In this document: in pieces, positions 1 to 64,000 of the stretch | Position numbering within the stretch: position 1 is the stretch's first letter | Layout: each line of letters opens with the position of its first letter | Assembly (NCBI GenBank): GCA_050084515.1 | Contig: CM114271.1 | Span: forward strand, 25,668,001 to 25,732,000 | Length of the DNA stretch: 64,000 bases | Reading direction: 5' to 3' | DNA from: Blasia pusilla | Taxonomy: Eukaryota | The notes under the pieces: generated by a model | What the model saw: the letters and a program-made list of their open reading frames with translations, nothing else | The model's database searches: none | What the model was told of the DNA's origin: nothing | Program-made: the position numbers and the translations under genes

Positions 1-639
1 TCCTGATTGTAACCACGTCAATGTGGCCGATTTGGCGTTGAGTGAAAACTATATAAGTTTGGTTGCCCATATCTATTGTCAAAGGGCTCTTCTTGTAGTG
101 AGATGGATCCTAGGTGGCATTGTTGGTAATATCCTAGGTTGATGTGGCATATTTAGTCCTAGGTGGCTTGCTGCGTCAAAGCGGGCATGGGAGGGAATGG
201 ACACCCGTATAGCATACAAACGTTTGGTGTTTGGTGCCCAAGTAAGGTGTGTTGTGTTTGGCGGGAGAGAGTGTGCACTCGAGTGGGATGGTTGGAGTTT
301 CTCCAAGAGTGGGAAGTTCAAAGATTAGGGGATTGGGGAGGTCAGGAGGCTGAGAACAATTTGTTGTGAACGTTGTGAAGACTTTTACGCCTAGACCGCA
401 AGCTCCGAGTTTCTTCTGAAGACTCTGCTCTCTGAAGATTGTTTCATCTTCTTAGCCGCGGTTAGCTCTCTCTCTCTGTGCCTTTGCGATGTTCTCTCTC
501 TCTTTGCGCAACATCTGGAAGAGCCTTGCAAAATGACGTTCAACTTCTTCTCGGACTTCAAAGATCGCTCCACTCTGCAATGTTGTCTTGCTATTGACCC
601 GAGTATGTCCGAATAGCTTGGTGGCTCCGAAGGTTGAAA

Positions 640-1046
640 CTTCCTACGATGTACCGGTGTTGAAACTAGACCTACACTTTGTCGCACGCGCTCTTCATCT
701 ACAAACCACTCATCGTTCACTTTGCTGACACTCCAGTTGAAGTATCGCAGGAGAATACCAGCTTCAGTCCTTGATAGGGAAAGGAAATTTGTGATTTTGG
801 TCATCGCTTCTTCTTGTCGCTGGCGAATGTCCCTCTCATTGAGAATTGTGTAATTGGACTGAGGAAGCCTAGAACTCACATGAACGTCAAGTAAAGGGAA
901 TCATCGAAACCGTAGTCCGGCTCATCATCGTCATCATCACTGCCCATGGTATTCTCACTCGCCTTGTCGTCCTCTTCATTCATATCATAGAAGTCCCCGT
1001 CTGATGTTCCATACCAAGCATCCTGCATTTCATCTTCGGAGTCCAT
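640..1046 (-). pseudogene. ARIADNE-family RBR E3 ligase 5' fragment (acidic N-terminus + UBA-like region), truncated before RING1
   Basis: ATG at 1046 gives MDSEDEMQDA...DDDDEPDYGFDD. After a frameshift near 885 it reads YTILNERDIRQRQEEAMTKITNFLSLSRTEAGILLRYFNWSVSKVNDEWFVDEERVRQSVGL, resembling plant ARI7/ARI8 N-termini. No RING cysteines follow. Confidence 0.8.
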
Positions 1047-1163
1047 CGAGAGCGTCGAGAGCGTTTAGGGCGTACGCCAAGGTGTCTCCAATTCTAGGCG
1101 GGAAGAAAGCTTTTCGAATTCGAGTGGAGGTAGTTAGAAAAGTTTGGGTGTTGGTGACTCCAA

Positions 1164-1363
<200 letters not shown>

Positions 1364-1364
1364 G

Positions 1365-2500
1365 CCAAGCATTGTTACAAAGTTTGAAGGATTGGGTTGC
1401 TGATATTCAATTCTGTTGCACATCATTGGGTCTTTTGATGAGACTTGTGCTACAATGTGCACTTCTTTTCCGCGATATAATGTAGAGCCCTAGTGCTAGT
1501 AAGACTGAACTGGAGGCTGCATATGGAAGCATTGGGGATGTGTTTTCTTCTACTTTGAGGTTTAGAGTGGTTGTGTGCAGGCTGCTCTCCGAAATCTTGG
1601 AAGTCCAAAAAGTTGCTTTCAGCTCCCGCAAATTCTCCGTGATACTTAAAGTTGGAGCTAGCTACAGATTGTTACCAACCAAAAATGCATTCTTCAAGTG
1701 TTCCTCGAGTTGTACAAACAGAGAATTCTTAGAGTCATGCTTTTCATGAAGCAGTTGTGTTTGGCTAGTCATCTTGGCAATGTCCTCCCTCAATTGATCA
1801 ATTTCAACATTTTTTTTCTCCACACTTCCTTGCAAACGGTCAAGCTTTGCAACAAGTCCTTCTCGATTCGTTGATAGAGCTCAAAATTTATTGTGAATCG
1901 TGAGCTTGTTGACATCGTTGCCGCGTGAAAGTTATGCTGCCTTCAAAGAAGATTGCTTCTCCTCAATGACTTCCTTAAGATTTGCAACGTGCTCAGACAA
2001 CTCTATTGCGTATAATTGTAACCTAGCCATAGATTCCAATTGGGCGTCCAATTATGATATTCTCACCTAACTTGATTGTATGTAAGCTTCAGTCTCTTTA
2101 GAACGTCCTACCCAAGCAAAAACAATATTTTCAGCTTTCCCAACTTCTTCTTGCTTTAGGTGCAAGAGCGCTTCTAGATTGAGAATTTTCTCAAATAGAA
2201 TCTCAACTTGTTGATGAGCCCCTCTAAGACCAGTCAGTTAAGATTCCAATTCCACTATCTCAGAATCGGCACTCATCGCAACTCATTCTCAGTCTTCTCC
2301 AACTTTAATGCCAAGATTAAGTGCGATTCCTTCTCAGCCTCTATCCTACTTTGGGCATTCCTCAACTCCGTACTAAGCTGCATGGAAGTCGCCATCAAAA
2401 CTTTGGCATCTTGACCAGCTAGGATTGCCTTATTCTGGGCATCAGCCACCTCTGAAACTAACCACTCAACTTTCTCCAATTATGATATTCTCACCTAACT
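1365..2500 (-). pseudogene. Degraded fragment of a long coiled-coil protein gene
   Basis: Minus-strand pieces are E/K/L/Q-rich and heptad-like (STELRNAQSRIEAEKESHLILALKLEKTENELR) with many stops. A 26-nt internal repeat ccaattatgatattctcacctaactt occurs at ~2048 and ~2476. Confidence 0.4.
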
Positions 2501-2574
2501 TACAGCACTTGGTTTCACAAGCAGATGAATCAAGTATATTTAAAATAGTTTTTTTGTACTGTTTACATGTTCAC

Positions 2575-4865
2575 AGGCAGTTCAGACTGTCGTTGCAGGG
2601 GTGCTACATGATGTGGTTGATGACACAGGTCGAGATCTGAAGAATGTGAGGGAGCACTTTGGTGATTATGTGGCGAGACTAGTGGATGGTGTGTCAAAGT
2701 TAAGTCATATCAACCAGGTATGTCCCAACCTTGTTCATGCCTATTTCTGATGAGAGTTGGTGATTTGAAAGGTTTTTCTGAATACAAATTATAGGTCAAG
2801 TCCAACACACATGCAAGGTCCTGTCCAGGAAAGAAGGCTTGCTGCAGATATATCTAGCAAGTGGAGGGATTAATGAAGATGTGAACAGGAAAGCATAATC
2901 TTCAAATGTTTTTTGTAGCTCTGTAGGGCGGCGGGCTTTGCTGATTGTACAATCCTCGTATTTTGAACAAAATGAATAGAAAAGAATTCAGTGATCAACT
3001 GCAAATGTGGCTAATAGGTAGGGATCTCATACTAATCACAGTAGGTATAGAGGGCAAGGGGTTCAAGTCAAGGAATATTCAACTGGTTTCCAAACTCGAT
3101 TGGTATGATGGTTTAAGCTTCATTCTCAGGACCTGTCTATCAAAGTGAGGAAATGGAAATCCTTTGAACAGTCCGATGAGTTGGAAGAGCCAGAGTTGGA
3201 GGGGCAAACGTGGTTCAAATAGACTTGTTATTCGTAGTCAGTTCCATTCTGCTAAATTTCAAGCCCAACATCACCTTTTTCAAATAAAGCTGCCATTTGT
3301 TCTCCCTTAAAATAATTCCCCATGTAAATTCATATATTTCATAAGAGGCAATTTTGGGTCTATATTTGGGTATTGATCTACTATCTGGTACTCACTGCAG
3401 CTTTTGAGGAGGCACGGAAGGATAACAGCTTGTCAAAATTCAACAGAGGCCGGTGGTTTGAGTCCAGCAGAGGTAAGTGCACCTTGTCCCCGTGAAGTAA
3501 TGACTCTGTTTTGTGTGTCATCTCTTCATTTAGTATACAAGTCATGAGTAGACTTGTAAAGAACTTAAGACTTTCCCACTAGGGGAATGCTTTTTGTTCC
3601 TCGACAGGTAACATTTCTTGAAGATTTTTTTCAGGGTTTACTCTAATAGATAGTCAAGAGTTAGCTATTTAACTTTGGAGTGACTTATCTCTTGGAGTTA
3701 TGACAACCTCTAAACATGTGTAGCCTTGGTTATTTACTTGGCAACCAGGTGGGATTTTGCGGCGTTATGCTCTTGGGTAACATCAATGATCCTCGTGTGG
3801 TCCTCATCAACCTGGCCAATCGTCTACACAACATGCGAACAATGTAAGTAAAGAGAGGAAGGGTTCAAAGTTCCTCTTGATTTCAAACCAGCAAAAAGCT
3901 CACTACTTTGGCAAACTTTTACATGCTATGAAGTACATATTCATGTCAAAGGACTTTCGGAGGATATCATGATCTTTGACGGTCTTGATTGCATTCTCCT
4001 TAGTTATACTCTCCCACCATCGAAAGCACAGCACAAGAAACTTTGGCGCTTTGGTGCTCATTGGCATCAAGGCACCGTAGCTAGAAGATCTCTGTTTTCT
4101 TTGTCTTGCAAGTATGTTTAGATGACTTTTCAGGTTCCCCACGGATGGTCACTTTGATGCGTGGGGTTTGGGTGGTAACTAATTCTAGTTATCACTAGTT
4201 TCTGAGTTATGATGTATTGTTCTTACTGGAGGCCCTCTCATAATGTGCCTCCAACGGTGCTAGCCCAAAACCTTTCGGAGACTACAGTGCACTAGTCGCC
4301 ATATGGAGTCCACACAAAGACTGGAGGTATTTAAGGAGAATGACCAAAAGAGCTAAACGAAGAGCACTACTCTATGGTGATCTGGTGCAAGAGGAATTGG
4401 AACCCAAACGGATCGAAGATGAGGAAGAGTTGCAAGTGAAGGTGTGCATATCTCCCATAGCCTTGCGAAAAAGATGAAGGTGCCAGAAGTAACACCTTTA
4501 ACTACATTTTGTCATCGGGTTGAAGGAACTTGGGTCGTGCAATATTCATGGTGTCGATCTTGGGATTGCATGATCATTTAGATCATATGTTACTTATTCT
4601 CATTGCCCACCTTTGATTCTGAACGTGAGAAAGTGGTGTACTTACATGTTGATTGGTGATCAACAATAATGCAAGATTTTCTTGAAGCGGTTGTGCCATT
4701 TGATATTTTATTAGATCGGCAGCAGTGTGCTAGACTTGGTTCCCCTGGCAATCCAGGAGAGATAAGTAAGAAGAAAACAAAGGTGAACGGGATGCTAAAG
4801 TTGCCCTTGCTGCTTTGGGTGCCTATGAGGATGCTCTTGACAAGGAGCTTCTTATTTCAACCTCG
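2575..4865 (+). pseudogene. Intron-containing internal fragment of a plant RelA/SpoT homolog (RSH), HD hydrolase region
   Basis: GT-AG bounded exons: AVQTVVAGVLHDVVDDT...VARLVDGVSKLSHINQ (~2578-2717), LLRRHGR...GGLSPAE (~3401-3472), VMLLGNINDPRVVLINLANRLHNMRT (~3749-3843), LWCSLASR..LEDLCF (~4000-4110), DFLEAVVPFDILLDR...ELLISTS (~4669-4865). Frameshifts are present; no start codon or synthetase domain is seen. Confidence 0.8.
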
Positions 4866-5287
4866 TAAGTCCTCTATTCATAGTGTCAAGGGACATGAGC
4901 TCCATTGTCCAGATACAAGAGAAAGATGTTGCATGTGGAGTGGTTCTGAATCTTAACGTGAAGAGAGCATCTTTGGCTTTTTGCAGACATCGACAGTATC
5001 GGGAGCCTTGATTATTTTACTGTGAACAAAATTGGAATGAAGGGATCTTCCTAAGAAGGAATGCTTCCGCACATGACTAAACCAAAAGAACTGACCGCTC
5101 AAACTTCCCTGTGATCCATGTGCTCAAACCTCTACCTCCAACTATTATATATAAATAGTTTGGAAAAGAGGATTTCAATAATTCACCATATAAATGGAAA
5201 AGAGGATTTCAATAATTCAAATCCATTAATTCTTGCACCGTTCAAAAGGCATAATATACATTCCAAAGTATCCAAAATTTATTTTCC

Positions 5288-5966
5288 CACTAGTCATAAT
5301 CGATTCAAAAACTGAAGTAGTAAGCTTCAAGTTCTCTCTAGTCATAATTGTATGACTCATGCGATGGTTGTTGCAATGACTACATCATTTCCGAGAAATA
5401 GTCATATCTTTGTGACTAAACATCCGCTTCTATAGTTGTCATGTAACTCTACTCTTCTAGTCATAGTACATGACTACATGAGTCCATACCAACATTTCAA
5501 TAAAATAAAATGACTACATGAGTTGTCAACTATAATTGAATGGAGTATATTTTGGTGCATTTTGATAGGATATTTTGAATTTTTGCACACCAACCATGAC
5601 TAAAGGAGTCGTTGGTGGTAACTAGAAAAATATACACATATGACTAGATGAGTCGTACTCAAGTCCACATCATCATTGACATGTCACAACAATAGTCCAT
5701 ATCATGTTGACACATCATACTAAATAGTCCATGTCATGATGATGTGTGATTATTCCACGTCATCTAAGTGACATGTCGGTCATGGCCTCATGACTACACC
5801 TCGAGTCATATACCAACCTCCACCTAACCAAGGACTATCCTAGTTAGCCTAGTCGCCAAACAAATATGACTTGGATTTTTGTGTTTAGAGTCATTGTTGT
5901 GGTATCTAAAGTATGACTCATATGAGTCATATAACCTAGTCATAAAACTAGGGATTTCTTCTAGTG
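5288..5966. mobile_element. Right end of a CACTA (EnSpm) DNA transposon with subterminal repeats
   Basis: Ends ...gggatttcttctagtg (reverse complement CACTAGAAGAAATCCC) at 5966. More than 12 ATGACTA/TAGTCAT-type motifs occur in both orientations over 5290-5945. It abuts a truncated integrase. The left TIR is not found in the window. Confidence 0.75.
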
Positions 5967-7004
5967 CCTCCCACCAAAACCGTCTGGCTCGTTGTAGGAT
6001 CCGATCCCGCTCTCTAGCACCCAGCAACGCGTTGGTACTCCAAGACCACTTCAATCGTGAAGACCATCATCTCCTCACCGGCCTCTGGATCTTAGGACTC
6101 TCCATCATATCTCGCCATCGAAGTCTCAGAAATTTGGCTCTCCATAGCCAACAAGCCCAAATAGGCTGACACATGCCATCCTGGGACCAACTCCTCATCA
6201 CTCTCACCATGCCAACGATCTCTAGTTGCATCTTGCTGACTCGGGCATGGGTTACGGCTCAAACCATCCCATCCTGGTTGAGCGTCCCAAGTCTATGCAC
6301 CACCTAGAAGTCATACTCCAACAACAAAAGAGCCCACCTCGCAAGCTTCCCTGTAAGCTTGTCCGACTCCATCAACCACTTAAGTGGCTGATGATAAATA
6401 ATGATGGTAAAGGGATATGTGACAACCCACACTGCAACCAAGCACTCACCCTCATACGAGCTATACTTTGCCTTTGCAGCGTTGTTCGAGCAACTAGCGT
6501 AAGCCACCACAAACTCTCTACCATCATCGTCATGTTGGATGAGCACGGCTCCAAGCCCCAACATGCTCCAATCGGTATGCAACTGGAAAGGACGCACCCT
6601 GATCGGTCTCCTCAATATGGGCGCGAACGTCAATCTATCCTTGAGCATCTGAAATGCTCACTCCTTCTCATCCTCCCAGTGCCACTCCTGAGCCACCTTG
6701 GTCAGCAAGGTCAGCGGCTTTGCAATCGAGCTAAAACCCTTGACGTATCGTCGATAGAAGTTCGCCAATCCCATGAATGCACAAACTCGACTCACATCTA
6801 TAGGGCGTGGAATGCATGAAATAGCCTCTACCTTCGTCTGCTACACACCAAGGACCCTTGGGTATATCGTTTGACCCAGATACTCAATCTGGTCGTAGAA
6901 GAACTTGCACTTGCCTAGCTATAGCTTCAGCCCACGTAATTGCAATCGTCAAAACACCTCCTCTAGATGTCGCTCATGCTCCTCAACCGTGGCGCTAAAG
7001 ACTA

Positions 7005-7975
7005 TGATGTCAGGTCCATCGCCTGACCCAAGACATGATGTCGTGATGGCTCCAATTGTGATGGTACTAGCTTCACTCCTATGGGGAATCCCATCATTTG
7101 CTCTCGCTCATCGGCGTTGGGCTCCACCAACCTCTGTACCTGGTCATCCCAAACCAAGCCAGGTCCGGCCTCCTTGAATGCATGGGAAGCGGCCTCCTTG
7201 AATACATTGTGAGTTTTCTCGCTTCCCATGCATTGAAGGAGGCCGGACCTGGCTTGCTCGTGGCATGCCAATCCTATTGACCACAGTCAACGGTGGTCGA
7301 TCATCGTGCCTCACTACCTATGATCGACAGCCCGGATCCAATATAGAATCCACCAACAAATAGAAGGGACACTCCACTCTCATGTAAGCCCTCCACAACA
7401 CCTCATGTGGTACCAAGTTGGTCCACTAAAGATGCGGTCGGTGTGCTCTAGAATCTACACTCGCCATATCTAACAACACTCTTGGGCCGATCCATGCGCG
7501 CACTTGATGTGGACTCGTCACCATGCAAGACCTCGAATCGCCCAAAATTGGAAATTCTCCAAAATGCATGGTGGAGAATGAGGCTGATGCTCCTGTAAAT
7601 GTCGCAAGATCCGCATTATCTCCCAAAACAACCTGGACCGAGTGTAAGCTAACCCGCTATCTCATCCAACACTCGATTGGCCCTGACACGACCGACCAGT
7701 AATGACCAAATCTATGGTCCCTACCCGCTCCAAGTCTTGCGCCCTCAACAATAAAATGTCCCTCGGTAGGGAACTTTGGTAACCCTGAATGGTGGACGCA
7801 GACAACAAGTCGGGAAAATGGAGGCGTAACTGCGCCATATGGTGAAGTGAAGCGCGCCTCTCAACATCATCAATCTCCATATACACGTACTGTTGCACGC
7901 GCACTCCAACGTGCAAAAAAGCAACTAAGCCAGTGTTGATCCCTCCAAAGAGATCCAACACCCGAATAGCCTCCT
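7005..7975 (-). pseudogene. E1 DNMT3-like cytosine-5 methyltransferase domain (catalytic PC mutated to SC)
   Basis: IRVLDLFGGINTG, DLVITGRSCQG, HRPHL, EREQMMGF, HVLGQAMDL; frameshifts present. Confidence 0.85.
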
Positions 7976-8622
7976 CTGGGATGCACCACACAATCAGGGT
8001 GGTGTCCAAAGGGGTCATAGCAGCACTCCTGCCTACTTGGGGTTCCTCTGACCCATCACACTCTACGACAGATATCTCGCTCCACGCGGTCTGCACATGC
8101 TCAATGGCTAAGCGTCGAGCCCCAAAGTGGCACCTCTCCTCCACGGACTGATGCGTCTACCATGACACTCCTCTCCATAGACATGTCAAGAATGGGAGTA
8201 TCTCTGCATGGACATGTCCCTCGATCAAATCACTAGGCCAAGTGATGGCACTGCTAAATGCTACTAAGGTCACCATCTCTCCTTACCGTCGCTCGATCAC
8301 TGCACTTGTGAATCGAACGGGTAATGAGCTAAGGCGTCCATCACCTGACTACCATCCTGGTCTGTAGGACGCTGACTCCTCCCAATAATCCAAGGAAACC
8401 CCCATTGGGTATAACACTGCTCCACCATCCAAGACATCGTAGGACTCTACATCAGTCACTATCGCCTTGGCTCGCACCACTGACTCATCTGTAAGATGTC
8501 CCGGGCGAATCCTCACCACGACCTCTTTTCGGGTGATGTACTCGCTCGACTCAAGGATTTCTGTATCCGGAATGGACAACACTCCATATCGGCTCTCGTC
8601 AATCCCAATCCTTTGAATGACG

Positions 8623-8989
8623 TGTCATGACCATACGGATTATGTCGTAGAGTATAGTGTGCTAGTAGAGGCCATTCCTTATGTAGGACCGTAGTGGCTT
8701 GGTAGAGATGCGGTTTCATACATAGGGTTGGGGGTTACTCGAGTTGGGGTGACTTTCCCAGAGGGGCCGCTCTTAGATTGGAGGATATAAGGTGGAGTGC
8801 ACTCAAAGAACAGTCAGTCCTTTGAGTTGAGCCTGTTGCGTTGGGAGTTAGCCTTGGTAGTGAGTAGAGCCCTTGGCTATGGTGTTTCCCGCAAGCTTCG
8901 ACCTAGATTCTCCCATCGTGGAGTGGGTTTGGCTCAATTTTATGTGATTCTTTACATATTTTATGACAGTAGGTCTTTCACGGATTTCA
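8623..8989 (+). repeat. E2 repeat A1 (copy A2 at 17931-18294); contains TATA-like gatataag at ~8784
   Basis: Near-identical direct repeat; both copies end cggatttca. Confidence 0.95.
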
Positions 8990-10733
8990 CTCAAAGAACT
9001 GGAGTAGATCGATGGTAGCTTCGATTGTAGATCAGTAGGATCTGGTTAGGGCTGATTGTGTACTCAGCCGTGGATGTTCGTGGCTTGTGGCCTATGTTGG
9101 AGGTGTGACTCTGGTGCGTGGTTGGTTGAAAAAGAAGCGCCTTGCTGAGAGCTTTCCAATGTGTTTTAGATCGCCGGATTTTGTCAAGGGAGTTGGAAGT
9201 TATCAAGGATTGAAGATTATGGTTCGTGTTCGACGGTTTTCTGATGTGGAGAGCTTGGAGTGCGGAAGCTCTGTTGAAGTTCATCCAGATCGGGTGAGAG
9301 GTTCCTGTTGTTACTTGTATTGTGATCTCATGTGAAGCTATCTGCTGGAGTGTGTGGAGCGTTGCGGATTTCAGCGTGCATGAAACTTGGCGGAAGCGTT
9401 ATCGGATTTGCGATTATGGAGGTGTATGGACAACAAATTTGTCTGATTTTTAGCTCAGAGTACAGAGCTTGATTGTAGCTGATTTTTTGTGGATAGATAG
9501 CTATGGTGGTCAATTGAATTCTGGTTGAAACAAATTTGATTTCGGTCACGGATTTGTGAAGTAATTGCTGATCAAAATTTTGCGGACTAGCTGAAGGTCA
9601 AGCTATGGTGGACAGCGGATCGGAGGGGCTGGTTGGTTGGTGACTTGTTCATTGTTGGAGACGCCTATCCCATTGGGGGCGCCCTGGTTGGGCCTCTCTC
9701 CATAGCGAAGCATGGCGAACGGGGCGATAGGGGCATGTCTCGAGCATTTCGAGGCTTGGAGGCAACTCGTGGTAGCTCGGGGCGAGTGGGCTCGAGAGGC
9801 GGAGTAAGGAGCAAGGAGCAAGCAAGCAAGCTTGCTTGCTTGAGCGTGAGGCAATTTTTGCAAGATTTGGGATTTGAGTGTTGCATAACTGGTCACCCAT
9901 CTTTGGGCTATTCTGCTTGGAGGACGCTTAACTGCTGAGTTCTTAACTATGCCAGTGTACAGACTGTTGTAGCTCATTTGGTGCTATTCGGAGATGTGTT
10001 AGGCGCTTTATGCATCTCAGGTTTTTGGTTGATGTACCTCTAGCGCATAGTACGGTGTAGCCTCTCCATGCAGGTGATATTTTCAGTTGCTGCGAGTTTG
10101 ACTAGCATGTCATCGACCCGCGGCGGAGTAGCTATTGCGTTAGAATTGTGTGGTGGGTTTTGTGGATTCAGGGGGCACCACGTTTGGTGGATTATGTTAC
10201 CTTGATTTCCATTTGCGATTGGAGGATTGTCGTTGGACTTCCTGTGTTTGGATCCCCTCCATCGGTGCTTCTTGCTTGCGCGCCCATTGTTAGGGTTGAC
10301 GCTGATTTCCAGAGTAGTGTTACTCCTGTGTGCTACCGGTAGTGAGGCTGGAGGGATGACAAGTAGACCGTGGGAGGCTTCTTGTGGTGATGACAAGTTA
10401 GGTTGCCTACACCCATAGCTAGTAGAGCTAGAATAGTATAGCGACATCGACGTCACTTGGTTATTTGGTGGTGGTGCGGCATCGGCGTTGGTCATCACGG
10501 AGCTCTCGGGTGGTCTGGTTGGGGACCGTAGTGCGGAGAGTGGTGGTTTCACACGGATTGGATTTAGGTATCGGCTACCTTTTCCACTTCCGACGGTTGA
10601 TGAAGAGGAGGACGAGGGTGTTCCAAACACCGAGTCTTCTACGTTGTTATCGAGTGTTGCAGCTCCATTGATTTGCGACATGGACGGTGGATATGGGGCC
10701 ATGAAGGGCCCACGCGATACTGGTGCAGTGTAA

Positions 10734-11900
10734 ATGGGCACCATTGAGTTGGAGGACTTCATGCAGGAGTTTGATACGTGGTGTGATATGCAAATGTTTG
10801 AACGCCACGTTGTTTACACCCTTCTTGGCTTGGAAGGGTTGTTTGACACTTGGAAGGACCACCCATGGATGATTACCATGAGTTTAGGAAGGACCATGTT
10901 GCTGAGATTGAGGCATGGAGACAATATTGGTCTCCAGGCTATGTGTCTATCACCCATGGTGGTATTGGTAGTAGTGCTCCTACTATGCCAGCCAGCCCGA
11001 CGTTGAGTGGTATGAGTACGAGCCGGAGTGGGGGTACCAGTGGAGGTAGTAGTGGAGGTAGTAGTGGAGGTACTGGTGCCCCACCATCGTTCAGCCCGGT
11101 TGCAGAGTTCTTCAAGAGGTTGAAGAAGAACTATCAGGGAGTGAAGACGGAGAAGTTGAGGAGTCTTCAGGAATTTGAGCGAAAGACTGGTGAGAGTCTT
11201 CGTGAGGCATACACTCGTATGCGACGCTTGATTTCGATTACCAGGGTGTGATCGAAGATCAGCGATCGATTTTGGTATGGGATCTTGGATAGAGATTTGT
11301 GCCGTAGGGTACGTGATGCTACTCTTATGAGTGATGATTCACCCACATTGACCCATGTGTTTGCTCTATCTGAGAAGATTGAGCTTAACATGGTGAAGGA
11401 GAGAGTGGTGACATCCGCATTCAGTAGGGATACAAATACTACTTCTTGTGTTCAGTAGCCCACCTCACAGTCTCGTAGTAGTGGTGGTGGTAGTAGTAGT
11501 GGGAGTCGTGGGGGTACACGACCGACCTCCAGTCCTAGAGGACACTTGCGCAGAGACCATTGCCTTCATTTGCTGCCCCGCAGCAGGGCGATCATGTTGG
11601 ACATGTGGAGGTGATCATGTTAGGAAGTTTTGTCCCCAAGAGGATGGGAGACGGACTTTGGAGGATGGGCCTCAGTCGGCCCCAACTCAGCGTGATCATT
11701 GCGGGAGACCAGGTTATCCTCGAGAGCGTTGCTTTGATCTTCATCCAGAGTTGAGATCAGGCCGCGACCATGGTGGAGTAGCTCCGAGAGGCCGAGGTAG
11801 TAGAGGTGGTAGGGGTGGTAGAGGTGGACCAGTGGTTGGAGAGCCTACGGTGGCTACCCCTACCACTACGACAAAGTCGCTATGGCTTTCAGGATTGAGC
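10734..11900 (+). pseudogene. E2 Gag with two zinc knuckles
   Basis: GTIELEDFMQEFDTWCD, FERKTGESLREAYTRMRRL, CWTCGGDHVRKFC, and (C)DHCGRPG(H)PRERC; frameshifted. Confidence 0.85.
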
Positions 11901-12499
11901 GATTGGAGCAGTTGGCTACTATGGTGGTATCCAAAGATAGATCGTGTTGGGAGCAGGGCTTCCACCTCTTATGGAGGGGATGATCTCTCTTATATGGCGA
12001 GAAAAGATGAGTTGAGGCATCAGCTGCGATTCTGAGGAGCCACTCGGCGTGAGCCACGTGGTGCTCTTGGGAGTTGGACCCACAGAGGGGTGAGGCCGGG
12101 AGGCGGGCTAGGCTTCCCTAGTCATTCTTGTTGTGCGAGGTGCTTAGGACTCCATCCATGGTTCCTCGCAGCCTATTGAGAGCAGTGGGGACCGAGGCAT
12201 CTAAATCGCGTGTAGTAGACACGGATGCAGCATCCAGTGCAATATTGCAGATGGCAACTTTAGTGTTGGGATCCCCATTGTTTTCGGCCACGGAGCTGAT
12301 GGCTTTAGGAGTTGACTTAGCTCCTGTATTTCAGCAAGCAGCCACGTTGTGTGAACGTGGGGGTGTTACTGCTACACGTGTTGAGATGGATGAGGGTGTT
12401 GCGGTGGAGCGACCCTCTATGTCAGGTGTAGCATTGAGTACCAGTGCTACTTGGCAGGCAGCAGCGGTGAAGATGGATGCATTACCAGCCCGGCCAGCC

Positions 12500-12970
12500 A
12501 TTGATCATGAGAGGCTTACACCTGGTGTATGTATGTTGGACAACCGGAGTGGGATCTTCCGATTGGTGAGTCCTACAGGACAGGTGTATAGACCAGATAG
12601 AGTCTTGTTAGACTCTGGTGCCCAACCTTTGATGTTGGGAAAGGCGGCATATATTGGTTTGGGTATCCGGAGGTCAGAGCTTGAGCCTTGCCCATTCTAG
12701 ATTCAAACCTCACTTGGAGGAGCCAATGATAGGTCTCAATTCATGACACGGGAGAATTTTCTGTACATTTGAGACCAGATCATGCGACTGATAGCTCCCG
12801 GTTGGGAGTATCTGCGGTAGTCACATCAGCCGAGTCGTATGATGTACTAGTTGGAGGAGCAATATTGTACCCGATGGGTTTTCAGATGGATTAGTGGACT
12901 GAGACAGCGTCTTATAGACCTGGTTGGCAGTCCGGGATGGACGTATGAGCCAAGTTCCTGTGAGATTTAT
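12500..12970 (+). pseudogene. E2 aspartic protease
   Basis: RVLLDSGAQPLMLGK and ESYDVLVGGAILYPMGF. Confidence 0.85.
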
Positions 12971-13332
12971 TTATGGGGCTCGACCGAGGAGGGTCTACAC
13001 CAATAGTGTTAGCATCTGTGGCTGGTTTTAGTGGAGTAGTCACTTGGCCAGGAGACTTTTTGGAGGGTAATGTTTCTGCTATGGATTCTCCTGCGCATGA
13101 GGAGATAGAGGAGGTCCCTATTTTTGCAGCGGTGGCATCCTCATTGTTAGATGTGCCACTTTGGAGTTCAGGCGGTGCACTATGGCAGGAGGCTGATCGC
13201 CTAGTGCAGGAGGCTTGGTGTGAGGTTGTTATACCTCACGAGGAAGAGGAGGCCCCACGGCGGACTCCTACTTTTGGTCCAGTTGGGTTATCCCCTTTGG
13301 ATACTACACCCATTGTATGGCAGTATCCGCTA

Positions 13333-14285
13333 GAGGGCATTTGTGTGTTAGATCTCTTTGGTGGGATTAGCACGGTTTGGTCGATGTTGCAAGCCGGTAT
13401 TCTGTCTTGGAGATACGTGTATGTGGAGCGAGATGAGACGGCCCAGAGAGTCTCATCCCGACATATTGGTCAGTTGATGCAGAGATATCCTGAGTTGTTG
13501 CCGCCATCAGCTATTCGTGGGTACCAACGTGCTTTGCCGTCACACATTGCATTGTTGGGGGCGCACGACCTTGAGAGGGTTGGTCCTGTGGATTTGGTGA
13601 TTGTTGGATGGCCATGTCAAGGTCATACACGTGTAGGTCGTGGTGAGGGATTACACGACCCTAGGTCTCGATTGTTTTGGGAGATGTTACGGGTGTTACG
13701 ACATCTTGAGTTCATCAGCACGTGCTCGGCTTACATTCGTCGAGAATGTTCCATTGTTGGGTGACACTTGGACCCAGATGATGGCGAGTGTTCATGAGGT
13801 GCGGTCTTGGATTGGACCAGTGGTGTTGTTGGATGCAGCGCGAGTTGGCTCGCATGCACATCGTCCACGCTTGTGGTGGATAAACTTGTTGCCTAGGGAG
13901 GTTCTACGTCGAGCATATGATGCAGTGCAGCGGGATCCTTGCCTTACCGTGGATAGTATCTTGGATACTGGGCAACTTTCTCAAGTGGTGAGGGTTATTG
14001 ATCGGTCACCCATGGCAGTGGTGAACCGTGTGGGCCAGCCTAGGATGGCACTACCCACATTTGTGAGTTTTCCCTTGTCACATGCCTACAGAGAAGGTGG
14101 TCCGGGGCTTGTATTGGATTCTCATGTGCGACAATTGGTGGAGCCTAACGCTGATAAGAGAGAGCATGCAATGGGATTTGCTACTGGTGTGACAGCGGTT
14201 GCTTCTATTTCTGAGGCTTCACGACGTCATGTGTTGGGTCAGGCCATGGACCTGAATTGTTTGACTTGGATTTTGAGTCTTGGTA
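13333..14285 (+). pseudogene. E2 DNMT3-like cytosine-5 methyltransferase domain within pol
   Basis: Motif I VLDLFGGIST, motif II YVERD, motif IV DLVIVGWPCQG, SRLFWEMLRVL, motif VI ENV, motif VIII DAARVGSHAHRPRLWW, motif IX REHAMGF, motif X VLGQAMDL. Confidence 0.92.
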
Positions 14286-14619
14286 TGGCGCTTAGCGGCT
14301 CAACCGGACTATGTCGTGGGTCTTCCACCCCTTGTAATGAGCTCGATGGCTACCGGGGCCGGTAGAGGCATCGGTGGGGCAAGGAGAGTAGTATTTTGCA
14401 TCCTTGGAGTAAATGGGATGTAATGGGGGCATGTGGAGTTGGTTGCTCATCTTTGGTGGAGGAGTTATTTGCTCGAGATGATGGTGTAGCTAAGGGTGTA
14501 CCATCTTGTGAGGGGGTTGCGTAGCAGCCAATGGCATCGTCCTCTCCTTCTAGTGTGCCAGTGGAGGAGACTTGGGAGCCATTACTTGAGCCCAAGCTTA
14601 CGGGAGGTGAGAAACGACG

Positions 14620-16000
14620 CTTGACAGAGTTCCTACGTGCTTATAGGAGTTGTTTTGCCTTTAGCATGAAGGAGTTGGGTTCTTTGGTTGTACCCGGTAT
14701 ACGGATTGATTTGGCTAGTGATACACCAATCTTCCGTCGTCCCTACCGATATAGTGATATAGAGAGGGACCTGATTCAGAGTAGGACGTTGGACCTTTTG
14801 GAGGATGGATTAGTGGAGTTGTCGCATGGAGAGTATGCATCAGCCACTATCATGCCTGCTAAAAAGGATATGCATGGCAACTACACGGATACGCAGATGT
14901 GTGGAGATTACCGTCCTATCAATCGGAAAACCAAGGCCGATAGGTATGCCATCCCTACACCTGAGGAGATCTTTGATGTGTTGGGACAGGCAAAGATTTT
15001 TAGTACTTTGGATCTTCGGGCAGGATACCATCAATTGCCGATTCGGGAGAGTGACAAGGCCAAGACAACATTTTGGGGTGTCAACTCTCATGGCAAGGAT
15101 TGTTTGTACCATAGGAAATTCTTACTCTTTGGGTTGAAGAATGCACCTGCCGAGTTTCAGAGAGTGATGGACAGGATCCTAGGAGGGTTGGATTTTGTTC
15201 GGTGTTACATTGATGATATCTTGGTGTTCAGTAACACGGTGGAGGAGCATCAGATACATTTGCAGATGGTGTTTGAGCGGTTGAAAGCTCATGGTCTACG
15301 TTTGCATCCAAGAAAGTGTAAGTTCTTCCATGAGGATGTTGAGTACTTGGGTCATGTGATCTATCCAGGTGGTTTGGGAGTTCAGCAAGCAAAGGTGGAG
15401 GCTATTGCACTTATTCCGCGTCCGGTAGATGTGAGTAGAGTTCGGGCATTCATGGGATTGGCAAACTACTATCGGAGGTATGTGAAGGGATTTAGTGCTA
15501 TGGCAAAGCCTTTGAACCAATTGCTGAAATCAGATCAAGAGTGGCACTAGGGAGATGATTAGGAGAGAGCTTTTGTGGAGCTTAAGGCCCAGTTGGTGGC
15601 GGCGCCTATCTTGAGGAGACCTATCAGAGGGCGCCCATTTCAGTTACACACTGATTGGAGTAGGTTAGGACTTGGAGCGGTGTTGACACAACATGATGAT
15701 GAGCACATGGAATTTGTGGTGGCCTATGCAAGTCGTTCGAATAATGTAGCGGAGTCGCGCTATAGTTCATATGAGGGAGAGTGCTTGGCAAAGAGTGTGT
15801 GGTTGTGGCACACTTTAGGTGTTACTTGTTTGGCACAGTTTACCCTTGTTATTCGATCATCAGCCGCTCAAGTGGTTGATGGAGTCGGACAAGCTTATAG
15901 GGAAGATCGCACGGTGGGCTCTTATCTTACAGAGTATGACTTCCGGGTGGTACATAGACTGGAGTTGCCAACCTTGATCTTTGATGGGTTGAGTAGGAAC
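14620..16000 (+). pseudogene. E2 reverse transcriptase + RNase H (Ty3/Gypsy type)
   Basis: MCGDYRPIN, FSTLDLRAGYHQL, FGLKNAPAEFQR, YIDDILVFS, FQLHTDWS..GLGAVL, AYASR. Confidence 0.95.
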
Positions 16001-16229
16001 CCATGTACTAGCCAAGAGGATACAACTGGGGCTAGATGGCATGGCGAGGTTGATGAGGAGATGGTGCCAGGTTGGCATGCATCCGCCTTTTTATGTTGGT
16101 TAGGGGTGGACTCTAGTATGGAGGATCACATGATATCTTACTCTAGTCAGAGGATAGATGGCTAGCCTTCAGATCCTAAGGTTGGAGATGGTGGTACGGA
16201 TCAGCGTGATATTCATGATGATGCGTTGG

Positions 16230-17649
16230 TGTTGGAGTTCCTACCGACCAGTAGGGTGCCAGGCATAGTGAGTGCCAAGGAGCGAGACCGTGTTCTTCAA
16301 CGTGCTAAGAGGTATCGATTGGAGGGAACACATATTCTCCGCGTGTGGGAGGATGGTAGAGTACAAGTAGTGCCACATTTGGCTCAGAGAGAGCGTATTG
16401 TGCGACATGCCCATGAGGTGTTCGGACATTTTGGGGTAAAGCGTACGTATAGCTTACTCCTTGGCCAGTATTGGTGGCGTGGCATGCATACTTAGGTGCA
16501 GCAGTTGGTGTCACGTTGTATGGTTTGTGACCGGGTGAGGGCATCATTCAATGCCCCTACACCAGAATTACACCCCTTTCCTATTATGGGGTTGGGTTAC
16601 CGTTGGAGTGTGGACTTTGCGGGACCGTTACCGTTGACTGTACGACATCATCGATATGTGTTGGTGATGGTGGAGCACTTCTCCAAGTGGATTGAGTTGG
16701 TGGCATTACCGGACAAGGCAAGTGAGGGAACGACATATGCGTTTCTTGATAGAGTGCTTAGTCATTTTGGTGCACCAGCTGAAGTGCTGACCGACCAGGG
16801 TACAGAGTTTCAGGGTGAGTTTCAGGTCTTGTGTGACAAGGCGTTGATTGATCATCGGACCACGTCTCGAGATCATCCAGAGGTGGATGGTTTGGCTGAG
16901 CGTGTGGTTCGATGATGAAGAGGGCATTGCGCAAGTATGGCCTATAGAAGGGGCATCTTGGAGACAGGATATTCGATTTGCCATGGTTAGCCATGGGGTA
17001 TAGGTTCAGTCGCCAAGCATCCTTGGCTTCCTTCTCACCTTATTTTTTGTTATACGGTTGAGATCCAGACTTGCCAACAGCAATTCGTCGGGAGTCTAGT
17101 GAGGTGGTGAACCTTGATGACCTAGAGATGTGGATGAGAGTGTGTTCTCGGCCAAGGCGAGCTCTTCGGAGAGTTATGCCAATGACCTTTGAGAATCTTG
17201 CCATTGCTCAACACAGGGATACGTTGCGGTATGCAACCATTCGGGGTGGAGGTTATCGACCATCGATTCGTAGGTTCCATGTGGGGGACTATGTCTATTT
17301 GCAGCAGATTGCACCGACAACGTTGGATGTGACGGCCGGCCGCACTATTTTACGAGTGCGCGAGGTGTTAGCTTCTGGAGTTCTCATGTTTGAGGGTCGT
17401 GATGGAGTTGTTTGGAAGGACCATGTGCGTAATTGTGCACCATGTCATCTTCCAAATATGGATGGTAGTGTTGACCCAAGCTTAGCCATGATACGCGCTA
17501 GCTTGAGGTGCATGTTGTGTGGGTCTGCTGGTAACGCAACCCGTATGTTGGTGTGTGATCGGTGTTCTAGGGGTTGGCACATGATGTGTTTGACTCCACG
17601 TATGGATGTTATTCCTACTGGAACGTGGGTTTGTCCTCGATGTACTTAG
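16230..17649 (+). pseudogene. E2 DDE integrase with C-terminal PHD finger (17509-17643)
   Basis: HAHEVFGHFG...CMVC (HHCC), WSVDFAGP, LTDQGTEF, GLAER; ends CMLCGSAGNATRMLVCDRCSRGWHMMCLTPRMDVIPTGTWVCPRC (C4HC3). Confidence 0.93.
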
Positions 17650-17822
17650 GAGAGGTAGATGACTTGATCTTTGCATGATATGAATTACAGATGTGCGACT
17701 AACGATGGGGCAACCTAGCACCCGGCCTTCTGATTCGGGCACCCAAGAAGGTGTATAGCATGTAGTAGATGTATAGGGCTACCTGGGAGTTAGAGGGACC
17801 TAACCGCCAATTAGGGGGGCGA

Positions 17823-18400
17823 GTTGTGGTACACTTGTGTTTGTGGATACTCTCGTCTATGTTATGTATGTATGTGAGTATGGTATGTCAGCGATGTATG
17901 TTGTATGACGATGTGGATTCGCACGACAGTTGTCATGACCATACAGATTATGTCGTAGAGTATAGTGCGTAGAGGCCATTCCTTATGTAGGACCGTAGTG
18001 GCTTGGTAGAGATGCGGTTTCATACATAGGGTTGGGGGTTACTCAGTTGGGGGTGACTTTCCCAATAGGGCCCGCTCTTAGGTTGGAGGATATAAGGTGG
18101 AATGCACTCAAAGAACAGTCAGTTCTTTGAGTTGAGCCTGTTGCGTTGGGAGTTAGCCTTGGTAGTGAGTAGAGCCCTTGGCTATGGTGTTTCCCGCAAG
18201 CTTCGACCTAGATTCTCCCATCGTGGAGTGGGTTTGGCTCGATTGTATGTGATTCTATACGTGTTTTATGACAGTAGGTCTTTCACGGATTTCAGTTGTG
18301 GTACACTTGTGTTTGTGGATACTCTCGTCTATGTTATGTATGTATGTGAGTATGGTATGTCAGCGATGTATGTTGTATGACGATGTGGATTCGCACGACA
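17823..18400 (+). repeat. E2 3' end: B1 (17823-17928) + gt + A2 (17931-18294) + B2 (18295-18400), preceded by PPT aggggggcga
   Basis: B1 and B2 are both 106 bp and essentially identical. Confidence 0.95.
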
Positions 18401-21400
18401 GACGCTTTCCCCAACATCAGGGGTTGCGCTCCTGAATCCAACAAGACGCGTTGCAGACTAAAAGCTCTACCTCCTCGACTCACCAGCAGGAAGACCTCTC
18501 CTTGGTTATCCAACAAAAAAACATGAGGAGATGCCATGGCGCGCTCTATCGCGGGTCTAGCGGGCATCTCCGCCATCCTAGCACCCAAGCCTGCCATGAA
18601 TCTAACGTGGACGGCCCGAGCATTAGCTCCAAGGGCAGGTCCATCACCTCCTTTGCAATCACCTCTGAAGGTGATGCAGGAACTCCAACTCCACGCTCAC
18701 ATAGCGTAGCGGCCAGCCAAAAAACCTTGGCGGACGTACCTCCCAACGTCATAACATCAGACGCAAAAAATAAAGGAGCACGGTACACAATGGTGGCCGC
18801 CCCCAACAACGTGCTTGACACATGCTTACATTCACTTCTCTCATCGCCCTCCGTGCCTCCACACCAACAACATCACCAACTCTCCATGAACTTTGATGAG
18901 GACCTATCGATGGGGTCCTCATCGCCTTGGACAACGTGAAAGACTGAGGAAGCCTGGTTTGTTTCTTGGCGTCCCCTCGCTATGGATTCAACTTTGCAAC
19001 TGCTCCACGCGTCACAATTGCAGCGGCCTCCATCTGGGCAACCCCACACATCCAACCAAGATCCTCCATATCTCTGGCTGCTCCATATGATGTCAATGCC
19101 ACAGATCTGGCATCGGGTAACCTTAATGCCATAGCGGCAATCTACTCATGTAGTTGTTGTATCTGAGCACCCATCCTAGCCTCATGCCCGACATCTTCCT
19201 CAACGCATCTACATGTTGGGACTCTACCTCCTCCACGGGCAACTCCACCACCCTGTCGGGCAACTCCAACTCCTTGTCCCTTAACGGGACCACATGGTGC
19301 ATAATCTGTAGGCCCACCCAAACCAGCTACTCGCCCTATTGCCCTCTTTGGCCCTCGGTCTGGACGTAACTCAAGGTGTAAGCTGAAACACCTGGCGCAT
19401 GTGTGACCATACCTCTGACAATAGTCACAGTGATAACCTCCTTGTGCAGCACCATCTCCTCTTTCATGCTGAGGCATACGTCCATGACCCTGACGAGTGC
19501 AATCGCACTGATGATGGGCTCCACCATATGACCAACATGTCATTGTAGGTGGCTGCTGTTGAGCCGCATATGAAAGCGCACGTCTCTGTGGCACAGCCTC
19601 CCGATATCCTCCTTGAGCTTGTGGTGCCATATATAGTCGACCTATCTCGGAGTCTAAGTTGTTGCACAAGTAGTACAGAGAATCGTGATTGCTCTCGCCC
19701 AGAACCCATGATGGCTACGCTCTCCTCCGCCATGTTGCGCTCCTAAAAATATCTTTGAACGTAGGGGAGGTGTTCATAAGAAGCACCCCTCTCGCACCTG
19801 TGTCCGTAGGGTCGAGTCCAACATCGCGTACCATGACTGGATAGCATGAGCCTTTGTCACCCCCTGAGTGACGTTGATCAACTGGCGCAAGCGAGTGTAA
19901 GCCTCACAAAAACTCTCACCCGGACGCATGTGGAAGTCGTGGATGCTCCGCAACTTCTCTGTCCATACCCCTTGGTAGTTCGTCCTCAACTCAGCAAAAA
20001 ACTCAACCACGGGGTTGAACCTAGGACAAACCCGACTACACGGTGAATTGCTCCAATGCGAGTTACCCCTCCTAAAACATTGGAAGAGGAAGAAGCCTCT
20101 CCTCACTCCTCCTCCTCATCTGGGAACGGCTCCGTCCATGACACATAGTATGGGTCATAGTAGAGTCGCCATGCCTTAGTCTCTTGGGCATATCTGTGGG
20201 AGAACTCATGGTAATTGTCCATGGGTGCCTCCTCTAAATGCTGGAACATACCGTTCCATGCTGTAAACGGGTTGAACTCTCTAGAGTTCCTAGCCCGCTG
20301 TGAGTCGTGCCAACTTCTAAACTCCGCGATGAAGTCGTGCAACTCTATCGTGCCTACTACACGTGAGAACCTACGTGGTCTTATCCCCTGGTTGTCCATC
20401 TCTTACGCCCAAGCAGTAGGACTACTCAATGTGAGTGGCAAAGCACTACTCAACTTCTCTACGCCCTCCTCCTCTTCTGAAGATGACACAGAAGGAGGTG
20501 AGGTGGTCCCTCACGTGGAGACCCTTGAAACCTCGCACCACTCCAAGTAAACCCTCCAGAGCTACTCTCTGGTCCACTACCTTGCCTCTCAAAATTCTGA
20601 AAGGACGTGGTGATGGCCCTCGTGCCCCTCATGCCCCTCTCACACGATCACTCCCAATCTCGCGAGTAATCCCTCAATCACTCAAACTAAAGATACGGCA
20701 CTCAATCTACACTCTCTCACTAAGACGTGTGTTCTGCGGCAACAAGCAGCGTGGTACGGCAAATCAACTGATCTATCGTCTTATCGACAAACCATCCTCA
20801 ACTTTGGACATCCCACACAGGTCTATGTCCCCTTAATCCATACATCATCGATGCTCTCAGCATCAGCACAAAACCCAATATCCCAAATAACTTCCCAATA
20901 CCCGAAAATCCCTCACACGTGTAGGGTAAGAGACCAGAATGGGTAACCTGACAATAATGTCGATGTCCCTCCTCGTCAACTATAAATCTCGACCCCAACC
21001 TGGTCGTGAAGACAACTCCTCCAATGAGCAAGTCGTACTCCTCTCGTATTGACGCTGCTCAAACCTCCTCGATGTGCACTGCAAGTCCAGCGGTCCGGTG
21101 CGGCACCAGCGGCACGGAACGGCTACAAATGGTAGGGGCTACGGCACTCGAAGGCATACCCTCCTCAATCAGAAATTCACACGCTCTGCTCCTTAGTGAA
21201 GGAGCAGCTCCACGATTGAGATGGTGTAGTGCGGCCACGAGCCGCACGGCGTGGCAATCGGCGGTGCGTTGCGGCTACGGGCATCACGGCACGAAACTCA
21301 ATCTTCGTCGAGCGGTTACGAATCACAACATAGCAGCATGAAATGAAAACTCAAACACCATTATCCGAGATCACCTGCCATGACTGGTTGATGACAAAAT

Positions 21401-22088
21401 TGCGATGACGGTGGCGGCTAAAACAAAGAATCAACGGTCGTCGTGGAAGACCCTCCACTCCGTAATGGCGGCAATGGCAACCAAGTGTGGACAATGGCTG
21501 AACGCGGCTTTGAGCAGCGCTAGGCGGCGATGGAGGCCGAAGGTGGACCATTGAAGGAGACGGTTGACCATTGATGGTGATGGTGGACCATTGACCATTG
21601 ACCGTTGACGATGACTTTGACGGCACAGCGGCTAGTTTAGGGTTTCAACAATTTAACCCTAAAAATCGCCTTGCAATGGAAATTTTTCAAGATTGACCAT
21701 AACTTTTTGCTTGCAACTCCAAATGCTACTATCTTTAGGTTTCACATCATTGAAAAATATTTTAACCCTAAAAATTTGTAGTAAATCCCAACGCTACATA
21801 AATTTTGGCAACGCTCGCACTAATTTCTCCCAATAAAATGTGCTTCCGCAGCACCGGCATGGGGCAACCTGCCTCCATACTCAATCCCTATCAAAAATTG
21901 GGTAGCGCTTTTGCGCGCCACTCTTCCACACGAAAAATTGGCGAAGGAAACATCACAAGTAAGCGGTTCTTGCTCCGGTGCGTACTCCCATCAACCGCTG
22001 AATAGGGAATACAATCCCCAACCTACAAAACTAGCAAGTGACTAGCGAGCTCCTCGATGAACTCTCTTACTCACTCATTCTCTCTTTG

Positions 22089-22591
22089 TAAAATAAGATC
22101 CAATATCTCTCGCAACACCATAGTTCTCACATGTGTGCACTCTCACAATGTCAAACCAAACCCACTCTCCTAATGAGAGGATTGGGTTACACTCACAAGG
22201 CAAGAGACTGTAGTTCCGCCGCCTTGTCCCAAGAGGTTCAACAAAGAGAGAATGAGCTCTCAAGCTCTCTCCTTGAGGTATACCCCTCCCCTCTCCCAAG
22301 CTCTTTCCATGGTAATCTATGCTCCCAAGTCACCTCCTTGGATCTTGACCTGATGTAGGATGTCAAGGGCCACTTACCAAAAATAGAAAGTTGATCATAT
22401 ACTCAAAATGGTACTTGCCTAAAATAGTAAGTTTCTCAATATGGCTCCAAATGAACCGAAACGAAGGGGAAACCTGCTCTCTCAGATTTCTCGGGGCCTC
22501 AGTAGGTCATCTTCTACCTCCTGAGTCTGTCCTCCACTACTTGAGAAGACGTTCTACTAAATCTCACCGATCTATCCTAAAAGACATGACA
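22089..22591 (-). repeat. E1 repeat A1, homologous to the E4 A repeats
   Basis: Reverse complement aligns by eye with 52811-53324. Confidence 0.9.
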
Positions 22592-22713
22592 AATGTCTTA
22601 AAATCAAAGAAGATTGGAGGCCAAACTCACAAGAGGTGAAAATTGGAAGTATTACCTTAGCCTCTATTAGAGGAGAATCTCTACATAAAATAACGTACTA
22701 TGAGTTGACAAGT

Positions 22714-22767
22714 TTTTGAATGTGAAGAATTATACCTTTGTTTTGAATGTGAAGAATTATACCTTTG
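22714..22767. repeat. 27-bp perfect tandem duplication
   Basis: ttttgaatgtgaagaattatacctttg x2. Confidence 0.9.
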
Positions 22768-24749
22768 TTTATGCTCTCAAAGAAGAGTGCAAGGGGAAGG
22801 AACCCTCATCTATATGGAAAAATTTCTATGATAAAAGGATTTCATGTCTACCAAAGACTATGAAGCAAAAAAATGTCAAAAAAACCCAAACTCACTCCTG
22901 TTTGCAAACGACACAACATACTCTCACGTTATCGTGTCGAGAGCCTTTCTTCGAGCAAGGGCGGGCCTTCTAGCTGCGGTAGATACGGTCGATGCAAGGT
23001 GAACTCTCTAACAAGTTCTCCTTTTTCAATACAAAATTATGATGTACACTCTCCATTCTCTCACGACAGATATGACAAATGGAAGTGCCGAGACGATCAC
23101 TTCTTCGTAACATCGGACCCCAAAATTCCTAACTATAAAATCCCTATAGACTATTTTACGCTTGTACACGAGGAAGATAGCACAACTAGTGTTAAATCCT
23201 ACTTGAGCTGGCCTATTGACATCCATGGATCACTATATAAGGACATACAAAGTACAATCCCATGTCCTTCCATATGTGACGATAGGAAGGATTACCGGAG
23301 TTGGAGATTGCATGACCCGGTTCATGAACGCCTCCCCAAAGTGATAAACTAAATACCGAGTGAACCAGTGCCTATCTACAAAGAGTACCTTGACATGGTA
23401 TGGATTGAGGAAAGGAAAGTCGGGCACAACTCGTGCTCCGCCCCTATCCATGCTTGCCAGACATTCTCTACTCTCCTCAAGAATGGGTTTTGGCGTAGTT
23501 ATTCTCCCAAGAGGGGTAATCCACTCTCATTGGGAAAGTAACAAGCCAAAACATCCGCTATTTCAGTATGACTAAACTTCTCTAAGGTGACAAACCTCTC
23601 ATCTCCACACACACACACACCACACTCTAGAAATCTCTCGAAGGTTAGACTATGGTCAAGTTACTCTCCCAAGAGGGGTGATCCACTCTCATTGGAAGAG
23701 CAAGTAATCCCAAAGCCATACACTCAAGAGAGACGCGAGAGACTCAAGATGTGGAATAGAAGGTGATGAACCCTTGAAGGTCCCTCCTCTTTATATACTC
23801 ACAAGGGATCCACAAGAGTACGAAATAGAGCTTATCTTATCTTGTGCCACATGGCTTCCTCTCAAGGCTTAGCCAATCACATTTTGACACAAGTAGATTT
23901 CCTCTTATCTCTTCCAAAATATCCTCTTTTACCCATATGATATTTTCCAAATTACCCCAACTAACCTAGCCACCAACCAAGACTACTTTTGCTTTTCATT
24001 AAAGCAACTACTTTATTTTTATAAAGTCATCTTTTATTTATTACCTCCTTTTCCTAAAGTTGGGCCCGCATAAAAGAGGCACCATAAAGAGGTTTAAACA
24101 TAAGAATCTCCTTTTTCTAAGCCAATTTACTTAATACTAATGAAACTCTATCTAACACTTAATGACGGAGTTTACACACTGGTTGATTTTACTATGCGAC
24201 AACGTGGCGCTTCACCCCAAAACAAGAAATATCACCTTGTGCACATGGTTCATGGCAGCAAGTTACATAGTATTGAAGAACAAGGATAGGTCAATCTCAA
24301 AACTTTGGGTCAATTGGTTAGCTAGGGTTAGGGCCAACTGGTCGTCAGATTGACGACTTGGCACTTTTTTTGTTATAAGTTTCCGCTCATTCAATTGCTC
24401 CTTTGCTTTGCCAATCAAAAGTAGCATTGCATTCCTCACTAATCTGCCTAGAAGATCAAAAACTCTACAACAATAATAAATATCCTCAACAAGGATGATT
24501 CATCATCCCTGGGCCTCCAATCTACCAAAACTTTGGTAGCTTTTACGTCTATCATTTCCATTCCAAATTTATGAAAATAATCATAAGGTAAGTAACATCC
24601 ATGACAATCTTGTGGGCTGCAACATGGGACACAAGATTCCTTACTTGCAAAAAAATGAAAAATCTCCATCCTTCCTCTCCAAAGTTGTTGCATGGCACAA
24701 CTGCCTCTTTCAACGTCTCTCCCTCATTATCTCTTTGTAAATCTGGTGT

Positions 24750-24910
24750 GCAACCACACTCTCACATTTGGTGTGCTCTCTCTTGTGTCAAATCAAACCT
24801 CCTCTCCTAATAAGAGGCTCGGGGTTATTCAAAAGGTAAGAGAGGCCATAGTTTTGCCGCTTCATGGAAGGAGGTTCAATAAAGAGAGAAAGAGCTTTCA
24901 AGCTCACTCT
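24750..24910 (-). repeat. Old isolated fragment of an E1/E4-family A repeat
   Basis: tgtcaaatcaaacctcctctcctaataagagg...gaggttcaataaagagagaaagagctttcaagctc aligns by eye with 22115-22270. Confidence 0.7.
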
Positions 24911-25326
24911 CGTTGAGTAAAGCCAAATATATTAAACAAAAGTAGGGAAAAAATCAAAAATAGTGAATTTCTGAAAATATCATTCATAGTAAAGTGTGGA
25001 TTGGTATTTTTTCTACTAGTTTCTTCTTTACTTTACAAATGACAACAATAAGAATAGTTTTTTTTTAAATAACTAACCTTAACCTTAAGGTTGAGGGGAT
25101 GATATATATGCACAAGTCATCAGGGAGAGGGCTTGGGGAAATTCCGAGAAAGATAGGGTTTACCCAAAGAGAGAGAACTCCAGTGCTTATTGTTTCTGTA
25201 TTGAACCTCCTTTCATGAGGCAGCAAGACTACAATCCTCCTTCTCGTGTACTAGCAAGATGTCAGCATGGATTTATAAATTTATTATTCATGAGAAAAAG
25301 GAAATTTTATGATTTTTTTCATTTCA

Positions 25327-25625
25327 TTATAAAATCTCTCTATACACTGCATTATATGTGGAGTTCAACTTTTTATTTCCAAGTGTAGTATTTATTGCTT
25401 TCCTATGTCCTACTCTAGATAATGTTACATATAATTGGCGCTGAGAAAAAACAAGAGTAAGTAAATAACTCCCAAATTTTTGTAAAATTTGACCTTGAGA
25501 CTTATTTACAGTCGTGGAAAAAGTAGAACGAATACGGAATTGAACACTACGTAGATCAAAAGGTAAAGCGGAATCAGATGCGATTAATGAAATGCGTAGA
25601 ATAAAAACACGATCTTCTTCCCTCT
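25327..25625 (-). pseudogene. Helitron PIF1-like helicase C-terminal fragment
   Basis: LPFDLRSVQFRIRSTFSTTVNKSQGQ...VFSQRQLYVTLSRV...NAVYREIL. Confidence 0.85.
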
Positions 25626-26371
25626 GATAATTTCCGCAACAATCACATGTTTCATAAATACAAACATGTGGAAGTAGGTTAGATAGCAAGCATGTATTAA
25701 AGGGCTCATTCAGCCGTTATCCGAGACCAATAACTATAAATTGGTAGGTAGGAACAAGGTCCCGGTAGTTTTTTCATGAAAACCAGTAGATTTCCGACCC
25801 ATACAAAACCGAACGGTAAAGTCAGAGACGGATGGACGATAAAGACAATGTATCAGAAACCTTATGAAAACCACAAACCTTCACTGTTCAAAAAAATTCA
25901 GGCGCTGTCATCCAAAAGTGGTCAAATTTGACGATCTCATCTGCTATATTATATTATCCAATTTGACGCTCGAGATATTCTTACATCAATAGTTCTCCAT
26001 TAAACTTGTCACGGAGAATTAGATTTTTAATCCATAGCGTGGAAGGTCCTGGATAACGATAGGAACCTCGGACCATGGAGTCAAATTCTACAAGAGTCGT
26101 GCAAATGTTACCCACTTCTTGTAGGCATGTACAACGCATCCTATACAAAAGTTTCGAGTAAACTGTACAGTTAGAGATTGCTTCGTCTCCGCTATCCACA
26201 ATGAGATATACGGTGAATTCTCAAATATGATCAATATGAGAATAGTACCTCAAAGACCCTTCTCCGAGATATGGACGATGTGATTTCGACAGATTATATT
26301 TTTAGGAACAATGTTGTAACCATGGAAGATGGAGACAGTTACTTGCCTAGGGCCAACTCTTTTGTTCCCAC

Positions 26372-29300
26372 TTACTTGACTCCAGCTTTATCCCTCGCCG
26401 CTTCTTCCTCGGCATTGGTTACACATTCAGATGCAAGGGCACGAACTGCTCTGCGGTCTACCCCTCTGCGTGAATATTCTCGCCATCTCCTGGTCGCTGC
26501 AGCTGTTTTGGCAGCTCTTTCACGGGAATACTTATCTTGAGACAAGAAGTTTAGGACCTCGAGTTAGTATGAATAAAGGTGAGACAGTAAGAGAAGCTAC
26601 CTCGAGTCATCTCTCAGATGAAGAATCCTGACAGAGACTCCGTATGTTTGAGCATATCTTCGACTTCACTTGATGACAGTTATCAAAGCTGGACATATCG
26701 ATTCAGATACGATCTATATTGTGTAAGAAACAGAATTTCTACTTGTCGAGTGGTCAAGAATAGTACCTGCAGCAGATTTACTGCGCTCCTGGTCTGGCGT
26801 AGAGTTCCAGTTCACTTTCCACCACGCTTCCCTCCCAGTTTTGCCACCCTCTTTCATCATTCTTACTCGAGCTTGATCCTGAGTTTACGAAATCCTCCGT
26901 CAACCAGACAATTATTCTTTTGCCATATCTACGCTCTTTCGAATTGAAGACATACCATAGATGTATGTGGGCAAAACTTTTCAAATTCTGAACTCTCGCT
27001 CTTCTTGGAACAGTGGCGTCTCTTCTGGACTTGATAGAGCGCAGATGAAATATTTTTTCAGGAGTATAGCGGTGTTGAGCTGGGGAAACAGTACTCTGGG
27101 ATAACTTACCAAAGCCCTGGCCTGACGCTTGTCCCATCTCATGCTCGCCTGTGATGAGAATGAACAGCTTGTTTAGTACACCAGGGTATTCCATCTGAAC
27201 ACCAGTACTAAGCTGCAGCAACAATAAACCTCGAAGGAAACTAAAATGGGTGAAACTTTGACTGTCGTACCTGCGCGAAGACATCTGGAGATTGATACCC
27301 CATGCCCGAAAGCATCAAACCCACCTGATTGGAATAAGGGGAAAACAAGCGTCAAGATTTATCTTAAGCTGACAGGGCGTTACAACTGATACGCAGCTAA
27401 GGAATCCAGAAAGAAAGAGTGACGGAGATATCAAAGATAAAGAATAACCGTATCGACCGAACAGCACATTTGGACCACTTCACTGGTATCGGACTGATGA
27501 CAGATCTACGATGTACTTCTAGTAACAACTCTGCAGCAGCTCGCCTTCAGATTATTTGTGAAAGAATGGTAAGGGTTCAAGAGAATTCACATTGACGCGC
27601 TCCATCCTTCGCATTTCATCTTCTAAAAGAGCGAGCTGTGGAGAAGATATCCAATGTATACAATCTACAGGGCTGCAGTACAAAGAGGACATGTCAAGCT
27701 CAGAAAAGAGAGTCAGCAAAATCTGATTGCTTACACTTGACACGCGAGATGTGAAGGAAAAAGCGTTTCAAATCACAAGTTCAGTTGAATTCACTTCATA
27801 TCATGATAAGAAACACACGGCCAACTACAAAGATCAATAATTGTCTGTTTTCCTGATCGTCAAATATGTAGACACGCACCACTGAACATGAAGGAATGTT
27901 TCTCCAAAGCTGTGCACTTACAACAGCAGTGCAAGACTTGGCAGGTTTCTCTAAAGGAAATGCTCCTGCTCTTGTACAGATTTGTCATCGAGGTAAGAAT
28001 TCGGGGTTTTTTCAGAGTGGAACCATGTCATCAGAAGAAGGGAGGCTATAGATGTCTTACCATGTTTCAATAGCTACCTGCACAAGGCGTTGATTCCCAC
28101 ATTGATTATGAACTCTTGCCCGACCATATTCATCTTCAATCTCAAACGTATCTGGCGCCGTGTTTCCACAGTTCTTGCACCCTACTCGACCATTTAAGGG
28201 GCAATTAGCGGAATAGACAACAGAGCCCTCCTAGAAGGGAATTGATTTCCACAAAAACCATTTCCATGTCGTCACACCTCAAGACCACGCAAGGACAATC
28301 CAAAACCATTTCGATCTCTGACAAACAGATGCGAATCGAGCACTTGCCGAACCGAATCTATGAAGTAGCTGTATACCTATGCAAGTAAATTCGTCGACAA
28401 ATGCGTGATCTCGTTCAGCATCAATATCTTTGAAAGGATTAATAGCTGTAAGTGTGTAGCCGTTGATTTCGTCATAAACAAGACGCTGTTCTGGATCACT
28501 TAAGACCTGCACAGTGCGTACCAAAACATTTAGTGGGGAGTTCGGTTCAAATGTAGCTAATGCATAATTATCAGAGAAACCAGACGAGAAGAGCTTTTAG
28601 AGACGAGACGAGGAGACAAGGATGACAGCCTTAGAATATTGGTATTTGCTGTAAATGGAAAAGGCCTACGCAAATTTGTTCCTCGTACCTCGTATACTTC
28701 ATTAATGAACATACAAAAGTTGCTCACGGCGGGATCATTTCCACTCAGGTCGGGATGGCAGGTTTTCATGCAACAGTAGTATGCTTTTTTTATCTCTTCC
28801 GGTGTAGCATCAGGCGTCTGTCAACCACGAAACAATTTTTACATTCAGTCGGAAGAGTATGAGCTCATCAAGGGGTGAAAAAAAGAGTCATGGCATTCCA
28901 ACAAAAGACACAGATAATTAAGATATCAATGATGTCAACCGCAGATTCCCTCAGATAAATTCTCGTTTGTAGTTTGATCCTGAACATTGCAAAAACTTCT
29001 TAACTTCGTTACTGTCCCACTCAAATTTTGAGTCAGACATTAAGAAAATTCGCCAGCGGATGCTTAAATTCACGCTGTCAGGGCTTGAAAGGCTGGAGTC
29101 TTGAAATTTTCTTAACAGATTGCAACTTCTGACGCTTGCCATGCACGCTACCATCTTTAAGTCAACTGAAGAAGGGAGCCTCATACAAATATATTTGCAA
29201 TCGCAGAGGACTTTCAGGTTCTCTCTAGAGGTTTCAGGAAAGAAACTGACAAGTAGATTATGACACCTGGTTGGAGAAGAGCTTCAAAGCTTCACTAGCA

Positions 29301-30186
29301 AAGGCGTACGCCACACTGGTTGGAGTAAGGACTGCAGAACATACAACAGATGACATTGAACTGATCACAAATTCTCCGATAATTGATTTGTTATCAACAA
29401 AAGGAAAGAAGCCCAGCGTATTTATCTTGGAGATTCGTAATTTTATATTCTTTCCGACGGACAAGCACAGTTATTAAACGGAGAAATTACGATCGGGGGA
29501 GCCACAAGTGAACAGATGCTTCATCACACTGTAGGAAAAAAATAGCAAGTGACTAATCCTGAAAGAATATCGTCGACTAAACTGTGCGCCACAGGGGCAT
29601 CCAAATACGATCAACCTAAGGATAGATAAAAGGATTCTAAAAGCCTAAGAGAATGACAGGTGTTTTTGCACAACAGCTCCAAAACCCATGCAAACACAAT
29701 AGGACGTCCCTGAGTATGAGGGAGTATGCATACCAAACCGAGAACAGAATAGAAGTCTTCCGCGATCGTTTCACCGTAGAGATCGACATCACCATCTCCA
29801 CGTAACTTTGCCCTCAATTTCGTACAACGTGACGTAATTATCCTCGTAGACTTTGAGCCGTACAACCGGCAGAGGGATAACTCGCTAAATTCATGTTCCT
29901 TTTCTATAGGACACCTCAAATTCTTCAATCCCTGACGTTTAAGTGAGTCAAAATGATAATAAGTGCAACCAAAGGAGGGGATACAATTCACTACTCTTTC
30001 AATTCCCTCTCCCAGAACGTTTCGATGACCTGGACTAAAACTTGCTCTTGTGGATCCTCTGAGTTCACAGAAGTTCAAAACTACATTCGAGCCCATCATC
30101 TCCGAATCAATTATTCCGCGACGCTTAGGCAGGTGTGTCACGACGAATCTGCAGTAAGACGGAAGCACGAAGTGCGCAGCTGACAT
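26372..30186 (-). CDS. Chloroplast DnaJ + 4Fe-4S ferredoxin domain protein (DJC76/CDJ3-type), ~427 aa. Exons: 30186-29734, 28817-28689, 28506-28377, 28181-28061, 27672-27591, 27324-27271, 27148-27110, 26878-26767, 26535-26372
   Basis: All introns are GT-AG with consistent phases. J domain: EDFYSVLGL/TPDAT...IKKAYY..MKTCHPDLSG. Ferredoxin: FVDEFTCIGCKNC...AIETCPVDCIHW. Conserved C-terminal RRWREYSRRGVD. Transit-peptide-like N-terminus. An AG acceptor 4 nt before the ATG suggests a 5'UTR intron. Confidence 0.93.
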
Positions 30187-32921
30187 CGTCCTGAGGACCA
30201 AAGATGAGATCTAGTGGGGTTTCGACGGAATATGAGACTGTGTGACCACCAATGTTCCAACTTGAACCTTGAGCTCCCCAACCTGGAAATAGTTCTACTG
30301 CAACCAGAGGGTTGTCTCGTTCCGTCTTTAGAATTTCTACACCAGATTTCCAGTGAAGCGCCTCAAAGAGAAGCAACGGGCATTCAACTCTAAAAATACC
30401 GTCTGGCAGCAACTTTCAATTTGGGCTACTTGACAAAGACACTGAATGTCGAAGCCTCGCAATGCAAAGAAATTCATGTGAACTCTCAAATCCTCTGTGA
30501 AACGGAATGTATAGAGCAAGGTGCAGAAGGTGCACAGCGCGCTGAATCTTCCGTAAAATCTTTCCCCTCCCTGAAATTTTGGTCGATATGTTGCTAAGGT
30601 GTACCACTCCTACGTGGTGGCACACCCCCGGATCGCGACGTACGACTCAGGGCGAGCTCTAGCGTTCTCACTATGCGTTGACGGGGCGAACTGAAAAGAT
30701 ACTGGATCCTAAGAAAACAACTCTCGCAATTCACAATTGACAAAGTCGGCAATTCCTGAAGTGTTGATGGACAGATTTCAGGTAGAGATGTCACAGTTGA
30801 AACCTGCGATGACAGGTCTTCCAGGCTTCATGGAGAGCAAGATATTCATGAGAAGCGAAGCTGGTCGCAGCTATTCCACTAGAGCACACAAGCTCTAGAA
30901 GTCACCCTCTGGAAGTCGCCAGATTCTAGAATCCTATTCCCAGTATCCCGGTAAGCGTTACCCTTCCAACTTTTCGCCAGCTTTTCAGTACTTCAACCCG
31001 CACTTTCGTTTGCGGGCGGTAAAACGCGACGAAATCCCATGACGCAATTCCATTAGTCCAACTAAACACCATTCAACCTCTCCGCTCCACCAATGAACAC
31101 CCTACATTCGCTGTTAGCACCAGGAACACCACGCTGCTCTCCAACTACCACATACGTAGATGCGGCTGCAACTCCGTAACTACTGTTTCCACGTGCGTTC
31201 TCGGACCAATCCCGGAAGCAAGTGAAGTTCCTGCTGCGGAACAGATTCATCGGTCGCGTCACAACACAAGTAATCCCCCGCCTCTTTTGCGCCTCTGTTT
31301 GTGTGGCTCCTGAAGCATCGCAGCAGATAGGCTCGGCTCTCGCTCAGGGAAAGGAGAGGAAAAGATCTTGCACCCGCGCGCGGCCCGCGCTCTCCACTCC
31401 GCGCCTGCGGGAAATGAAGCGGGGTTGCTCGCTAAGTAAGCGGACTTCAACCCTCCTCCATTACACCTTCTCCGCGATTTATCGAACGGCATTGCCCACC
31501 TTCTCCGGCTCCGCGCATGTGGGAGTATAGCGGGCCTTCACTAAATAAGCGGTCTTTCGAAGTTCTCCGCGATTGAGCGAATGGCGCGCGGCGCTTTCAA
31601 CTGCGAGAGAAGGGTTGGTTAGTTAACCACGGCGCTCGTAAGTACGAATGGTTTAAAATTAACCGGTCCTAAAATCACATCATATCAAGTTCAAGTGTTC
31701 TTCTTATCTTTAATTATATTATTTTGGGAGAGTGTTTTTTTATTTGCAAATATTTTTATATGATAACAAGAAAAATTTTTTTCCTTATACGGGATAACAA
31801 GAAAAAAAAATTGTATTAACAAATCTTTTCATTCCCCTATATGGCACGAGTTGCCCACTAGTACAAATATCTGCGGTATCCCGATCACCCAAGATTAAAG
31901 GCAGAAAATTTCAATTATATATCATGATCAACATTTTAATTATGAAAAATGGTTTTTTATTTTTTATTTAAAAAAATTGATCAATTATGATTTAAATTAA
32001 TTTTTAATGATCTAATGTATCAATTGATGATTTAAATCGAGAAATTCTATTGGTTGAGAATATCATGTGTCAAAAAGAGATGTAATTGAAAATAAAAAGG
32101 TTTTCTCAACAAGAAAATAGATTCTCAATCTCTTATCAAATGATTTTATAATATTCTAACAATATCATGAAAAGAGAAAGAAAGGTATGAATGGCAATCA
32201 TCATCCAACTTTTAAAAGAATTAGATAGTTTCTTAGAGAGTGGAGTGCGAATATAAATCCAAGGGGATTCTTTACAAGGTTTCCTAACTAAACTAAACAG
32301 AGAATGGATAGCAAAAGCCCTTGAATTATTAAGTTTTACTAGGGGGACGTAGTAAAGTAGACTCAATTTTTGTATGTGTGATCACATATGGAGAAGTTAC
32401 TTTGCACTTGAATTGTTCAAAGCATGGATGTGGAGTTTGCATATTGTCCAATTTAGAATTTGGTAGTGAATTAAGTTAATAAGGTGCCATGAGAATCAAA
32501 TTGCAACTAAAGGAGTTGTTAGGCAAGGCTCATTAAGCTTTTGATGCGCTTGGATATTTATGATAGGCTGAAATGGGAAGCAATTACCTTGCATCAAATG
32601 TGAATGATTGCACTTGGTCTCTTATTCTAGTTATGAGAAGATATGAAAATTACTCATGGTAATTGTAAAGGATAGAAATTAAACTTCCAAAAGAGTGAAT
32701 ACAAGTTATTGCTAATAAATTCAGGATAATCAAACGTAACTTCAATAAAACACGAGAAGACGTGTGCTAAGTTGATCGTAAATTTAAAAATACACGTGAG
32801 TTGAAGTGTAGAAGTAAATTATCTCTTTGAAAAGTTGATTATATCATTGGGACTCACTTTCATATTTTCTAGCATAAGAATATTAGAATATTCCAATAGC
32901 AAATTTCACACAATAGATATT

Positions 32922-33670
32922 TGTCGTGCGCATACATATCGCTACACAACATACATCTACACCACACAACACCGATCTTCCCCACACACGGGTCGATCCA
33001 CACATGTACAAAAATCAACTCATACATATACATGGAGATCACACAACCCGGTAATAAAGAGTAGTAAAAACGGCACACCCGGCCTAAAACTCCACTCCTC
33101 AATCTACATCGGCATATCGAGCCTCGTCCACCCTATGCTATCAAGGAATCCGGAAGCTAGCACCCTAGTCCTAGCTCACACACATACAAAGGAGGTGCTC
33201 CAACGGCCCAACATGAGAAAGATGGTTTAGGAAAGCCATCTTCCTCTCTTATATAGGGTTGGGAAGGGCCAAAAGGCTCTTCCCCTAAAAATAGCCCTTC
33301 CCTTGGTAACCTGTGCGCACAGGTTACCAGGGGCGGGTGACCTGGTCAACAAGTCACTCGGATGTAAAAGACCTCAACATGAAAATTGTCAGAAACGACG
33401 TTCCTGACACAATGGACCTATCCTCAACCTCATCCGACACCGTGGGACAAATTTACACTCAAGATAGTCCGCTGGCTCCTACGCCCTATCCACGATAGAC
33501 CTCGGCCTATCAGCTACTCAGATGTGACAGCTGTTGTGCGCATACATATCGCTACACAACATACATCACTGATCACATCTACACCACACAACACCGATCT
33601 TCCCCACACACGGGTCGATCCACACATGCACAAAAATCAACTCATACATATATATGGAGATCACACAACC
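32922..33670 (-). repeat. E3 3' end B1-gc-A2-(4 nt filler)-B2
   Basis: B copies match apart from a ~12-nt indel and a few substitutions; A2 matches 42134-42608. Confidence 0.93.
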
Positions 33671-36600
33671 GCCCCCCTAGCTGGCAGTTGGATCCTCCCA
33701 ACTCCAGATAGAAAATATCACATCTCTCTAACATGACCTACTACCCTATACACATCTCGGACACATCCATCGTTCCGTGGGAACCATATCAAGAGGGGGG
33801 TCAGACATGATATATGCCACCCTTGAGAACAACCATCACATACCAACATGGTGGTTGGACCCCTCGCAGATCCGCACAACATACACCTCAAGCTTGCACG
33901 TACCACTACCAAGCTCGGATCCACCGTCCCATCTACGTTCGGAAGATGACATGGCGCACAATTGCGCACATGATCCTTCCAAACCATACCATCCCGTCCC
34001 TCCAACATGAGGACTCCGGTCGGTAATACCTCGCGCACACGTAGGATCGCGGCGCCTGCAGCGATGACATCTAGCGTCGTGGGTGCCGCTGCTTTGTAAA
34101 TACACGTAATCTCCAGGATGAAACCTCCTAATCCCTGGACGATAACCTCCTCCACGAATGGTCGCGTACCTCAATGTATCTCTATGCTGGGCAATAGCTA
34201 AGTTTTCAAAGGCCATAGGCATAACTCTACGAAAAACTTCTGCCCTCTGAGAACATGCTTGCACCCACACATCTGGATCATCAAGATCAAACACCTCCGC
34301 CATGACACGTCGAATCGCTGCAGGTAAATTTGGCTCTCTCCCAAAGAGCAAAAAGTATGGTGAAAATGACGCCAAGGATGCCTGCCGACTAAAGCGATAA
34401 CCCATAGCCAACCATGGCAACTATAGGTCCCACTCCCTCAACTGTCCCCGCTGCAAGCCATACTTGCGCAATCCTCTCTTCACCGTCTGTACCACTCTCT
34501 CCGCCAACCCATCCGCCTCAGGATGATCTTTGGACGTGGTGCGGTGATCTATCAGCTCCTGATCACACAAGGCCTAAAAACTCTCCCCTGAACTCGGTAC
34601 CCTGGTCAGTCAACACCTCCGCTGGTGCACCAAAGTAACTAAGCACACGATCTAGAAACGCATAAGTTGTTCCCTCGCTCGCCTTGTCTAGTAGTGCCAC
34701 CAACTCTATCCACTTGGAGAAATACTCCACCATGACCAACACGTACCTATGATGACGCCCTGTCAATGGCAAAGGTGCCGCAAAGTCTAAACTCCACCGA
34801 TAACCTAAACCCATAATCGGCAAATGATGTAACTGCGGAGTGGGAGCATTGAAGTATGCTGGCACTCTGTCACATACCATACATCTGGCCACAAACTGCT
34901 GTACCCCAGTATGCATGCCGCGCCACCAATACTGGAGTAAGCTGTAAGTACGCTTTACTTCGAAATGTCCCAACTCCTCATGGGCATGTCGCACTACACG
35001 TGCTCGCTGGGAAGGATGAGGTACCACTCGTATCCTACCATCTCCCCATACCCGCAAAATGTGAGTCCCCTCCCACTTGAACCTCTTGGCTCTCTGTAGG
35101 ATCCGATCCCGCTCCCTAGCACTCACTGTACTCGCAATGACGCCAATGCGCAAGAACTCCACAACCTCCACGTCGTCATGGATATCACGACCACCTGTCG
35201 CCTCCTCACTAACCTCCAGATCCAACCCCACCACTGGAGTCATCACCTCTGGCTGACCTGCCATAGTCAACCAACAAAGATAGGCAGATGCATGCCAAGC
35301 GGGCACCATCTCCTCATCACTCTCTCCGTGCCATCGAGCTCCTCTGTCGTCTCTCTGACTCAGACATGGGTTACGACTCAACCCATCCGCATCCTGGTTC
35401 AGCCGACCTGGCCTATGAACCACCTCAAACTCATACTCCTGTAGTAATAGAGCCCACCTGGCAAGCTTTCCCGCAAGCTTGTCGGACTCCATCAACCACC
35501 TCAACGGTTGATGATCAGTGATAAGTGTGAAAGGGTTGCCGAATAAATAGCACCTAAAATGTGCCACGGCCCACACTGCAACAAAGCACTCTCCCTCGTA
35601 GGAGCTGTACTTTGCCTCTGCAATGTTGTTCGATCGGCTCGCGTAAGCCACAAAAAACTCCCTCTGAGTAAGCACTGCACCTAGACCCAACATGCTCCAA
35701 TCCGTATGTAACTGGAATGGACGACCCCTAACCGGTCTCTGTAAAATGGGTGAGGACATCAACCTGTCCTTGAGCTCTTGAAATGCTCGCTCTTGATCAT
35801 CTCCCCACAACCAAACCTGATCAAGTCTCGTCAACAAGGTCAAAGACTTTGCGATCGCACTAAAACCCTTGACATACCGTCGATAGAAGTTCGCCAGTCC
35901 AAGAAATGCTCGGACTCGACTCACATCTGTAGGGCATGGAATCTGTGCAATAGCCTCTACCTTCGTCTACTGAATGCCTAACCCACTCGGGTATATGGTG
36001 TGTCCCAAGTACTCAATCTGCTCCTAAAAGAATCTGCACTTGCCTGGATGTAACTTCAGTCCATATAACTGCAATCGCCGAAAGACCTCCTCCAAGTGTC
36101 GCTCATGCTCCTCAAACGTGGAACTGAAGATAAGAATATCATCTATGTAACATCGTACAAAATCCAAGCCAGCAAGAATCCTATCCATCACTCTCTGAAA
36201 CTCTACAGGCGCGTTCTTCAACCCAAATGGTAAGAACCGCCACTGATACAAGCAATCTCTCCCAAACCGATCTATCCCCGAGAATGTTGTCTTCTCCCTG
36301 TCCTCCAACCTGATAGGAAGTTGATGATAGCTAGCACGGAGATCTAAAGTAGTGAAGATCTTTGCATGCCCTACTGCATCAAAGATCTCCTCAGGAGTAG
36401 GCATGGCGTACCGATCTGACCTCGTCTGTCGGTTGATAGGACGGTCATCTCCACACATCCGCCTATCCGTCCAATTGCCATACATATCCTTCTTCGCCGG
36501 CATGATTGTGGCAGATGCATACTCCCCATGTGATAACTCCACAAGTCCTGCCTCCAACAAGTCTTGACTCCTGCTCTGAATCAAGGCTCGCTCCATATCA

Positions 36601-37114
36601 GAATACCTGTAGGGTCGACGAAAGATCGGCGTATCACTAGCCAACTCAATCCGTATCCCGAGACCCTTCAGCGTACCCAAGTCTCTCATACTGAAGGAAA
36701 AACAACTGACATGCCCTCTCAGAAACCTATGAACTCACCGTCGCTCTCCTCCTATCAACTTGAGACCTATCACAGGCTCCCAAGTCTCCATCGTGACCTC
36801 ACTCGGAGAGGATGCAACCTCCGGCTTTGGTTGCTATGTAGCAACCCTAGCCACCTCCGCAACAGCCACTCCACTCTAACCACCTACACCATGCTCCACA
36901 TCCAAAAAATGAACATGTGCTACTCTAGCCGCCTTCGCACTCTCTACTCGAACGACGTCCCAGGAAGTCCATGGGTGCATATCTCTCCTCGTCTCGCCCC
37001 CAGCCAATGCCTGTATAGACCCTGTAGGCAATGGTCCAACTCGTGGACGTGACGGCATGGATGACACTTGCATCCATCTCGCTCAGCCCATACCTAGGTG
37101 ACTATCCATGTGAG

Positions 37115-38045
37115 ACGATCGAGGTCCATTTCCGCCCCTAACACTGTCTCCGTGATGCCTCGGTCATCCCTGGCACCGCCGTAGTACCGAGTAGTGAACC
37201 CCATGGCGGCCTCGCGCCATCATCTGAGGCTCCTCCAATGCTCCGGTCACCTCATCCCAAATCATGCTTGGCCCTCCTCGATGAAAGGCATGGGATCTTT
37301 GGGAAGCTCACCAACGAGGTAAGGTTGCCCTCAACTCCCCACCCTATTGGCCATGGCTAACGGTGGTCTATCATCCCGTGTCACCACCTGAGATCGACGC
37401 CCTGAGCCCAAAATAGCATCCACTATGAGATGTGGTGCTCTCTGGACTCCACCGTAAGCTCGACTCAGTACCTCTGATGGTATCAGGTTCGTCCACCACA
37501 GTCATGGACGATGGGCACGTGACCCAACTCTTGCTACATCTAACAACACAGCAAGTCCCAACCAGGACCTCACCTAATGTACACTCGTCATCACACGTGC
37601 ACGAGTGTCTCCCAACAATGGCACGTTCTCCAAAATGTACGCTGGAGAACATATCTGACTCTCCTGCAAGTGTCGTAATACTCGCAGCATCTCCCAAAAT
37701 ATCCCTAACCTCAGATCCTACAATCCAAATCCTCGGCCAGCTGATGAATGACCCTGACATGGCCATCCAACAATCACCAAATGAATGGTGCCAACTCTAT
37801 CTAAATCCTGCGCCCCCACCAAAGAGATGTCGGCGGGTAGCGTATGTTGGTATCCCCGTACTGCAGATACCGACAACAATTCAGGATACCTCTGGACCAA
37901 TCTCGCCGTGTGACGTAATGATACTTGCCCCGCGGTCTCATCTCTCTCCACATAAAGGTACTGATGCACCCGTATGCCCGCCTGCAATAGTGCAGCCAAT
38001 CCGGTGCTAATCCCTTTGAAGAGATCTAACACCCTAACACCCTCC
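37115..38045 (-). pseudogene. E3 DNMT3-like methyltransferase domain, in the same frame as the protease
   Basis: VRVLDLFKGISTGLAALLQAG, YLYVERD, LVIVGWPCQGHS. ORFs 38857-38417 (PR) and 38410-37718 share a frame and are separated by one stop. Confidence 0.92.
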
Positions 38046-41000
38046 TTTGGGCACTGCCACACAACAGGTGTGATATCCAGTGGGGTCAACGTCTCCACTC
38101 CAAGAGCCCGATCGCCACGTGACTCTCGCTGCTCTGGGACAAAAACATGACTCCACGCCTGCCTCACGAGGTCATCGGCACTCCTTTTTAGCTCCCGAGT
38201 CATACCCCACAATGGTGAAGAGGCCTCGCCAACATGGGAAGAGACACCCGCCATGGCCTGTCTCTCCGTGGGACTATCCGCTACCGGGACATCCTCCGCA
38301 TGTGCGATCCCCTCCAACAACTCTCTTGGCCAGCTAACACTACTTGTGAAAGCTGCCAACGTGGTCACAGACTCGCCTCGTGATCGACCACCTCGTCTCG
38401 CAAACTGCACGGGTAACTAACTCATCCGGCCGTCACCTGACCGCCATCCTGGCCGATAAGCAACGGTCTTCTCCCAGAAGTCAAGGATGAATCCTAGGGG
38501 ATATAACACTGTACTCCCCACCAACACATCGTACGACTCAACTGGTGTCGTAATCGCACGTGTGCGCACCATAGCACTATCCGTTGCATGCTTTGGCTGG
38601 ACTCTGACAACAATCTCCTGTCGAGTCATATACTGAGTGGGTGATACACCCCCAATCGAGGTCTGTATCTGGAAGGGACAAGGCTCAATGTCGGCCTTCC
38701 GTAACCCCAACACTAAACACGCCACCTTCCCTAACATCAAGGGTTGCGCTCCCGAATCAAGTAGGACGCGATGCGGGTGGTATATTGTCCCCGTCGGACT
38801 AACCAAGCGAAATACTCCACCTCGTTTATCCAATAACACTACTCCAGGTGTCACCACTGCTTGCTCTATGGCCGGTTAAGCTGGCATATCTACCAACTTC
38901 GCCGCCGCCGCATGCCATGACTCTGTAGGGAACGTCCCAAGCACCGGCTCTGAGGGCAATTCCACCACCTCCTCAACTACATCTCCACCTCACACAACAT
39001 GGCGCCCAACAAGAAGCAACCCCAACGCCGCCAACTCTATGGCGGAAAATAGCGGAGTCGACTCACTCTGGTGGCCACCTCCAACACTATGGTCGACATT
39101 GACTCCACTGAGCCGGGCATAGGAGTTGTCACTCCAACTCCTCGTGGCGCCGACGAGGTGCCCGAATCAGAGGCACCGCTAGTCGCCGAGGCACCATCGA
39201 TGGTGTGTGTAGTGCCCTCGATAAAGTGTGAACGATCGTGTGGAACCCTCGCCGCCGCCCATCGGTCCCCCCTCGGTGGGTCAATCTCAACTCCACCTCT
39301 CGATGGCTCCGTGCCTCGCAAAGACCGAGTCACCACCGCATTTGCCTCAACCTGGGCTGCACTACACATAAATCCCATCTTGGCGAGATCCTCACCCGGT
39401 CGAGTAAGAGGTAGAAGCCGAGTCACACTAGCCGCCGCAGACTCGTGCCGTTTTCTAAGCCTGCATCATCGTCATGGCAGCAATCCTCTGCTCCAATTGA
39501 TCGATGCGTGAGAGAAGTGCCAGCTCTAGTGCTCCTGCTCCATCTCCTTTGGCTGGTGGTGGTCCTCTACCACCACGTCTAGGAAGAACTCCCCGACCTC
39601 CTCCAGGACGACCGCCCCCAGACCCTCGGCCTACCTCTAGACGTGCCCCTCGGCGAAGGTCAAAACATCTATCCCTAGTGTGACCATATCGGTGGCAATG
39701 GTCACACTGGTGCTGTGGTGGGGCCATCCTCTATGGCTCTTGAGCAATCGGAGGCGCTGGTGGTCCTCTCCCATACTGTGGGCAGTCTCTCTGCCTATGG
39801 GCCATTCCACACGTCCAACAAGACCACATCGCTCCCTGCTAGGCAACATATGTAGGTGCGGGTTGTTGCCTCATAGGCTCACGGTACCCGCCCTGCTCTC
39901 TAGGCACACAGGCCCGCTCCCGTGGTACAAGTGCTCGCTGTGGCACCTGTGGGGTCACCGTCGCTTGTGGACCCGTCGACTCTCGAGAAAATCCAGCGGT
40001 CACTACCTGCTCCTCACTCATGTTGAGCTCAATACGCTCAGACAACTCAAAGACCACCTTCAATGTTGGCTTCGCTGTGGGAATCAGCACCGCATCTCGG
40101 ACTCTCCTCCGTAGTTCTCGGTCCAGAACCCCGTACCAATATTGGACTGACTGCGCCTCAGTCACTCCAAACGTAGCAATGATCAGCCTCCTTATGCGTG
40201 TGAATGCCTCTCTCAGACTCTCACCCGATTGTCGCTGAAAGTCCTCAGAGACTCTTGACTTGTCGGTGTGTACATACAGTAGCTCTTCCCCAACGCCGGA
40301 AGAACTCCTTTGTGGGGCTGAAGTTGGGTGGCCCTCTACCACAGAGGTCTCTCGCCACATCTTTGTCTCACTGCCCTCCTCTCCATCTAGTCTCCGGGCT
40401 GATGGTGCGGGTCTCTCTCCTCTCACAATCCCTCATATGCCTCGCGACCACTGGTGGACACATACCCTGGAGCCCAATACATCCTCCAGGCATCGATCTC
40501 TACTGAATATAGTGATCGAAACTCCAAGTAGTCATCCATCGGAGGACCCTCCAAGTGCTGGAACAACCCCTTCCATGCCATGAAAGGGTTGAACAGTGTC
40601 GGGGTCCGTATCTCTTGGAAGTCGCACCATGTGTCGAACTCCTGGATAAAATCATCTAAGTCGATCGTGCCCACTGCACCCGAGAAACAACGCATGCCCC
40701 GATGGCCCATGTCGTCCATCTCCTGCCAAGTACTATTGTCTCTGTCTGTGATCTCATCACCAGACCCAGTGTCGAGTGATGACGATCCAGCCACGGATGG
40801 ATGTCGAGGTAGCTCCTCACTGGTAACCCCTCGGTATCTCACTCCACTCCGTGTCACACCACTACTACTGCTCGTACTACCCCGTTCTTCCGAACCCTGG
40901 AAGAACGTCGTGGTGACAAACCCTGTCTCACCCGCTCAAGCACTCAGACTTACCGAGAGTCTCCCACACGCCTCACTAGCTCACCTATGCTAACATCAAC

Positions 41001-41254
41001 CCCGTGATGACATACCCGGCCTCACGCACGCTCAACACTCGGGCTCACCATGAGCCTCCCAATTGACTCTCCTAACCTAGCGACACTCTCTCGGGTCATA
41101 CACGCGACCCCTACTCGGCAACTGCCGTATATCCACCAACATGCTGCACATGAAAAGAATCTACATTTGTCACCATCACTACACCCATCTAGCACCAACT
41201 ACTACCCAATACCCAGCATTCTAAATCACACACGATAAGTGCGGGAAAAGGGAC

Positions 41255-41685
41255 TCGAATGGGGGGCATCGGCCCCCATTCGAGGGGGGCATCGGCCCTT
41301 GGCCCGTGCTCCCAACTTGCGGGAGAACAACGGAGGGAGGGGAGGGCCCGCGGCCCTATGCGGCCCTCCCCAAGTGCGCGGAAAGGGAGGGGGCGTCGGC
41401 CCATGGCCCGTGCTCCCAACCTGCGGGAGAACAATGGAGGGAGGGGAGGGCCCGCGGCCCTATGCGGCCCTCCCCAAGTGCGGGAAAGGGAGGAGGGGGG
41501 GGCCGTCGGCCCTTGGCCCGTGCTCCCAACCTGCGGGAGAACAACGGAGGGAGGGGAGGGCCCGCGGCCCTCCCCAAGTGCGGGAAAGGGAGGGGGGGGA
41601 GGGGGTAAGGGTCCGCGGCCCTATGCGGCCCTTGTAAATGTGCGGGGTGGGGGAAGGGCCCTCGGCCCTATGCGGCCCTTGTAAC
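41255..41685. repeat. GC-rich tandem repeat (~3 x ~110 bp plus partial units) in the E3 5' leader
   Basis: Unit ggcccgtgctcccaacctgcgggagaacaacggagggaggggagggcccgcggccc... Confidence 0.9.
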
Positions 41686-42133
41686 TCCGCTCTCTCCGTC
41701 CGCCTGTCCGCGCCCCTCGCCCGTCCGTCGTCCGCCTGTCTACCACCTCGTGACCCTTGGCTCTTGACTCCGTGGTCCTCCGGCCCTCGCCCGTGACCTA
41801 ACCCTAGACCGGCCGCAACCTAGCTAGCCGTCTTTACTTAACAGCCCCCGGCGGCTGCAAGACCCAAACCTTCCTTTCTTCTCTCTCTCGACACCCTCAC
41901 TTGCGTACACCCGACGCCCCACCACACACTACACTCGGCTGCTGTCCCCCATCAATCCGCACCTGCAAAATCTGAGAAAAAATGGACAGCGCTTCCGCCC
42001 ACGGCCTTCCAAACATAAAAATGACAAACACCCGCAACACACGCGTCTCCAGGGGCTCCCGACCAAGGCAACTCGCTTGCCTACCTGCAAACAACAAATT
42101 CCCACCAGCCCCCTAACATCTTTCTCATGTAAA

Positions 42134-42608
42134 AATAAAGAGTAGTAAAAACGGCACACCCGGCCTAAAACTCCACTCCTCAATCTACATCGGCATATCG
42201 AGCCTCGTCCACCCTGTGCTATCAAGGAATCCGGACGCTAGCACCCTAGTCCTAGCTCACACACATACAAGGGAGGTGCTCCAACGGACCAACATGAAAA
42301 AGATAGCTTAGGAAAGCCATCTTCCTCTCTTATATAGGGTTGGGAAGGGCCAAAAGGCTCTTCCCCTAAAAATAGCCCTTCCCTTGGTAACTCTACAAGA
42401 CAGTCACCGGGGCGGGTGACCTGGTCAACAAGTCACCTGGCTGTAAAAGACCTCAACATGAAAGTTGTCAGAAACAACGTTCCTGACACAATGGACCTAT
42501 CCTCAACCTCATCCGACACCGTGGGACAAAGTTACACTCAAGATAGTCCGTTGGCTCCTACGCCCTATCCACGATAGATCTCGGCCTATCAGCTACTCAG
42601 ATGTGACA
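42134..42608 (-). repeat. E3 repeat A1, with TATA-like ctatataag on the minus strand
   Basis: Direct repeat of 33053-33529. Confidence 0.93.
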
Positions 42609-45600
42609 TATTTGTCCAAAAAATCTTATTGCAAGGTCACATCATATGCACTTGACTTATGTGTTTACAATTCATTAGCCGATTAAGGTGGAAATACAAT
42701 ATTCTGAGCACCATAAAATTACTAAGAGCTTGAAATTGTAATTGCATGATGTAAACATCTACAAACACTTGCTCTCTTTATTTTAAAATCTTATATCATG
42801 CTCCACTTTGTTGTTTTGAATACCATGCATCCAAGTTATCACATCATAGTTGGTTGATTGTCAAAGTTCTAACGTGTTGACAAGGAAGGAAATTATTGGG
42901 TTATTCGGTTGTGTCTTTCTACTAAGAGATTGGATAAGATTGATGTCATCCAATCTCTTAGGAGAAAGCCACAACGGAAGAACCCAATAATTTTGAGGAT
43001 TTTTTGGGATTATCATTTTATGATATTTCTCTTTTTTTCTATTTTGGGTTGGGTGTCTTGTTGCCTTGATCAATGATCACTTTTTAACATGTGCTCACAT
43101 GTTACCAATGAGGGCTATCTTTGGAGGTGGAGATCTCTTTTGGCTCTACTGAGGGATACATAAGATGAGGAGATGACTCATAAGAGAAATTTTCCTCATG
43201 TTGCGCCTAGGAAACACTTATAGTTCTAGGGGTTGTGTACAAATTTTTCCATATAATGGGAAGATCAAAACTTTATGATGTGGGTTGATTTGCGATGTAA
43301 ATTATATGCCAATGGGTATGTGCATGACAGAGTGATTCCGTCCTCTGAATTTTGAGAAAAAATTCGTTTTCTCCCATAAAAATTAATAAAATCTTTCTCT
43401 CTTTATTATTTGGGAAAAATTACTTATTTCTCATCTTTTCATTAGAAAAATGAAAACTATCCCCGATTCCTTTATCCCCCTAAAAATTATTTTTTCTTCT
43501 CCATTCTAATTTTATTCCTTCTTTTTTAGTTATTTGTGTGTAGTACTACAATAATATAGATATGGATACCTATTCATTATGAGGTACTATATACTTCTAA
43601 AATGATACTTTTGGGAGCTTCTTTTTATAAAGGATAATACACCTCAAATAGATGTGAAAAATTGAGACAATATACTCCTTAAGAATACTTATTTAAAGAA
43701 ATTTTTAATATAAATTCAATTTTGACTGATTGTCGTCCTTAGCTAGGTCATTGGTAATTCTAAGTTTTTGCATATACTTTATGAAATGCAAGTTCTCAAC
43801 ACTCAACACTCAAGCGATATCCTTCTCATTCATTCACAATACTAACTACACATACTGTCATCGACTCTCCCGCACATAAGGCAAGTAGTGTAAGTCTGGT
43901 CTCTTCCGTCCAACGCACATACTTCAATTCATCCAAGTTCTATTTGATCATTTCTGTAAATCCCACATTCCACGTTAGTGCAGCCTCTAACATTTGTTTC
44001 TTCTTTTGTTTTCTCAATCTTTCTCTGATATACTCGTTAGCAAAAGCGACGCCACAATATATAAGAAGCATATTTAATGAGATTACAAGAATCGGTCAAA
44101 CTCTAGTCCCTTCCACTTGGCGTGATAAAATAATTACATGAATGGGACATATGAGTTAAAACTGAATTTCATGGTTAAATTTTGAGGTTTGGATACATTA
44201 AGGGCCCATTTTCTTATCCTTCGTATATCCTCGATAATGATGTTTTTTATGCAAGCAACAACAATAATGCAATTCATGAAATATTAATTGGGGCAACATC
44301 CTCTTCTTGATATGAAAGCTCTAGGGTCTTTGTCTTCTGTAGAAAGCTCTAGGATTGCACAGTCTGCCGCTTTTGGGCCTACTAACGTGGTACTCAGGGG
44401 CCCCTTGGACATGTATGAGAACTTCATTTCCCGAGCCCTCTATTGGCCTTGGGAAATACCCCTTGTCTGATAATGTGCGCCCTTCTCTAGCAGGGAGAGA
44501 ATCTTTTACATCATCTTCCAAGTCGGAAGGATACTCTAGCTAGGCTTAGTCTCTCTCCCCAAGGAGGATTGATCTTGAAGTGCAACTTCTCCACTTACTC
44601 AAACGGACACAATCCTCCAGAGATATGGAAGACCATTTGGAATCTTCCAATGGCTCTTGATAAGTTGTCTTAACACCAAAAAAAAATTTTGATGAATTCA
44701 CCTTGCTTACATTCTATCCCTTTCCTTGAGTGGATTTTTTTATTTTCTTGTTGCCATCCCGTTCTTTTTTGTAGCTTCGTTGTGCAATTGTGTTGAAGAT
44801 GGTTACATGTTGGAGTTGCACTTAAACCTAGAGGAGTTGTCGCAGACGGGAGGTGATGCAGAGCTTGAGCTGCCAAAGGAGCTGGAGGGAGCTGCCAAAG
44901 GAGCTATAGTTGAACCTGGAGCACTTGAAACCTTGAGGTTTTCTCAAGGTTTCAAGTGCTAGAACTATAAGATTAAGAGTAGAATGGTATTTCCGAAATT
45001 GTACATGTATTTCTTGCATCAAGAACTTAGAGTAATGCTCAAATACTCTTATACAACATCGTTAGAGAAGACGCATGTAATCGTCTATAGACATGAATAA
45101 AGTTATGAAGCTCACAATTAAGCATGAATAGCTTGTGTTATTTGAATGCATGAGTAAATGGAACGAATGTTACCTGAGCAGAAAATGAAGTGCGCACAAC
45201 AGTTAAGGGTTTTCGAATTATTGCGCTACAATAAATACCTTATACCATCCGAGGTCCTCCGGAGTACCCTGCCACCTCTTCGAGAAGGTAAAGGGCCATT
45301 TCATCGATGGATGTCCCTCGTTGGGCAGATCTAACTACCTTTAGGACAGACAATTAGAATCGTCAAACAGAATACCGAATGCAAAACCTTTTTAAGCCAT
45401 TACGACGCGCTAAACCTTAAGAGCTCCCAATCCAACGACTCTTACGAATCTCATCGAACGGCTAAGAGTTGCGAAAATCATGTTAGACCGACGAAAAGTA
45501 TTGCTTTCTGGTTGGCTGAAATGCCATGTGTCAGACCTTGAAGTATTTGCACATCAAGATGGCACTCTCCCATAATAGTTTAGATTAACTAGTTGCACGA

Positions 45601-46842
45601 TAACTTAGATTTTTAAAAACTTGATGAGCTCACTATATTTCCATTTCATTTATTGGATAAATCTCTTAAAATTAAGATGAATAAAAATTTGACATCAATG
45701 TACAGTTCTAATAAAAACTAGTTTACAATCTATGCTTTGCATAGAATTAATTGCACCTCACTCAAATTCAAACCAATTCATTATTGGGCACTAGGAAATT
45801 TATTGTTAATCATGTTATGAAAGTATTTTTTTCTTCTTGCCTTTGCTCCCTATGCTAATCAATAACACTATATCCTCTAATGATATAGATTGATGGTAAA
45901 TGTATCTTCATGTCTTGATTCTTTCTAAATGAAAATTTTAACTATATTATTTCCTAAGTAAAGAGAGCTTGACAGATGTAACAAGCTGGAATCATTTCAT
46001 TATAACATATCCTTTCACACTTCCTCTTTTAAGGGGTTTTTCCTAAAAGGAAAAAAAAAATCCTTCGGTTACTAGTACAGGTTATAATTGGAAAGAAAAT
46101 TTTGACAAAAGCATATCACTAAATGAAATTCCACTTACCCGCCTAATAGCCTTAATTGCCCGACTAATAATCCCAATTACTCAATTAACCTCAAACAAGT
46201 CTCTTAACCTGAATTCAATATTTTTACCCCTATCAAAATCCAAAGTTAGATGGCATCCATGTCAAAACCCCAATACTAACCTATGAGTCCGTCCAATGCC
46301 TTAAATTCCCCATGATTCCTAAAGTGATATTCAGGATCCAAACTCTCTCTTAAATGAAAAATCAACTATCATGTTATAAATTTAACATACATTAATTTGT
46401 TTCCATAATGTACAAGCATTCTTAGAGCAACTAGACTTGGAGACTTTTTTAGTTCATCTTTCGGAATGACAAGGGGAAGTAATACTATTATATTCTCACG
46501 TAAGACATAAAATAAGAAAGAATGCTTCCAATTGGATATTCAGATGACCGAAATCTGACCTAAAAGTACTCTGATCGGATGTTCCCTTCTGGATATTTGG
46601 ACGACAAAAATCTAACCTGAAAATTTTTCTCGGATGCTTGTGAATATTACTGATCTGAAAAACCGCCAATTGCATGTCTTTAAAAAGCTCAACAAACCTC
46701 AGTGTCAAGAATCAGGAAGGTCAGGTAATAACACAAATGACACTATGATTGTGAATGTACTTACATGGCTCCAATTTTTTTGTAGTTTGATCGAACAAAC
46801 TACAAAAAAATCGAAGTGAAATCAGTCCTTACATTGACACAA

Positions 46843-46898
46843 TTTAAGTGTGGGATCCAGAATTGAACAAATTTTCAATTTTGGATCCCACACTTAAA
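46843..46898. repeat. Near-perfect palindrome (25-bp arms, 6-nt loop) with TTAA at both ends; possible mini-MITE
   Basis: tttaagtgtgggatccagaattgaa-caaatt-ttcaattttggatcccacacttaaa; one mismatch. Confidence 0.85.
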
Positions 46899-47575
46899 GT
46901 TTTGATTTGTTGAGCATAGACATAACTGACCATCCATTTACGAGCATGTTTTAAGGGCATACATGCACAATCACTGCGAACTGGGGACTTCCTAATGATT
47001 CAAAGACTCCTTCGACACCTACCAAAACACCTCTACAAGCCTCCTAGAGGACTGCGGAAATGCCAAAGTCGGGTATCATGAGGAAACATGGATTCAAGGT
47101 ATGAAGAGAATAAGTATTGGGTTTTATCCTACTTTCACTTGTACTCAAGGACACACAAGAACTTCGAACAAGTAGCTCACAAGTTGGAAGCCTGGCGCCT
47201 CTTGTATGAAACAATCAACTGACGGGCAGATACAGCGTCATCAATTGACATGACTGTCTGGCCACAGCTTGATCTCTGTTATAGCATGAAGAGAAATAAG
47301 CAGTCATTGGATGATAATCAGCTGCGACATTATTTGCCCTATCCTATTAATGCAGTAGCCCAAGAACCAGGCCCACGTTCCAAGAAGACAGAGAATCAAA
47401 ACCTTCTGTTCCATCTGTAAACTCATCTTTCAGACAAACTCACGACAGATACGAGACAGCTCCTAATGAAATCTCCTCAATGAGATTTTCATTTGTGGAT
47501 ATTGTCTGATTCACATCCAACCACCTACAAAATGGAGTTGAGATATGGAGATTTGTCCAGACCAAATATCTCTGC

Positions 47576-48714
47576 TTACGCGGTTGATGACTTCTGAATT
47601 TGATATTGGCAAGCAACGATTGGAACAGCTGTTCCCAATGCCAAACTGCCGAAAACCAGAAGCCCCATTTTCAAAGAGCGCTGCTTCATGTTGGTAATGT
47701 CATACATATGTGGTGCATGAAGATAGTCATTGCTATATAGCTCACCGCCGGAAGAACCATGTCCAGCTTGCTTCATTCCCGATGAGTGGAAAGTTCGATT
47801 TCCTGCATTGAGTCGACGACTTCAGGATTGTATCACAAAGTTATTCGCACTACCATCCTGACACAAAAATAAATACGAAAAATCGGACCATAATTCTTTC
47901 TCATCTCCTCTTTGATAGTTACGCTTCTGACTTTTACGTGACACAGGTCACGGAACTGGAAGGGGCAACTTCACGGTGGTGACTGACGCTACCCTAGATG
48001 ATACATCCCAGCTCTGCGAGTAGTACTCATGTGGCTTCTAGAAAACGCCTAGACATTATCACGTCTGATCTATGTACTGTAAGTACCTCATTTCGTGATG
48101 AAAGGCTAGATATGGCTAACAAAATTCACTTCCTGCATTGTACAGTGAAATTTGCGCGAAGACACAGGACTTAATCAAAATTGAACCTCTACACAGAGAT
48201 GCTTCTAGCACCCGTCGGGAAACAAAGCTATGTCTCTAACAACTTTCAGATCCAGAAATTACAACACCAACTTTATCAAAAGCTCCAATTTGTCAACAAA
48301 ACCGCTCAGGTCCTATGATCCTCTAGCCTCGAGTTCATCAACTCAACGAAAATTCTCACGCCCGATCTTCCCCCACACGAGCTAAGAGATCCTAAGGAAT
48401 GGAGCCACTCTCAACCCCAACGAACACTCAAACATGCCCCAAACCCTATCGACGACACTTGAGCGAATGGGCAGAAAAACATCAGCGTAGATCACCAACA
48501 TGGCACCATAACAGGCAATGCCTTCCCATCGGGCCAATCTAAAAAACTTACATAGCACAATCCGGAGCTTAAAAACGCCCATCGATCACCTGCGATACCG
48601 ATCCGCCAGTGTGCGAGAAACAGCGAGAAAGAAAAGCCACTCACCTGCCTGTGGCACGATTGCCTTTCTTGTGGCCAGACGACGCAGCACCGTGCTCACC
48701 ATGGACGAAGACAT
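47576..48714 (-). CDS. Small mitochondrial single-TM protein, cytochrome c oxidase subunit VIIc-like (98 aa); exons 48714-48645 and 47802-47576
   Basis: Mitochondrial presequence MSSSMVSTVLRRLATRKAIVPQ; phase-1 GT-AG intron; YLHAPHMYDITNMKQRSLKMGLLVFGSLALGTAVPIVACQYQIQK resembles plant COX7c-like proteins. The gene structure is more certain than the name. Confidence 0.7.
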
Positions 48715-49113
48715 GATTGCTGGAACCAGACACCGCTGCCTACGGTTCTATGGAACTGATATGTTCAATTTTGGTGCTATGTCTGGAATTTGCTTAACGA
48801 TCTTCGCACTTCTTACCTTTGCAGACTCCAATTCGCTCACTACTTCCCAGAGCGTGGGCTTGCTCTCTAACCCTAAGTCGGTAACCCAACGAGGGTTTCC
48901 AACTATACCATGATTACACTAACCAGGTCATTTTAATGGTGATGAGGATATCCATACTATAATGCGCAACCCACAAGTAGATTAAAAAGAATACAAAATT
49001 TAAATAGAAAATAGAATGGGAAACCCATCACGATACAAACGAGGGGTATAGAAAGCCAAAAAAACCCCAAGGGCCAAAATCGGCCCCGAAGAGATAGAAA
49101 GGGCCCTCCCTCC

Positions 49114-49547
49114 CTAACGATCAAAATCACCAACATTAGAAACAATATCAGCAACACCTAGAGAACTAAGGTTACTATTAAGTGGGCCTCTAGCATTGAC
49201 GTTTCCAACCGTCTGAGCCCGCCGCAAAAGCCCATTTGCTTGGGCACGCTGCAAAGCTATGGAGACCCGTTGCCTACAATAAAGTATCCCAGTGGCTGAG
49301 GACAACCCATTTCTCGACTGGAGATGATGGGCGCAATCCGTAAGGAACGAGTCAAACCTCTCCCCCATAGCCCGTACATCTCAATAGCTAGGGGGATAAA
49401 TCGATGTCCGTCATGAAGTCGACTATAAATGTGGATCTTCTTGACCGCCGCCGCCAATCTCCCTTGTGCCACCACTTGGGCTCGCACCGCCTCCCACGTA
49501 GGATCCATCACTACAACATCCACTACCACCACCTCAGACTCCCGTGT
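49114..49547 (-). mobile_element. 5'-truncated non-LTR retrotransposon: C-terminal restriction-like endonuclease (CRE-like)
   Basis: VVVDVVVMDP...AVKKIHIY...FIPLAIEMYGLWG/ERFD...RQRVSIALQRAQA; one frameshift. Confidence 0.7.
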
Positions 49548-51204
49548 CATGTAGATATCAGCACGGATAAGGGAATCTCATAAGTGAACAAGGTTTTGTT
49601 GCTACCATGGCCGGAAGACTTGTACCAATTACACATGACACGGCAAATGCTTCCCTTCTGTCCAAAAGGAGGTACGGACATATGCATGTCCATCAATTCC
49701 AAGGCCCTACGACGTCTTGACCAATGCGTATCATTCTTTTGAATGAAAAACACAATACGTCCCAACCAATAATCCTTTTTTGCAACTCTTGCCTCCACTA
49801 CAAGTCTCTTTTCCCTTCCTTTTCTTTGACTTTGTTGATCTTGTGGAAGGGCCAACATCAAGTGTAGATTCAAACAAAACTGGGATATCACTACCAACAT
49901 CAACTAAACAAGTTGGCCAATTAGGATCATGATCCTTTCCCTTGCCCTCGTAATTTACAGTAGGCACTATTGAATGGGGAATCACCTTAGTAGTCAAGTC
50001 AATTGAATACTGCAGTTGAGTGCTTGTTCGAGGTTGGCGCATGGTGGCATTACAAGAGGTAGTCGCATGGTGGCTCCAAGGAGATGCACATGATTGCAGC
50101 AGAGCAATGGTAAGGAGAGGAATATTTTTGTTGGGCGCATTAGGTTGCAAATATCTCTCTTTCACGACCAAATTCGATTTTCCCCACGACCAAATGTGAG
50201 AAAAGAGAGAGAGAGGTCACATGCTTACCTAAATCAACCTCAAAACAAGAGGGTGGACAACAATAAGCCAACAAATGCCAAACAATGGTGAACCAACTTC
50301 AACAATAAGCCGAAAATGATAGACATACACGAACGATTCCAAAGAAGCACAGTCCGTCCGTCCGAGGTTTCAGTATCGCAAGATGTAGATCCCATTGAAA
50401 AAAAAGAACGCCTTGAGCTACTTCACGAGCTGCTTCACAAGTAGGTATTAGTTACCACGGATCAAAGAAAGCTTTTCAACATATCTGCTATTCGTGAAGA
50501 ACTCAACAGAGGATTGATCAAAGCTTGCTCGATCGTGAAACCTCCTTACAACCCTTCTGCAACTTACTTGCAAGCTCCTCTTCCGAGTGGCGGCTATTCA
50601 TCTTTTCTTGGAAGGTTTTCCCTTAAACCCAAACCCGATTCAAATCTACTCGGGAGAAATAATGGGAAAATGGTTGAGGGAGGAAATCATTTTTAAAAAA
50701 ACTATCTTTTTCCCTCTAAATTTCCCTGCAAAGAACCAAAGAATTTCCTACCTAGGGAGGATAATCATAATTAAATTTGGAATAAAAATAAATAAATTTT
50801 ATGTAATAAATATGTATTATATTTTTTTTGAGTATTAATCCTATCTTATGTGAACGTCTTCCATGGAAGGGCAACTAATATAAAGACCCTATTGTTCATT
50901 TAAGAGCGCCATGGAATAAATTGAACCCTATTGTTCTTCCACGAAACTTAATAAGTCTTCTGAGGGACGCAATTAAAAAAACCCCTTACTTTGTCACACG
51001 TGATGGGGCATATTTGTGGAAGTGAGACCCCCTAGAATATTCCAATTATTCCAAATATGGACTTTTTGACTATTGGTAGTCTACTCATAAGGTATATGTA
51101 TCTAATTTTATGTAAGTATAGTTGTGTGTTAAACCATGTATTAAACCACGATTTGTATGTTGACCTATTCTTTATTTTGTAAGGCCTTCAAATGACGATA
51201 GAGT

Positions 51205-51410
51205 AACAGTGGGACAAAATCAAGGAGCTTACATGGAGGACGTTTATATATCGCCAAGGCTTGAGAATGAGGATGGAGTAAGAGAGGGAGAAAATCAAGG
51301 AGCTGACATACATGACATTTACATATCGCCAAGGCTTGAGGATGGAGTAGTAGGTGGAGAAAATCAAGGAGCTCACACAGAGGACATTCATATATCGCCA
51401 AGGCTTGAGT
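51205..51410 (+). repeat. Three 60-66 bp tandem coding repeats upstream of the Helitron Rep
   Basis: G(Q/E)NQGA...D(V/I)(Y/H)ISPRLE x3. Confidence 0.85.
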
Positions 51411-54400
51411 TACCTAATAGTGCATTCTATGAAGCTATCGAGAATGCATGCATCATCGGGCCAACTACTCATGTACAACCACGAGTTGAGTTACCTACCA
51501 CTTTTCCTAATCAAGATGAATATGAAATCGTAGATAATTCTTGGACTCTTCCCCACGTTGGAGATGAAGTGAGGTCAAGAGTAGATGACGTGTCTTCTAC
51601 TCTCAATGGAGTCGTGTTGCCTCCACAAAGGGTTGTAAGACAGAATACATTAATCTTGCAAGAAGGCCAAATTTCCAAGGGAGTGATATTAGGAAGTTGT
51701 GATTACAAAGGAGTTTGAATCATATTAGCGGTCGTCATACATTAGGTTCCACGACAGAGGTATGCCCCTCAAGTCGTGCCTTACATTGGAAATGTGAAAT
51801 GGTCAAAGGTACAAAGTTTAATGAATCACCATACGGTACATGTTGTAACCATGGGAAAATACAATTACCCCTCTTGAAATTGTCTTCTCCATTCTTGAAA
51901 TCGTTGATTTCAGGTGTTGGTCCTAGAAGTCTTCATTTTCTTACACATGCCCGAGCTTCCAATTCTCCACTTTAGCTTGCATCAACTAGAGTGCATGTAA
52001 ATGAATAAGTTGGTGGTACTGGACACTTTAGGGTCCAAGGCGGTATTTATCATTCCATTGGACCCTTATATCCTAATATAGGGGAGCAACCCCAATTTGC
52101 TCAACTCTACAATCATGATGCTGCAAATGAATTGGAGAATGGGGGAAGAGTTATGTGTAGATCTTTTGATATAAACATCTTGAAAGGGCTTCAAGACATG
52201 TTACATCAATGCAATCCTTATATCAAGATCTTTTGTCATATGGCATCTGAAGCAAGTGATCTTCATATGTTGATTGATCCTCAAGGAAAGTAAGATAGAT
52301 CTTGATGCAAAGTGTTATAGCTTACCAACTGCTTCTGAGGTTGTTGCTATTTTGTCGGATGGTGGAAGTGAAAATGTTGACCATCGTGATATAATTGTAT
52401 GATCGCATGGAGGATGAATGAGGTGTATATCTGACCTCAATGAAGCATACATTCCATTACACTTTGTTCTATTATTTATCTATGGCGAAGCTGGTTGGCA
52501 TCCTGGAATACCATTCAAAGGACTTGGAGACTATAGAACATCTGAAAAATTGGACTATGTTATTCATGGGGAAGAGGGACATATTTAAACCTTCACATGA
52601 TTGGATGGATGAGGAAAGAGTTGACGATGATGCTATTATGGAAAGAAAGACAAAGAGTGTTACGGTTGTGCAATTTGCATGTTTTCGACTTCAAATGTGG
52701 ATTGGAGGCAAAGACGACAATCGCTTATTGCGGTTTGGTCGACTTACTGAAGAATATATGGTTGACCTCTATGCTATTGTAGAGATGCAATGATTATCAT
52801 GGGTTCGCTTTGTCACGTCTTTTAGGATAGATCGGTGGGATCTAATAGAGCGCCTTCATGAGTAGTGGAGGACACACCCAGTAGGTCGAGGGTGACCTGC
52901 TGAGGCCCTTGGAAACCTGAGATAGCAGATTTCCCCTTCGTTTCGGCTCATTTGGAGCCATATTGAGGAACTTACTATTTTAGGTAAGTACCATTTTGAG
53001 TATATGATCGACTTACTATTTTTGGTAAGTGGCCCTTGACCTCCTACATCAGGTCAAGAGCCAAGGAGGTGACTTGGGAGAATAGGTTACCATGGAGAGA
53101 GCTTGGGAGAGGAGAGGGATATACCTCAAGGAGAGAGAGCTTGAGAGCTCATTCTCTCTTTGTTGAACCTCTTGGCATGAGGCGGCGGAGCTATGATACC
53201 TTGCCTTGTGAGTGTAACCCAAGCCTCTCATTAAGAGAGTGGGTTTGGTTTGACATGAGAGAGAGTGCACACCTTTGAGAGCTATGGTATGAGATAGTGG
53301 AGAGAGAGATTGGATCTTACTTTACAAAGAGAGAATGAGAGAGTGAGAGAGCTTCATGGGGGAGCTCGCTGGTCACTCACTGTTTTTGCAGGTTGGGGAC
53401 CGTGTTCCCCGTTCAGCGGCTCATGGGAGTGCTCACCGGAGCAAGGGCTGCTTTCATTACTCTTTGCATTTGCCGATTTTTCGTGTGGAAGAGTGGCGCG
53501 CGGAAGCGCTGCCCAATTTTTGATAGGGATTGAGTACGGGGGCGGGTTGCCCCATGCTGGTGCTCTCGGGAGCACCATGTAGCTTGCTGATTTGTATTTT
53601 TACAGATGTTACATTTTCGTTGGGAGAAATCAGCGCGGGAGCGCTGCCGAATTTTGTGTAGGAGAAAGAGACATTGGGCTTTACGACAGTCCCCGTCACT
53701 TTTTACTGAAATGTCCAATTCTAAATATTTTTTGATGGTAGCGTAGATCGTGAAGCTGTACACGCTATGCAATAAACAGTGCACAATTTGGAGTTGCAAG
53801 CAAAAAGTTATGGGCAATCTTGTAAAGCTGCCATTGCTAGGCGATTTTTAGGGTTAAATCGTGCAAACCCTAAATCAGCCGCCACACCGGCGGCGGCCGT
53901 CGCCATCATAGTCACCGTCAACGGTCGACGGTCAACCATCACAATCAACGGTCAACCATCACCGTCATCGGTCGGCCATCACCATCAGCGGTCAACCGTC
54001 ACTGTCAAGGGTCCACCGTCCATTGTCCACCCTTTGGGTGCCATTGCCGCCATTACAGAGTGGAGGGTCTTCCATGACGTTCGTTGATTCCTTGACTTGC
54101 GTCGCCACCACATACTTTGTTTTGGCCGCCACCGTCATCGCAATTTCTTCATCAACCAGTGAAGGCAGATGACCTCCGGTTATGGTGTTTGAGTTTTGAT
54201 TTCATGCTGCTATGTTGTGATTGGTAGCCGCTCGACGACGATCGAGTATCGTGCCGTGACGCCCGTAGCCGCAACGCGACGCCGATTGCCGCGCCGTGCC
54301 ACTTGTGGCCGCACCGCACCATCTCGATCGCGGAGCCGCACCGTCATTGTGGAGCTGAGTGTGGGATTATTATTGATTGAGGAGGGTATGCCGCCGAGTG

Positions 54401-57400
54401 CCGCATCCCACCATCGCGGGCCATGCCGTTCGTAGCCATTCCGTGCCGCCTGCAACGCCGCACCGTTCCGCTGGGACCGCACTGTCTATCGAGGAGTTTT
54501 GAGCAGCATCAGTACGGGAGGAGTATGACTTGCTGATTGGAGGAGTTGTCTCCACGATCGAGTTGGGGTTGAGATTTGCGATTCTTTGAGGAGCGACATC
54601 GACATGTGTTCAGTTACCCTATTACGGTCCTTTACCCTGCACGTGTGAGGGATTCTGGGATTTATTTGGGGATATTGGGTGTGTGGATGCTAAGAGCATC
54701 ATTTATGTATGTGGTTTAGGGGACATAGACCTGTGTGGGATGTCCGGAGTTGAGGGTAGGTTGTCGATGAGATGATAGCCTCGTCGATTTGCCGCACCAC
54801 GCCGCGTGTTGCCGCACGTTACACGTCTCGGGGAGAGAGAGTGTAGATCGAGTGCCGCATGTTTGGGATGAGTGATTGAGGGATTCCTCACGAGGTTCAG
54901 AGTGATCGGGTGAGAGGGGCACGAGGGTCATCACGGAGTCTGTTCGGGACTTTGAGAGGCGAGGTGGTGAACCCGAGAGTAGCTCTAGAGGTTTTACGCG
55001 GAGTGGCGCGAGGTTTTGAGGGTCTCCACGTGAGGGACCACCTCGACCTCCTTCTGTGTCATCGTCAAACGAGGGGGAGGGTGTAGAGGAGTTTGTGAGC
55101 ACATCGCCACACATTGTGAGTGGTCCTACCAGTTGGGTGTACAAGATGGACGACCGGGGTAGAGGACCGCGTAGGTTTTCAGGTGCAGTAGGCACGATTG
55201 AGTTGCACGATTTTATAGCAGAGTTTAGGAGTTGGTGCGACTCCCAGCGGGCCAGGAACTCTAGAGAGTTTAACCCGTTTACAGCATATATGGAACGGTA
55301 TGTTCCAGCATTTAGAGGGGGCGCCCATGGACGATTACCATGAGTTCTCTCAGAGATATGCATGTGAGATCGAGGCGTGGAGGCTCTACTATGACCCACA
55401 TTATGTGTCATGGACGGAGCCATTCCCAGATGAGGAGGAGGAGGAGTCAGGAGAGGCTACTGCCTCTTCCACTAGTGACGTTTTAGGAGGGATCACTCGC
55501 ACGGGAGCAGTTGCACCGTCTAGTCGGGTTCGCCCGAGTTCAACCCCGTGGTTGAGTTCTTTCTTTGAGTTGAGGGCGAGCTACCGGGGGTACGGACGGA
55601 GAAGTTGCGGAGCATCCACGACTTCAGGCGCCGGGTGAGAGTTTGCGTGAGGCTTACACTCGCTTGCGCCGGTTGATCAACGTCACTCAGGGGGTGACAG
55701 AGGCTCAGGCTATCCAGTCATGGTATGCGATGCTGGACCGGACACGGGTGCGGGAGGGGGTGCTTCTTATGAACACCTCCCCTACGTTGAGAGATGTTTT
55801 TAGGACCGCCGAGAACATTGAGCGCAATATGGCGGAGGAGAGCGTAGCCACCATGGGTTCTGGCGAGCGATCCACGATTATCGCACCACCTATGCAAAGA
55901 ACGTGGACTCCGAGATAGGTCGACTGTGGCACCACGAGCTCAGGGAGGATACCGAGAGGCCGTGCCACAGAGACCTGCGCCTTCATATGCGGCTCAGCAG
56001 CAGCCGCCTACTATTGCTTGTTGGTCATGTGGTGAAGCCCATCATCAGCGCGATTGCACTCGTCAGGGTCATGGACGTGTGCCTCAGCATGGAGGAGGAG
56101 ATGGTGTTGCACCAGGAGGTTATCAGTGTGATTATTGTCAGAGGTATGGTCATACACGCGCGAGGTGTTTTAGTTTACATCCTGAGTTACGTCTGGACCG
56201 AGGGCTAGAGAGGGCACCAGAGCGAGTAGCCGGTCCGGGTGGGCCTAGAGATCGTGCTCCAGGTGGTCCCGTTGGGGGACGAGGAGCTAGAGTTGCCCGA
56301 CAGGGTGGTGGAGCTGCCCGTGGAGGAGGTAGAGTACCACCACCTAGACGCGCCGAGGGAGATGCCGGACGTGAGGCTGGGATGGCTGGGATGATACAAC
56401 AGCTACAAGAGCAGATTGCCGCTATGGCATTGAGGTTACCCGATGCCGGATCCGTGGCATCGACATCATATGGAGCAGCCAGAGATGTGGAGGATCCTGG
56501 ATGGATGTGCGGGGTTGCCCAAATGGAGGCCGCGCTTGCGGTTGTGATGCGTGGAGCAGCGCAGAGTTGGATCCACGAGGGGAAGCTTGATGAGCAGACT
56601 AGGCTTCCTCAATCTTTCACGTTGTCCGAAGCGATGAGGACCCCATCGATGGGTCCTCATCAAAGTTCCTAGAGAGTTGGTAATGTTGTTGGTGTGCAAG
56701 CACGGAGGGCGATGGGAGAAGCGAAAAGTGCGGCGACTCCTATTGTTGATGTTCGGGAGGGGCATGTGTCGAGCACGTTGTTGGGGCGGCCACCGTTGTA
56801 TACCGCACTCCTTTATTTTTACGCCCGATGTTGTGACGTTGGGAGGTACGCCCGCCGAGGCTTTTGGCTGGCCGCTTCACTATGTGAGCGAGTTGGAGTT
56901 CTGCATCACGTTGAGGTGATTGCAGAGGAGGTGATGGACCTGCCCTTGGAGCGGATGCTCGGGCCATCCACGTCGATTCATGGTAGGTGCGGGTGCTAGG
57001 ATGGCGGAGATGCCCGCTAGACCCGCGATAGAGCATGCCATGGCTTCTCCTGGTATTGTGTTGTTGCTGGATAACCGAGAGAGGTCTTCCGGTTGGTGAG
57101 TCCGGAGGTAGAGCTTTTAGTCGCGGTGCGTCTTGTTGATTCAAGAGCGCAACCCTTGATGTTGGGAAAGCGTCATTGAGGATTGGGCTTGAGCGAGCCG
57201 ATGTGGAGTGTTGTCCATTTCGGATCTGAGACATCCTTGGGTGGAGCGAGTACCACCAAGATATATCACCCGACAGAGGTCGTGGTGAGGATTTGCCAGA
57301 CACCCTACGAGATGAGTCCGTAGTGCGCGCCAAGGCGATAGTGGCTGATGCAGAGTCCTACGACGTCTTGGTTGGTGGAGCAGTGTTATACCCGATGGGG

Positions 57401-57839
57401 TTTTCCTTGGATTACTCGGAGGATTCAGCGTCCTACAGACCAGGATGGCAGTCAAGTGATGGGCGCCTTAGCTCATTACCCGTTCGATTCACAGGTGCAG
57501 TGATCGAGCAACGGTCAGGAGAGATGGCGACCTTAGCAGCATTTAGCAGTGCCATCACTTGGCCTAGTGATTTGATTGAGGGACATATCCAAGCAGAGGA
57601 TACTCCCGTTCCTGACATTTCTATGGAGAGAAGTGTTATGGTAGCTGCATCATTCCATGGAGGAGAGGTGCCGCTGTGGGGCTCGACTGAGGAGCTGCAA
57701 CGATTGGCAGATGAGCACGTGCAGACTGCGTGGAGCGAGGCGTTTGCACCAGAGCGTGACGGGTCTGAGGAACCCGAGGTAGCAGGGAGTGCTACGATGA
57801 CACCCTTGGATACTACACCCATTGTGTGGTGTACCCCGG

Positions 57840-58790
57840 AGGAGGGTATTTGAGTGTTAGATCTCTTTGGAGGGATTAGCACCGGGTTAGCTGATGTTTT
57901 ACAGGCAGGAGTGCGAGTACAGCAGTACCTATATGTGGAGAGTGATGATGTTACGAGGAGCGTCTCACTACGACATGTGGCACAATTACGCCTACGTTTT
58001 CCCGACTTATTGTCTACGTCCGCAGTACAGGGGTATCACAGTTCCCTACCGAGGGATATTTTGTTGTTGGGGGCGCAGGACTTAGAGCGGGTAGGGACCA
58101 TTGATTTGGTCATTGCCGGTTGGCCATGTCAGGGCCAATCGAGTCCGGACGAGGCAGCGGGTTGGCGACACTCGGTCCAGGTTGTTTTGGGAGATGTTGA
58201 GGGTCTTACGGGATTCTTGCAGAGCACCGCCTCGTTCTCCAGCCTACATTTTGGAGAATGTGCCGATCTTAAGAGACTCCAAGTCACGGGTCGTGACGAG
58301 TGCTCATCAAGTGCGTGCCTGGATCGGCCCACCAGTGTTCTTGGATGCGGCGAGTGTAGGTTCTAGAGCCCATCGCCCGCGTCTATGGTGGACCAACTTG
58401 GTGCCCCATGCGGTGTTATGGAGGGCGTATCAGAGTGGAGCGCCCCTTCCCTTTGTTAGTGGATTCCATTTTGGATCCAGTCGCCGATCCTGAGCGGTGA
58501 GGCACGATGATCGACCACCGCTGACTGTGGTCAATAGGCTCACAAACGCGGGCAGCCTTGCCCACGTTTGTGAGTTTTCCTGCTTCCTATGCATACAAGG
58601 AGGCCGGTCCTGGCTTGGTTTGGGATGACCAGGTTCAGCGGTTGGTGGAGCCCAACGCCGCGAGAGAGAGAGCGGCGATGGGATTTCCACAGGAGTGACG
58701 GCGGTACCATCGATGTCGAGAGGCATCACGACGCCATGTCTTGGGTCAGAAATGGACTGAACGACTTGACATGGATCCTCGGCTTGGGAG
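57840..58790 (+). pseudogene. E4 DNMT3-like methyltransferase domain
   Basis: VLDLFGGISTG, YLYVESD, DLVIAGWPCQG, SRLFWEMLRVL, YILENVP, DAASVGSRAHRPRLWWTNL. Confidence 0.92.
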
Positions 58791-61700
58791 TGGGTGGCGT
58801 CGTATGAGATCGCGACAGATCACAGCGGTTGCGTTGGTGAGCCCCATGCCTACCAAGACGGTGGAGGCAGTGGCTGGGGGCGAGACCCGAGGAGATCTAC
58901 GCACCATGGGAGATCGGGAGAGACACCCTTGGACTTCTTGGGATGTTTTGAAGGTACGCAAGGAGATGATAGCCACAAAGATCGGCGTGGTTTGAGCCTT
59001 TCGCACGTGGAGGAGATCAGAGTTTGCAGTTGGCTGCAGGAGAGCGGCCGAGTGTTGTTGTTCGAGACGGGGTTGCACCATAGCAACCACCGATACCCGC
59101 GCCGGAGAGTCCTACCGTAGTCACGATGGAGACTTGGGAGCCAGATATGGGCCCTAAGTTGACAGGAGGAGAGCGGCGCCGAATACATCAGTTCCTCAGG
59201 AGTTATAGGAGCCGCTGCGTTTAGCATGGAGGATTTGGGCACGCTGAAGGGACCGGGATCCGCATTGAGTTGTCAAGTGATATGCCGATCTTCCGAAGCG
59301 ACCCTGCAGTACAAAGATGATATGGAGAGGGCTCTAATTGAGTAGGAGCCAAGACTTGGTCGGAGCGAGGACTAGTGGAGATGTCGCATGGGGAGTATGC
59401 ACCGCCACCTTTGTCATGCCCGCCAAGAAGGATGTGCATGGCAATTGGACGGATAGGCGGATGTGTGGGGATTACCGACCTATCAATCGCACGAGGAAGT
59501 CCGATAGGTATGCCATGCCCACCCTCGAGGAGATCTTTGATGCGATTGGTCATGCAAAGGTCTTGATTCATGGGATTTTTGGATACCATCACCGCCTATC
59601 GATTGGAGGACAGAAGAAGACGGCATTTTGGGGCATCGATCCTCACGGGAAGGATTGTTTGTACCAGTGGTGGTTCTTACCATTTGGGTTAAGAACGCCC
59701 GGCTGAGTTTCGAGAGGGTCATGGATAGGATCTTGGCTGGTCCGGATTTTGCTAGGTGTTAAATTGATGACATCGTAGTCTTTAGCGCCACGGTTGAGGA
59801 GCATGAGCAACATCTAGAGGAGGTGTTTCGGCGATTGCAATTACATGGGTGAAGCTACATCCAGGCAAGTGCAAGTTCTTCTACGACCAGATTGAGTACT
59901 TGGGTCATACGATATACCCAAGGGGCCTTGGTGTTCAAAGCAGACGAAGGTAGAGGCTATCTCACGCATTCCACGCCCTCTGAGATGTGAGCCGTGTTCG
60001 CGCATTCATGGGATTGGCAAACTTCTATCGGCGTCGTCAAGGGATTGATTCGATTATGGCGCTGACCTTGCTCACCAAGGTGGATCACGAGTGGCTTTGG
60101 GGGATGAGCGAGGAGCGAGCATTTTCGATTGCTCAGGGCGAGTTGACGCCCGCACCCATCTTGAGGAGACCGATCGGGCGTCCTTTCGATTGCACATAGA
60201 TTGGAGCATGTTGGGGCTTGGAGCGGTGCTCACCCAAAGCATGATGATGAGGGTAGAGAGTTTGTGGTGGCTTACGCTAGCCGCTCAAACAACGCTGCAG
60301 AGGCTAATACACCTCGTATGAGGGTGAGTGCTTGGGCTGCGTGTGGGGTGTCGCGCATTTTAGGTGTTACTTATTCGGCAACCCCTTTACCATCATCATC
60401 GATCATCAACCATCTGAAGTGGTTGATGGAGTCCGACAAGCTTACAGGGAAGCTTGCGAGATCGGCTCTATTGTTGCAGGAGTATGATTTTAGGTGGTAC
60501 ATAGACTGGAACGCTCAACCAGGATGCAGATGGGTTGAGTCGTAACCCATGCCCGAGTCGAGATCACGTGGAGCTCGATGGCATGGAGAGAGTGATGAGG
60601 AGTTGGTGCCAGGATGGCACGCGTCAGCCTATTTAGGCATGTTGGCTATGGAGAGCCAGAGTGTGGAGACTTTGATGGCGAGGTCTAGTGGAGAGTCTTT
60701 GGATCCCGAGGCGGTGAGGACACGACAAGTGGCGAGATATTCATGATGATGGAGTAGTCTTAGAGTACCTTCGTCTTGGCAGCCTTGCGAGCACCATGGA
60801 TGCTAGAGAGCGGGATCGGATCCCCCGGGCCAGGCCGGTTCCGTTGGGGGGACACATGTTTTGAGGGTTTGGGAGGATGGCGAGTACGCGTAGTGCCGCA
60901 TCCTTTGCAGAGAGCACGACTAGTGCAGCATGCCCACGAGGAGTTGGGTCACTTTGGGGTGAAGCGGACGTATAGCTTGCTCCAGATTCAGTATTGGTGG
61001 CGAGGCATGCAGACTGACATTCAACATTTTGTTGCCAGGTGCATGGTGTGTGATCGGGTCCGAGCATCGTTCAATGCTCCGACTCCTGATTGCATCCATT
61101 ACCGATCATGGGCTTAGGGTATAGATGGAGTTTGGATTTTGCAGGACCTTTGCCCTTGACGGAGCGTCACAGTCGTTATGTGTTGGTGATGGTCGAGCAC
61201 TTCTTGAAGTGGATCGAGTTGGTTGCATTGCCTGACAAAGCAAGTGAGGGAGTAGCTTATGCCTTCCTTGACAGAGTCTTTGAGTCATTATGGCGCACCT
61301 GGTGAGTTGTTGATGACCAGGAGTACCGAGTTTGTGATGAGTTCCAGGCCTTGTGTGATGAGGCGCGATCGACCACCGCCACGACCGCGAGATCACCCCG
61401 AGGCGGATGGATTAGCGGAGAGAGTTGTGCACACGGTGAAGAGGGTTTACGCAAGTATGGCTTGCAGAGAGGTCACCTAGGAGATTGGGACCTCCGTTGC
61501 CATGGTTGGCGATGGGATCTGGATTCAGTGGCCAGGCATCCTTAGCGTCTTTTTTCACCGTACTTGCTACTTTATGGCGAGAGCCGATTTACCTCGGCCA
61601 TTCGTCGAGATCTTTGGTGAGTCTTGAACCTTGATGACCTAGATGTATGGGTGCGAGCATGTTCTCGAGAGGGACTGAGTTATTTCGAGAGTGATGCCCA

Positions 61701-62023
61701 TGGCGTTCAAGAACTTGGCGATTGCACAAAGATCGGGATACGTTGAGGTATGCGACTATTCGAGGTGGTGGTTATCGACCAACTATCCGGAGGTTTCATC
61801 AAGGAGATTATGTCTATTTGCAGCGACGGCACCGCGGCGTTGGATGTGATCTGCAGGCGCACTATCACGAGTGCGTGATATTTTGCCATCGGGTGTTCTC
61901 TTGCTGGAGGGACGCGATGGTATGGTATGGAAGGACCATGTGCGTAATTGTGCGCCATGTCACCTTCATAACATTGGTGGTACAGTAGATCCGAGCTTAG
62001 TAGTAGTTCCTGCAGGCTTACGT

Positions 62024-62158
62024 TGTATGTTGTGTGGTTCTGCCCGTGGTGCGGCCACGATGCTAGTCTGTGATGGGTGTTCGAGAGGATGGCATATGGC
62101 ATGTTTGACGCCACCTCTCACTAGGGTTCCTCAGGGACGATGGATGTGTCCCAGATGT
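62024..62158 (+). other. E4 integrase C-terminal PHD finger
   Basis: CMLCGSARGAATMLVCDGCSRGWHMACLTPPLTRVPQGRWMCPRC, intact C4HC3. Confidence 0.92.
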
Positions 62159-62345
62159 AGATAGAGAAGGTAGTTCTATATTCCGACTTGTGTCTATGAC
62201 ATGGATGACAAGGAGGCGACTAACGATGGGGCCACATGAGCACCCGGCCTTCTTGCTCTTAGCGTCCGAGAGATGTATGTCATGGTAGGTAGGGATAGAT
62301 GGCTATCTAGAGTTAGAGGGACCTAACCACTAGCTAGGGGGGCGA

Positions 62346-63119
62346 TTGGAGATATTTTGGTTCTTCTTGTCTCGTTTTTTGGATGCCATGAGTTAGCATG
62401 GGATCATGCGTGTTTGTGTGTGTGTTTGGTGACAGCGATGTATGTTGTGTAGCGATGTGTATGCGCACGACAACTGTCACGTCTTTTAGGATAGATCGGT
62501 GGGATCTAATAGAGCGCCTTCATGAGTAGTGGAGGACACACCCAAAGATGGGGTCGAGGTGACTGCTTTGAGGCCCTTGGAAACCTGAGATAGCAGATTT
62601 CCCCTTCGTTTCGGCTCATTTGGAGCCATATTGAGGAACTTACTATTTTAGGTAAGTACCATTTTGAGTATATGATCGACTTACTATTTTTGGTAAGTGG
62701 CCCTTGACCTCCTACATCAGGTCAAGAGCCAAGGAGGTGACTTGGGAGAATAGGTTACCATGGAGAGAGCTTGGGAGAGGAGAGGGGTATACCTCAAGGA
62801 GAGAGAGCTTGAGAGCTCATTCTCTCTTTGTTGAACCTCTTGGCATGAGGCGGCGGAGCTATGGTACCTTGCCTTGTGAGTGTAACCCAAGCCTCTCATT
62901 AGGAGAGTGGGTTTGGTTTGACATGAGAGAGAGTGCACACCTTTGAGAGCTATGGTGTGAGATGGTGGAGAGAGAGATTGGATCTTACTTTATTGGAGAT
63001 ATTTTGGTTCTTCTTGTCTCGTTGTTTGGATGCCATGAGTTAGCATGGGATCATGCGTGTTTGTGTGTGTGTTCGGTGACAACGATGTATGTTGTGTAGC
63101 GATGTGTATGCGCACGACA
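62346..63119 (+). repeat. E4 3' end B1-ac-A2-B2, preceded by PPT aggggggcga
   Basis: B1 and B2 are both 127 bp; A2 matches 52811-53324. Confidence 0.95.
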
Positions 63120-64000
63120 GCTTGAATCAAAAGGAGTTAAGGGTTGAATTATATCAAGTTTTAAAGGATGTCATGCATCGACATGATGTGGATGGTCGAA
63201 GGGTTGGGAGACGCATTGTATTACCTTCTTCTTTTACTAGAGGGCCACATCATATGCATCAATTGTATCAAGATGAAATGGAAATTGTAAGACATTTGGG
63301 GAAGCCAAACTACTTTTTGACAATGACATGCAATCCTAAGTGGGAGGAGATTACACCAGCCTTATTACTTGGTCAATCAGCTGTGGATAGACTAGATCAG
63401 GTTATACGGGTTTTAAGAAGAAAAAGAAGGAGTTGTTACAACTTATCATTAACAAGAAAATATTGGATCGAGTTCTAGGATGCATCCATGTTGTGGAATT
63501 TCAAAAAAAAGATCTCCTGCACGTGCATGTTCTTATTATTTTAGGCCATGAGGATAAACCACGAACCACTTTTGATTATGATAGTATTATTTCAGCATAA
63601 ATCCCCAATCAATCTACCCATCCAAGGTTGTATTCTACTGTCGCTAATTGCATGATTCACGGGCCATGTGGAGTATTAAATCCAAGTGCACCATGTATGG
63701 ACAAGGAAACCAAAAAATGTACCAAAGGCTACCCTGAGCCTTTTGCGGCTAGTACCACAGAGATGGAAGATGCTTACCTGATCTATCACAGGTAAGGAAC
63801 TTTTCATCCTAGATTATTTTTATGACTATAAGGGATATGAGGCCAATGTGATGATTTCATGCTTTGTAATTTTATTTTTTTAGATTGGAGAATGGGAGGG
63901 CGATACTTAAGCGCAAACATTCATTGGATAATCGTTGGGTTGTGCCCTACAATCCTATGTTCTGCGCGTTCTTTGATTGTGACATTAATTTGGAGAATAC

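Follow-up and report, generated by a model that had tools for sequence, protein, structure and literature searches.

In textbook LTR retrotransposition, the integrated ends are set by the two priming sites of reverse transcription, and canonical Ty3/Gypsy elements (Metaviridae) carry two complete terminal LTRs. DIRS, PAT and Ngaro elements insert without integrase-type target-site duplications (TSDs). PAT, Toc, kangaroo and Ngaro encode a tyrosine recombinase and hold the joint of their two ends inside the element, with split direct repeats that in PAT and Ngaro run A1...B1-A2-B2 (PMC4157794). In retroviruses, a comparable joint is met only in by-product circles, the provirus having full LTRs; the integrases of PFV and HIV-1 cleave this LTR-LTR junction internally, cutting both strands at CA...TG to give processed ends (PMC1180852, PMC1905944). 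A DIRS-like repeat arrangement together with Gypsy domains has been noted in a figure legend for KnitGypsy-Dnmt3 of the alga Klebsormidium nitens (de Mendoza et al., 2018, Fig. 4c, PMC5890265), and that account offers no mechanism for it and mentions neither PBS/PPT analysis nor TSDs nor single-B forms. The layout described below, of which an earlier note on this DNA knew no description, is thus known once before, from an alga, and was never explained; the Blasia elements add a further case.

We analyzed a 64,000-nt stretch of Blasia pusilla DNA (contig CM114271.1), hereafter the window. Repeat search, direct reading and exact coordinates showed that all three of its complete elements (E2, E3 and E4) have A...B-A-B repeats, and the positions, repeat sizes, TG...CA ends and TSDs in the earlier note were all correct. 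The elements share the order TSD, A, PBS, gag/DNMT/RT/RNaseH/IN/PHD, PPT, B, NN, A, B, TSD (Table 1). A further element, E1, has a 5' end made of A alone (start near 22590) adjoining an AT-rich flank, and is truncated, its 3' part being gone past ~5997.

Table 1. Features of the elements in the window (position 1 is its first letter)
Feature	Position	Strand	Basis
E2 5' TSD GACG	8619-8622	+	sequence
E2 repeat A1, begins TGTCATG	8623-8988	+	repeat search
E2 TATA inside A1	~8786	+	sequence
E2 segment complementary to PBS, within A1	8815-8827	+	complement search
E2 PBS ACTCAAAGAAC, predicted self-priming type	8989-8999	+	13-nt complement in A2, reached by 0/500 shuffles
E2 coding region, degenerate (stops, frameshifts)	10847-17646	+	Pfam / protein comparison
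E2 gag-like	10847-11248	+	
E2 C5 DNA methylase	12964-13761	+	
E2 RT	14525-15547	+	
E2 RNase H	15563-16162	+	
E2 integrase core	16496-16912	+	
E2 PHD finger	17062-17646	+	
E2 PPT TTAGGGGGGCGA	17811-17822	+	within ~45-nt block conserved across all families
E2 repeat B1, 3' end ...GCACGACA	17823-17928	+	repeat search
E2 spacer GT, in internal att junction CA-NN-TG	17929-17930	+	
E2 repeat A2	17931-18293	+	repeat search
E2 A2/B2 joint nucleotide A, possibly from PBS or PPT	18294	+	
E2 repeat B2, ends CA	18295-18400	+	
E2 3' TSD GACG	18401-18404	+	
E3 with TSDs	32918-42612	-	
E3 TSDs AATA (- strand)	42612-42609 and 32921-32918	-	
E3 A1	42608-42131	-	
E3 PBS	42130-42117	-	
E3 RT	36027-36734	-	
E3 RNase H + integrase	34566-35966	-	
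E3 PHD	33721-34170	-	
E3 PPT	33680-33670	-	
E3 B1	33669-33532	-	
E3 spacer GC	33531-33530	-	
E3 A2	33529-33053	-	
E3 extra ACCGG	33052-33048	-	
E3 B2	33047-32922	-	
E4 with TSDs	52807-63123	+	
E4 TSDs GCTT	52807-52810 and 63120-63123	+	
E4 A1	52811-53323	+	
E4 PBS	53324-53339	+	
E4 PPT	62334-62344	+	
E4 B1	62345-62472	+	
E4 spacer AC	62473-62474	+	
E4 A2	62475-62991	+	
E4 B2	62992-63119	+	
E1, E4-like (~80% identical), interrupted by E2 insertion	5997-22590	-	

Pfam matches in E2, E3 and ORFs of related metagenome contigs give the pol order RT, RNase H, integrase (H2C2 + rve). A C5 DNA methyltransferase domain (DNMT, PF00145), present in E2 as well as in proteins from the contigs and from Marchantia and aligned over its catalytic PCQ region, lies upstream of RT within the element. 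One contig ORF carries a zf-CCHC and E2 a weak Retrotrans_gag match, while no protease family matched among the ORFs scanned. On the C-terminal side of the integrase a PHD finger was the only domain found, with no chromodomain in the same ORFs. The rve and Integrase_H2C2 matches, together with 4-bp TSDs, support a DDE integrase as the enzyme. With canonical Ty3/Gypsy elements the family shares RT, RNase H, both integrase domains, PPT, TG...CA ends, 4-bp TSDs and probably a CCHC gag, but two complete terminal LTRs are lacking and the integrated ends lie off the plus- and minus-strand origins. Compared by description only, the elements resemble KnitGypsy-Dnmt3 in being Gypsy-type with a DNMT inside pol and the order A - coding - B - A - B; unlike in that algal case, the nearest named proteins here come from bryophytes, Marchantia polymorpha and Sphagnum fallax. 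We read the elements as dead copies of a Ty3/Gypsy-type self-priming family with a DNMT and a PHD finger, whose closest named relatives are bryophyte. Since all copies seen are degenerate, activity is only inferred.

In the three window families as well as the contig family, B starts exactly after the PPT and A stops exactly at the PBS. Because B adjoins the PPT and A the PBS, this shows the reverse-transcription LTR to be B-NN-A, in line with the functional B+A unit put forward in the earlier note. Its predicted U3 is B, NN and the first part of A, with the TATA box, and the remaining A forms R-U5; the PBS-complementary segment of E2 accordingly places the end of U3, R and U5 in A. The integrated ends lie elsewhere. 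The start of A and the end of B are inverted relative to each other (TGTC...GACA) and abut perfect 4-bp TSDs in all three window elements, where the ends read TGTCA...CGACA, and in 4/5 two-ended contig elements (L019, L007, L032 and L009; in the fifth, L039, the TSD agrees at 3/4 nt). The spacer between B and A is exactly 2 nt at 10/10 B.A junctions, and the RT-defined termini of E3 and E4 are without TG/CA. This shows that the ends used by the integrase are the CA-NN-TG junction inside the reverse-transcription LTR, not the termini of that LTR; given the A...B-A-B order, the integrase must cut within the usual repeat and not at its ends. The integrated ends are thus demonstrably away from the two priming sites, against the textbook scheme. 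Compared with retroviruses, the junction is here built into every LTR, sets the integrated ends and has a 2-nt spacer. The predicted replication-competent form, A-PBS...PPT-B.A-B, is shown to hold one covalent joint of U5 end and U3 start (A2/B2), and the permutation of a cDNA with its two ends joined is supported as the topology of the integrated copy.

Every family has a PBS complement of 11-22 nt, 26-31 nt downstream of the TATA box, which shuffles reached in 0/500 cases in 6/9 tests and in 5 or 6/500 in the other three. In the minimum-free-energy fold of the E4 leader, nt 1-16 pair with the PBS (z = -3.2). With the transcript start placed by TATA distance, the PBS is of a predicted self-priming (Tf1-like) type. 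Self-priming of minus-strand synthesis is common to Tf1/sushi and Tcn1 elements, the Tcn1 clade of mosses and club-mosses being predicted to use it (Neumann et al., 2019, PMC6317226); those elements have paired LTRs and a chromodomain, whereas ours have permuted repeats, a PHD finger at the integrase C-terminus and a DNMT.

Identity within E2, E3 and E4 is 95-97% between A1 and A2 and 97-100% between B1 and B2. Between elements, window self-BLAST gave no mutual match of the A sequences, which the earlier note had judged unrelated by eye, and the last ~65 nt of B was the sole cross-matching part of the repeats; its last ~42 nt are also conserved in the contig element L019. The A2/B2 joint is more variable. 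Of seven close E2-type copies, five have a precise joint, another carries 1 extra PPT nt and the last a 17-nt filler + CGA, and in E3 the joint reads AC (PBS-derived) + CGG. These differences from copy to copy are as would be seen if the joint formed afresh in each cycle; it would be absent from the RNA and have to be rebuilt every time. In stranded RNA data, sense reads cover the interior, B1 and the promoter-proximal U3 part of A2 at equal depth (~60-190x), which agrees with a B+A LTR. Depth over B2 is only 33, 25 and 9x, a drop that counts as soft evidence because B1 and B2 are 97% identical and reads are not cleanly assignable. Neither cDNA intermediates nor transcript starts or poly(A) sites came up in the read analysis.

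We then took a census of ends among 62 metagenome loci. Six distinct insertions have PPT-B-A-B followed by flank, four of them each present in two separate assemblies. The other 17 of the 23 distinct, cleanly classified 3' ends have a single B (PPT-B then flank, the A...B form), a class based on metagenome contigs. That all complete elements end in B-A-B therefore holds within the window but does not extend to related contigs. Conventional BA...BA elements (5' end B.A-PBS), which the earlier note had named as evidence against its own reading, account for 0/13 5' ends examined. The A-B-A...B form (5' end A-B.A-PBS) is likewise 0/13, against nine clean A...B-A-B copies (three window, six contig). 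Solo A-B insertions were found neither in ~0.5 Mb of contigs nor in the window, a poor sample for solos.

The route we favor, with confidence evenly divided, runs through linear cDNA, a template jump at its right end and integrase cutting at internal att junctions. Reverse transcription would produce ordinary linear B.A...B.A cDNA, whose own termini would not be integrase substrates. At the U5 end, the plus strand would sometimes continue onto the U3 start in an end-to-end template jump that draws on 0-3 leftover nt of the PBS or PPT. Integrase would cut in a restriction-like manner at the outermost att junction of either side, such that extended cDNA would yield an A...B.A-B product able to replicate and cDNA without the extension an A...B product, a dead end; some solo A-B primary insertions are also predicted. 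We know of no documented case in this Gypsy-type group of end-to-end jumping onto a base-paired 3' end, or of integrase cleavage at a distance of 100-500 bp from the end of the DNA. Precedent for cleavage at an internal junction comes from the PFV and HIV-1 integrases.

In a wider proposal, for which belief and doubt weigh equally, a DDE-integrase clade spanning streptophyte algae to bryophytes would have moved its att sites from the LTR ends to a built-in internal "circle junction". Integration would then need the cDNA ends to be joined or extended first, and the integrase would serve as a site-specific double-strand endonuclease. LTR elements would thereby have a third integration route, one that arrives convergently at the repeat order of tyrosine-recombinase elements and regularly leaves dead-on-arrival A...B copies. 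If the mechanism is true, an internal junction can be the regular substrate of integrases, split direct repeats reflect the site at which an element is opened and not the type of enzyme that opens it, and a family can persist though most of its insertions are unable to replicate. LTR finders built around a pair of identical terminal repeats will mis-call or miss this abundant family of bryophytes and charophytes together with its DNMT genes, which distorts repeat and gene annotation.

Alternatively, there may be a single integration product, the A...B copies being secondary and due to B1 x B2 recombination with loss of A2 and one B, or to short-read assembly skipping the B-A-B loop. We hold this somewhat below even probability. 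It would account for B-A-B ends in 3/3 complete window elements against 6/23 in contigs, and the direct repeat B, at 106-138 nt, would be longer than common assembly k-mers when young. However, in a tree built from the PPT-B region, copies of classes I and II are intermixed and have similar median terminal branches (0.042, n=7, versus 0.040, n=13; Mann-Whitney p = 0.88; L009, L017-, L037, L048 and window E2 excluded), and two closely related copies, L002 of class I and L003 of class II, lie at different flanks. Two single-B insertions (L032/L035 and L046/L055) each recur in two separate assemblies, the absence of solo A-B counts against this reading too, and a B1 versus B2 difference of 3-13% in contig B-A-B copies argues against collapse.

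A circular intermediate is possible but rather doubtful. The host would ligate linear cDNA into a 2-LTR circle, or a 1-LTR circle would form, and integrase would open the internal B.A junction to give A...B-A-B from the former and A...B from the latter. Host end-joining into a 2-LTR circle could be the main alternative source of the A2/B2 joint, whose PBS and PPT remnants and filler resemble an end-joined U5/U3 junction of the kind that PFV and HIV-1 integrases cleave. If 1-LTR circles are the commoner form, this route would explain the excess of single-B over B-A-B ends (17 to 6). But a 2-LTR circle offers the same B.A junction twice, and opening the other one would give A-B.A-PBS...B, expected equally often; 9 to 0 under unbiased choice has a chance of ~0.002, so the plain circle version needs an unexplained bias. 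Faster A x A collapse could hide the absent form, yet solo A-B was not seen either. Of the earlier proposal that the integrated form is a permuted 2-LTR circle, the topology of joined cDNA ends stands, while the expected second form is missing.

The remaining explanations are both very improbable. An error of assembly, or a rearrangement by which ordinary BA...BA elements changed later, might be suspected where short-read contigs at the E4 3' end (~100-250 nt each) are too short to span B-A-B, but three unrelated A/B sets in one window have a common layout with their own TSD abutting A-start and B-end, the six contig insertions come from independent metagenome assemblies, and conventional 5' ends are absent. 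Integration by an unrecognized tyrosine recombinase in the DIRS/PAT/Ngaro fashion would fit the shared A1...B1-A2-B2 order, yet no Phage_integrase (PF00589) match was found by Pfam in 32 ORFs/proteins scanned, sense and antisense, in a subset of frames, rve and H2C2 domains are present, and 7/8 two-ended elements bear the integrase marks of TG...CA ends and 4-bp TSDs, in agreement with the earlier note's DDE enzyme without a tyrosine recombinase.

In one contig copy, L018, A2-PBS at the right end leads into A[169..1] in inverted orientation, and the element terminates in the CA of the inverted A-start. Here the right end was extended by folding back and afterwards used by integrase, which speaks for the favored route, as does the lack of either B-bearing form among the 13 5' ends.

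Repeat search, direct reading and exact string positions resolve four related Gypsy-type retroelements in the window (see table), of which E2, E3 and E4 are complete and E1 is truncated. Each complete element reads TSD / A1 - PBS - coding - PPT - B1 - NN - A2 - B2 / TSD, where A (366-513 nt) and B (106-138 nt) are split direct repeats, NN is a 2-nt spacer and the 4-bp TSDs are perfect. This confirms the layout and coordinates that the earlier note had proposed for these three elements. At its 5' end, E1 shows A alone against an AT-rich flank, and its 3' end is missing. By self-BLAST of the window, the A repeats of E2, E3 and E4 share no similarity with one another, and cross-matches between the end repeats are limited to the last ~65 nt of B. 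Within E2, the two A repeats share 95% identity, while the two B repeats match at 100% over 106-108 nt. At 5% divergence we calculate a chance of ~0.004 for zero differences in 106 nt; the two B copies lie close together and may have undergone gene conversion. In its 5' region, E3 also contains a 104-nt unit repeated about three times in tandem, together with GC-rich 41-nt repeats.

Retroelements and other features located in the window
Feature	Position	Strand	TSD	Remarks
E1	~22590 down to ~5997	-		~80% identical to E4; split by E2 insertion
E2	8623-18400	+	GACG	
E2 A1	8623-8988			
E2 B1	17823-17928			
E2 A2	17931-18293			
E2 B2	18295-18400			
E2 antisense ORFs	8991-11338	-		leader and gag region
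E3	42608-32922	-	AATA (minus strand)	
E3 tandem repeats	41285-41684			5' region
E4	52811-63119	+	GCTT	
Helitron around E4	52009-52790 and 63125-63475			
ARIH1-type UBA-like exon and DnaJ exon	394-900, 28560-28820	-		host features
Long (GA)n tract	1166-1361			host feature

When the PPT-B-A regions of E2, E3, E4 and one metagenome contig copy were aligned, two conserved blocks emerged: one of ~45 nt that has AGGGGGGCG (the PPT) at its end, and one made up of the final ~42 nt of B together with the 2-nt spacer and the TGTCA of the A start. B begins immediately 3' of the PPT in every family and A runs directly up to the PBS; the LTR of reverse transcription is therefore B-NN-A, with B, NN and the 5' part of A as U3 and the remaining A as R-U5, and the earlier note was right to take B+A as the functional LTR. 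The PBS is not tRNA-like; its complement is found within A, 26-31 nt downstream of a TATA box (16 nt in E4 and E1, 14 nt in E3, 13 nt in E2, and 22 nt with one mismatch in the contig copy L019). Scored mismatch-tolerantly against 500 shuffles in nine tests, this match was equalled by 0/500 shuffles in six tests and by 5 or 6/500 in the three tests on mutated A1 copies. In a fold of the E4 leader, nt 1-16 pair with the PBS (z = -3.2). Judged from sequence, this arrangement is that of Tf1-type self-priming, which is also predicted for the moss and club-moss Tcn1 clade (Neumann et al., 2019).

Stranded RNA agrees with an LTR of the form B-NN-A: sense depth is ~60-190x over the interior, B1 and the U3 part of A2, it drops to 33, 25 and 9x over B2, and a strong loose end at the A end runs on into the PBS. 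This evidence is soft, given the many paralogues that contribute reads and the 97% similarity of B1 and B2. Among the contigs mapped to the window (95-252 nt long), none spans the stretch and no transcript starts or ends were called; the joints listed from them are accounted for by B1/B2 and family paralogy. Sequence words of the window turn up in air-metagenome runs as well.

In E3 and E4, the termini defined by reverse transcription (B start and A end) lack TG/CA. The integrated copy has the A start (TGTCA) and the B end (CGACA) as its ends, an inverted pair adjoining the TSDs. Inside the element the same two sequences meet as CA-NN-TG, with a spacer of exactly 2 nt in 10/10 junctions (GT, GC and AC in the window; AC, AT, GC, GC, GC, AC and AC in contigs). 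The att sites are internal to the LTR. The joint between A2 and B2 is the minus-strand origin fused to the plus-strand origin, that is, a joint of U5 end and U3 start, which the integrated replicative copy carries and which is absent from the RNA if the transcript ends in A2. It varies among seven E2-type copies ending in B-A-B: five read A-end + A + (G/A)TTGTGG, L002 has one further PPT nucleotide, and L007 (= L015) has a 17-nt filler whose source lies ~30 nt upstream, together with a PPT-derived CGA. The E3 joint holds AC, the first two PBS nucleotides, and CGG; that of E4 is precise, with one shared A. Such variation would be expected if the joint were formed afresh, whether through end-joining or through a polymerase jump, from cDNA ends that are slightly ragged.

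Metagenome contigs scanned with the RNase H-integrase ORF of E3 yielded 62 loci, mostly of the E2 type, whose 3' ends were classified with a module map from L019 (A, leader, PPT region, B) and flank clustering. The 23 distinct, cleanly classified 3' ends comprise 6 of the form P-B.A-B/flank, four of these insertions each being present in two assemblies, and 17 of the form P-B/flank. All nine distinct contig 5' ends read flank/A followed by PBS or leader, with B preceding none; L039 (= L040) has an internal deletion just past the PBS. Neither a conventional B.A-PBS start nor A-B.A-PBS occurs at any of 13 5' ends (nine from contigs, four from the window). Perfect 4-bp TSDs bound B-A-B copies (L019, AAGG; L007, TCTC) as well as single-B copies (L032, TGTT; L009, TGTG), and in L039 the match is 3/4 nt.

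Two irregular ends lie outside the 23-end count, and two further loci were uninformative (L016, interrupted, and L010, too short). The first irregular end, L027 (12432-12687; = L025), has lost ~30 nt over the junction of B end, NN and A start, deleted between two ATGAC microhomologies. The second, the right end of L018 (3361-3878), reads A2 - PBS - inverted A[169..1] / flank and terminates in the inverted A start ending CA. It could have formed by fold-back of the plus-strand 3' end, with the PBS pairing with the start of R as it would in the RNA, followed by extension. L018 suggests that a polymerase can extend the right cDNA end, where the integrase would then use whichever suitable CA end comes first.

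The single-B copies might be secondary or artefactual, arising by deletion between B1 and B2 or by assembly collapse of the loop, a possibility that we regard as somewhat doubtful. While all three complete elements of the window end in B-A-B, as it would predict, the two kinds of copies are intermingled on a tree of the PPT-B region and do not differ in terminal branch length (median 0.042, n = 7, for B-A-B vs 0.040, n = 13, for single-B, with four single-B copies with partial modules excluded; p = 0.88). Moreover, the near-identical pair L002 and L003 is unlike in both class and flank, separate assemblies share two of the single-B insertions, and no solo A-B was seen in the metagenome contigs or the window.

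As to how the U5/U3 joint arises and which substrate is cut, we infer a linear-extension route, to which we give an even chance. Reverse transcription would yield ordinary B.A...B.A cDNA, with early completion of the minus strand. The plus strand, last to finish at the U5 end, could jump to the free 3' end of the minus strand, which is complementary to the U3 start, and B and the junction would be copied; the integrase would then cut, on either side, at whichever junction lies outermost. An extended cDNA would give A...B.A-B and an unextended one A...B, which would lack a 3' R and be unable to replicate. The linear route would account for the 5'/3' asymmetry, for the two classes of ends and for L018, at the cost of requiring two activities undocumented for this group of elements. 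The earlier note had instead invoked a 2-LTR circle opened inside one LTR, a route that we consider less likely. Such a circle gives the right topology, and the integrases of PFV and HIV-1 are reported to cleave LTR-LTR junctions (PMC1180852, PMC1905944), but its two junctions are identical, and cleavage at the alternative one would produce A-B-A...B. This mirror form is found at 0/13 5' ends vs nine clean A...B-A-B copies, a 9 to 0 outcome with a chance of ~0.002 by our arithmetic under unbiased choice. The simple circle model is thus strained, and the linear route is favoured because the mirror form is missing.

The A...B-A-B layout is already known, contrary to the earlier note, which had thought it undescribed: KnitGypsy-Dnmt3 of Klebsormidium nitens was described by de Mendoza et al. 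(2018; PMC5890265), in text passages that leave the cause of the layout unaddressed. In the literature searched, the name KnitGypsy is confined to that paper; searches on split direct repeats in Gypsy, DNMT3 in charophytes or bryophytes, and Marchantia Gypsy gave no second description, and those on split LTRs or split terminal repeats gave nothing relevant. A 2026 preprint, in the passage concerned, merely cites "streptophytes (Gypsy-DNMT3)". Troyka differs otherwise, its published description giving CG...CG ends and 3-bp TSDs. Modular LTRs in Dictyostelium DGLT-A found no support in the published passages. Altogether, the permuted layout is a real, family-wide architecture, seen here in a probably bryophyte family and of a kind that has been noted once before.

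The domain order, read from natural ORF pieces, is gag, C5 DNA methylase (PF00145), RT, RNase H, integrase (H2C2 + rve) and a C-terminal PHD finger, with gag represented by a weak match in E2 and a CCHC knuckle in a contig copy. Every copy seen is broken by stops and frameshifts, and a scan of 32 ORFs and proteins, in both sense and antisense, matched no tyrosine recombinase. Among named proteins, the closest are hypothetical ones from Marchantia polymorpha and Sphagnum fallax, two different ones being 72% identical to the E2 RT piece and 63% to the E2 DNMT piece, so that the host is probably a bryophyte; a Protein Atlas search returned generic Gypsy clusters only. Antisense to the E2 leader and gag region lie four long ORFs (125-256 aa) with no Pfam match, which may be a mere product of skewed composition. 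Composition is strongly skewed towards G and T on the sense strand of every element (GC skew +0.14 to +0.26; window 8001-18000, 34001-42000 and 52001-63000), and C>T and G>A predominate among the differences between family copies, as expected for methylation-driven decay. The elements are flanked by ARIADNE-like exons, DnaJ exons and a Helitron; E4 sits within the latter, and the ORF directly after its 3' TSD matches Helitron_like_N (E = 7e-24).

Follow-up and report, generated by a model that had tools for sequence, protein, structure and literature searches.

The locus at positions 13333-14285 lies in a 64-kb stretch of DNA that was analysed as a whole (the window), and it raises the question of why a cytosine methyltransferase should be encoded within a retrotransposon, to which enzyme family it belongs and what it could do there. 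Each of the window's four Ty3/gypsy elements (E1-E4) contains a C5 cytosine methyltransferase domain between protease and RT, and positions 13333-14285 fall within the domain of E2. A tblastn comparison of the two ORF pieces that cover the E2 domain (12964-13764 and 13637-14365) with the window returned four methyltransferase copies, located at 12964-14365 (E2, + strand), 37097-38389 (E3, - strand), 57524-58757 (E4, + strand) and 7005-8276 (E1, - strand), and protein identity among them is 39-64%. This search and the domain mapping of E1-E4 bear out the claim of an earlier note on this DNA that the domain occupies the same site in all four elements.

Four decayed Ty3/gypsy elements

E2 is a decayed, full-length element (8623-18400, + strand) that sits within E1, is flanked by the TSD GACG (8619-8622 and 18401-18404) and has the termini TGTCA...CACGACA. 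On the + strand, its 5' terminal repeat A1 (8623-8989, 94.9% identical to A2) is followed by a gag region that matches residues 1-458 of the Marchantia protein P0001 with several frame changes (10680-12071), a protease region (12185-12760, active-site LLDSGA at 12605-12622), the DNMT3-like domain (13288-14310, approximate limits set by P0001 residues 864-1204), RT and RNase H (14525-16342; RVT_1, RT_RNaseH and RT_RNaseH_2), the integrase core (16496-16915; rve) and a PHD finger, which the Pfam scan places at the C-terminal end of the integrase ORF (17509-17643). The 3' repeat block (17822-18400, + strand) consists of B1 (17822-17929), A2 (17931-18294) and B2 (18294-18400), with the polypurine tract AGGGGGGCG immediately 5' of B1.

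The insertion of E2 split E1 into two pieces, both on the - strand. The 3' piece (5997-8622) contains the C-terminal part of the protease, the DNMT domain (approximately 7011-7991) and, past a deletion of roughly 1 kb, the C-terminal part of RT with RNase H, beyond which E1 is truncated. The 5' piece (18405-22597), which is 80-86% identical to E4 at the nucleotide level, carries repeat A (approximately 22089-22597), gag and the start of the protease (LLDSGA, 18427-18444). E3 (32922-42608, - strand, TSD AATA) and E4 (52811-63119, + strand, TSD GCTT) are full-length and likewise decayed. The repeats of E3 are A1 (42134-42608), B1 (33532-33670), A2 (33053-33529) and B2 (32922-33048), and its DNMT domain lies at approximately 37079-38071; E4 contains A1 (52811-53324), B1 (62345-62475), A2 (62475-62992), B2 (62992-63119), the DNMT domain (approximately 57815-58810) and a PHD finger (62024-62158).

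Protease (with its DSG motif), RT, RNase H and integrase follow each other in the order of Ty3/gypsy elements, with RVT_1 and rve both present, and all three full-length elements show perfect 4-bp TSDs together with TGTCA..CACGACA ends and a polypurine tract. E2, E3 and E4, as well as the metagenome locus L043, share an A-coding-B-A-B repeat layout that departs from the usual LTR element by an extra repeat B on either side of the 3' A copy; A1 and A2 are 94.9-96.9% identical in the three window elements. No conserved TGG-type primer-binding site was recognised after A1 in E2, E3 and E4, as judged from the element sequences themselves.

This layout bears on whether the methyltransferase stretches could be pieces broken from a host's DNMT3 gene, or motifs that arose by chance, lying beside retrotransposons. 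Nested insertions can in general place host exons next to transposon ORFs, and nothing further speaks for this reading, which is practically excluded: the stretches keep the same position in four elements as divergent as 39-64% protein identity, lie inside TSD-bounded elements and, in intact relatives from several species, form one ORF with Gag and protease, while the HMM and profile scores given below are far above chance. The constant position in the four elements, together with the TSDs that bound the full-length ones, ruled out host fragments and chance matches.

All four window copies are dead, and none is able to make the protein. Within the DNMT domain, the lesions, counted as lower bounds, amount to three stops and two frame changes in E1, one frame change without stops in E2, seven stops and one frame change in E3, and three stops and two frame changes in E4. 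The frameshift of E2, near 13700, falls after motif V and before motif VI and so divides the domain. According to the earlier note, the domain is in frame with the protease in E3 and E4; this applies to E3, in which a single HSP in frame -1 spans protease through DNMT (38971-37079), but only partly to E4, where the common frame is limited to the C-terminal part of the protease and the N-terminal half of the DNMT. Protease and DNMT are encoded in one ORF in the intact relatives P0001, P0006, P0010 and P0012. The window elements themselves are fossils, whose value lies mainly in marking the spread and age of the family.

A DNMT3-like methyltransferase

The first ORF piece of E2 (12964-13764) matches the Pfam model PF00145 (DNA_methylase) with 25.3 bits (E 1.2e-5), above the cut-off of 22 bits and in keeping with the proposed enzyme class; the second piece (13637-14365) has no Pfam match, which leaves one of two pieces with a PF00145 hit. 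Three of five relatives scanned (P0001, P0008 and P0010) match the same model with 35.1-35.6 bits, and no PF00145 match was obtained for P0019 and P0020.

Located by pattern, the motifs of the window copies follow the order I-IV-VI-VIII-IX-X. In E2, all on the + strand, these are motif I (LDLFGGIST, 13348-13374), motif IV (VIVGWPCQG, 13597-13623), motif VI (13739-13759), motif VIII (13850-13879), motif IX (14153-14179) and motif X (14234-14251). E1 also contains all six, with motif IV changed to RSC and the PC lost. Motifs I, IV, VI, VIII and X were found in E4, and motifs I, IV, VI and VIII in E3, where a stop lies within motif VIII; the pattern search did not find motif IX in E4 or motifs IX and X in E3. 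By pattern, the ordered set of six is complete in E1 and E2 and comprises five motifs in E4 and four in E3. The mapping agrees with the earlier note that motif IV keeps its catalytic PC in E2, E3 and E4.

Among solved structures, which are what this comparison covers, the best matches to a single sequence were DNMT3A/B/C (1.7e-8). When a profile of relatives was scored against the solved chains, DNMT3A ranked first (6.6e-18), with DNMT3C and DNMT3B at 8.8e-17 to 6.7e-13, followed by NtDRM (7.9e-11), DRM2 (3e-7), the bacterial enzymes M.HaeIII and M.HhaI (about 1e-6) and chains of the tRNA methyltransferase DNMT2 (8.8e-6 to 3.5e-4); no solved DNMT1 chain was matched at E<=0.01. The alignment with DNMT3A is collinear through motifs I-VIII (profile positions 16-203 to residues 7-174) and IX-X (292-322 to 238-268), and in DRM chains the match is confined to profile positions 14-143 and falls at DRM residues 225-350. 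Judged by its sequence, the domain is a DNMT3-like, non-permuted C5 methyltransferase, unlike DRM. Profile ranking and collinear alignment together sustain the earlier view that it resembles DNMT3 rather than MET1/CMT or the permuted DRM.

Compared with the cellular enzymes DNMT3A/3B/3C (8te4, 6w89, 6kda, 8tci), blocks are shared near motifs I, IV, VI, VIII (RAHRxRxxWxNL), IX and X, while the element domains have a longer segment separating motif VIII from motif IX (profile positions 204-291 versus residues 175-237 of the DNMT3 chains). The element domain is also set in a Gag-PR polyprotein and lacks PWWP and ADD, for which no Pfam match was found in P0001, P0008, P0010 or the E2 ORFs. Companion domains are likewise absent from protist and algal DNMT3s (PMC12344493).

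Domain arrangement, relatives and selection

The DNMT forms the C-terminal domain of ORF1 (Gag-PR-DNMT), which ends about 70 codons further on at an in-frame stop ahead of RT; downstream of this stop, ORF2 encodes RT-RNaseH-IN-PHD. The description of the domain as embedded in pol is correct in that it lies between protease and RT, but has to be amended because it ends ORF1, upstream of a conserved stop. The stop is TAG CAG CCA in E2 (14522-14530, + strand) and TAG CAA CCA in E3 (36828-36836, - strand) and E4 (59081-59089, + strand), so that CAA or CAG follows it in all three window elements that retain the region, as it does in 41 of 43 related loci in which an ORF2 start was found. In Marchantia and Calypogeia, the products of intact ORF1 copies terminate at this position. 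The exact UAG CAR YYA type, the type I stop-codon readthrough motif of tobamoviruses (PMC3542737), occurs in E2, E3, E4 and the loci L016, L053 and L054, where it separates an upstream ORF from a downstream polymerase ORF as in these viruses. Unlike in tobamoviruses, the host of the motif is a retrotransposon and not an RNA virus, and most related loci end in C, their commonest post-stop context being CAA CCC (or CAA CTC), i.e. YYC instead of YYA. Among 28 loci of at least 8 kb, the stop is still flanked by long ORFs in L005 and L053 only, and in both loci ORF1 and ORF2 share the same frame. RNA structure 3' of the stop was not supported in six sequences of 120 nt (covariation term +0.56). Given the YYC context of most loci and this result, context and conservation of the stop are the sole basis on which readthrough is proposed.

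Named relatives come from the liverworts Marchantia, Riccia and Calypogeia, from Sphagnum mosses and from the alga Closterium; mosses and liverworts are also the nearest matches to the genome of the window. Protein searches gave 22, 76 and 223 matches, with the proviso that these searches are word-based and may miss distant relatives. An exhaustive profile search produced 577 clusters at E<=1e-30; the best 150 profile matches, and those listed for the protein searches with 76 and 223 matches, all reach or approach the scores of element-borne domains (E 3.7e-13 or better). The domain is found in two orders, either ahead of RT or flanked by RNase H and integrase, which correspond to separate clades in the DNMT tree; Closterium has the order seen in the window and falls into the same major DNMT clade. 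The window copies belong to a clade of 21 of the 212 tips together with Marchantia and Calypogeia (support 0.858), and the tree confirms that several sub-lineages lie side by side in one window of land-plant type. Read contigs of about 150-700 nt from X13, X18 and X20 show 92-97% likeness to 12000-16000 over DNMT and RT, their RNA label being a guess that carries no reading of expression. The DNA run X1 contains 81,357 contigs at >=92% to the same region, indicating that the family is highly repeated in X1 and nothing more.

In the DNMT domain, pN (0.26-0.35) is below pS (0.52-0.74) in six of six inter-lineage pairs from the window, values to be read with saturated dS and with a codon pairing that followed the protein alignment and so favours low pN; RT-RNaseH gives similar pN/pS values. 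The window's own pairs were used because the metagenome DNMT stretches mostly carry stops: 16 of 17 gap-free stretches contain one to five, and L002 alone has none. With pN far below pS, the data indicate past purifying selection on the domain in active lineages.

In an active element, most ribosomes would halt at the UAG and yield Gag-PR-DNMT, so that the methyltransferase would be made in Gag-like amounts and RT-IN-PHD would remain scarce, being produced via readthrough. The DNMT would then be freed from the polyprotein by the protease and could methylate freshly made copies of the element or the sequence surrounding the insertion site, and the PHD finger of the integrase would read a histone mark and thereby influence site choice, by analogy with the chromodomain of chromoviruses. 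The cleavage, packaging and cDNA methylation envisaged in the earlier note are equally hypothetical. Methylation of the element's own DNA may have been the selected role, a conceivable reading of these sequences for which the balance is nonetheless somewhat unfavourable.

Retention of the domain for something other than methylating DNA at C5, such as RNA methylation, non-catalytic binding of DNA or SAM, or interference with host methyltransferases, is improbable, even though several observations are compatible with it. Motif IV varies among the 208 full-length relative domains (PC in 99, EC in 69 and DC/SC/CC in 13), so that some branches of the family may have altered or lost catalysis; placement in ORF1 and a Gag-like dosage would also fit a structural or RNA-directed function; and the domain of a Klebsormidium element produced no DNA methylation in yeast, a test that its authors called inconclusive (PMC5890265). 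Human DNMT3B failed in the same yeast system (PMC5890265), which makes this negative result weak. Furthermore, the bryophyte clade retains PC, ENV, the R-x-R of motif VIII and motifs IX and X, and the nearest solved relatives are the DNA methyltransferases DNMT3A/B/C, with the RNA enzyme DNMT2 scoring far lower (8.8e-6 to 3.5e-4). On the preferred reading, that of a DNA methyltransferase, the enzyme might serve in self-methylation, camouflage or copy-number restraint or, jointly with the PHD finger, in site choice. From the position of the DNMT ahead of a presumably leaky stop, its amount compared with RT and integrase can be predicted.

Comparison with known retrotransposons

That retrotransposons can carry a DNMT, which the earlier note cites as a precedent, is confirmed by the description in 2018 of the Gypsy element KnitGypsy-Dnmt3 in the alga Klebsormidium nitens (de Mendoza et al., PMC5890265), and streptophyte elements have been called 'Gypsy-DNMT3' in a bioRxiv preprint (10.64898/2026.05.21.726589). 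The window elements belong to this kind, and its prior publication for streptophytes lowers their novelty. New here are the bryophyte-type host range, the large family, the DNMT at the end of ORF1 before a conserved stop, the two domain orders and purifying selection. Reports of such elements in bryophytes were not found in a literature scope that included PMC12344493, PMC6453930, PMC10538959, PMC11982613, PMC8616336, PMC6317226, 10.1101/363937 and 10.64898/2026.05.21.726589, with subscription journals mostly outside this scope, as were supplements; bryophyte elements may be present already in the DNMT trees that accompany PMC12344493 and PMC5890265 as supplementary material.

Like the window elements, KnitGypsy-Dnmt3 is an LTR Gypsy element with a non-rearranged DNMT3-like domain within the polyprotein, its repeats follow the A-coding-B-A-B layout ('same as a DIRS retrotransposon', Fig. 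4c legend), its domain is under purifying selection and its copies are silenced or decayed in the host (PMC5890265). Differences concern the hosts, since the relatives described here reside in Marchantia, Riccia, Calypogeia and Sphagnum, plus Closterium, and the UAG-CAR-YYA stop and the integrase PHD finger, which were not found in the passages of PMC5890265 consulted here ('PHD': 0 occurrences). Common descent is argued from architecture and repeat layout, which are what this comparison covers.

Very probably, the window contains four degraded copies of a streptophyte Ty3/gypsy lineage bearing DNMT3, representing at least two to three sub-lineages (E2; E3; E1 with E4) and constituting bryophyte-type relatives of the Klebsormidium Gypsy-DNMT3. 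It is unlikely, by comparison, that the bryophyte-type elements took up a host DNMT3 independently, with a separate origin and convergent features. Recurrent capture has been argued in PMC5890265, no Klebsormidium protein was named among the matches listed (22, 76 and 120 of 223), and the DNMT occupies two positions that correspond to separate clades of the DNMT tree, which means that the domain was gained or moved more than once, or has moved. On the other hand, the unusual A-coding-B-A-B layout is common to KnitGypsy-Dnmt3 and the window elements, the streptophyte alga Closterium combines the window order with membership of the same major DNMT clade, and word-based searches with match lists seen in part can overlook distant relatives.

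A shared streptophyte lineage also allows a broader, tentative and rather doubtful proposal, in which Gypsy-DNMT3-PHD would be an old lineage across zygnematophyte algae, liverworts and mosses and not an oddity of Klebsormidium, the DNMT would be made at Gag dosage before a tobamovirus-type leaky stop, and copies with an intact ORF1 would persist in Marchantia polymorpha. If true, transposon-encoded DNMT3 activity would still be contributing, in land plants, to de novo methylation or heterochromatin self-targeting. Transposons equipped with the very enzyme by which hosts silence them turn the usual arms race around, which is rarely seen, and the published cases are algal. A lineage living in bryophytes, including the transformable Marchantia with an intact ORF1, would open the role of the enzyme to genetic testing.

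Other known systems share parts of this architecture. SymbioDIRS-Dnmt3 and SymbioLINE-Dnmt of Symbiodinium are retrotransposons that also encode a C5 methyltransferase, and SymbioDIRS-Dnmt3 has in addition a DNMT3-like domain in its Pol polyprotein and A-coding-B-A-B repeats (PMC5890265). It differs in retrotransposon class, with a tyrosine recombinase in place of the DDE integrase found here, and in the kingdom of its host; de novo CG methylation in yeast was shown for SymbioDIRS (PMC5890265). A histone-reader module at the C-terminus of the integrase is shared with chromoviruses and PHD-bearing retrotransposons (PMC6673714), although, unlike in chromoviruses, the reader is a PHD finger instead of a chromodomain and is accompanied by a DNA methyltransferase. 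The EpiLTRs of Cymbomonas and Euglena similarly unite a DNMT and a chromatin-reader domain in an LTR element, but their DNMT is sister to DNMT4, is located at the 3' end of pol and is accompanied by a chromodomain as well as an adenine methyltransferase (10.64898/2026.05.21.726589).

The methyltransferase domain and its constraint

Positions 13333-14285 fall within E2, one of four decayed Ty3/gypsy elements (E1-E4) in the window, and had been read in the earlier note as a DNMT3-like cytosine methyltransferase (DNMT) domain. ORF calling places the E2 domain on two stop-to-stop ORFs of the forward strand, 12964-13764 and 13637-14365. The first, N-terminal piece matches the C5 DNA methylase family PF00145 (25.3 bits; cut-off 22), the Pfam family named in that note, and the second alone has no Pfam match; ORFs further downstream match RVT_1, RT_RNaseH, rve and PHD. 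With the two E2 pieces as queries, tblastn locates four copies in the window (12964-14365 and 57524-58757 on the forward strand, 37097-38389 and 7005-8276 on the reverse strand), at protein identities of 39-64%. Pattern searches recover motifs I, IV, VI, VIII, IX and X in this order, with the catalytic Pro-Cys kept in E2, E3 and E4, as previously seen, and Ser-Cys in E1. The Pfam match, the four copies and the ordered motifs therefore establish the domain in all four elements as real, far beyond chance.

The best solved chain for P0001, an intact Marchantia relative, is DNMT3A (1.7e-8). When a profile of five intact relative domains is ranked against solved chains, DNMT3A also comes first (E 6.6e-18), followed by DNMT3C and DNMT3B (8.8e-17 to 6.7e-13), tobacco DRM (7.9e-11), Arabidopsis DRM2 (3e-7), M.HaeIII and M.HhaI (about 1e-6) and the tRNA methyltransferase DNMT2 (8.8e-6 to 3.5e-4); no DNMT1 chain is matched by this profile at E<=0.01. 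DNMT3A aligns collinearly, motifs I-VIII then IX-X, whereas the DRM chains align only via their permuted half. The top rank of DNMT3A and the collinear motifs thus support, among solved structures, the proposed DNMT3-like rather than MET1/CMT or permuted DRM type.

Translations show that all four elements are broken. Counted as lower bounds from tblastn paths, the DNMT domain carries at least three stops and two frame changes in E1, no stop and at least one frame change in E2, at least seven stops and one frame change in E3, and at least three stops and two frame changes in E4; ORF1 of each copy has at least 7-10 stops and 5-7 frame changes. The E2 domain is split between motifs V and VI by a frameshift near 13700.

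For the selection check suggested in the earlier note, codons of the four copies were paired via alignments to P0001 and P0008, both related proteins, and stop-bearing codons were removed. In all six pairs, pN of the DNMT domain (0.26-0.35) lies well under pS (0.52-0.74). The ratios, 0.12-0.36 for DNMT and 0.11-0.49 for RT-RNaseH, are rough because pS approaches saturation and pairing guided by protein alignment depresses pN; the direction is clear, and the DNMT domain was constrained about as strongly as RT during divergence of these lineages.

Reading frames, repeats and insertion

In two related metagenome loci, L005 and L053, the DNMT and RT ORFs share one frame with a single stop between them, and the sequence context of this stop is conserved. 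It was located by walking upstream from the conserved ORF2 start in every sequence where that start was findable. In E2 this walk first meets the stop TAG CAG CCA (14522-14530, forward strand) in frame, and in E3 and E4 TAG CAA CCA; the region is missing from E1. In 41 of 43 loci (exceptions L033 and L044), TAG or TAA is followed by CAA and then by CCC, CCA, CTA or CTC. The ORF1 proteins P0001 and P0006 (Marchantia), P0010 (Calypogeia) and P0012, all intact, end about 70 residues past the DNMT domain, at the stop position. UAG CAR YYA is described as the tobamovirus type I readthrough signal (PMC3542737); E2, E3, E4, L016, L053 and L054 fit it exactly, whereas in the other 38 loci the final base is C. 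RNA structure downstream of the stop found no support. From the shared frame, the conserved stop context and the protein ends, we read the layout as two ORFs, Gag-PR-DNMT and RT-RNaseH-IN-PHD, putatively joined by readthrough. The earlier placement of the DNMT between protease and RT holds in that the domain precedes RT, but it does not lie simply within pol, forming instead the C-terminal end of ORF1 before the stop.

Direct repeats, termed A and B, were located by repeat finding and pairwise BLAST. E2 (forward strand) contains A1 8623-8989, B1 17822-17929, A2 17931-18294 and B2 18294-18400; E3 (reverse strand) A1 42134-42608, B1 33532-33670, A2 33053-33529 and B2 32922-33048; and E4 (forward strand) A1 52811-53324, B1 62345-62475, A2 62475-62992 and B2 62992-63119. 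B on both sides of the 3' A gives the layout A-coding-B-A-B (E2 17822-18400, E3 32922-33670, E4 62345-63119), which is also found in metagenome locus L043 (10238-10805) and is described for the KnitGypsy-Dnmt3 element of Klebsormidium in a figure legend (PMC5890265). A1 and A2 are 94.9% (E2), 95.0% (E3) and 96.9% (E4) identical. The three elements start with TGTCA, end with CACGACA and are flanked by perfect 4-bp duplications (GACG, AATA and GCTT, respectively). The polypurine tract AGGGGGGCG immediately precedes B1, and the B1|A2 joint, ...GACAG(T)TGTCA..., looks like a two-LTR circle joint. In the window elements, this layout coexists with an integrase of the DDE type and with target duplications of 4 bp. 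E1 (reverse strand) is interrupted by the E2 insertion into a 5' part (22597-18405) and a 3' part (8622-5997); its nucleotide identity to E4 is 80-86%, about 1 kb of RT is missing, and the element ends prematurely after RNase H.

E4 probably inserted into a Helitron: a Helitron_like_N ORF (63125-63475, forward strand, 85.5 bits) begins at profile position 48 and adjoins the E4 end, and an open frame (52422-52790, forward strand) terminates just upstream of E4. By eye, the reverse-strand ORF 25330-25716 resembles the helicase portion at the C-terminus of a Helitron or PIF1-type protein, with no Pfam match at E<=0.01. Two host-like exons on the reverse strand encode a UBA_ARI1 domain (ARIADNE-type E3 ligase N-terminus; 394-900, 29.8 bits) and a DnaJ domain (28560-28820, 34.6 bits) by Pfam.

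The sense strand of E1-E4 is G+T-rich, with a GC skew of about +0.2 to +0.26 and an AT skew of about -0.1 to -0.15. This strand bias peaks at the third base of codons, where E2 RT has G 0.35, T 0.33, A 0.17 and C 0.15, and could be a codon habit of the family or reflect C-to-U and A-to-G conversions in the RNA or in the plus strand. Repetitive stretches comprise a long (GA)n/(CT)n microsatellite (1160-1370) giving RE and SL runs in every frame, three tandem units of 104-110 nt in the E3 5' region (41285-41602), and three of 69-75 nt (51193-51409) within ORF 51164-51715, which has no Pfam match.

Relatives and domain orders

Three word-based protein searches gave 22, 76 and 223 matches, 120 of the 223 being listed. 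Named sources among the matches listed are Marchantia polymorpha (many), M. paleacea, Riccia sorocarpa, Calypogeia fissa, Sphagnum fallax, S. troendelagicum and Closterium sp. NIES-53/54, with no Klebsormidium-named protein among them. In an exhaustive profile search, the number of clusters was 577 at E<=1e-30, rising to 3233 at E<=1e-10 and to 16800 at E<=1e-3, a total that must take in ordinary C5 methyltransferases. One 455-aa DNMT-family protein (P0261), on a 2.4-kb contig labelled 'Candidatus Obscuribacterales bacterium' (a cyanobacterial-type MAG), probably represents a eukaryotic contig mis-binned into a bacterial genome. In air metagenomes (runs X11, X12, X14, X16), 0.15-0.19 of the E2-stretch words are present.

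Two domain orders occur. The window elements share Gag-PR-DNMT-RT-RH-IN with Marchantia and Closterium P0052, and P0049, P0073 and P0068 have RT-RH-DNMT-IN-PHD. A FastTree phylogeny was built from the four window copies (X at breaks) and 208 near full-length domains, these being the ones among 351 collected proteins that gave a single profile match spanning at least 300 positions. Midpoint-rooted, it separates the two orders into clades of 70 and 140 tips (support about 0.80), with 7 and 78 labelled tips, none misplaced. The window copies belong to a 21-tip clade with Marchantia and Calypogeia (support 0.858), in which all named relatives are liverworts. Closterium lies outside this clade, and the other named relatives beyond it are liverworts or Sphagnum mosses; this distribution makes a bryophyte host likely. 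E2 clusters with the metagenome sequences P0004, P0256 and P0271, and shares 80-82% nucleotide identity with several metagenome loci; E3 and the pair (E1, E4) make up a second branch, which lies deeper.

Motif IV reads PC in 99 of the 208 domains, EC in 69, DC in 6, SC in 6 and CC in 1, and was not found in 27. Glu-Cys occurs in Closterium P0052 and many checked relatives with the DNMT between RNase H and integrase; the bryophyte clade retains PC. This variation suggests that the chemistry may differ between branches of the wider family.

Possible function and known elements

In these elements, the last domain of ORF1 is of DNMT3 type and was formerly under selection, the integrase bears a PHD finger, and the insertion marks are of integrase type. 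Most translation would halt at the UAG, yielding Gag-PR-DNMT in bulk, from which the protease would release the DNMT. The enzyme could then methylate new element DNA or the insertion site, and the PHD finger might assist chromatin choice. Proposals made in 2018 comprise cDNA self-methylation, camouflage, protection from deamination and self-restraint, and a yeast assay of the Klebsormidium domain is reported as negative and inconclusive (PMC5890265).

The literature searched contains no report of the bryophyte elements, the leaky stop or the two domain orders, which is weak evidence because supplements and most subscription journals lay outside its scope; the main text of a plant LTR reference survey (PMC6317226) mentions no methyltransferase, PHD or Marchantia. 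The kind of element is already published (PMC5890265). It is described as 'previously reported in streptophytes' (PMC12344493), and a 2026 preprint cites 'streptophytes (Gypsy-DNMT3)' (bioRxiv 10.64898/2026.05.21.726589). For KnitGypsy-Dnmt3, the published Klebsormidium nitens element, the reported Ka/Ks is < 0.2 (PMC5890265), in agreement with the constraint on the DNMT domain in the window.

Follow-up and report, generated by a model that had tools for sequence, protein, structure and literature searches.

The window analysed here is a stretch of 64,000 nucleotides from Blasia pusilla (contig CM114271.1 of assembly GCA_050084515.1), and comparison of the window with itself revealed four related retroelements of approximately 9.7-10.3 kb, here called E1 to E4. 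Every complete copy (E2, E3 and E4) shows the layout A1-internal-B1-NN-A2-B2, where A is a repeat of 363-517 bp, B a repeat of 107-139 bp and NN a 2-nt spacer. Element E2 occupies positions 8623-18400 of the plus strand (9778 bp), with A1 at 8623-8989, B1 at 17822-17928, A2 at 17931-18293 and B2 at 18294-18400, and it is flanked by the target-site duplication (TSD) GACG at 8619-22 and 18401-04. Element E4, also on the plus strand, covers 52811-63119 (10309 bp) with A1 at 52811-53324, B1 at 62345-62472, the spacer at 62473-74, A2 at 62475-62991 and B2 at 62992-63119, and has the TSD GCTT at 52807-10 and 63120-23. On the minus strand, E3 runs from 42608 to 32922 (9687 bp) with A1 at 42608-42134, B1 at 33670-33532, the spacer at 33531-30, A2 at 33529-33053 and B2 at 33048-32922, flanked by AATA at 42612-09 and 32921-18. 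The fourth copy, E1, is a relative of E4 on the minus strand (6072-22591) which the insertion of E2 has split into 18401-22591 and 6072-8622; its A1 is found at 22591-22089, and since it is truncated at its 3' end at position 6072 it contains no B1/A2 junction. The sample thus consists of three complete copies and one truncated copy, all degenerate with broken reading frames and all from one 64-kb window.

E1 and E4 are 81-88% identical, while E2, E3 and E4 are mutually identical at about 73-76%. Within each copy the internal and outer repeats are far closer, at 95-100% identity: A1 and A2 differ at 19 of 367 positions in E2, 17 of 513 in E4 and 24 of 475 in E3, and the corresponding figures for B1 and B2 are 0 of 107, 3 of 128 and 15 of 139, where 12 of the 15 differences in E3 belong to a single deletion. 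The unevenness in E2, with identical B repeats and 19 differences between the A repeats, exceeds that of E3 or E4, and gene conversion is one possibility for it. In all three complete copies the 4-bp TSDs directly abut the termini TGTCA.. and ..CGACA. E2 is inserted in E1, which is related to E4, and the empty site of E2 can therefore be read in E4, where the uninterrupted target AATGACGCTTTCC is continuous at approximately 57171-74 and contains the GACG that is duplicated around E2. The nesting also shows the family inserting into its own relatives. A Helitron_like_N match (E 2.5e-24) at 63122-63439 (+) starts directly after the 3' end of E4, and a Helitron may therefore have been the insertion target of E4. 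No Helitron domain was matched by the ORF upstream of E4, which yielded only a weak, below-threshold match to DUF4847 (E 0.035); because no matching Helitron half lies upstream, the TSD of E4 is read from its 4-bp repeat only.

Outside and between these landmarks the window contains an ORF with an ARIH1-type UBA-like domain at 394-900 (-), probably a host gene fragment, beside which the self-comparison showed a tandem repeat with a 6-nt period at 1166-1361. Two further tandem arrays were seen, a 104-nt unit present three times at 41285-41602 in the 5' part of E3 and a 73-nt unit present three times at 51193-51409 in the spacer before E4. The G+C content is 49-59% in the elements, with a strong strand skew, and 36-46% in the intervening DNA.

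The Pfam domains come in the order gag, C5 DNA methyltransferase, RVT_1, RNase H, Integrase_H2C2, rve and a C-terminal PHD finger. The pol order was read in both E2 and E3 as Retrotrans_gag (weak, E 0.005), RVT_1, RT_RNaseH, Integrase_H2C2 and rve, the rve domain matching with E 3e-15 in E2 and E 2e-10 in E3. The closest solved relative is the Ty3 Gag-Pol structure 7q5b (E 1e-33), and the integrase of PFV was matched too. In the E3 integrase the first two catalytic Asp residues align with Ty3, and the Glu lies beyond a frame break in these degenerate copies. The methyltransferase upstream of the reverse transcriptase (RT) and the PHD finger after the integrase are located at 12964-13761 (+), 17062-17646 (+), 61850-62161 (+) and 33721-34170 (-); the PHD finger stands where chromoviruses have a chromodomain. 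PF00145 is matched by the E2 ORF at 12964-13761 with E 1.2e-5, and the DNMT-homologous region is present in E3 and E4 but without a Pfam match there. Relatives of the DNMT region gave 22 matches, about half of them in Marchantia with 52-65% identity and others in Calypogeia and Sphagnum; 18 of the 22 carry PF00145, and some share a protein with RT/RNase H. The nearest proteins come from liverworts (Calypogeia 71%, Riccia 73% and Marchantia 75% over a part), and further relatives occur in Closterium, mostly at approximately 40-50%, and in Klebsormidium, at approximately 40% over the RT-integrase region. That relatives at 40-73% identity exist in Klebsormidium, Closterium and liverworts speaks for a maintained layout.

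With respect to their pol order, their TG...CA termini and their 4-bp TSDs (3 of 3), the elements are of the Ty3/gypsy kind, yet the two identical LTRs expected at the very ends of such an element are absent and no B precedes A1. Only one complete B-NN-A repeat is found per copy, B occurring only as B1/B2 pairs. The split direct repeats with the termini abutted internally are a feature of DIRS elements, from which the copies differ in two respects. DIRS-order elements are not known to form TSDs on their conservative insertion, nor PAT-like and Ngaro elements to lose spacer bases, whereas 4-bp TSDs are present in all three complete copies here, and a search for a tyrosine recombinase (Phage_integrase, E<=0.001) found none in the 111 ORFs of at least 100 aa in the whole window. 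The elements, with their C5 methyltransferase domain, are of the Gypsy-DNMT3 type, Ty3/gypsy-like in enzymes, termini and TSD and DIRS-like in repeat layout.

The sequence-only reading of this DNA had claimed that the right end of the element is joined to its left end at each B1/A2 boundary, and direct reading of the three complete copies bears this out: the right terminus ..CGACA abuts the left terminus TGTCA.. in each of them. In E2 the junction (17925-17935, plus strand) consists of GACA at 17925-28, the spacer GT at 17929-30 and TGTCA at 17931-35; in E4 it consists of GACA at 62469-72, AC at 62473-74 and TGTCA at 62475-79, also on the plus strand; and in E3, on the minus strand, of AACA at 33535-32, GC at 33531-30 and TGTCA at 33529-25. 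The AACA at the end of B1 in E3 is a G to A change, and B2 of the same element retains CGACA. A constant spacer length had been proposed as a check, and the spacer is exactly 2 nt in 3 of 3 complete copies (GT, GC and AC in E2, E3 and E4, respectively), the truncated E1 having no 3' part and therefore no junction to score. The claim that the two spacer bases are missing from the integrated ends also held, as the termini are set independently by the abutting 4-bp TSDs in all three copies.

As a bare motif RACANNTGTCA is not rare in the window, where it was found 5 times against an expectation of 1.65; a count of 5 was also reached by 6 of 100 shuffles. What places the junction beyond chance is that the motif coincides with repeat boundaries and with TSD-defined termini in three lineages only about 73-76% identical. 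The conserved 23-mer at the end of B occurs six times, each time in B1 or B2 of E2, E3 or E4, with 0 expected. Of the five RACANNTGTCA matches the remaining two are an unrelated site at 29654-64 and the 5' flank of E1, where host DNA at 22587-22597 (-) places GACA-TT before TGTCA and so mimics a junction, with no B-like sequence ahead of it. The flank of E3 likewise has a GACA 4 nt upstream, and these flanking GACA sequences could be due to chance or to a weak target preference. The last ~45 nt of B (17885-17928, 62429-62472 and 33575-33532 (-)) show much stronger conservation between lineages than the other parts of B or the start of A, and include two AGCGATGTRT-like motifs approximately 17 nt apart which, judged by their sequence, are possibly sub-terminal protein-binding sites. 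Beyond TGTCA the left and right ends are not symmetrical.

A composite of this kind could in principle be two elements, a short A-B element of ~470-645 bp that repeatedly came to lie beside an A-internal-B element, or it could be the product of rearrangement after insertion or of faulty assembly. A2-B2 alone does have both termini, as such an explanation demands. The same composite with the same 2-nt gap is nevertheless found in three independent insertions of diverged lineages, the 4-bp TSDs flank the whole composite rather than A2-B2, and the internal and outer repeats match one another within each copy to the extent given above, so that we give this explanation almost no credence. The coincidence of boundaries, the TSDs of the composite and the identity of the repeats were likewise the grounds on which chance, tandem insertion and assembly artefact were rejected as sources of the junction.

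To the left of B1 in every complete copy lies a sequence resembling a polypurine tract (PPT). In E2 this tract, TAGGGGGGCG, is found at 17812-17821 (+) and ends exactly where B1 begins, and its counterparts are at 62335-62344 (+) in E4 and 33679-33670 (-) in E3. All three complete copies thus have the conserved tract at the 5' border of B1, and in none does it adjoin A2. The sequence TAGGGGGGC is present three times in the 64 kb, where the expectation is 0.39; all three occurrences end 1-2 nt before B1, and the sequence is the sole strongly conserved block upstream of B; with 7 purines the G-tract is short for a PPT. Just upstream of it stands an inverted repeat (17783-17811, 62306-62334 and 33708-33680 (-)), which reads GTTAG..CTAAC in E2 and E4 and GTTGG..CCAAC in E3, one pair being changed on both sides. 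A hairpin 5' of B1 was set aside as evidence, RNAalifold giving a different, weak fold with a covariation of -0.66 for three sequences of 50 nt.

At the other end of the internal region, the sequence following A1 starts with AC.. instead of TGG and is not conserved between lineages, on which grounds a tRNA-type primer binding site (PBS) was rejected; ARAGORN found no tRNA gene in the window. What is found at this position in all four copies is complementarity to a segment within A. The candidate self-priming PBS of E2, ACTCAAAGAACTGG at 8989-9002 (+), pairs with positions 192-205 of A1 (8814-8827) at 13 of 14 positions, and that of E4 at 53324-53339 (+) pairs with 53148-53163 at 16 of 16. In E3 the candidate at 42130-42117 (-) pairs with positions 304-317 of A1 at 14 of 14 positions including 2 G-U pairs, and in E1 (-) 17 of 17 positions are paired, pairing being counted throughout over consecutive positions anchored at an invariant GT/AC. 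The candidate PBS starts at the last base of A1 in E1, E2 and E4 and 3 nt after A1 in E3, and its partner segment ends 151-162 nt before the end of A in all four copies. Since the paired sequences differ among the lineages at most positions, the pairs have been kept by compensatory change. The duplex energy beats that of shuffled sequences in 300 of 300 cases for E1 and for E4 and in 299 of 300 for E3; for E2 the energy alone is not significant, 102 of 300 shuffles being as good. The same long-range helix was found independently by RNAalifold; the MAFFT alignment misplaced the segment of E3. A search for exact self-complementarity picked up only the 16 nt of E4 and an 8-mer in E2; the pairing in E3 was not recovered by it.

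In E2, E3 and E4, the copies in which the distance was counted, a TATA-like box precedes the paired segment by 23-34 nt, and a comparable box is found in E1. Complementarity and covariation of the PBS are thus present in 4 of 4 copies, around a predicted RNA 5' end. The geometry is that of self-priming of the Tf1 type, and going by it the RNA would start at the paired segment and serve as its own primer. E2 also has, within A, an 11-nt duplicate of its PBS sequence (ACTCAAAGAAC), placed 8 nt 5' of the segment that pairs (8800-8827 (+)), and the RNA 5' region of this element could form a local hairpin that competes with the PBS pairing.

If the PPT-like tract before B1 and the candidate PBS after A1 are the primer sites, the LTR in the sense of reverse transcription would be B-NN-A. 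The ends of this unit carry no conserved TG/CA, as B starts with AGTTG.., ATTGG.. or GTTGT.. and A ends with ..ATTTC, ..ACTTT or ..TTATT. The integrated element contains what such a two-LTR cDNA would contain, less one NN, in circularly permuted order. On this reading of the primer sites the A2/B2 boundary would be the place where the U5 end met the U3 start, and the CA-NN-TG palindrome the point at which the DNA was opened. The joint at 18287-18300 (+) in E2 reads ..GGATTTC/AGTTGTGG.. with no extra bases and one ambiguous A; it is equally exact in E4 (again with one ambiguous A), and in E3 approximately 4 unmatched bases (33052-33049) lie at the joint. Fusion of the predicted cDNA ends at A2/B2, together with element termini that each correspond to one half of CA-NN-TG, would be the expected outcome of joining the ends and then cutting the palindrome.

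These observations can be put together in a cycle of five steps. Transcription would start in A1, approximately 25-30 nt after the TATA box, and the first 14-17 nt of the RNA would fold back on the site just after A1 and prime the minus strand in a Tf1-like manner. The plus strand would start at the G-rich tract before B1, and ordinary strand transfers would then yield a linear B-NN-A-internal-B-NN-A molecule. Its free ends (the start of B and the end of A), being without TG/CA, would not be substrates for the integrase and would join, either as a 2-LTR circle or in some equivalent head-to-tail pairing of LTRs, creating the A/B joint. The DDE integrase would then nick each strand 3' of CA, 2 bp apart, in one of the ..CGACA-NN-TGTCA.. 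palindromes, and the DNA would open as A-internal-B-NN-A/B with recessed CA-3'OH ends and 2-nt 5' overhangs. Concerted strand transfer at positions 4 bp apart would finally produce the 4-bp duplication, the NN overhangs being lost in repair. The internal site would accordingly be a heritable copy of both integrase attachment ends, and we consider a joined-end cycle of this kind to be a fairly probable account of the family, which suggests insertion from DNA whose ends have first been joined and not from free linear ends.

The staggered cut within double-stranded DNA had already been proposed in the sequence-only reading, partly from the missing dinucleotides. Dinucleotides that are absent from the proviral ends and kept at the PPT/U3 and U5/PBS borders are found in any LTR element, and are not diagnostic by themselves. 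The proposal draws its support from the PPT-like tract, the self-priming PBS and the permuted ends; that is, we infer a cut of both strands by the integrase from the permutation of the PBS- and PPT-defined cDNA ends relative to the integrated ends.

The same features bear on a canonical pathway, in which an unrecognised route of reverse transcription yields a linear cDNA already bounded by NN-TGTCA...CGACA-NN, the integrase carries out ordinary 3' processing and the internal junction is nothing but the RNA-borne template. To our knowledge linear cDNA is used in all characterised Ty3/gypsy and retroviral integrations, and the removal of 2 nt after CA, the 4-bp TSD and the retention of the dinucleotides at internal LTR borders would all be ordinary. 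Such a route would, however, need a primer site beyond B2 for the right end, which is host DNA, and the PPT-like tract precedes B1 and not A2. In addition, B2 follows A2 on its right-hand side, so that the U5 end runs directly into the U3 start, and the preference for joined ends is founded here, because we were unable to devise strand transfers by which B would come to lie on the right of A unless the ends were joined. We therefore regard the canonical pathway as unlikely.

A further possibility is a DIRS- or Ngaro-like route, where a single-stranded cDNA is circularised at B2/A1 by means of the B1-NN-A2 bridge, made double-stranded and opened at that junction by the DDE integrase, which would stand in for a tyrosine recombinase. 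It ends in the same staggered cut of the junction, and the layout of the repeats does match that of PAT-like and Ngaro elements as described in parts of two published sources (PMC7192593; PMC5890265). On the other hand it would require transcription through B2 into host DNA, and it leaves unexplained that the end of A is a covarying PBS and the start of B a G-tract in every copy; we judge it quite improbable.

For the joined-end cycle a search for other products is informative, since a circle with two identical junctions predicts A/B-NN-A-internal-B insertions, a permutation that would not be viable, and one-LTR circles predict A-internal-B. Neither was found among the four copies (0 of 4) when the window was searched with the B-end motif. 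Four of four copies of one permutation have a probability of 1/16 under a 50:50 choice, which is not yet significant. It also counts against the cycle that the joint and the PBS offset of E3 differ by a few bases and that the pairing of E2 is weak in terms of energy. In retroviruses 2-LTR circles are generally regarded as dead-end products, and the old model of integration from the circle junction was abandoned. If true, the cycle would be a natural working example of a joined-end pathway with a retroviral-type integrase, and it would account for a layout that the 2018 description recorded but did not explain, while linking the architecture of DIRS elements to a general logic.

A broader version of the proposal, for which we would put the chances at a little under even, is that in a Ty3/gypsy lineage extending from Klebsormidium to liverworts the attachment site has moved into the LTR, so that the lineage depends on a joined-end substrate of the 2-LTR-circle type and on a DDE integrase that makes a restriction-like 2-nt staggered cut. 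Split direct repeats would, on this moved-attachment-site reading, be a general genomic signature of circle integration inside the LTR, reached convergently in retroelements with tyrosine recombinases and with DDE integrases. Liverworts are suitable for testing the proposal, as genetics, sequencing of extrachromosomal DNA and integrase biochemistry are feasible there. In practical terms LTR-finding software will mis-annotate such elements, taking A1 and A2 for the LTRs, leaving B2 outside and missing the PBS and PPT at the expected borders.

Among systems with DDE enzymes, the insertion sequences IS3, IS30 and IS21 have a transposase that acts on abutted ends 2-4 bp apart, and the junction is the reactive donor. 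Their copy-out/paste-in pathway is DNA-only, without reverse transcription, and the spacer is derived from flanking DNA. The parallel with IS3/IS30 drawn in the sequence-only reading is therefore kept as an analogy only, since the enzyme in Blasia is of the Ty3/gypsy type.

The nearest published relative is KnitGypsy-Dnmt3 of Klebsormidium, which has a Dnmt3-type C5 methyltransferase inside a Gypsy pol, as found here, and for which the legend of Fig. 4c gives a DIRS-type repeat structure with typical Gypsy domains (PMC5890265, main-text parts). Those main-text parts contain no junction sequence, spacer, TSD, PBS/PPT mapping or mechanism (PMC5890265), and in a literature search covering few subscription journals we found no published mechanism for the layout beyond this 2018 legend. 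The repeat layout is thus already in print, and as far as these searches show, the anatomy of the junction, the TSDs, the mapping of PBS and PPT and the mechanistic reading are new. PAT-like and Ngaro elements share with the Blasia elements the A1-internal-B1A2-B2 layout and an internal junction with both termini, and integration from a circle has been proposed for them (PMC7192593, in the part consulted). They use a tyrosine recombinase, in contrast to the predicted DDE integrase, the 4-bp TSDs and the lost 2-nt spacer found here.

With respect to priming, the closest likeness is to Tf1/sushi and Tcn1 elements, whose PBS is complementary to the 5' end of their own RNA and not to a tRNA, self-priming having been predicted for the plant Tcn1 clade (PMC6317226, in part). 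In Blasia 13-17 positions are paired in 4 of 4 copies. The likeness is one of PBS geometry, and Tf1/sushi and Tcn1 elements have ordinary identical LTRs with terminal TG/CA, unlike the Blasia elements.

The closest biochemical precedent for the proposed opening of the circle is the PFV integrase, which in vitro cuts a CA-AT-TG LTR-LTR junction on both strands and leaves 5' AT overhangs (PMC1180852, in the portion consulted). The PFV junction thus has the CA-NN-TG form with a 2-nt spacer, and the overhang ends are identical to 3'-processed ends (PMC1180852); in Blasia the corresponding cleavage is one that we infer. In PFV the palindrome arises when U5 is joined with U3, and what it does in vivo is a matter of debate. 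In the Blasia elements, on the other hand, the palindrome is encoded inside the LTR, in U3, and is copied from the RNA, while the putative U5/U3 joint at A2/B2 is separate from it and non-palindromic, and need not be precise.

Follow-up and report, generated by a model that had tools for sequence, protein, structure and literature searches.

We found that the PHD finger at the end of pol works as an accessory part of the integrase in a Ty3/gypsy lineage that is old, belongs to the green lineage and encodes a DNMT3-like methylase as well. The domain exists and selection acts on it: our evidence directly covers its presence, position, conservation and fold, the purifying selection that it is under and its relationship to PHDs that read unmodified histone H3. 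It probably reads chromatin. We consider it somewhat better than an even bet (a probability of about 0.55) that the PHD tethers the integrase to nucleosomes via the N-terminus of H3, in a chromodomain-like role that would bias insertion away from K4-trimethylated promoters.

The window, by which we mean the whole 64,000-nucleotide stretch that was analysed, is eukaryotic DNA with a G+C content of 47%, and self-blastn identified in it four nested or adjacent copies (E1–E4) of one Ty3/gypsy LTR family, which makes up more than half of the DNA (Table 1). E1 is divided into two pieces by E2. Each of the complete copies (E2, E3 and E4) has TGTC...GACA termini, a perfect 4-bp TSD and the repeat layout A-coding-B-A-B, with a purine-rich AGGGGGG run directly before the first B, and the repeat preceded by this run begins ~180 nt past the pol stop. 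The clean 4-bp TSDs at all three complete insertions indicate that the integrase worked. The family has the domain order PR-DNMT-RT-RNaseH-IN-PHD, and the Pfam matches to E2 follow it as gag (weak), DNA_methylase, RVT_1, RT_RNaseH, Integrase_H2C2, rve and PHD. The paired A repeats are 95–97% identical within copies, from which we conclude that the copies are old; stops or frameshifts lie between RT and PHD in E2, E3 and E4, none of which has an uninterrupted pol, and an intact IN-PHD fusion was seen only in homologues (e.g., P0002, P0004 and the 2811-aa P0266). The homology of E1 to E4 ends at position 5997, which corresponds to the start of the E4 integrase, and a tblastn search of the region to the left of E1 (window positions 1–6000) matched no IN-PHD remnant. 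The interior of E3 also holds a 104-nt unit in three tandem copies (41285–41602), downstream of the 5' repeat on the element strand.

Table 1. Retrotransposon copies, their domains and neighbouring features, in window coordinates.
Feature	Position	Strand	Evidence or remarks
UBA-like ARIH1-type domain in open frame	394–900	−	PF21235, E 5e-7
Element E1, 3' part	5997–8622	−	DNMT to RNase H; ~80% DNA match to E4; truncated before IN-PHD
Element E1, 5' part	18405–22597	−	LTR and gag side; self-blastn
Element E2	8623–18400	+	gag, DNMT, RT, RNase H, IN, PHD; TSD GACG; sits in E1
E2 DNMT domain (two frames)	12964–14362	+	PF00145, E 1.2e-5; motif IV GWPCQG
E2 integrase C-terminal region (helices, SH3-like barrel, PHD)	17062–17646	+	195-aa open frame
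E2 PHD finger, intact	17509–17643	+	PF00628, 42.8 bits, E 5.5e-11
Element E3	32922–42608	−	self-blastn; TSD TATT
E3 PHD finger, 1-nt frameshift inside	33752–33885	−	tblastn pieces 34059–33772 and 33799–33752
E3 DNMT domain	37400–38047	−	motifs I, IV and VI kept; internal stops
Element E4	52811–63119	+	self-blastn; TSD GCTT; TGTC...GACA termini
E4 repeats	A 52811–53324, then coding region, B 62345–62475, A 62475–62992, B 62992–63119	+	
E4 DNMT remnant	57785–58406	+	motifs I and IV kept; tblastn with P0266, alignment
E4 last pol open frame	61850–62164	+	end of integrase SH3-like domain, 15-aa linker, PHD
E4 PHD finger, intact	62024–62158	+	PF00628, 46.5 bits, E 3.7e-12
Helitron Rep remnant interrupted by E4	63124–63475	+	upstream half 52422–52810

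According to the original prediction, a C4HC3 PHD ends the pol of E2, E3 and E4 and no chromodomain follows it, and our searches confirmed both statements. A C4HC3 pattern search of the six frames of the window gave exactly two intact matches, the fingers of E4 and E2, and both were also matched by PF00628, for which the gathering cut-off is 24 bits. The frameshift in the E3 finger falls after 'CLTP', and the last third, in another frame, reads '...DPPLDMVPTERWMCPRC'. E2, E3 and E4 each have a single residue between the last Cys and the stop codon, and the region of the last pol open frame of E4 matches E2 (17352–17651) without gaps at 70% of DNA positions. The Chromo profile matched none of five C-terminal proteins and none of 19 reading-frame pieces downstream of the three PHDs at E≤1, and the chromodomain family PF00385 was absent from the 120 listed of 134 homologues of the last 195 residues of E2. 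The further claim that the PHD replaces a chromodomain applies to its position alone, and no relative with a chromodomain was recovered. An ESM Atlas search that skipped PHD clusters yielded only generic animal and fungal gypsy clusters, with no chromodomain-bearing sister among them, and the outgroups recovered contained no chromodomain.

The 134 homologues came from a search with the last 195 residues of E2 against longer proteins, and PF00628 was present in 118 of the 120 listed. The best named matches were to Marchantia polymorpha (83% and 78% identity), and the other named hosts among the listed homologues were Calypogeia, Sphagnum, Haematococcus, Pleodorina, Volvox and Cymbomonas, to which two more were added, Hariotina reticulata and Coleochaete scutata, the match in the latter being a complete ORF from a transcriptome. 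In the closest relatives, which are of streptophyte type, the protein ends 1–15 residues past the finger, as it does in the window. Algal relatives (e.g., P0033, P0041, P0045 and P0050) have 100–400 residues after the PHD; these tails, which the streptophyte-type elements lack, gave no Pfam match at E≤0.001.

As for the kind of PHD, the best PDB sequence matches (60 listed) were to CHD4 PHD1/2, PHF12, KAT6A/B, KDM5A/B PHD1, DPF2/3 and MLL3/4, together with PHF21A (BHC80), ATXR5, BAZ2A/B, AIRE and UHRF1. An AlphaFold2 model of the last 195 residues of E2 (mean pLDDT 84.8) consists of helices, an SH3-like barrel (residues 77–127) and a PHD (residues 150–194), with a pLDDT of ~90 for the barrel and the PHD; residues 150–195 have values of 90–96 and adopt the PHD fold. 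When this PHD was compared to the PDB by Foldseek, the PHDs of ATXR5, BAZ2A and BHC80 were matched with target TM 0.70–0.85 and rmsd 1.0–2.0 (e.g., target TM 0.85 for ATXR5-H3, and rmsd 1.0 over 47 columns for BHC80), and there were also matches to BAZ2A with an unmodified H3K4 peptide and to UHRF1 with an unmodified H3 tail. The pair of barrel and PHD loosely resembles the Tudor-PHD cassettes of PHF1, MTF2 and UHRF1, at a high rmsd. Unmodified H3 or H3K4 is named in the PDB entry titles for BAZ2A and UHRF1, and the other PDB matches are ones that we take to belong to the same subclass of unmodified-H3 readers. The finger had been predicted to be of the type that reads unmodified H3 tails, and the solved proteins nearest to it in sequence and in fold do read such tails. 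The Asp of CDxC, which we take to be the contact to R2 of H3, and the PxGxW loop, presumably the anchor for A1, are present in E2, E3 and E4, and among 110 pattern-selected PHDs the CDxC Asp was found in 106, and the Pro, Gly and Trp of PxGxW in 107, 88 and 97, respectively.

A different reading of the same domain is that it binds a partner other than H3, such as a host chromatin or import factor, nucleic acid or a part of the intasome, and serves assembly or nuclear entry. PHD fingers with non-histone partners exist, and the window-type fingers are basic (net charge +3 and +4) and without N-terminal acidic residues: E4 reads PAGLRCMLCGSARGAAT and E2 reads RASLRCMLCGSAGNATR, with no D or E before or just after the first Cys pair. 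BHC80 and AIRE presumably contact K4 through acidic residues near Cys1, and the algal relatives are mostly acidic there (consensus D at −3, E after Cys1, and a DDE loop). The lack of D or E N-terminal to CDxC makes a K4me0 contact uncertain for the window PHDs, and these residues suggest that the specificity for partner or mark may have shifted in the streptophyte branch. The median PHD charge was 0 for the terminal-PHD subgroup (n = 32) and −4 for the algal subgroup with a tail (n = 152); net charge was dropped as a decisive argument since K4me0 readers range from about −2 to +3. The strong conservation of the signature for recognition of H3 A1 and R2 (the CDxC Asp and the PxGxW loop) speaks against a non-H3 partner, as does the fact that the nearest solved relatives are all H3-tail binders, and we regard such a partner as rather unlikely.

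In the tethering mechanism that we prefer, where we infer that the PHD binds histones, which mark it favours and whether it influences the choice of target, the PHD, fused ~15 residues behind the SH3-like C-terminal domain of the integrase, would bind the N-terminus of histone H3 and so hold the integration complex on nucleosomes. Tails without K4 trimethylation would be preferred by the PHD, and this would keep new insertions from favouring active promoters, a bias like the one that the chromodomain imposes in chromoviruses.

The predicted pairing of a PHD with a methylase in one retroelement was upheld: the PHD coexists with a DNMT that keeps its motifs, and an alignment showed motifs I, IV (GWPCQG) and VI (ENV) in E2 and E3. 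The best PDB matches of the E2 DNMT were to DNMT3B and DNMT3A, with E-values no better than ~1e-3, over motif IV, and the second half of this domain had no PDB match. P0266, an intact polyprotein of 2811 residues from a metagenome contig, is colinear with all four window copies and has the order PR (1004–1095), DNMT (1380–1481), RT, RNase H, IN and PHD (2765–2808). In this window type of element, the DNMT is located between PR and RT, and the ~1,300 residues that part it from the PHD include RT, RNase H and IN. Many DNMTs were missed by Pfam, and we used a local phmmer search with two DNMT regions on 81 fetched proteins holding RT, IN and PHD. This identified a DNMT-like region in 58 of them, placed in the interval between RNase H and IN in 52 and upstream of RT, as in the window, in six; the 23 proteins without such a region were mostly ORFs starting just before RT. 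The architecture of the algal proteins, with the DNMT directly upstream of IN, gives the order DNMT-IN-PHD. One family member, P0157 (2710 residues), has CCCH zinc fingers (PF00642 and PF18044) on the gag side, besides DNMT, RT, IN and PHD.

A scan with the homologue P0008 against 1.84 billion cluster representatives (50% identity), from which the best 150 were kept, showed IN followed by PHD in 64, of which 49 had a DNMT-like region, and neither PHD nor DNMT in 76. We rejected the latter 76 as a sister group: the 12 of them that were scanned, in a set of 17 proteins, were mostly long gene models joining several gypsy copies, and these ranked high because their scores were summed over those copies. 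In a FastTree phylogeny of RT-RNase H plus IN (94 rows, drawn from the fetched proteins with both of these regions, some of them near-duplicates, with a single outgroup row), the 91 rows with a post-IN PHD and/or a DNMT-like region formed one clade (support 99), in which 85 rows have the PHD and six the DNMT-like region alone; five of the PHD-bearing rows have no detectable DNMT. The type with the DNMT between RNase H and IN formed one inner clade (62 rows, support 100), and the type with the DNMT before RT, which includes the relatives of the window copies, was found in the basal groups. PHD and DNMT thus both map to the base of the 91-row clade, and we suggest tentatively, because of the one outgroup and the method used, that their pairing is ancestral to the clade and that the DNMT has moved once. 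The two proteins sister to this clade, P0236 and P0243, carry an adenine methylase of Dam type (PF05869) in the interval from PR to RT, and their PHD is placed ahead of the integrase, after RNase H.

In cellular DNMT3, the ADD, a GATA-like plus PHD module, lies directly before the methylase in one mature protein. The retrotransposon resembles it in that a DNMT3-like methylase and a domain of the kind that reads unmodified H3 are encoded together in one gene; here, however, the PHD is C-terminal and set apart from the DNMT by RT, RNase H and IN, and probably also by processing. It is possible to imagine the PHD as an ADD-like gate for the DNMT of the element, which would read H3K4me0 and license or direct methylation of the new copy or its surroundings, and would not act in site choice. 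The frequent co-occurrence of PHD and DNMT-like regions (58/81 proteins and 49/64 IN-PHD representatives), their shared placement at the base of the tree, the DNMT-IN-PHD order in the algal architecture and the kept DNMT motifs are all consistent with such a gate, but co-occurrence can be plain shared ancestry, and there are the five PHD rows with no detectable DNMT to account for. In addition, the ~1,300 residues between the window-type DNMT and the PHD, and a Pfam search that matched neither ADD_DNMT3 nor a GATA-like part, make the ADD-DNMT3 analogy that had been drawn for these elements a weak one for the window architecture. As an analogy it fits the algal DNMT-IN-PHD order better than the window order, and we judge the gate to be quite unlikely. 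A related idea joins the methylase to the tethering reading: PHD and DNMT would be a 'stealth' kit conserved since before the chlorophyte/streptophyte split, with the PHD picking nucleosomes whose H3 is unmethylated at K4, the very state in which de novo methylation can take place, and the DNMT marking the new copy, and the DNMT would have been relocated once with the pairing unbroken. On this idea, the combination of a Dam-type methylase and a PHD in the sister lineage would point to repeated selection for methylase-plus-PHD combinations in retroelements. We hold this to be doubtful.

The original prediction also counted the landing of E2 and E4 inside other transposons as consistent with targeting. 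Both did land there: E2 interrupts E1 and E4 interrupts a Helitron ORF, and a 4-bp TSD flanks each of the two insertions; the Helitron remnant was matched by Helitron_like_N (E 2.5e-24) from profile position 47, and its Rep frame continues across the empty E4 site with one stop. The flanks of E3, which are AT-rich, and the two inter-element stretches gave no Pfam match at E≤0.01. However, these are two of three insertions, in a window more than half of which is this one family, and they carry no weight: landings in transposable elements are expected by chance because the DNA is dense in them, and selection after insertion yields the same pattern. With n = 3 in such a window we dropped them as evidence of targeting.

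The neighborhood of the cluster bears on one more reading, that the PHD reads H3K4me3 and steers insertion to active promoters. Many PHD fingers do read H3K4me3, and the UBA-like open frame is probably an exon of a host E3 ligase gene (UBA_ARI1) a few kb from the transposon cluster. Nevertheless, where we place the cage Trp for K4me3, E2 and E4 have Gly (SRGWH), as do 101 of the 110 homologues, a small residue there presumably meaning that there is no aromatic cage, and the residue preceding Cys1 is A, P or R. Moreover, none of the 60 listed PDB sequence matches is known as a classical K4me3 reader. A reader of K4me3 is therefore very improbable.

Comparison of the copies to each other gave Ka/Ks ratios for E2 against E4 of 0.16 (45 PHD codons) and 0.15 (104 codons), and of 0.07 for E3 against either, all of them rough as dS is saturated (~1.6). 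By these ratios the PHD evolved between the copies under purifying selection and is not a relic. None of the eight zinc ligands varies across an alignment of 53 rows (with 52 homologues picked from the 120 listed). That the PHD merely rides along, as a host fragment picked up by the element and without a role, would suit the decay of every window copy but is already contradicted by the Ka/Ks ratios (0.07–0.16), the ligand alignment and the tree, with the PHD retained from prasinophytes to liverworts, and we find it barely credible.

RNA reads from three runs fell on E4 (174, 206 and 221 reads) at low depth, with the PHD region included. Most were 95–99% alike to E4 and more than half fit only partly, which indicates that they derive from sister copies and not from E4. 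The depth over 61675–62408 was 2.7–4.2 for reads with the first mate on the minus strand versus 0–1.8 on the plus strand, a bias that fits sense transcripts if the libraries are of the usual stranded type. Within 60237–60417, reads from the three runs skip 75 and 81 bases, and these skips are most likely indel differences of expressed sister copies rather than splicing.

In most of a wide clade of the green lineage, the integrase PHD is accompanied by a DNMT, and the texts searched do not discuss this association; the published Gypsy-DNMT3 family also extends, with the present copies, to liverwort-like genomes. If the tethering reading is true, the chromodomain would no longer be the only natural reader domain of LTR-retrotransposon integrases, the PHD being a second one aimed at a different mark; the DNMT-carrying Gypsy elements would be less puzzling, and the PHD would offer a compact module for chromatin-directed integration tools. 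Histone-mark maps exist for Marchantia.

Compared by description, the streptophyte Gypsy-DNMT3 elements already published gain a new member here, one of liverwort type. KnitGypsy-Dnmt3 is presented in the main text of PMC5890265 as a Gypsy LTR element with a DNMT3-like domain in pol, and the Fig. 4c legend of that paper (de Mendoza et al. 2018) gives its unusual repeat layout as A-coding-B-A-B; the name Gypsy-DNMT3 recurs in the text of bioRxiv 10.64898/2026.05.21.726589. On these descriptions, the likeness consists in the DNMT inside pol, the A-coding-B-A-B layout in E2, E3 and E4 and a streptophyte-type host, and the difference is that the host here is liverwort-like, given the Marchantia matches at 78–83%. 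The PHD has no mention in the main text or text supplement of PMC5890265, and it was also absent from the text of PMC6317226 and PMC3350952 (plant LTR classifications) and of PMC12344493.

PHD fingers as such have precedents in transposable elements. The relevant passages of PMC8557442 describe them as common accessory domains of C. reinhardtii elements and report them in REM1, CR1, Rehavkus and Chlamys PLEs, so that the precedent in algal LTR elements to which the original prediction pointed is there in print, and bioRxiv 10.1101/2021.11.30.470311 refers in general terms to fusions of PHD and Chromo with RT and integrase domains. The present case resembles those in these passages, where chromatin targeting is likewise suggested for a PHD inside a transposon protein, but differs in that a large clade has conserved the PHD where the integrase ends, at its C-terminus, and pairs it with a DNMT.

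The DAM-LTRs or 'EpiLTRs' of bioRxiv 10.64898/2026.05.21.726589 are described there as LTR retrotransposons with a DAM and/or DNMT4-like methylase plus chromodomains, and so they, too, combine a DNA methyltransferase with a chromatin reader. In the text of that preprint the PHD domain is absent and the readers are chromodomains, whereas P0236 and P0243 have Dam plus a PHD before IN. The chromoviruses, chromodomain-bearing Ty3/gypsy elements such as MAGGY and Tf1 (Gao et al. 2008, as cited in the Grau-Bove preprint), are a parallel in the proposed role. The Pfam families SH3_Tf2-1 and Integrase_p58_C gave no match in the PHD lineage at E≤0.001. Both kinds of element have a small histone-reader domain behind the C-terminal domain of the integrase, with the same proposed tethering role; in the chromoviruses the ligand is H3K9me, whereas the reader here is a PHD, with the unmodified N-terminus of H3 as its predicted ligand.
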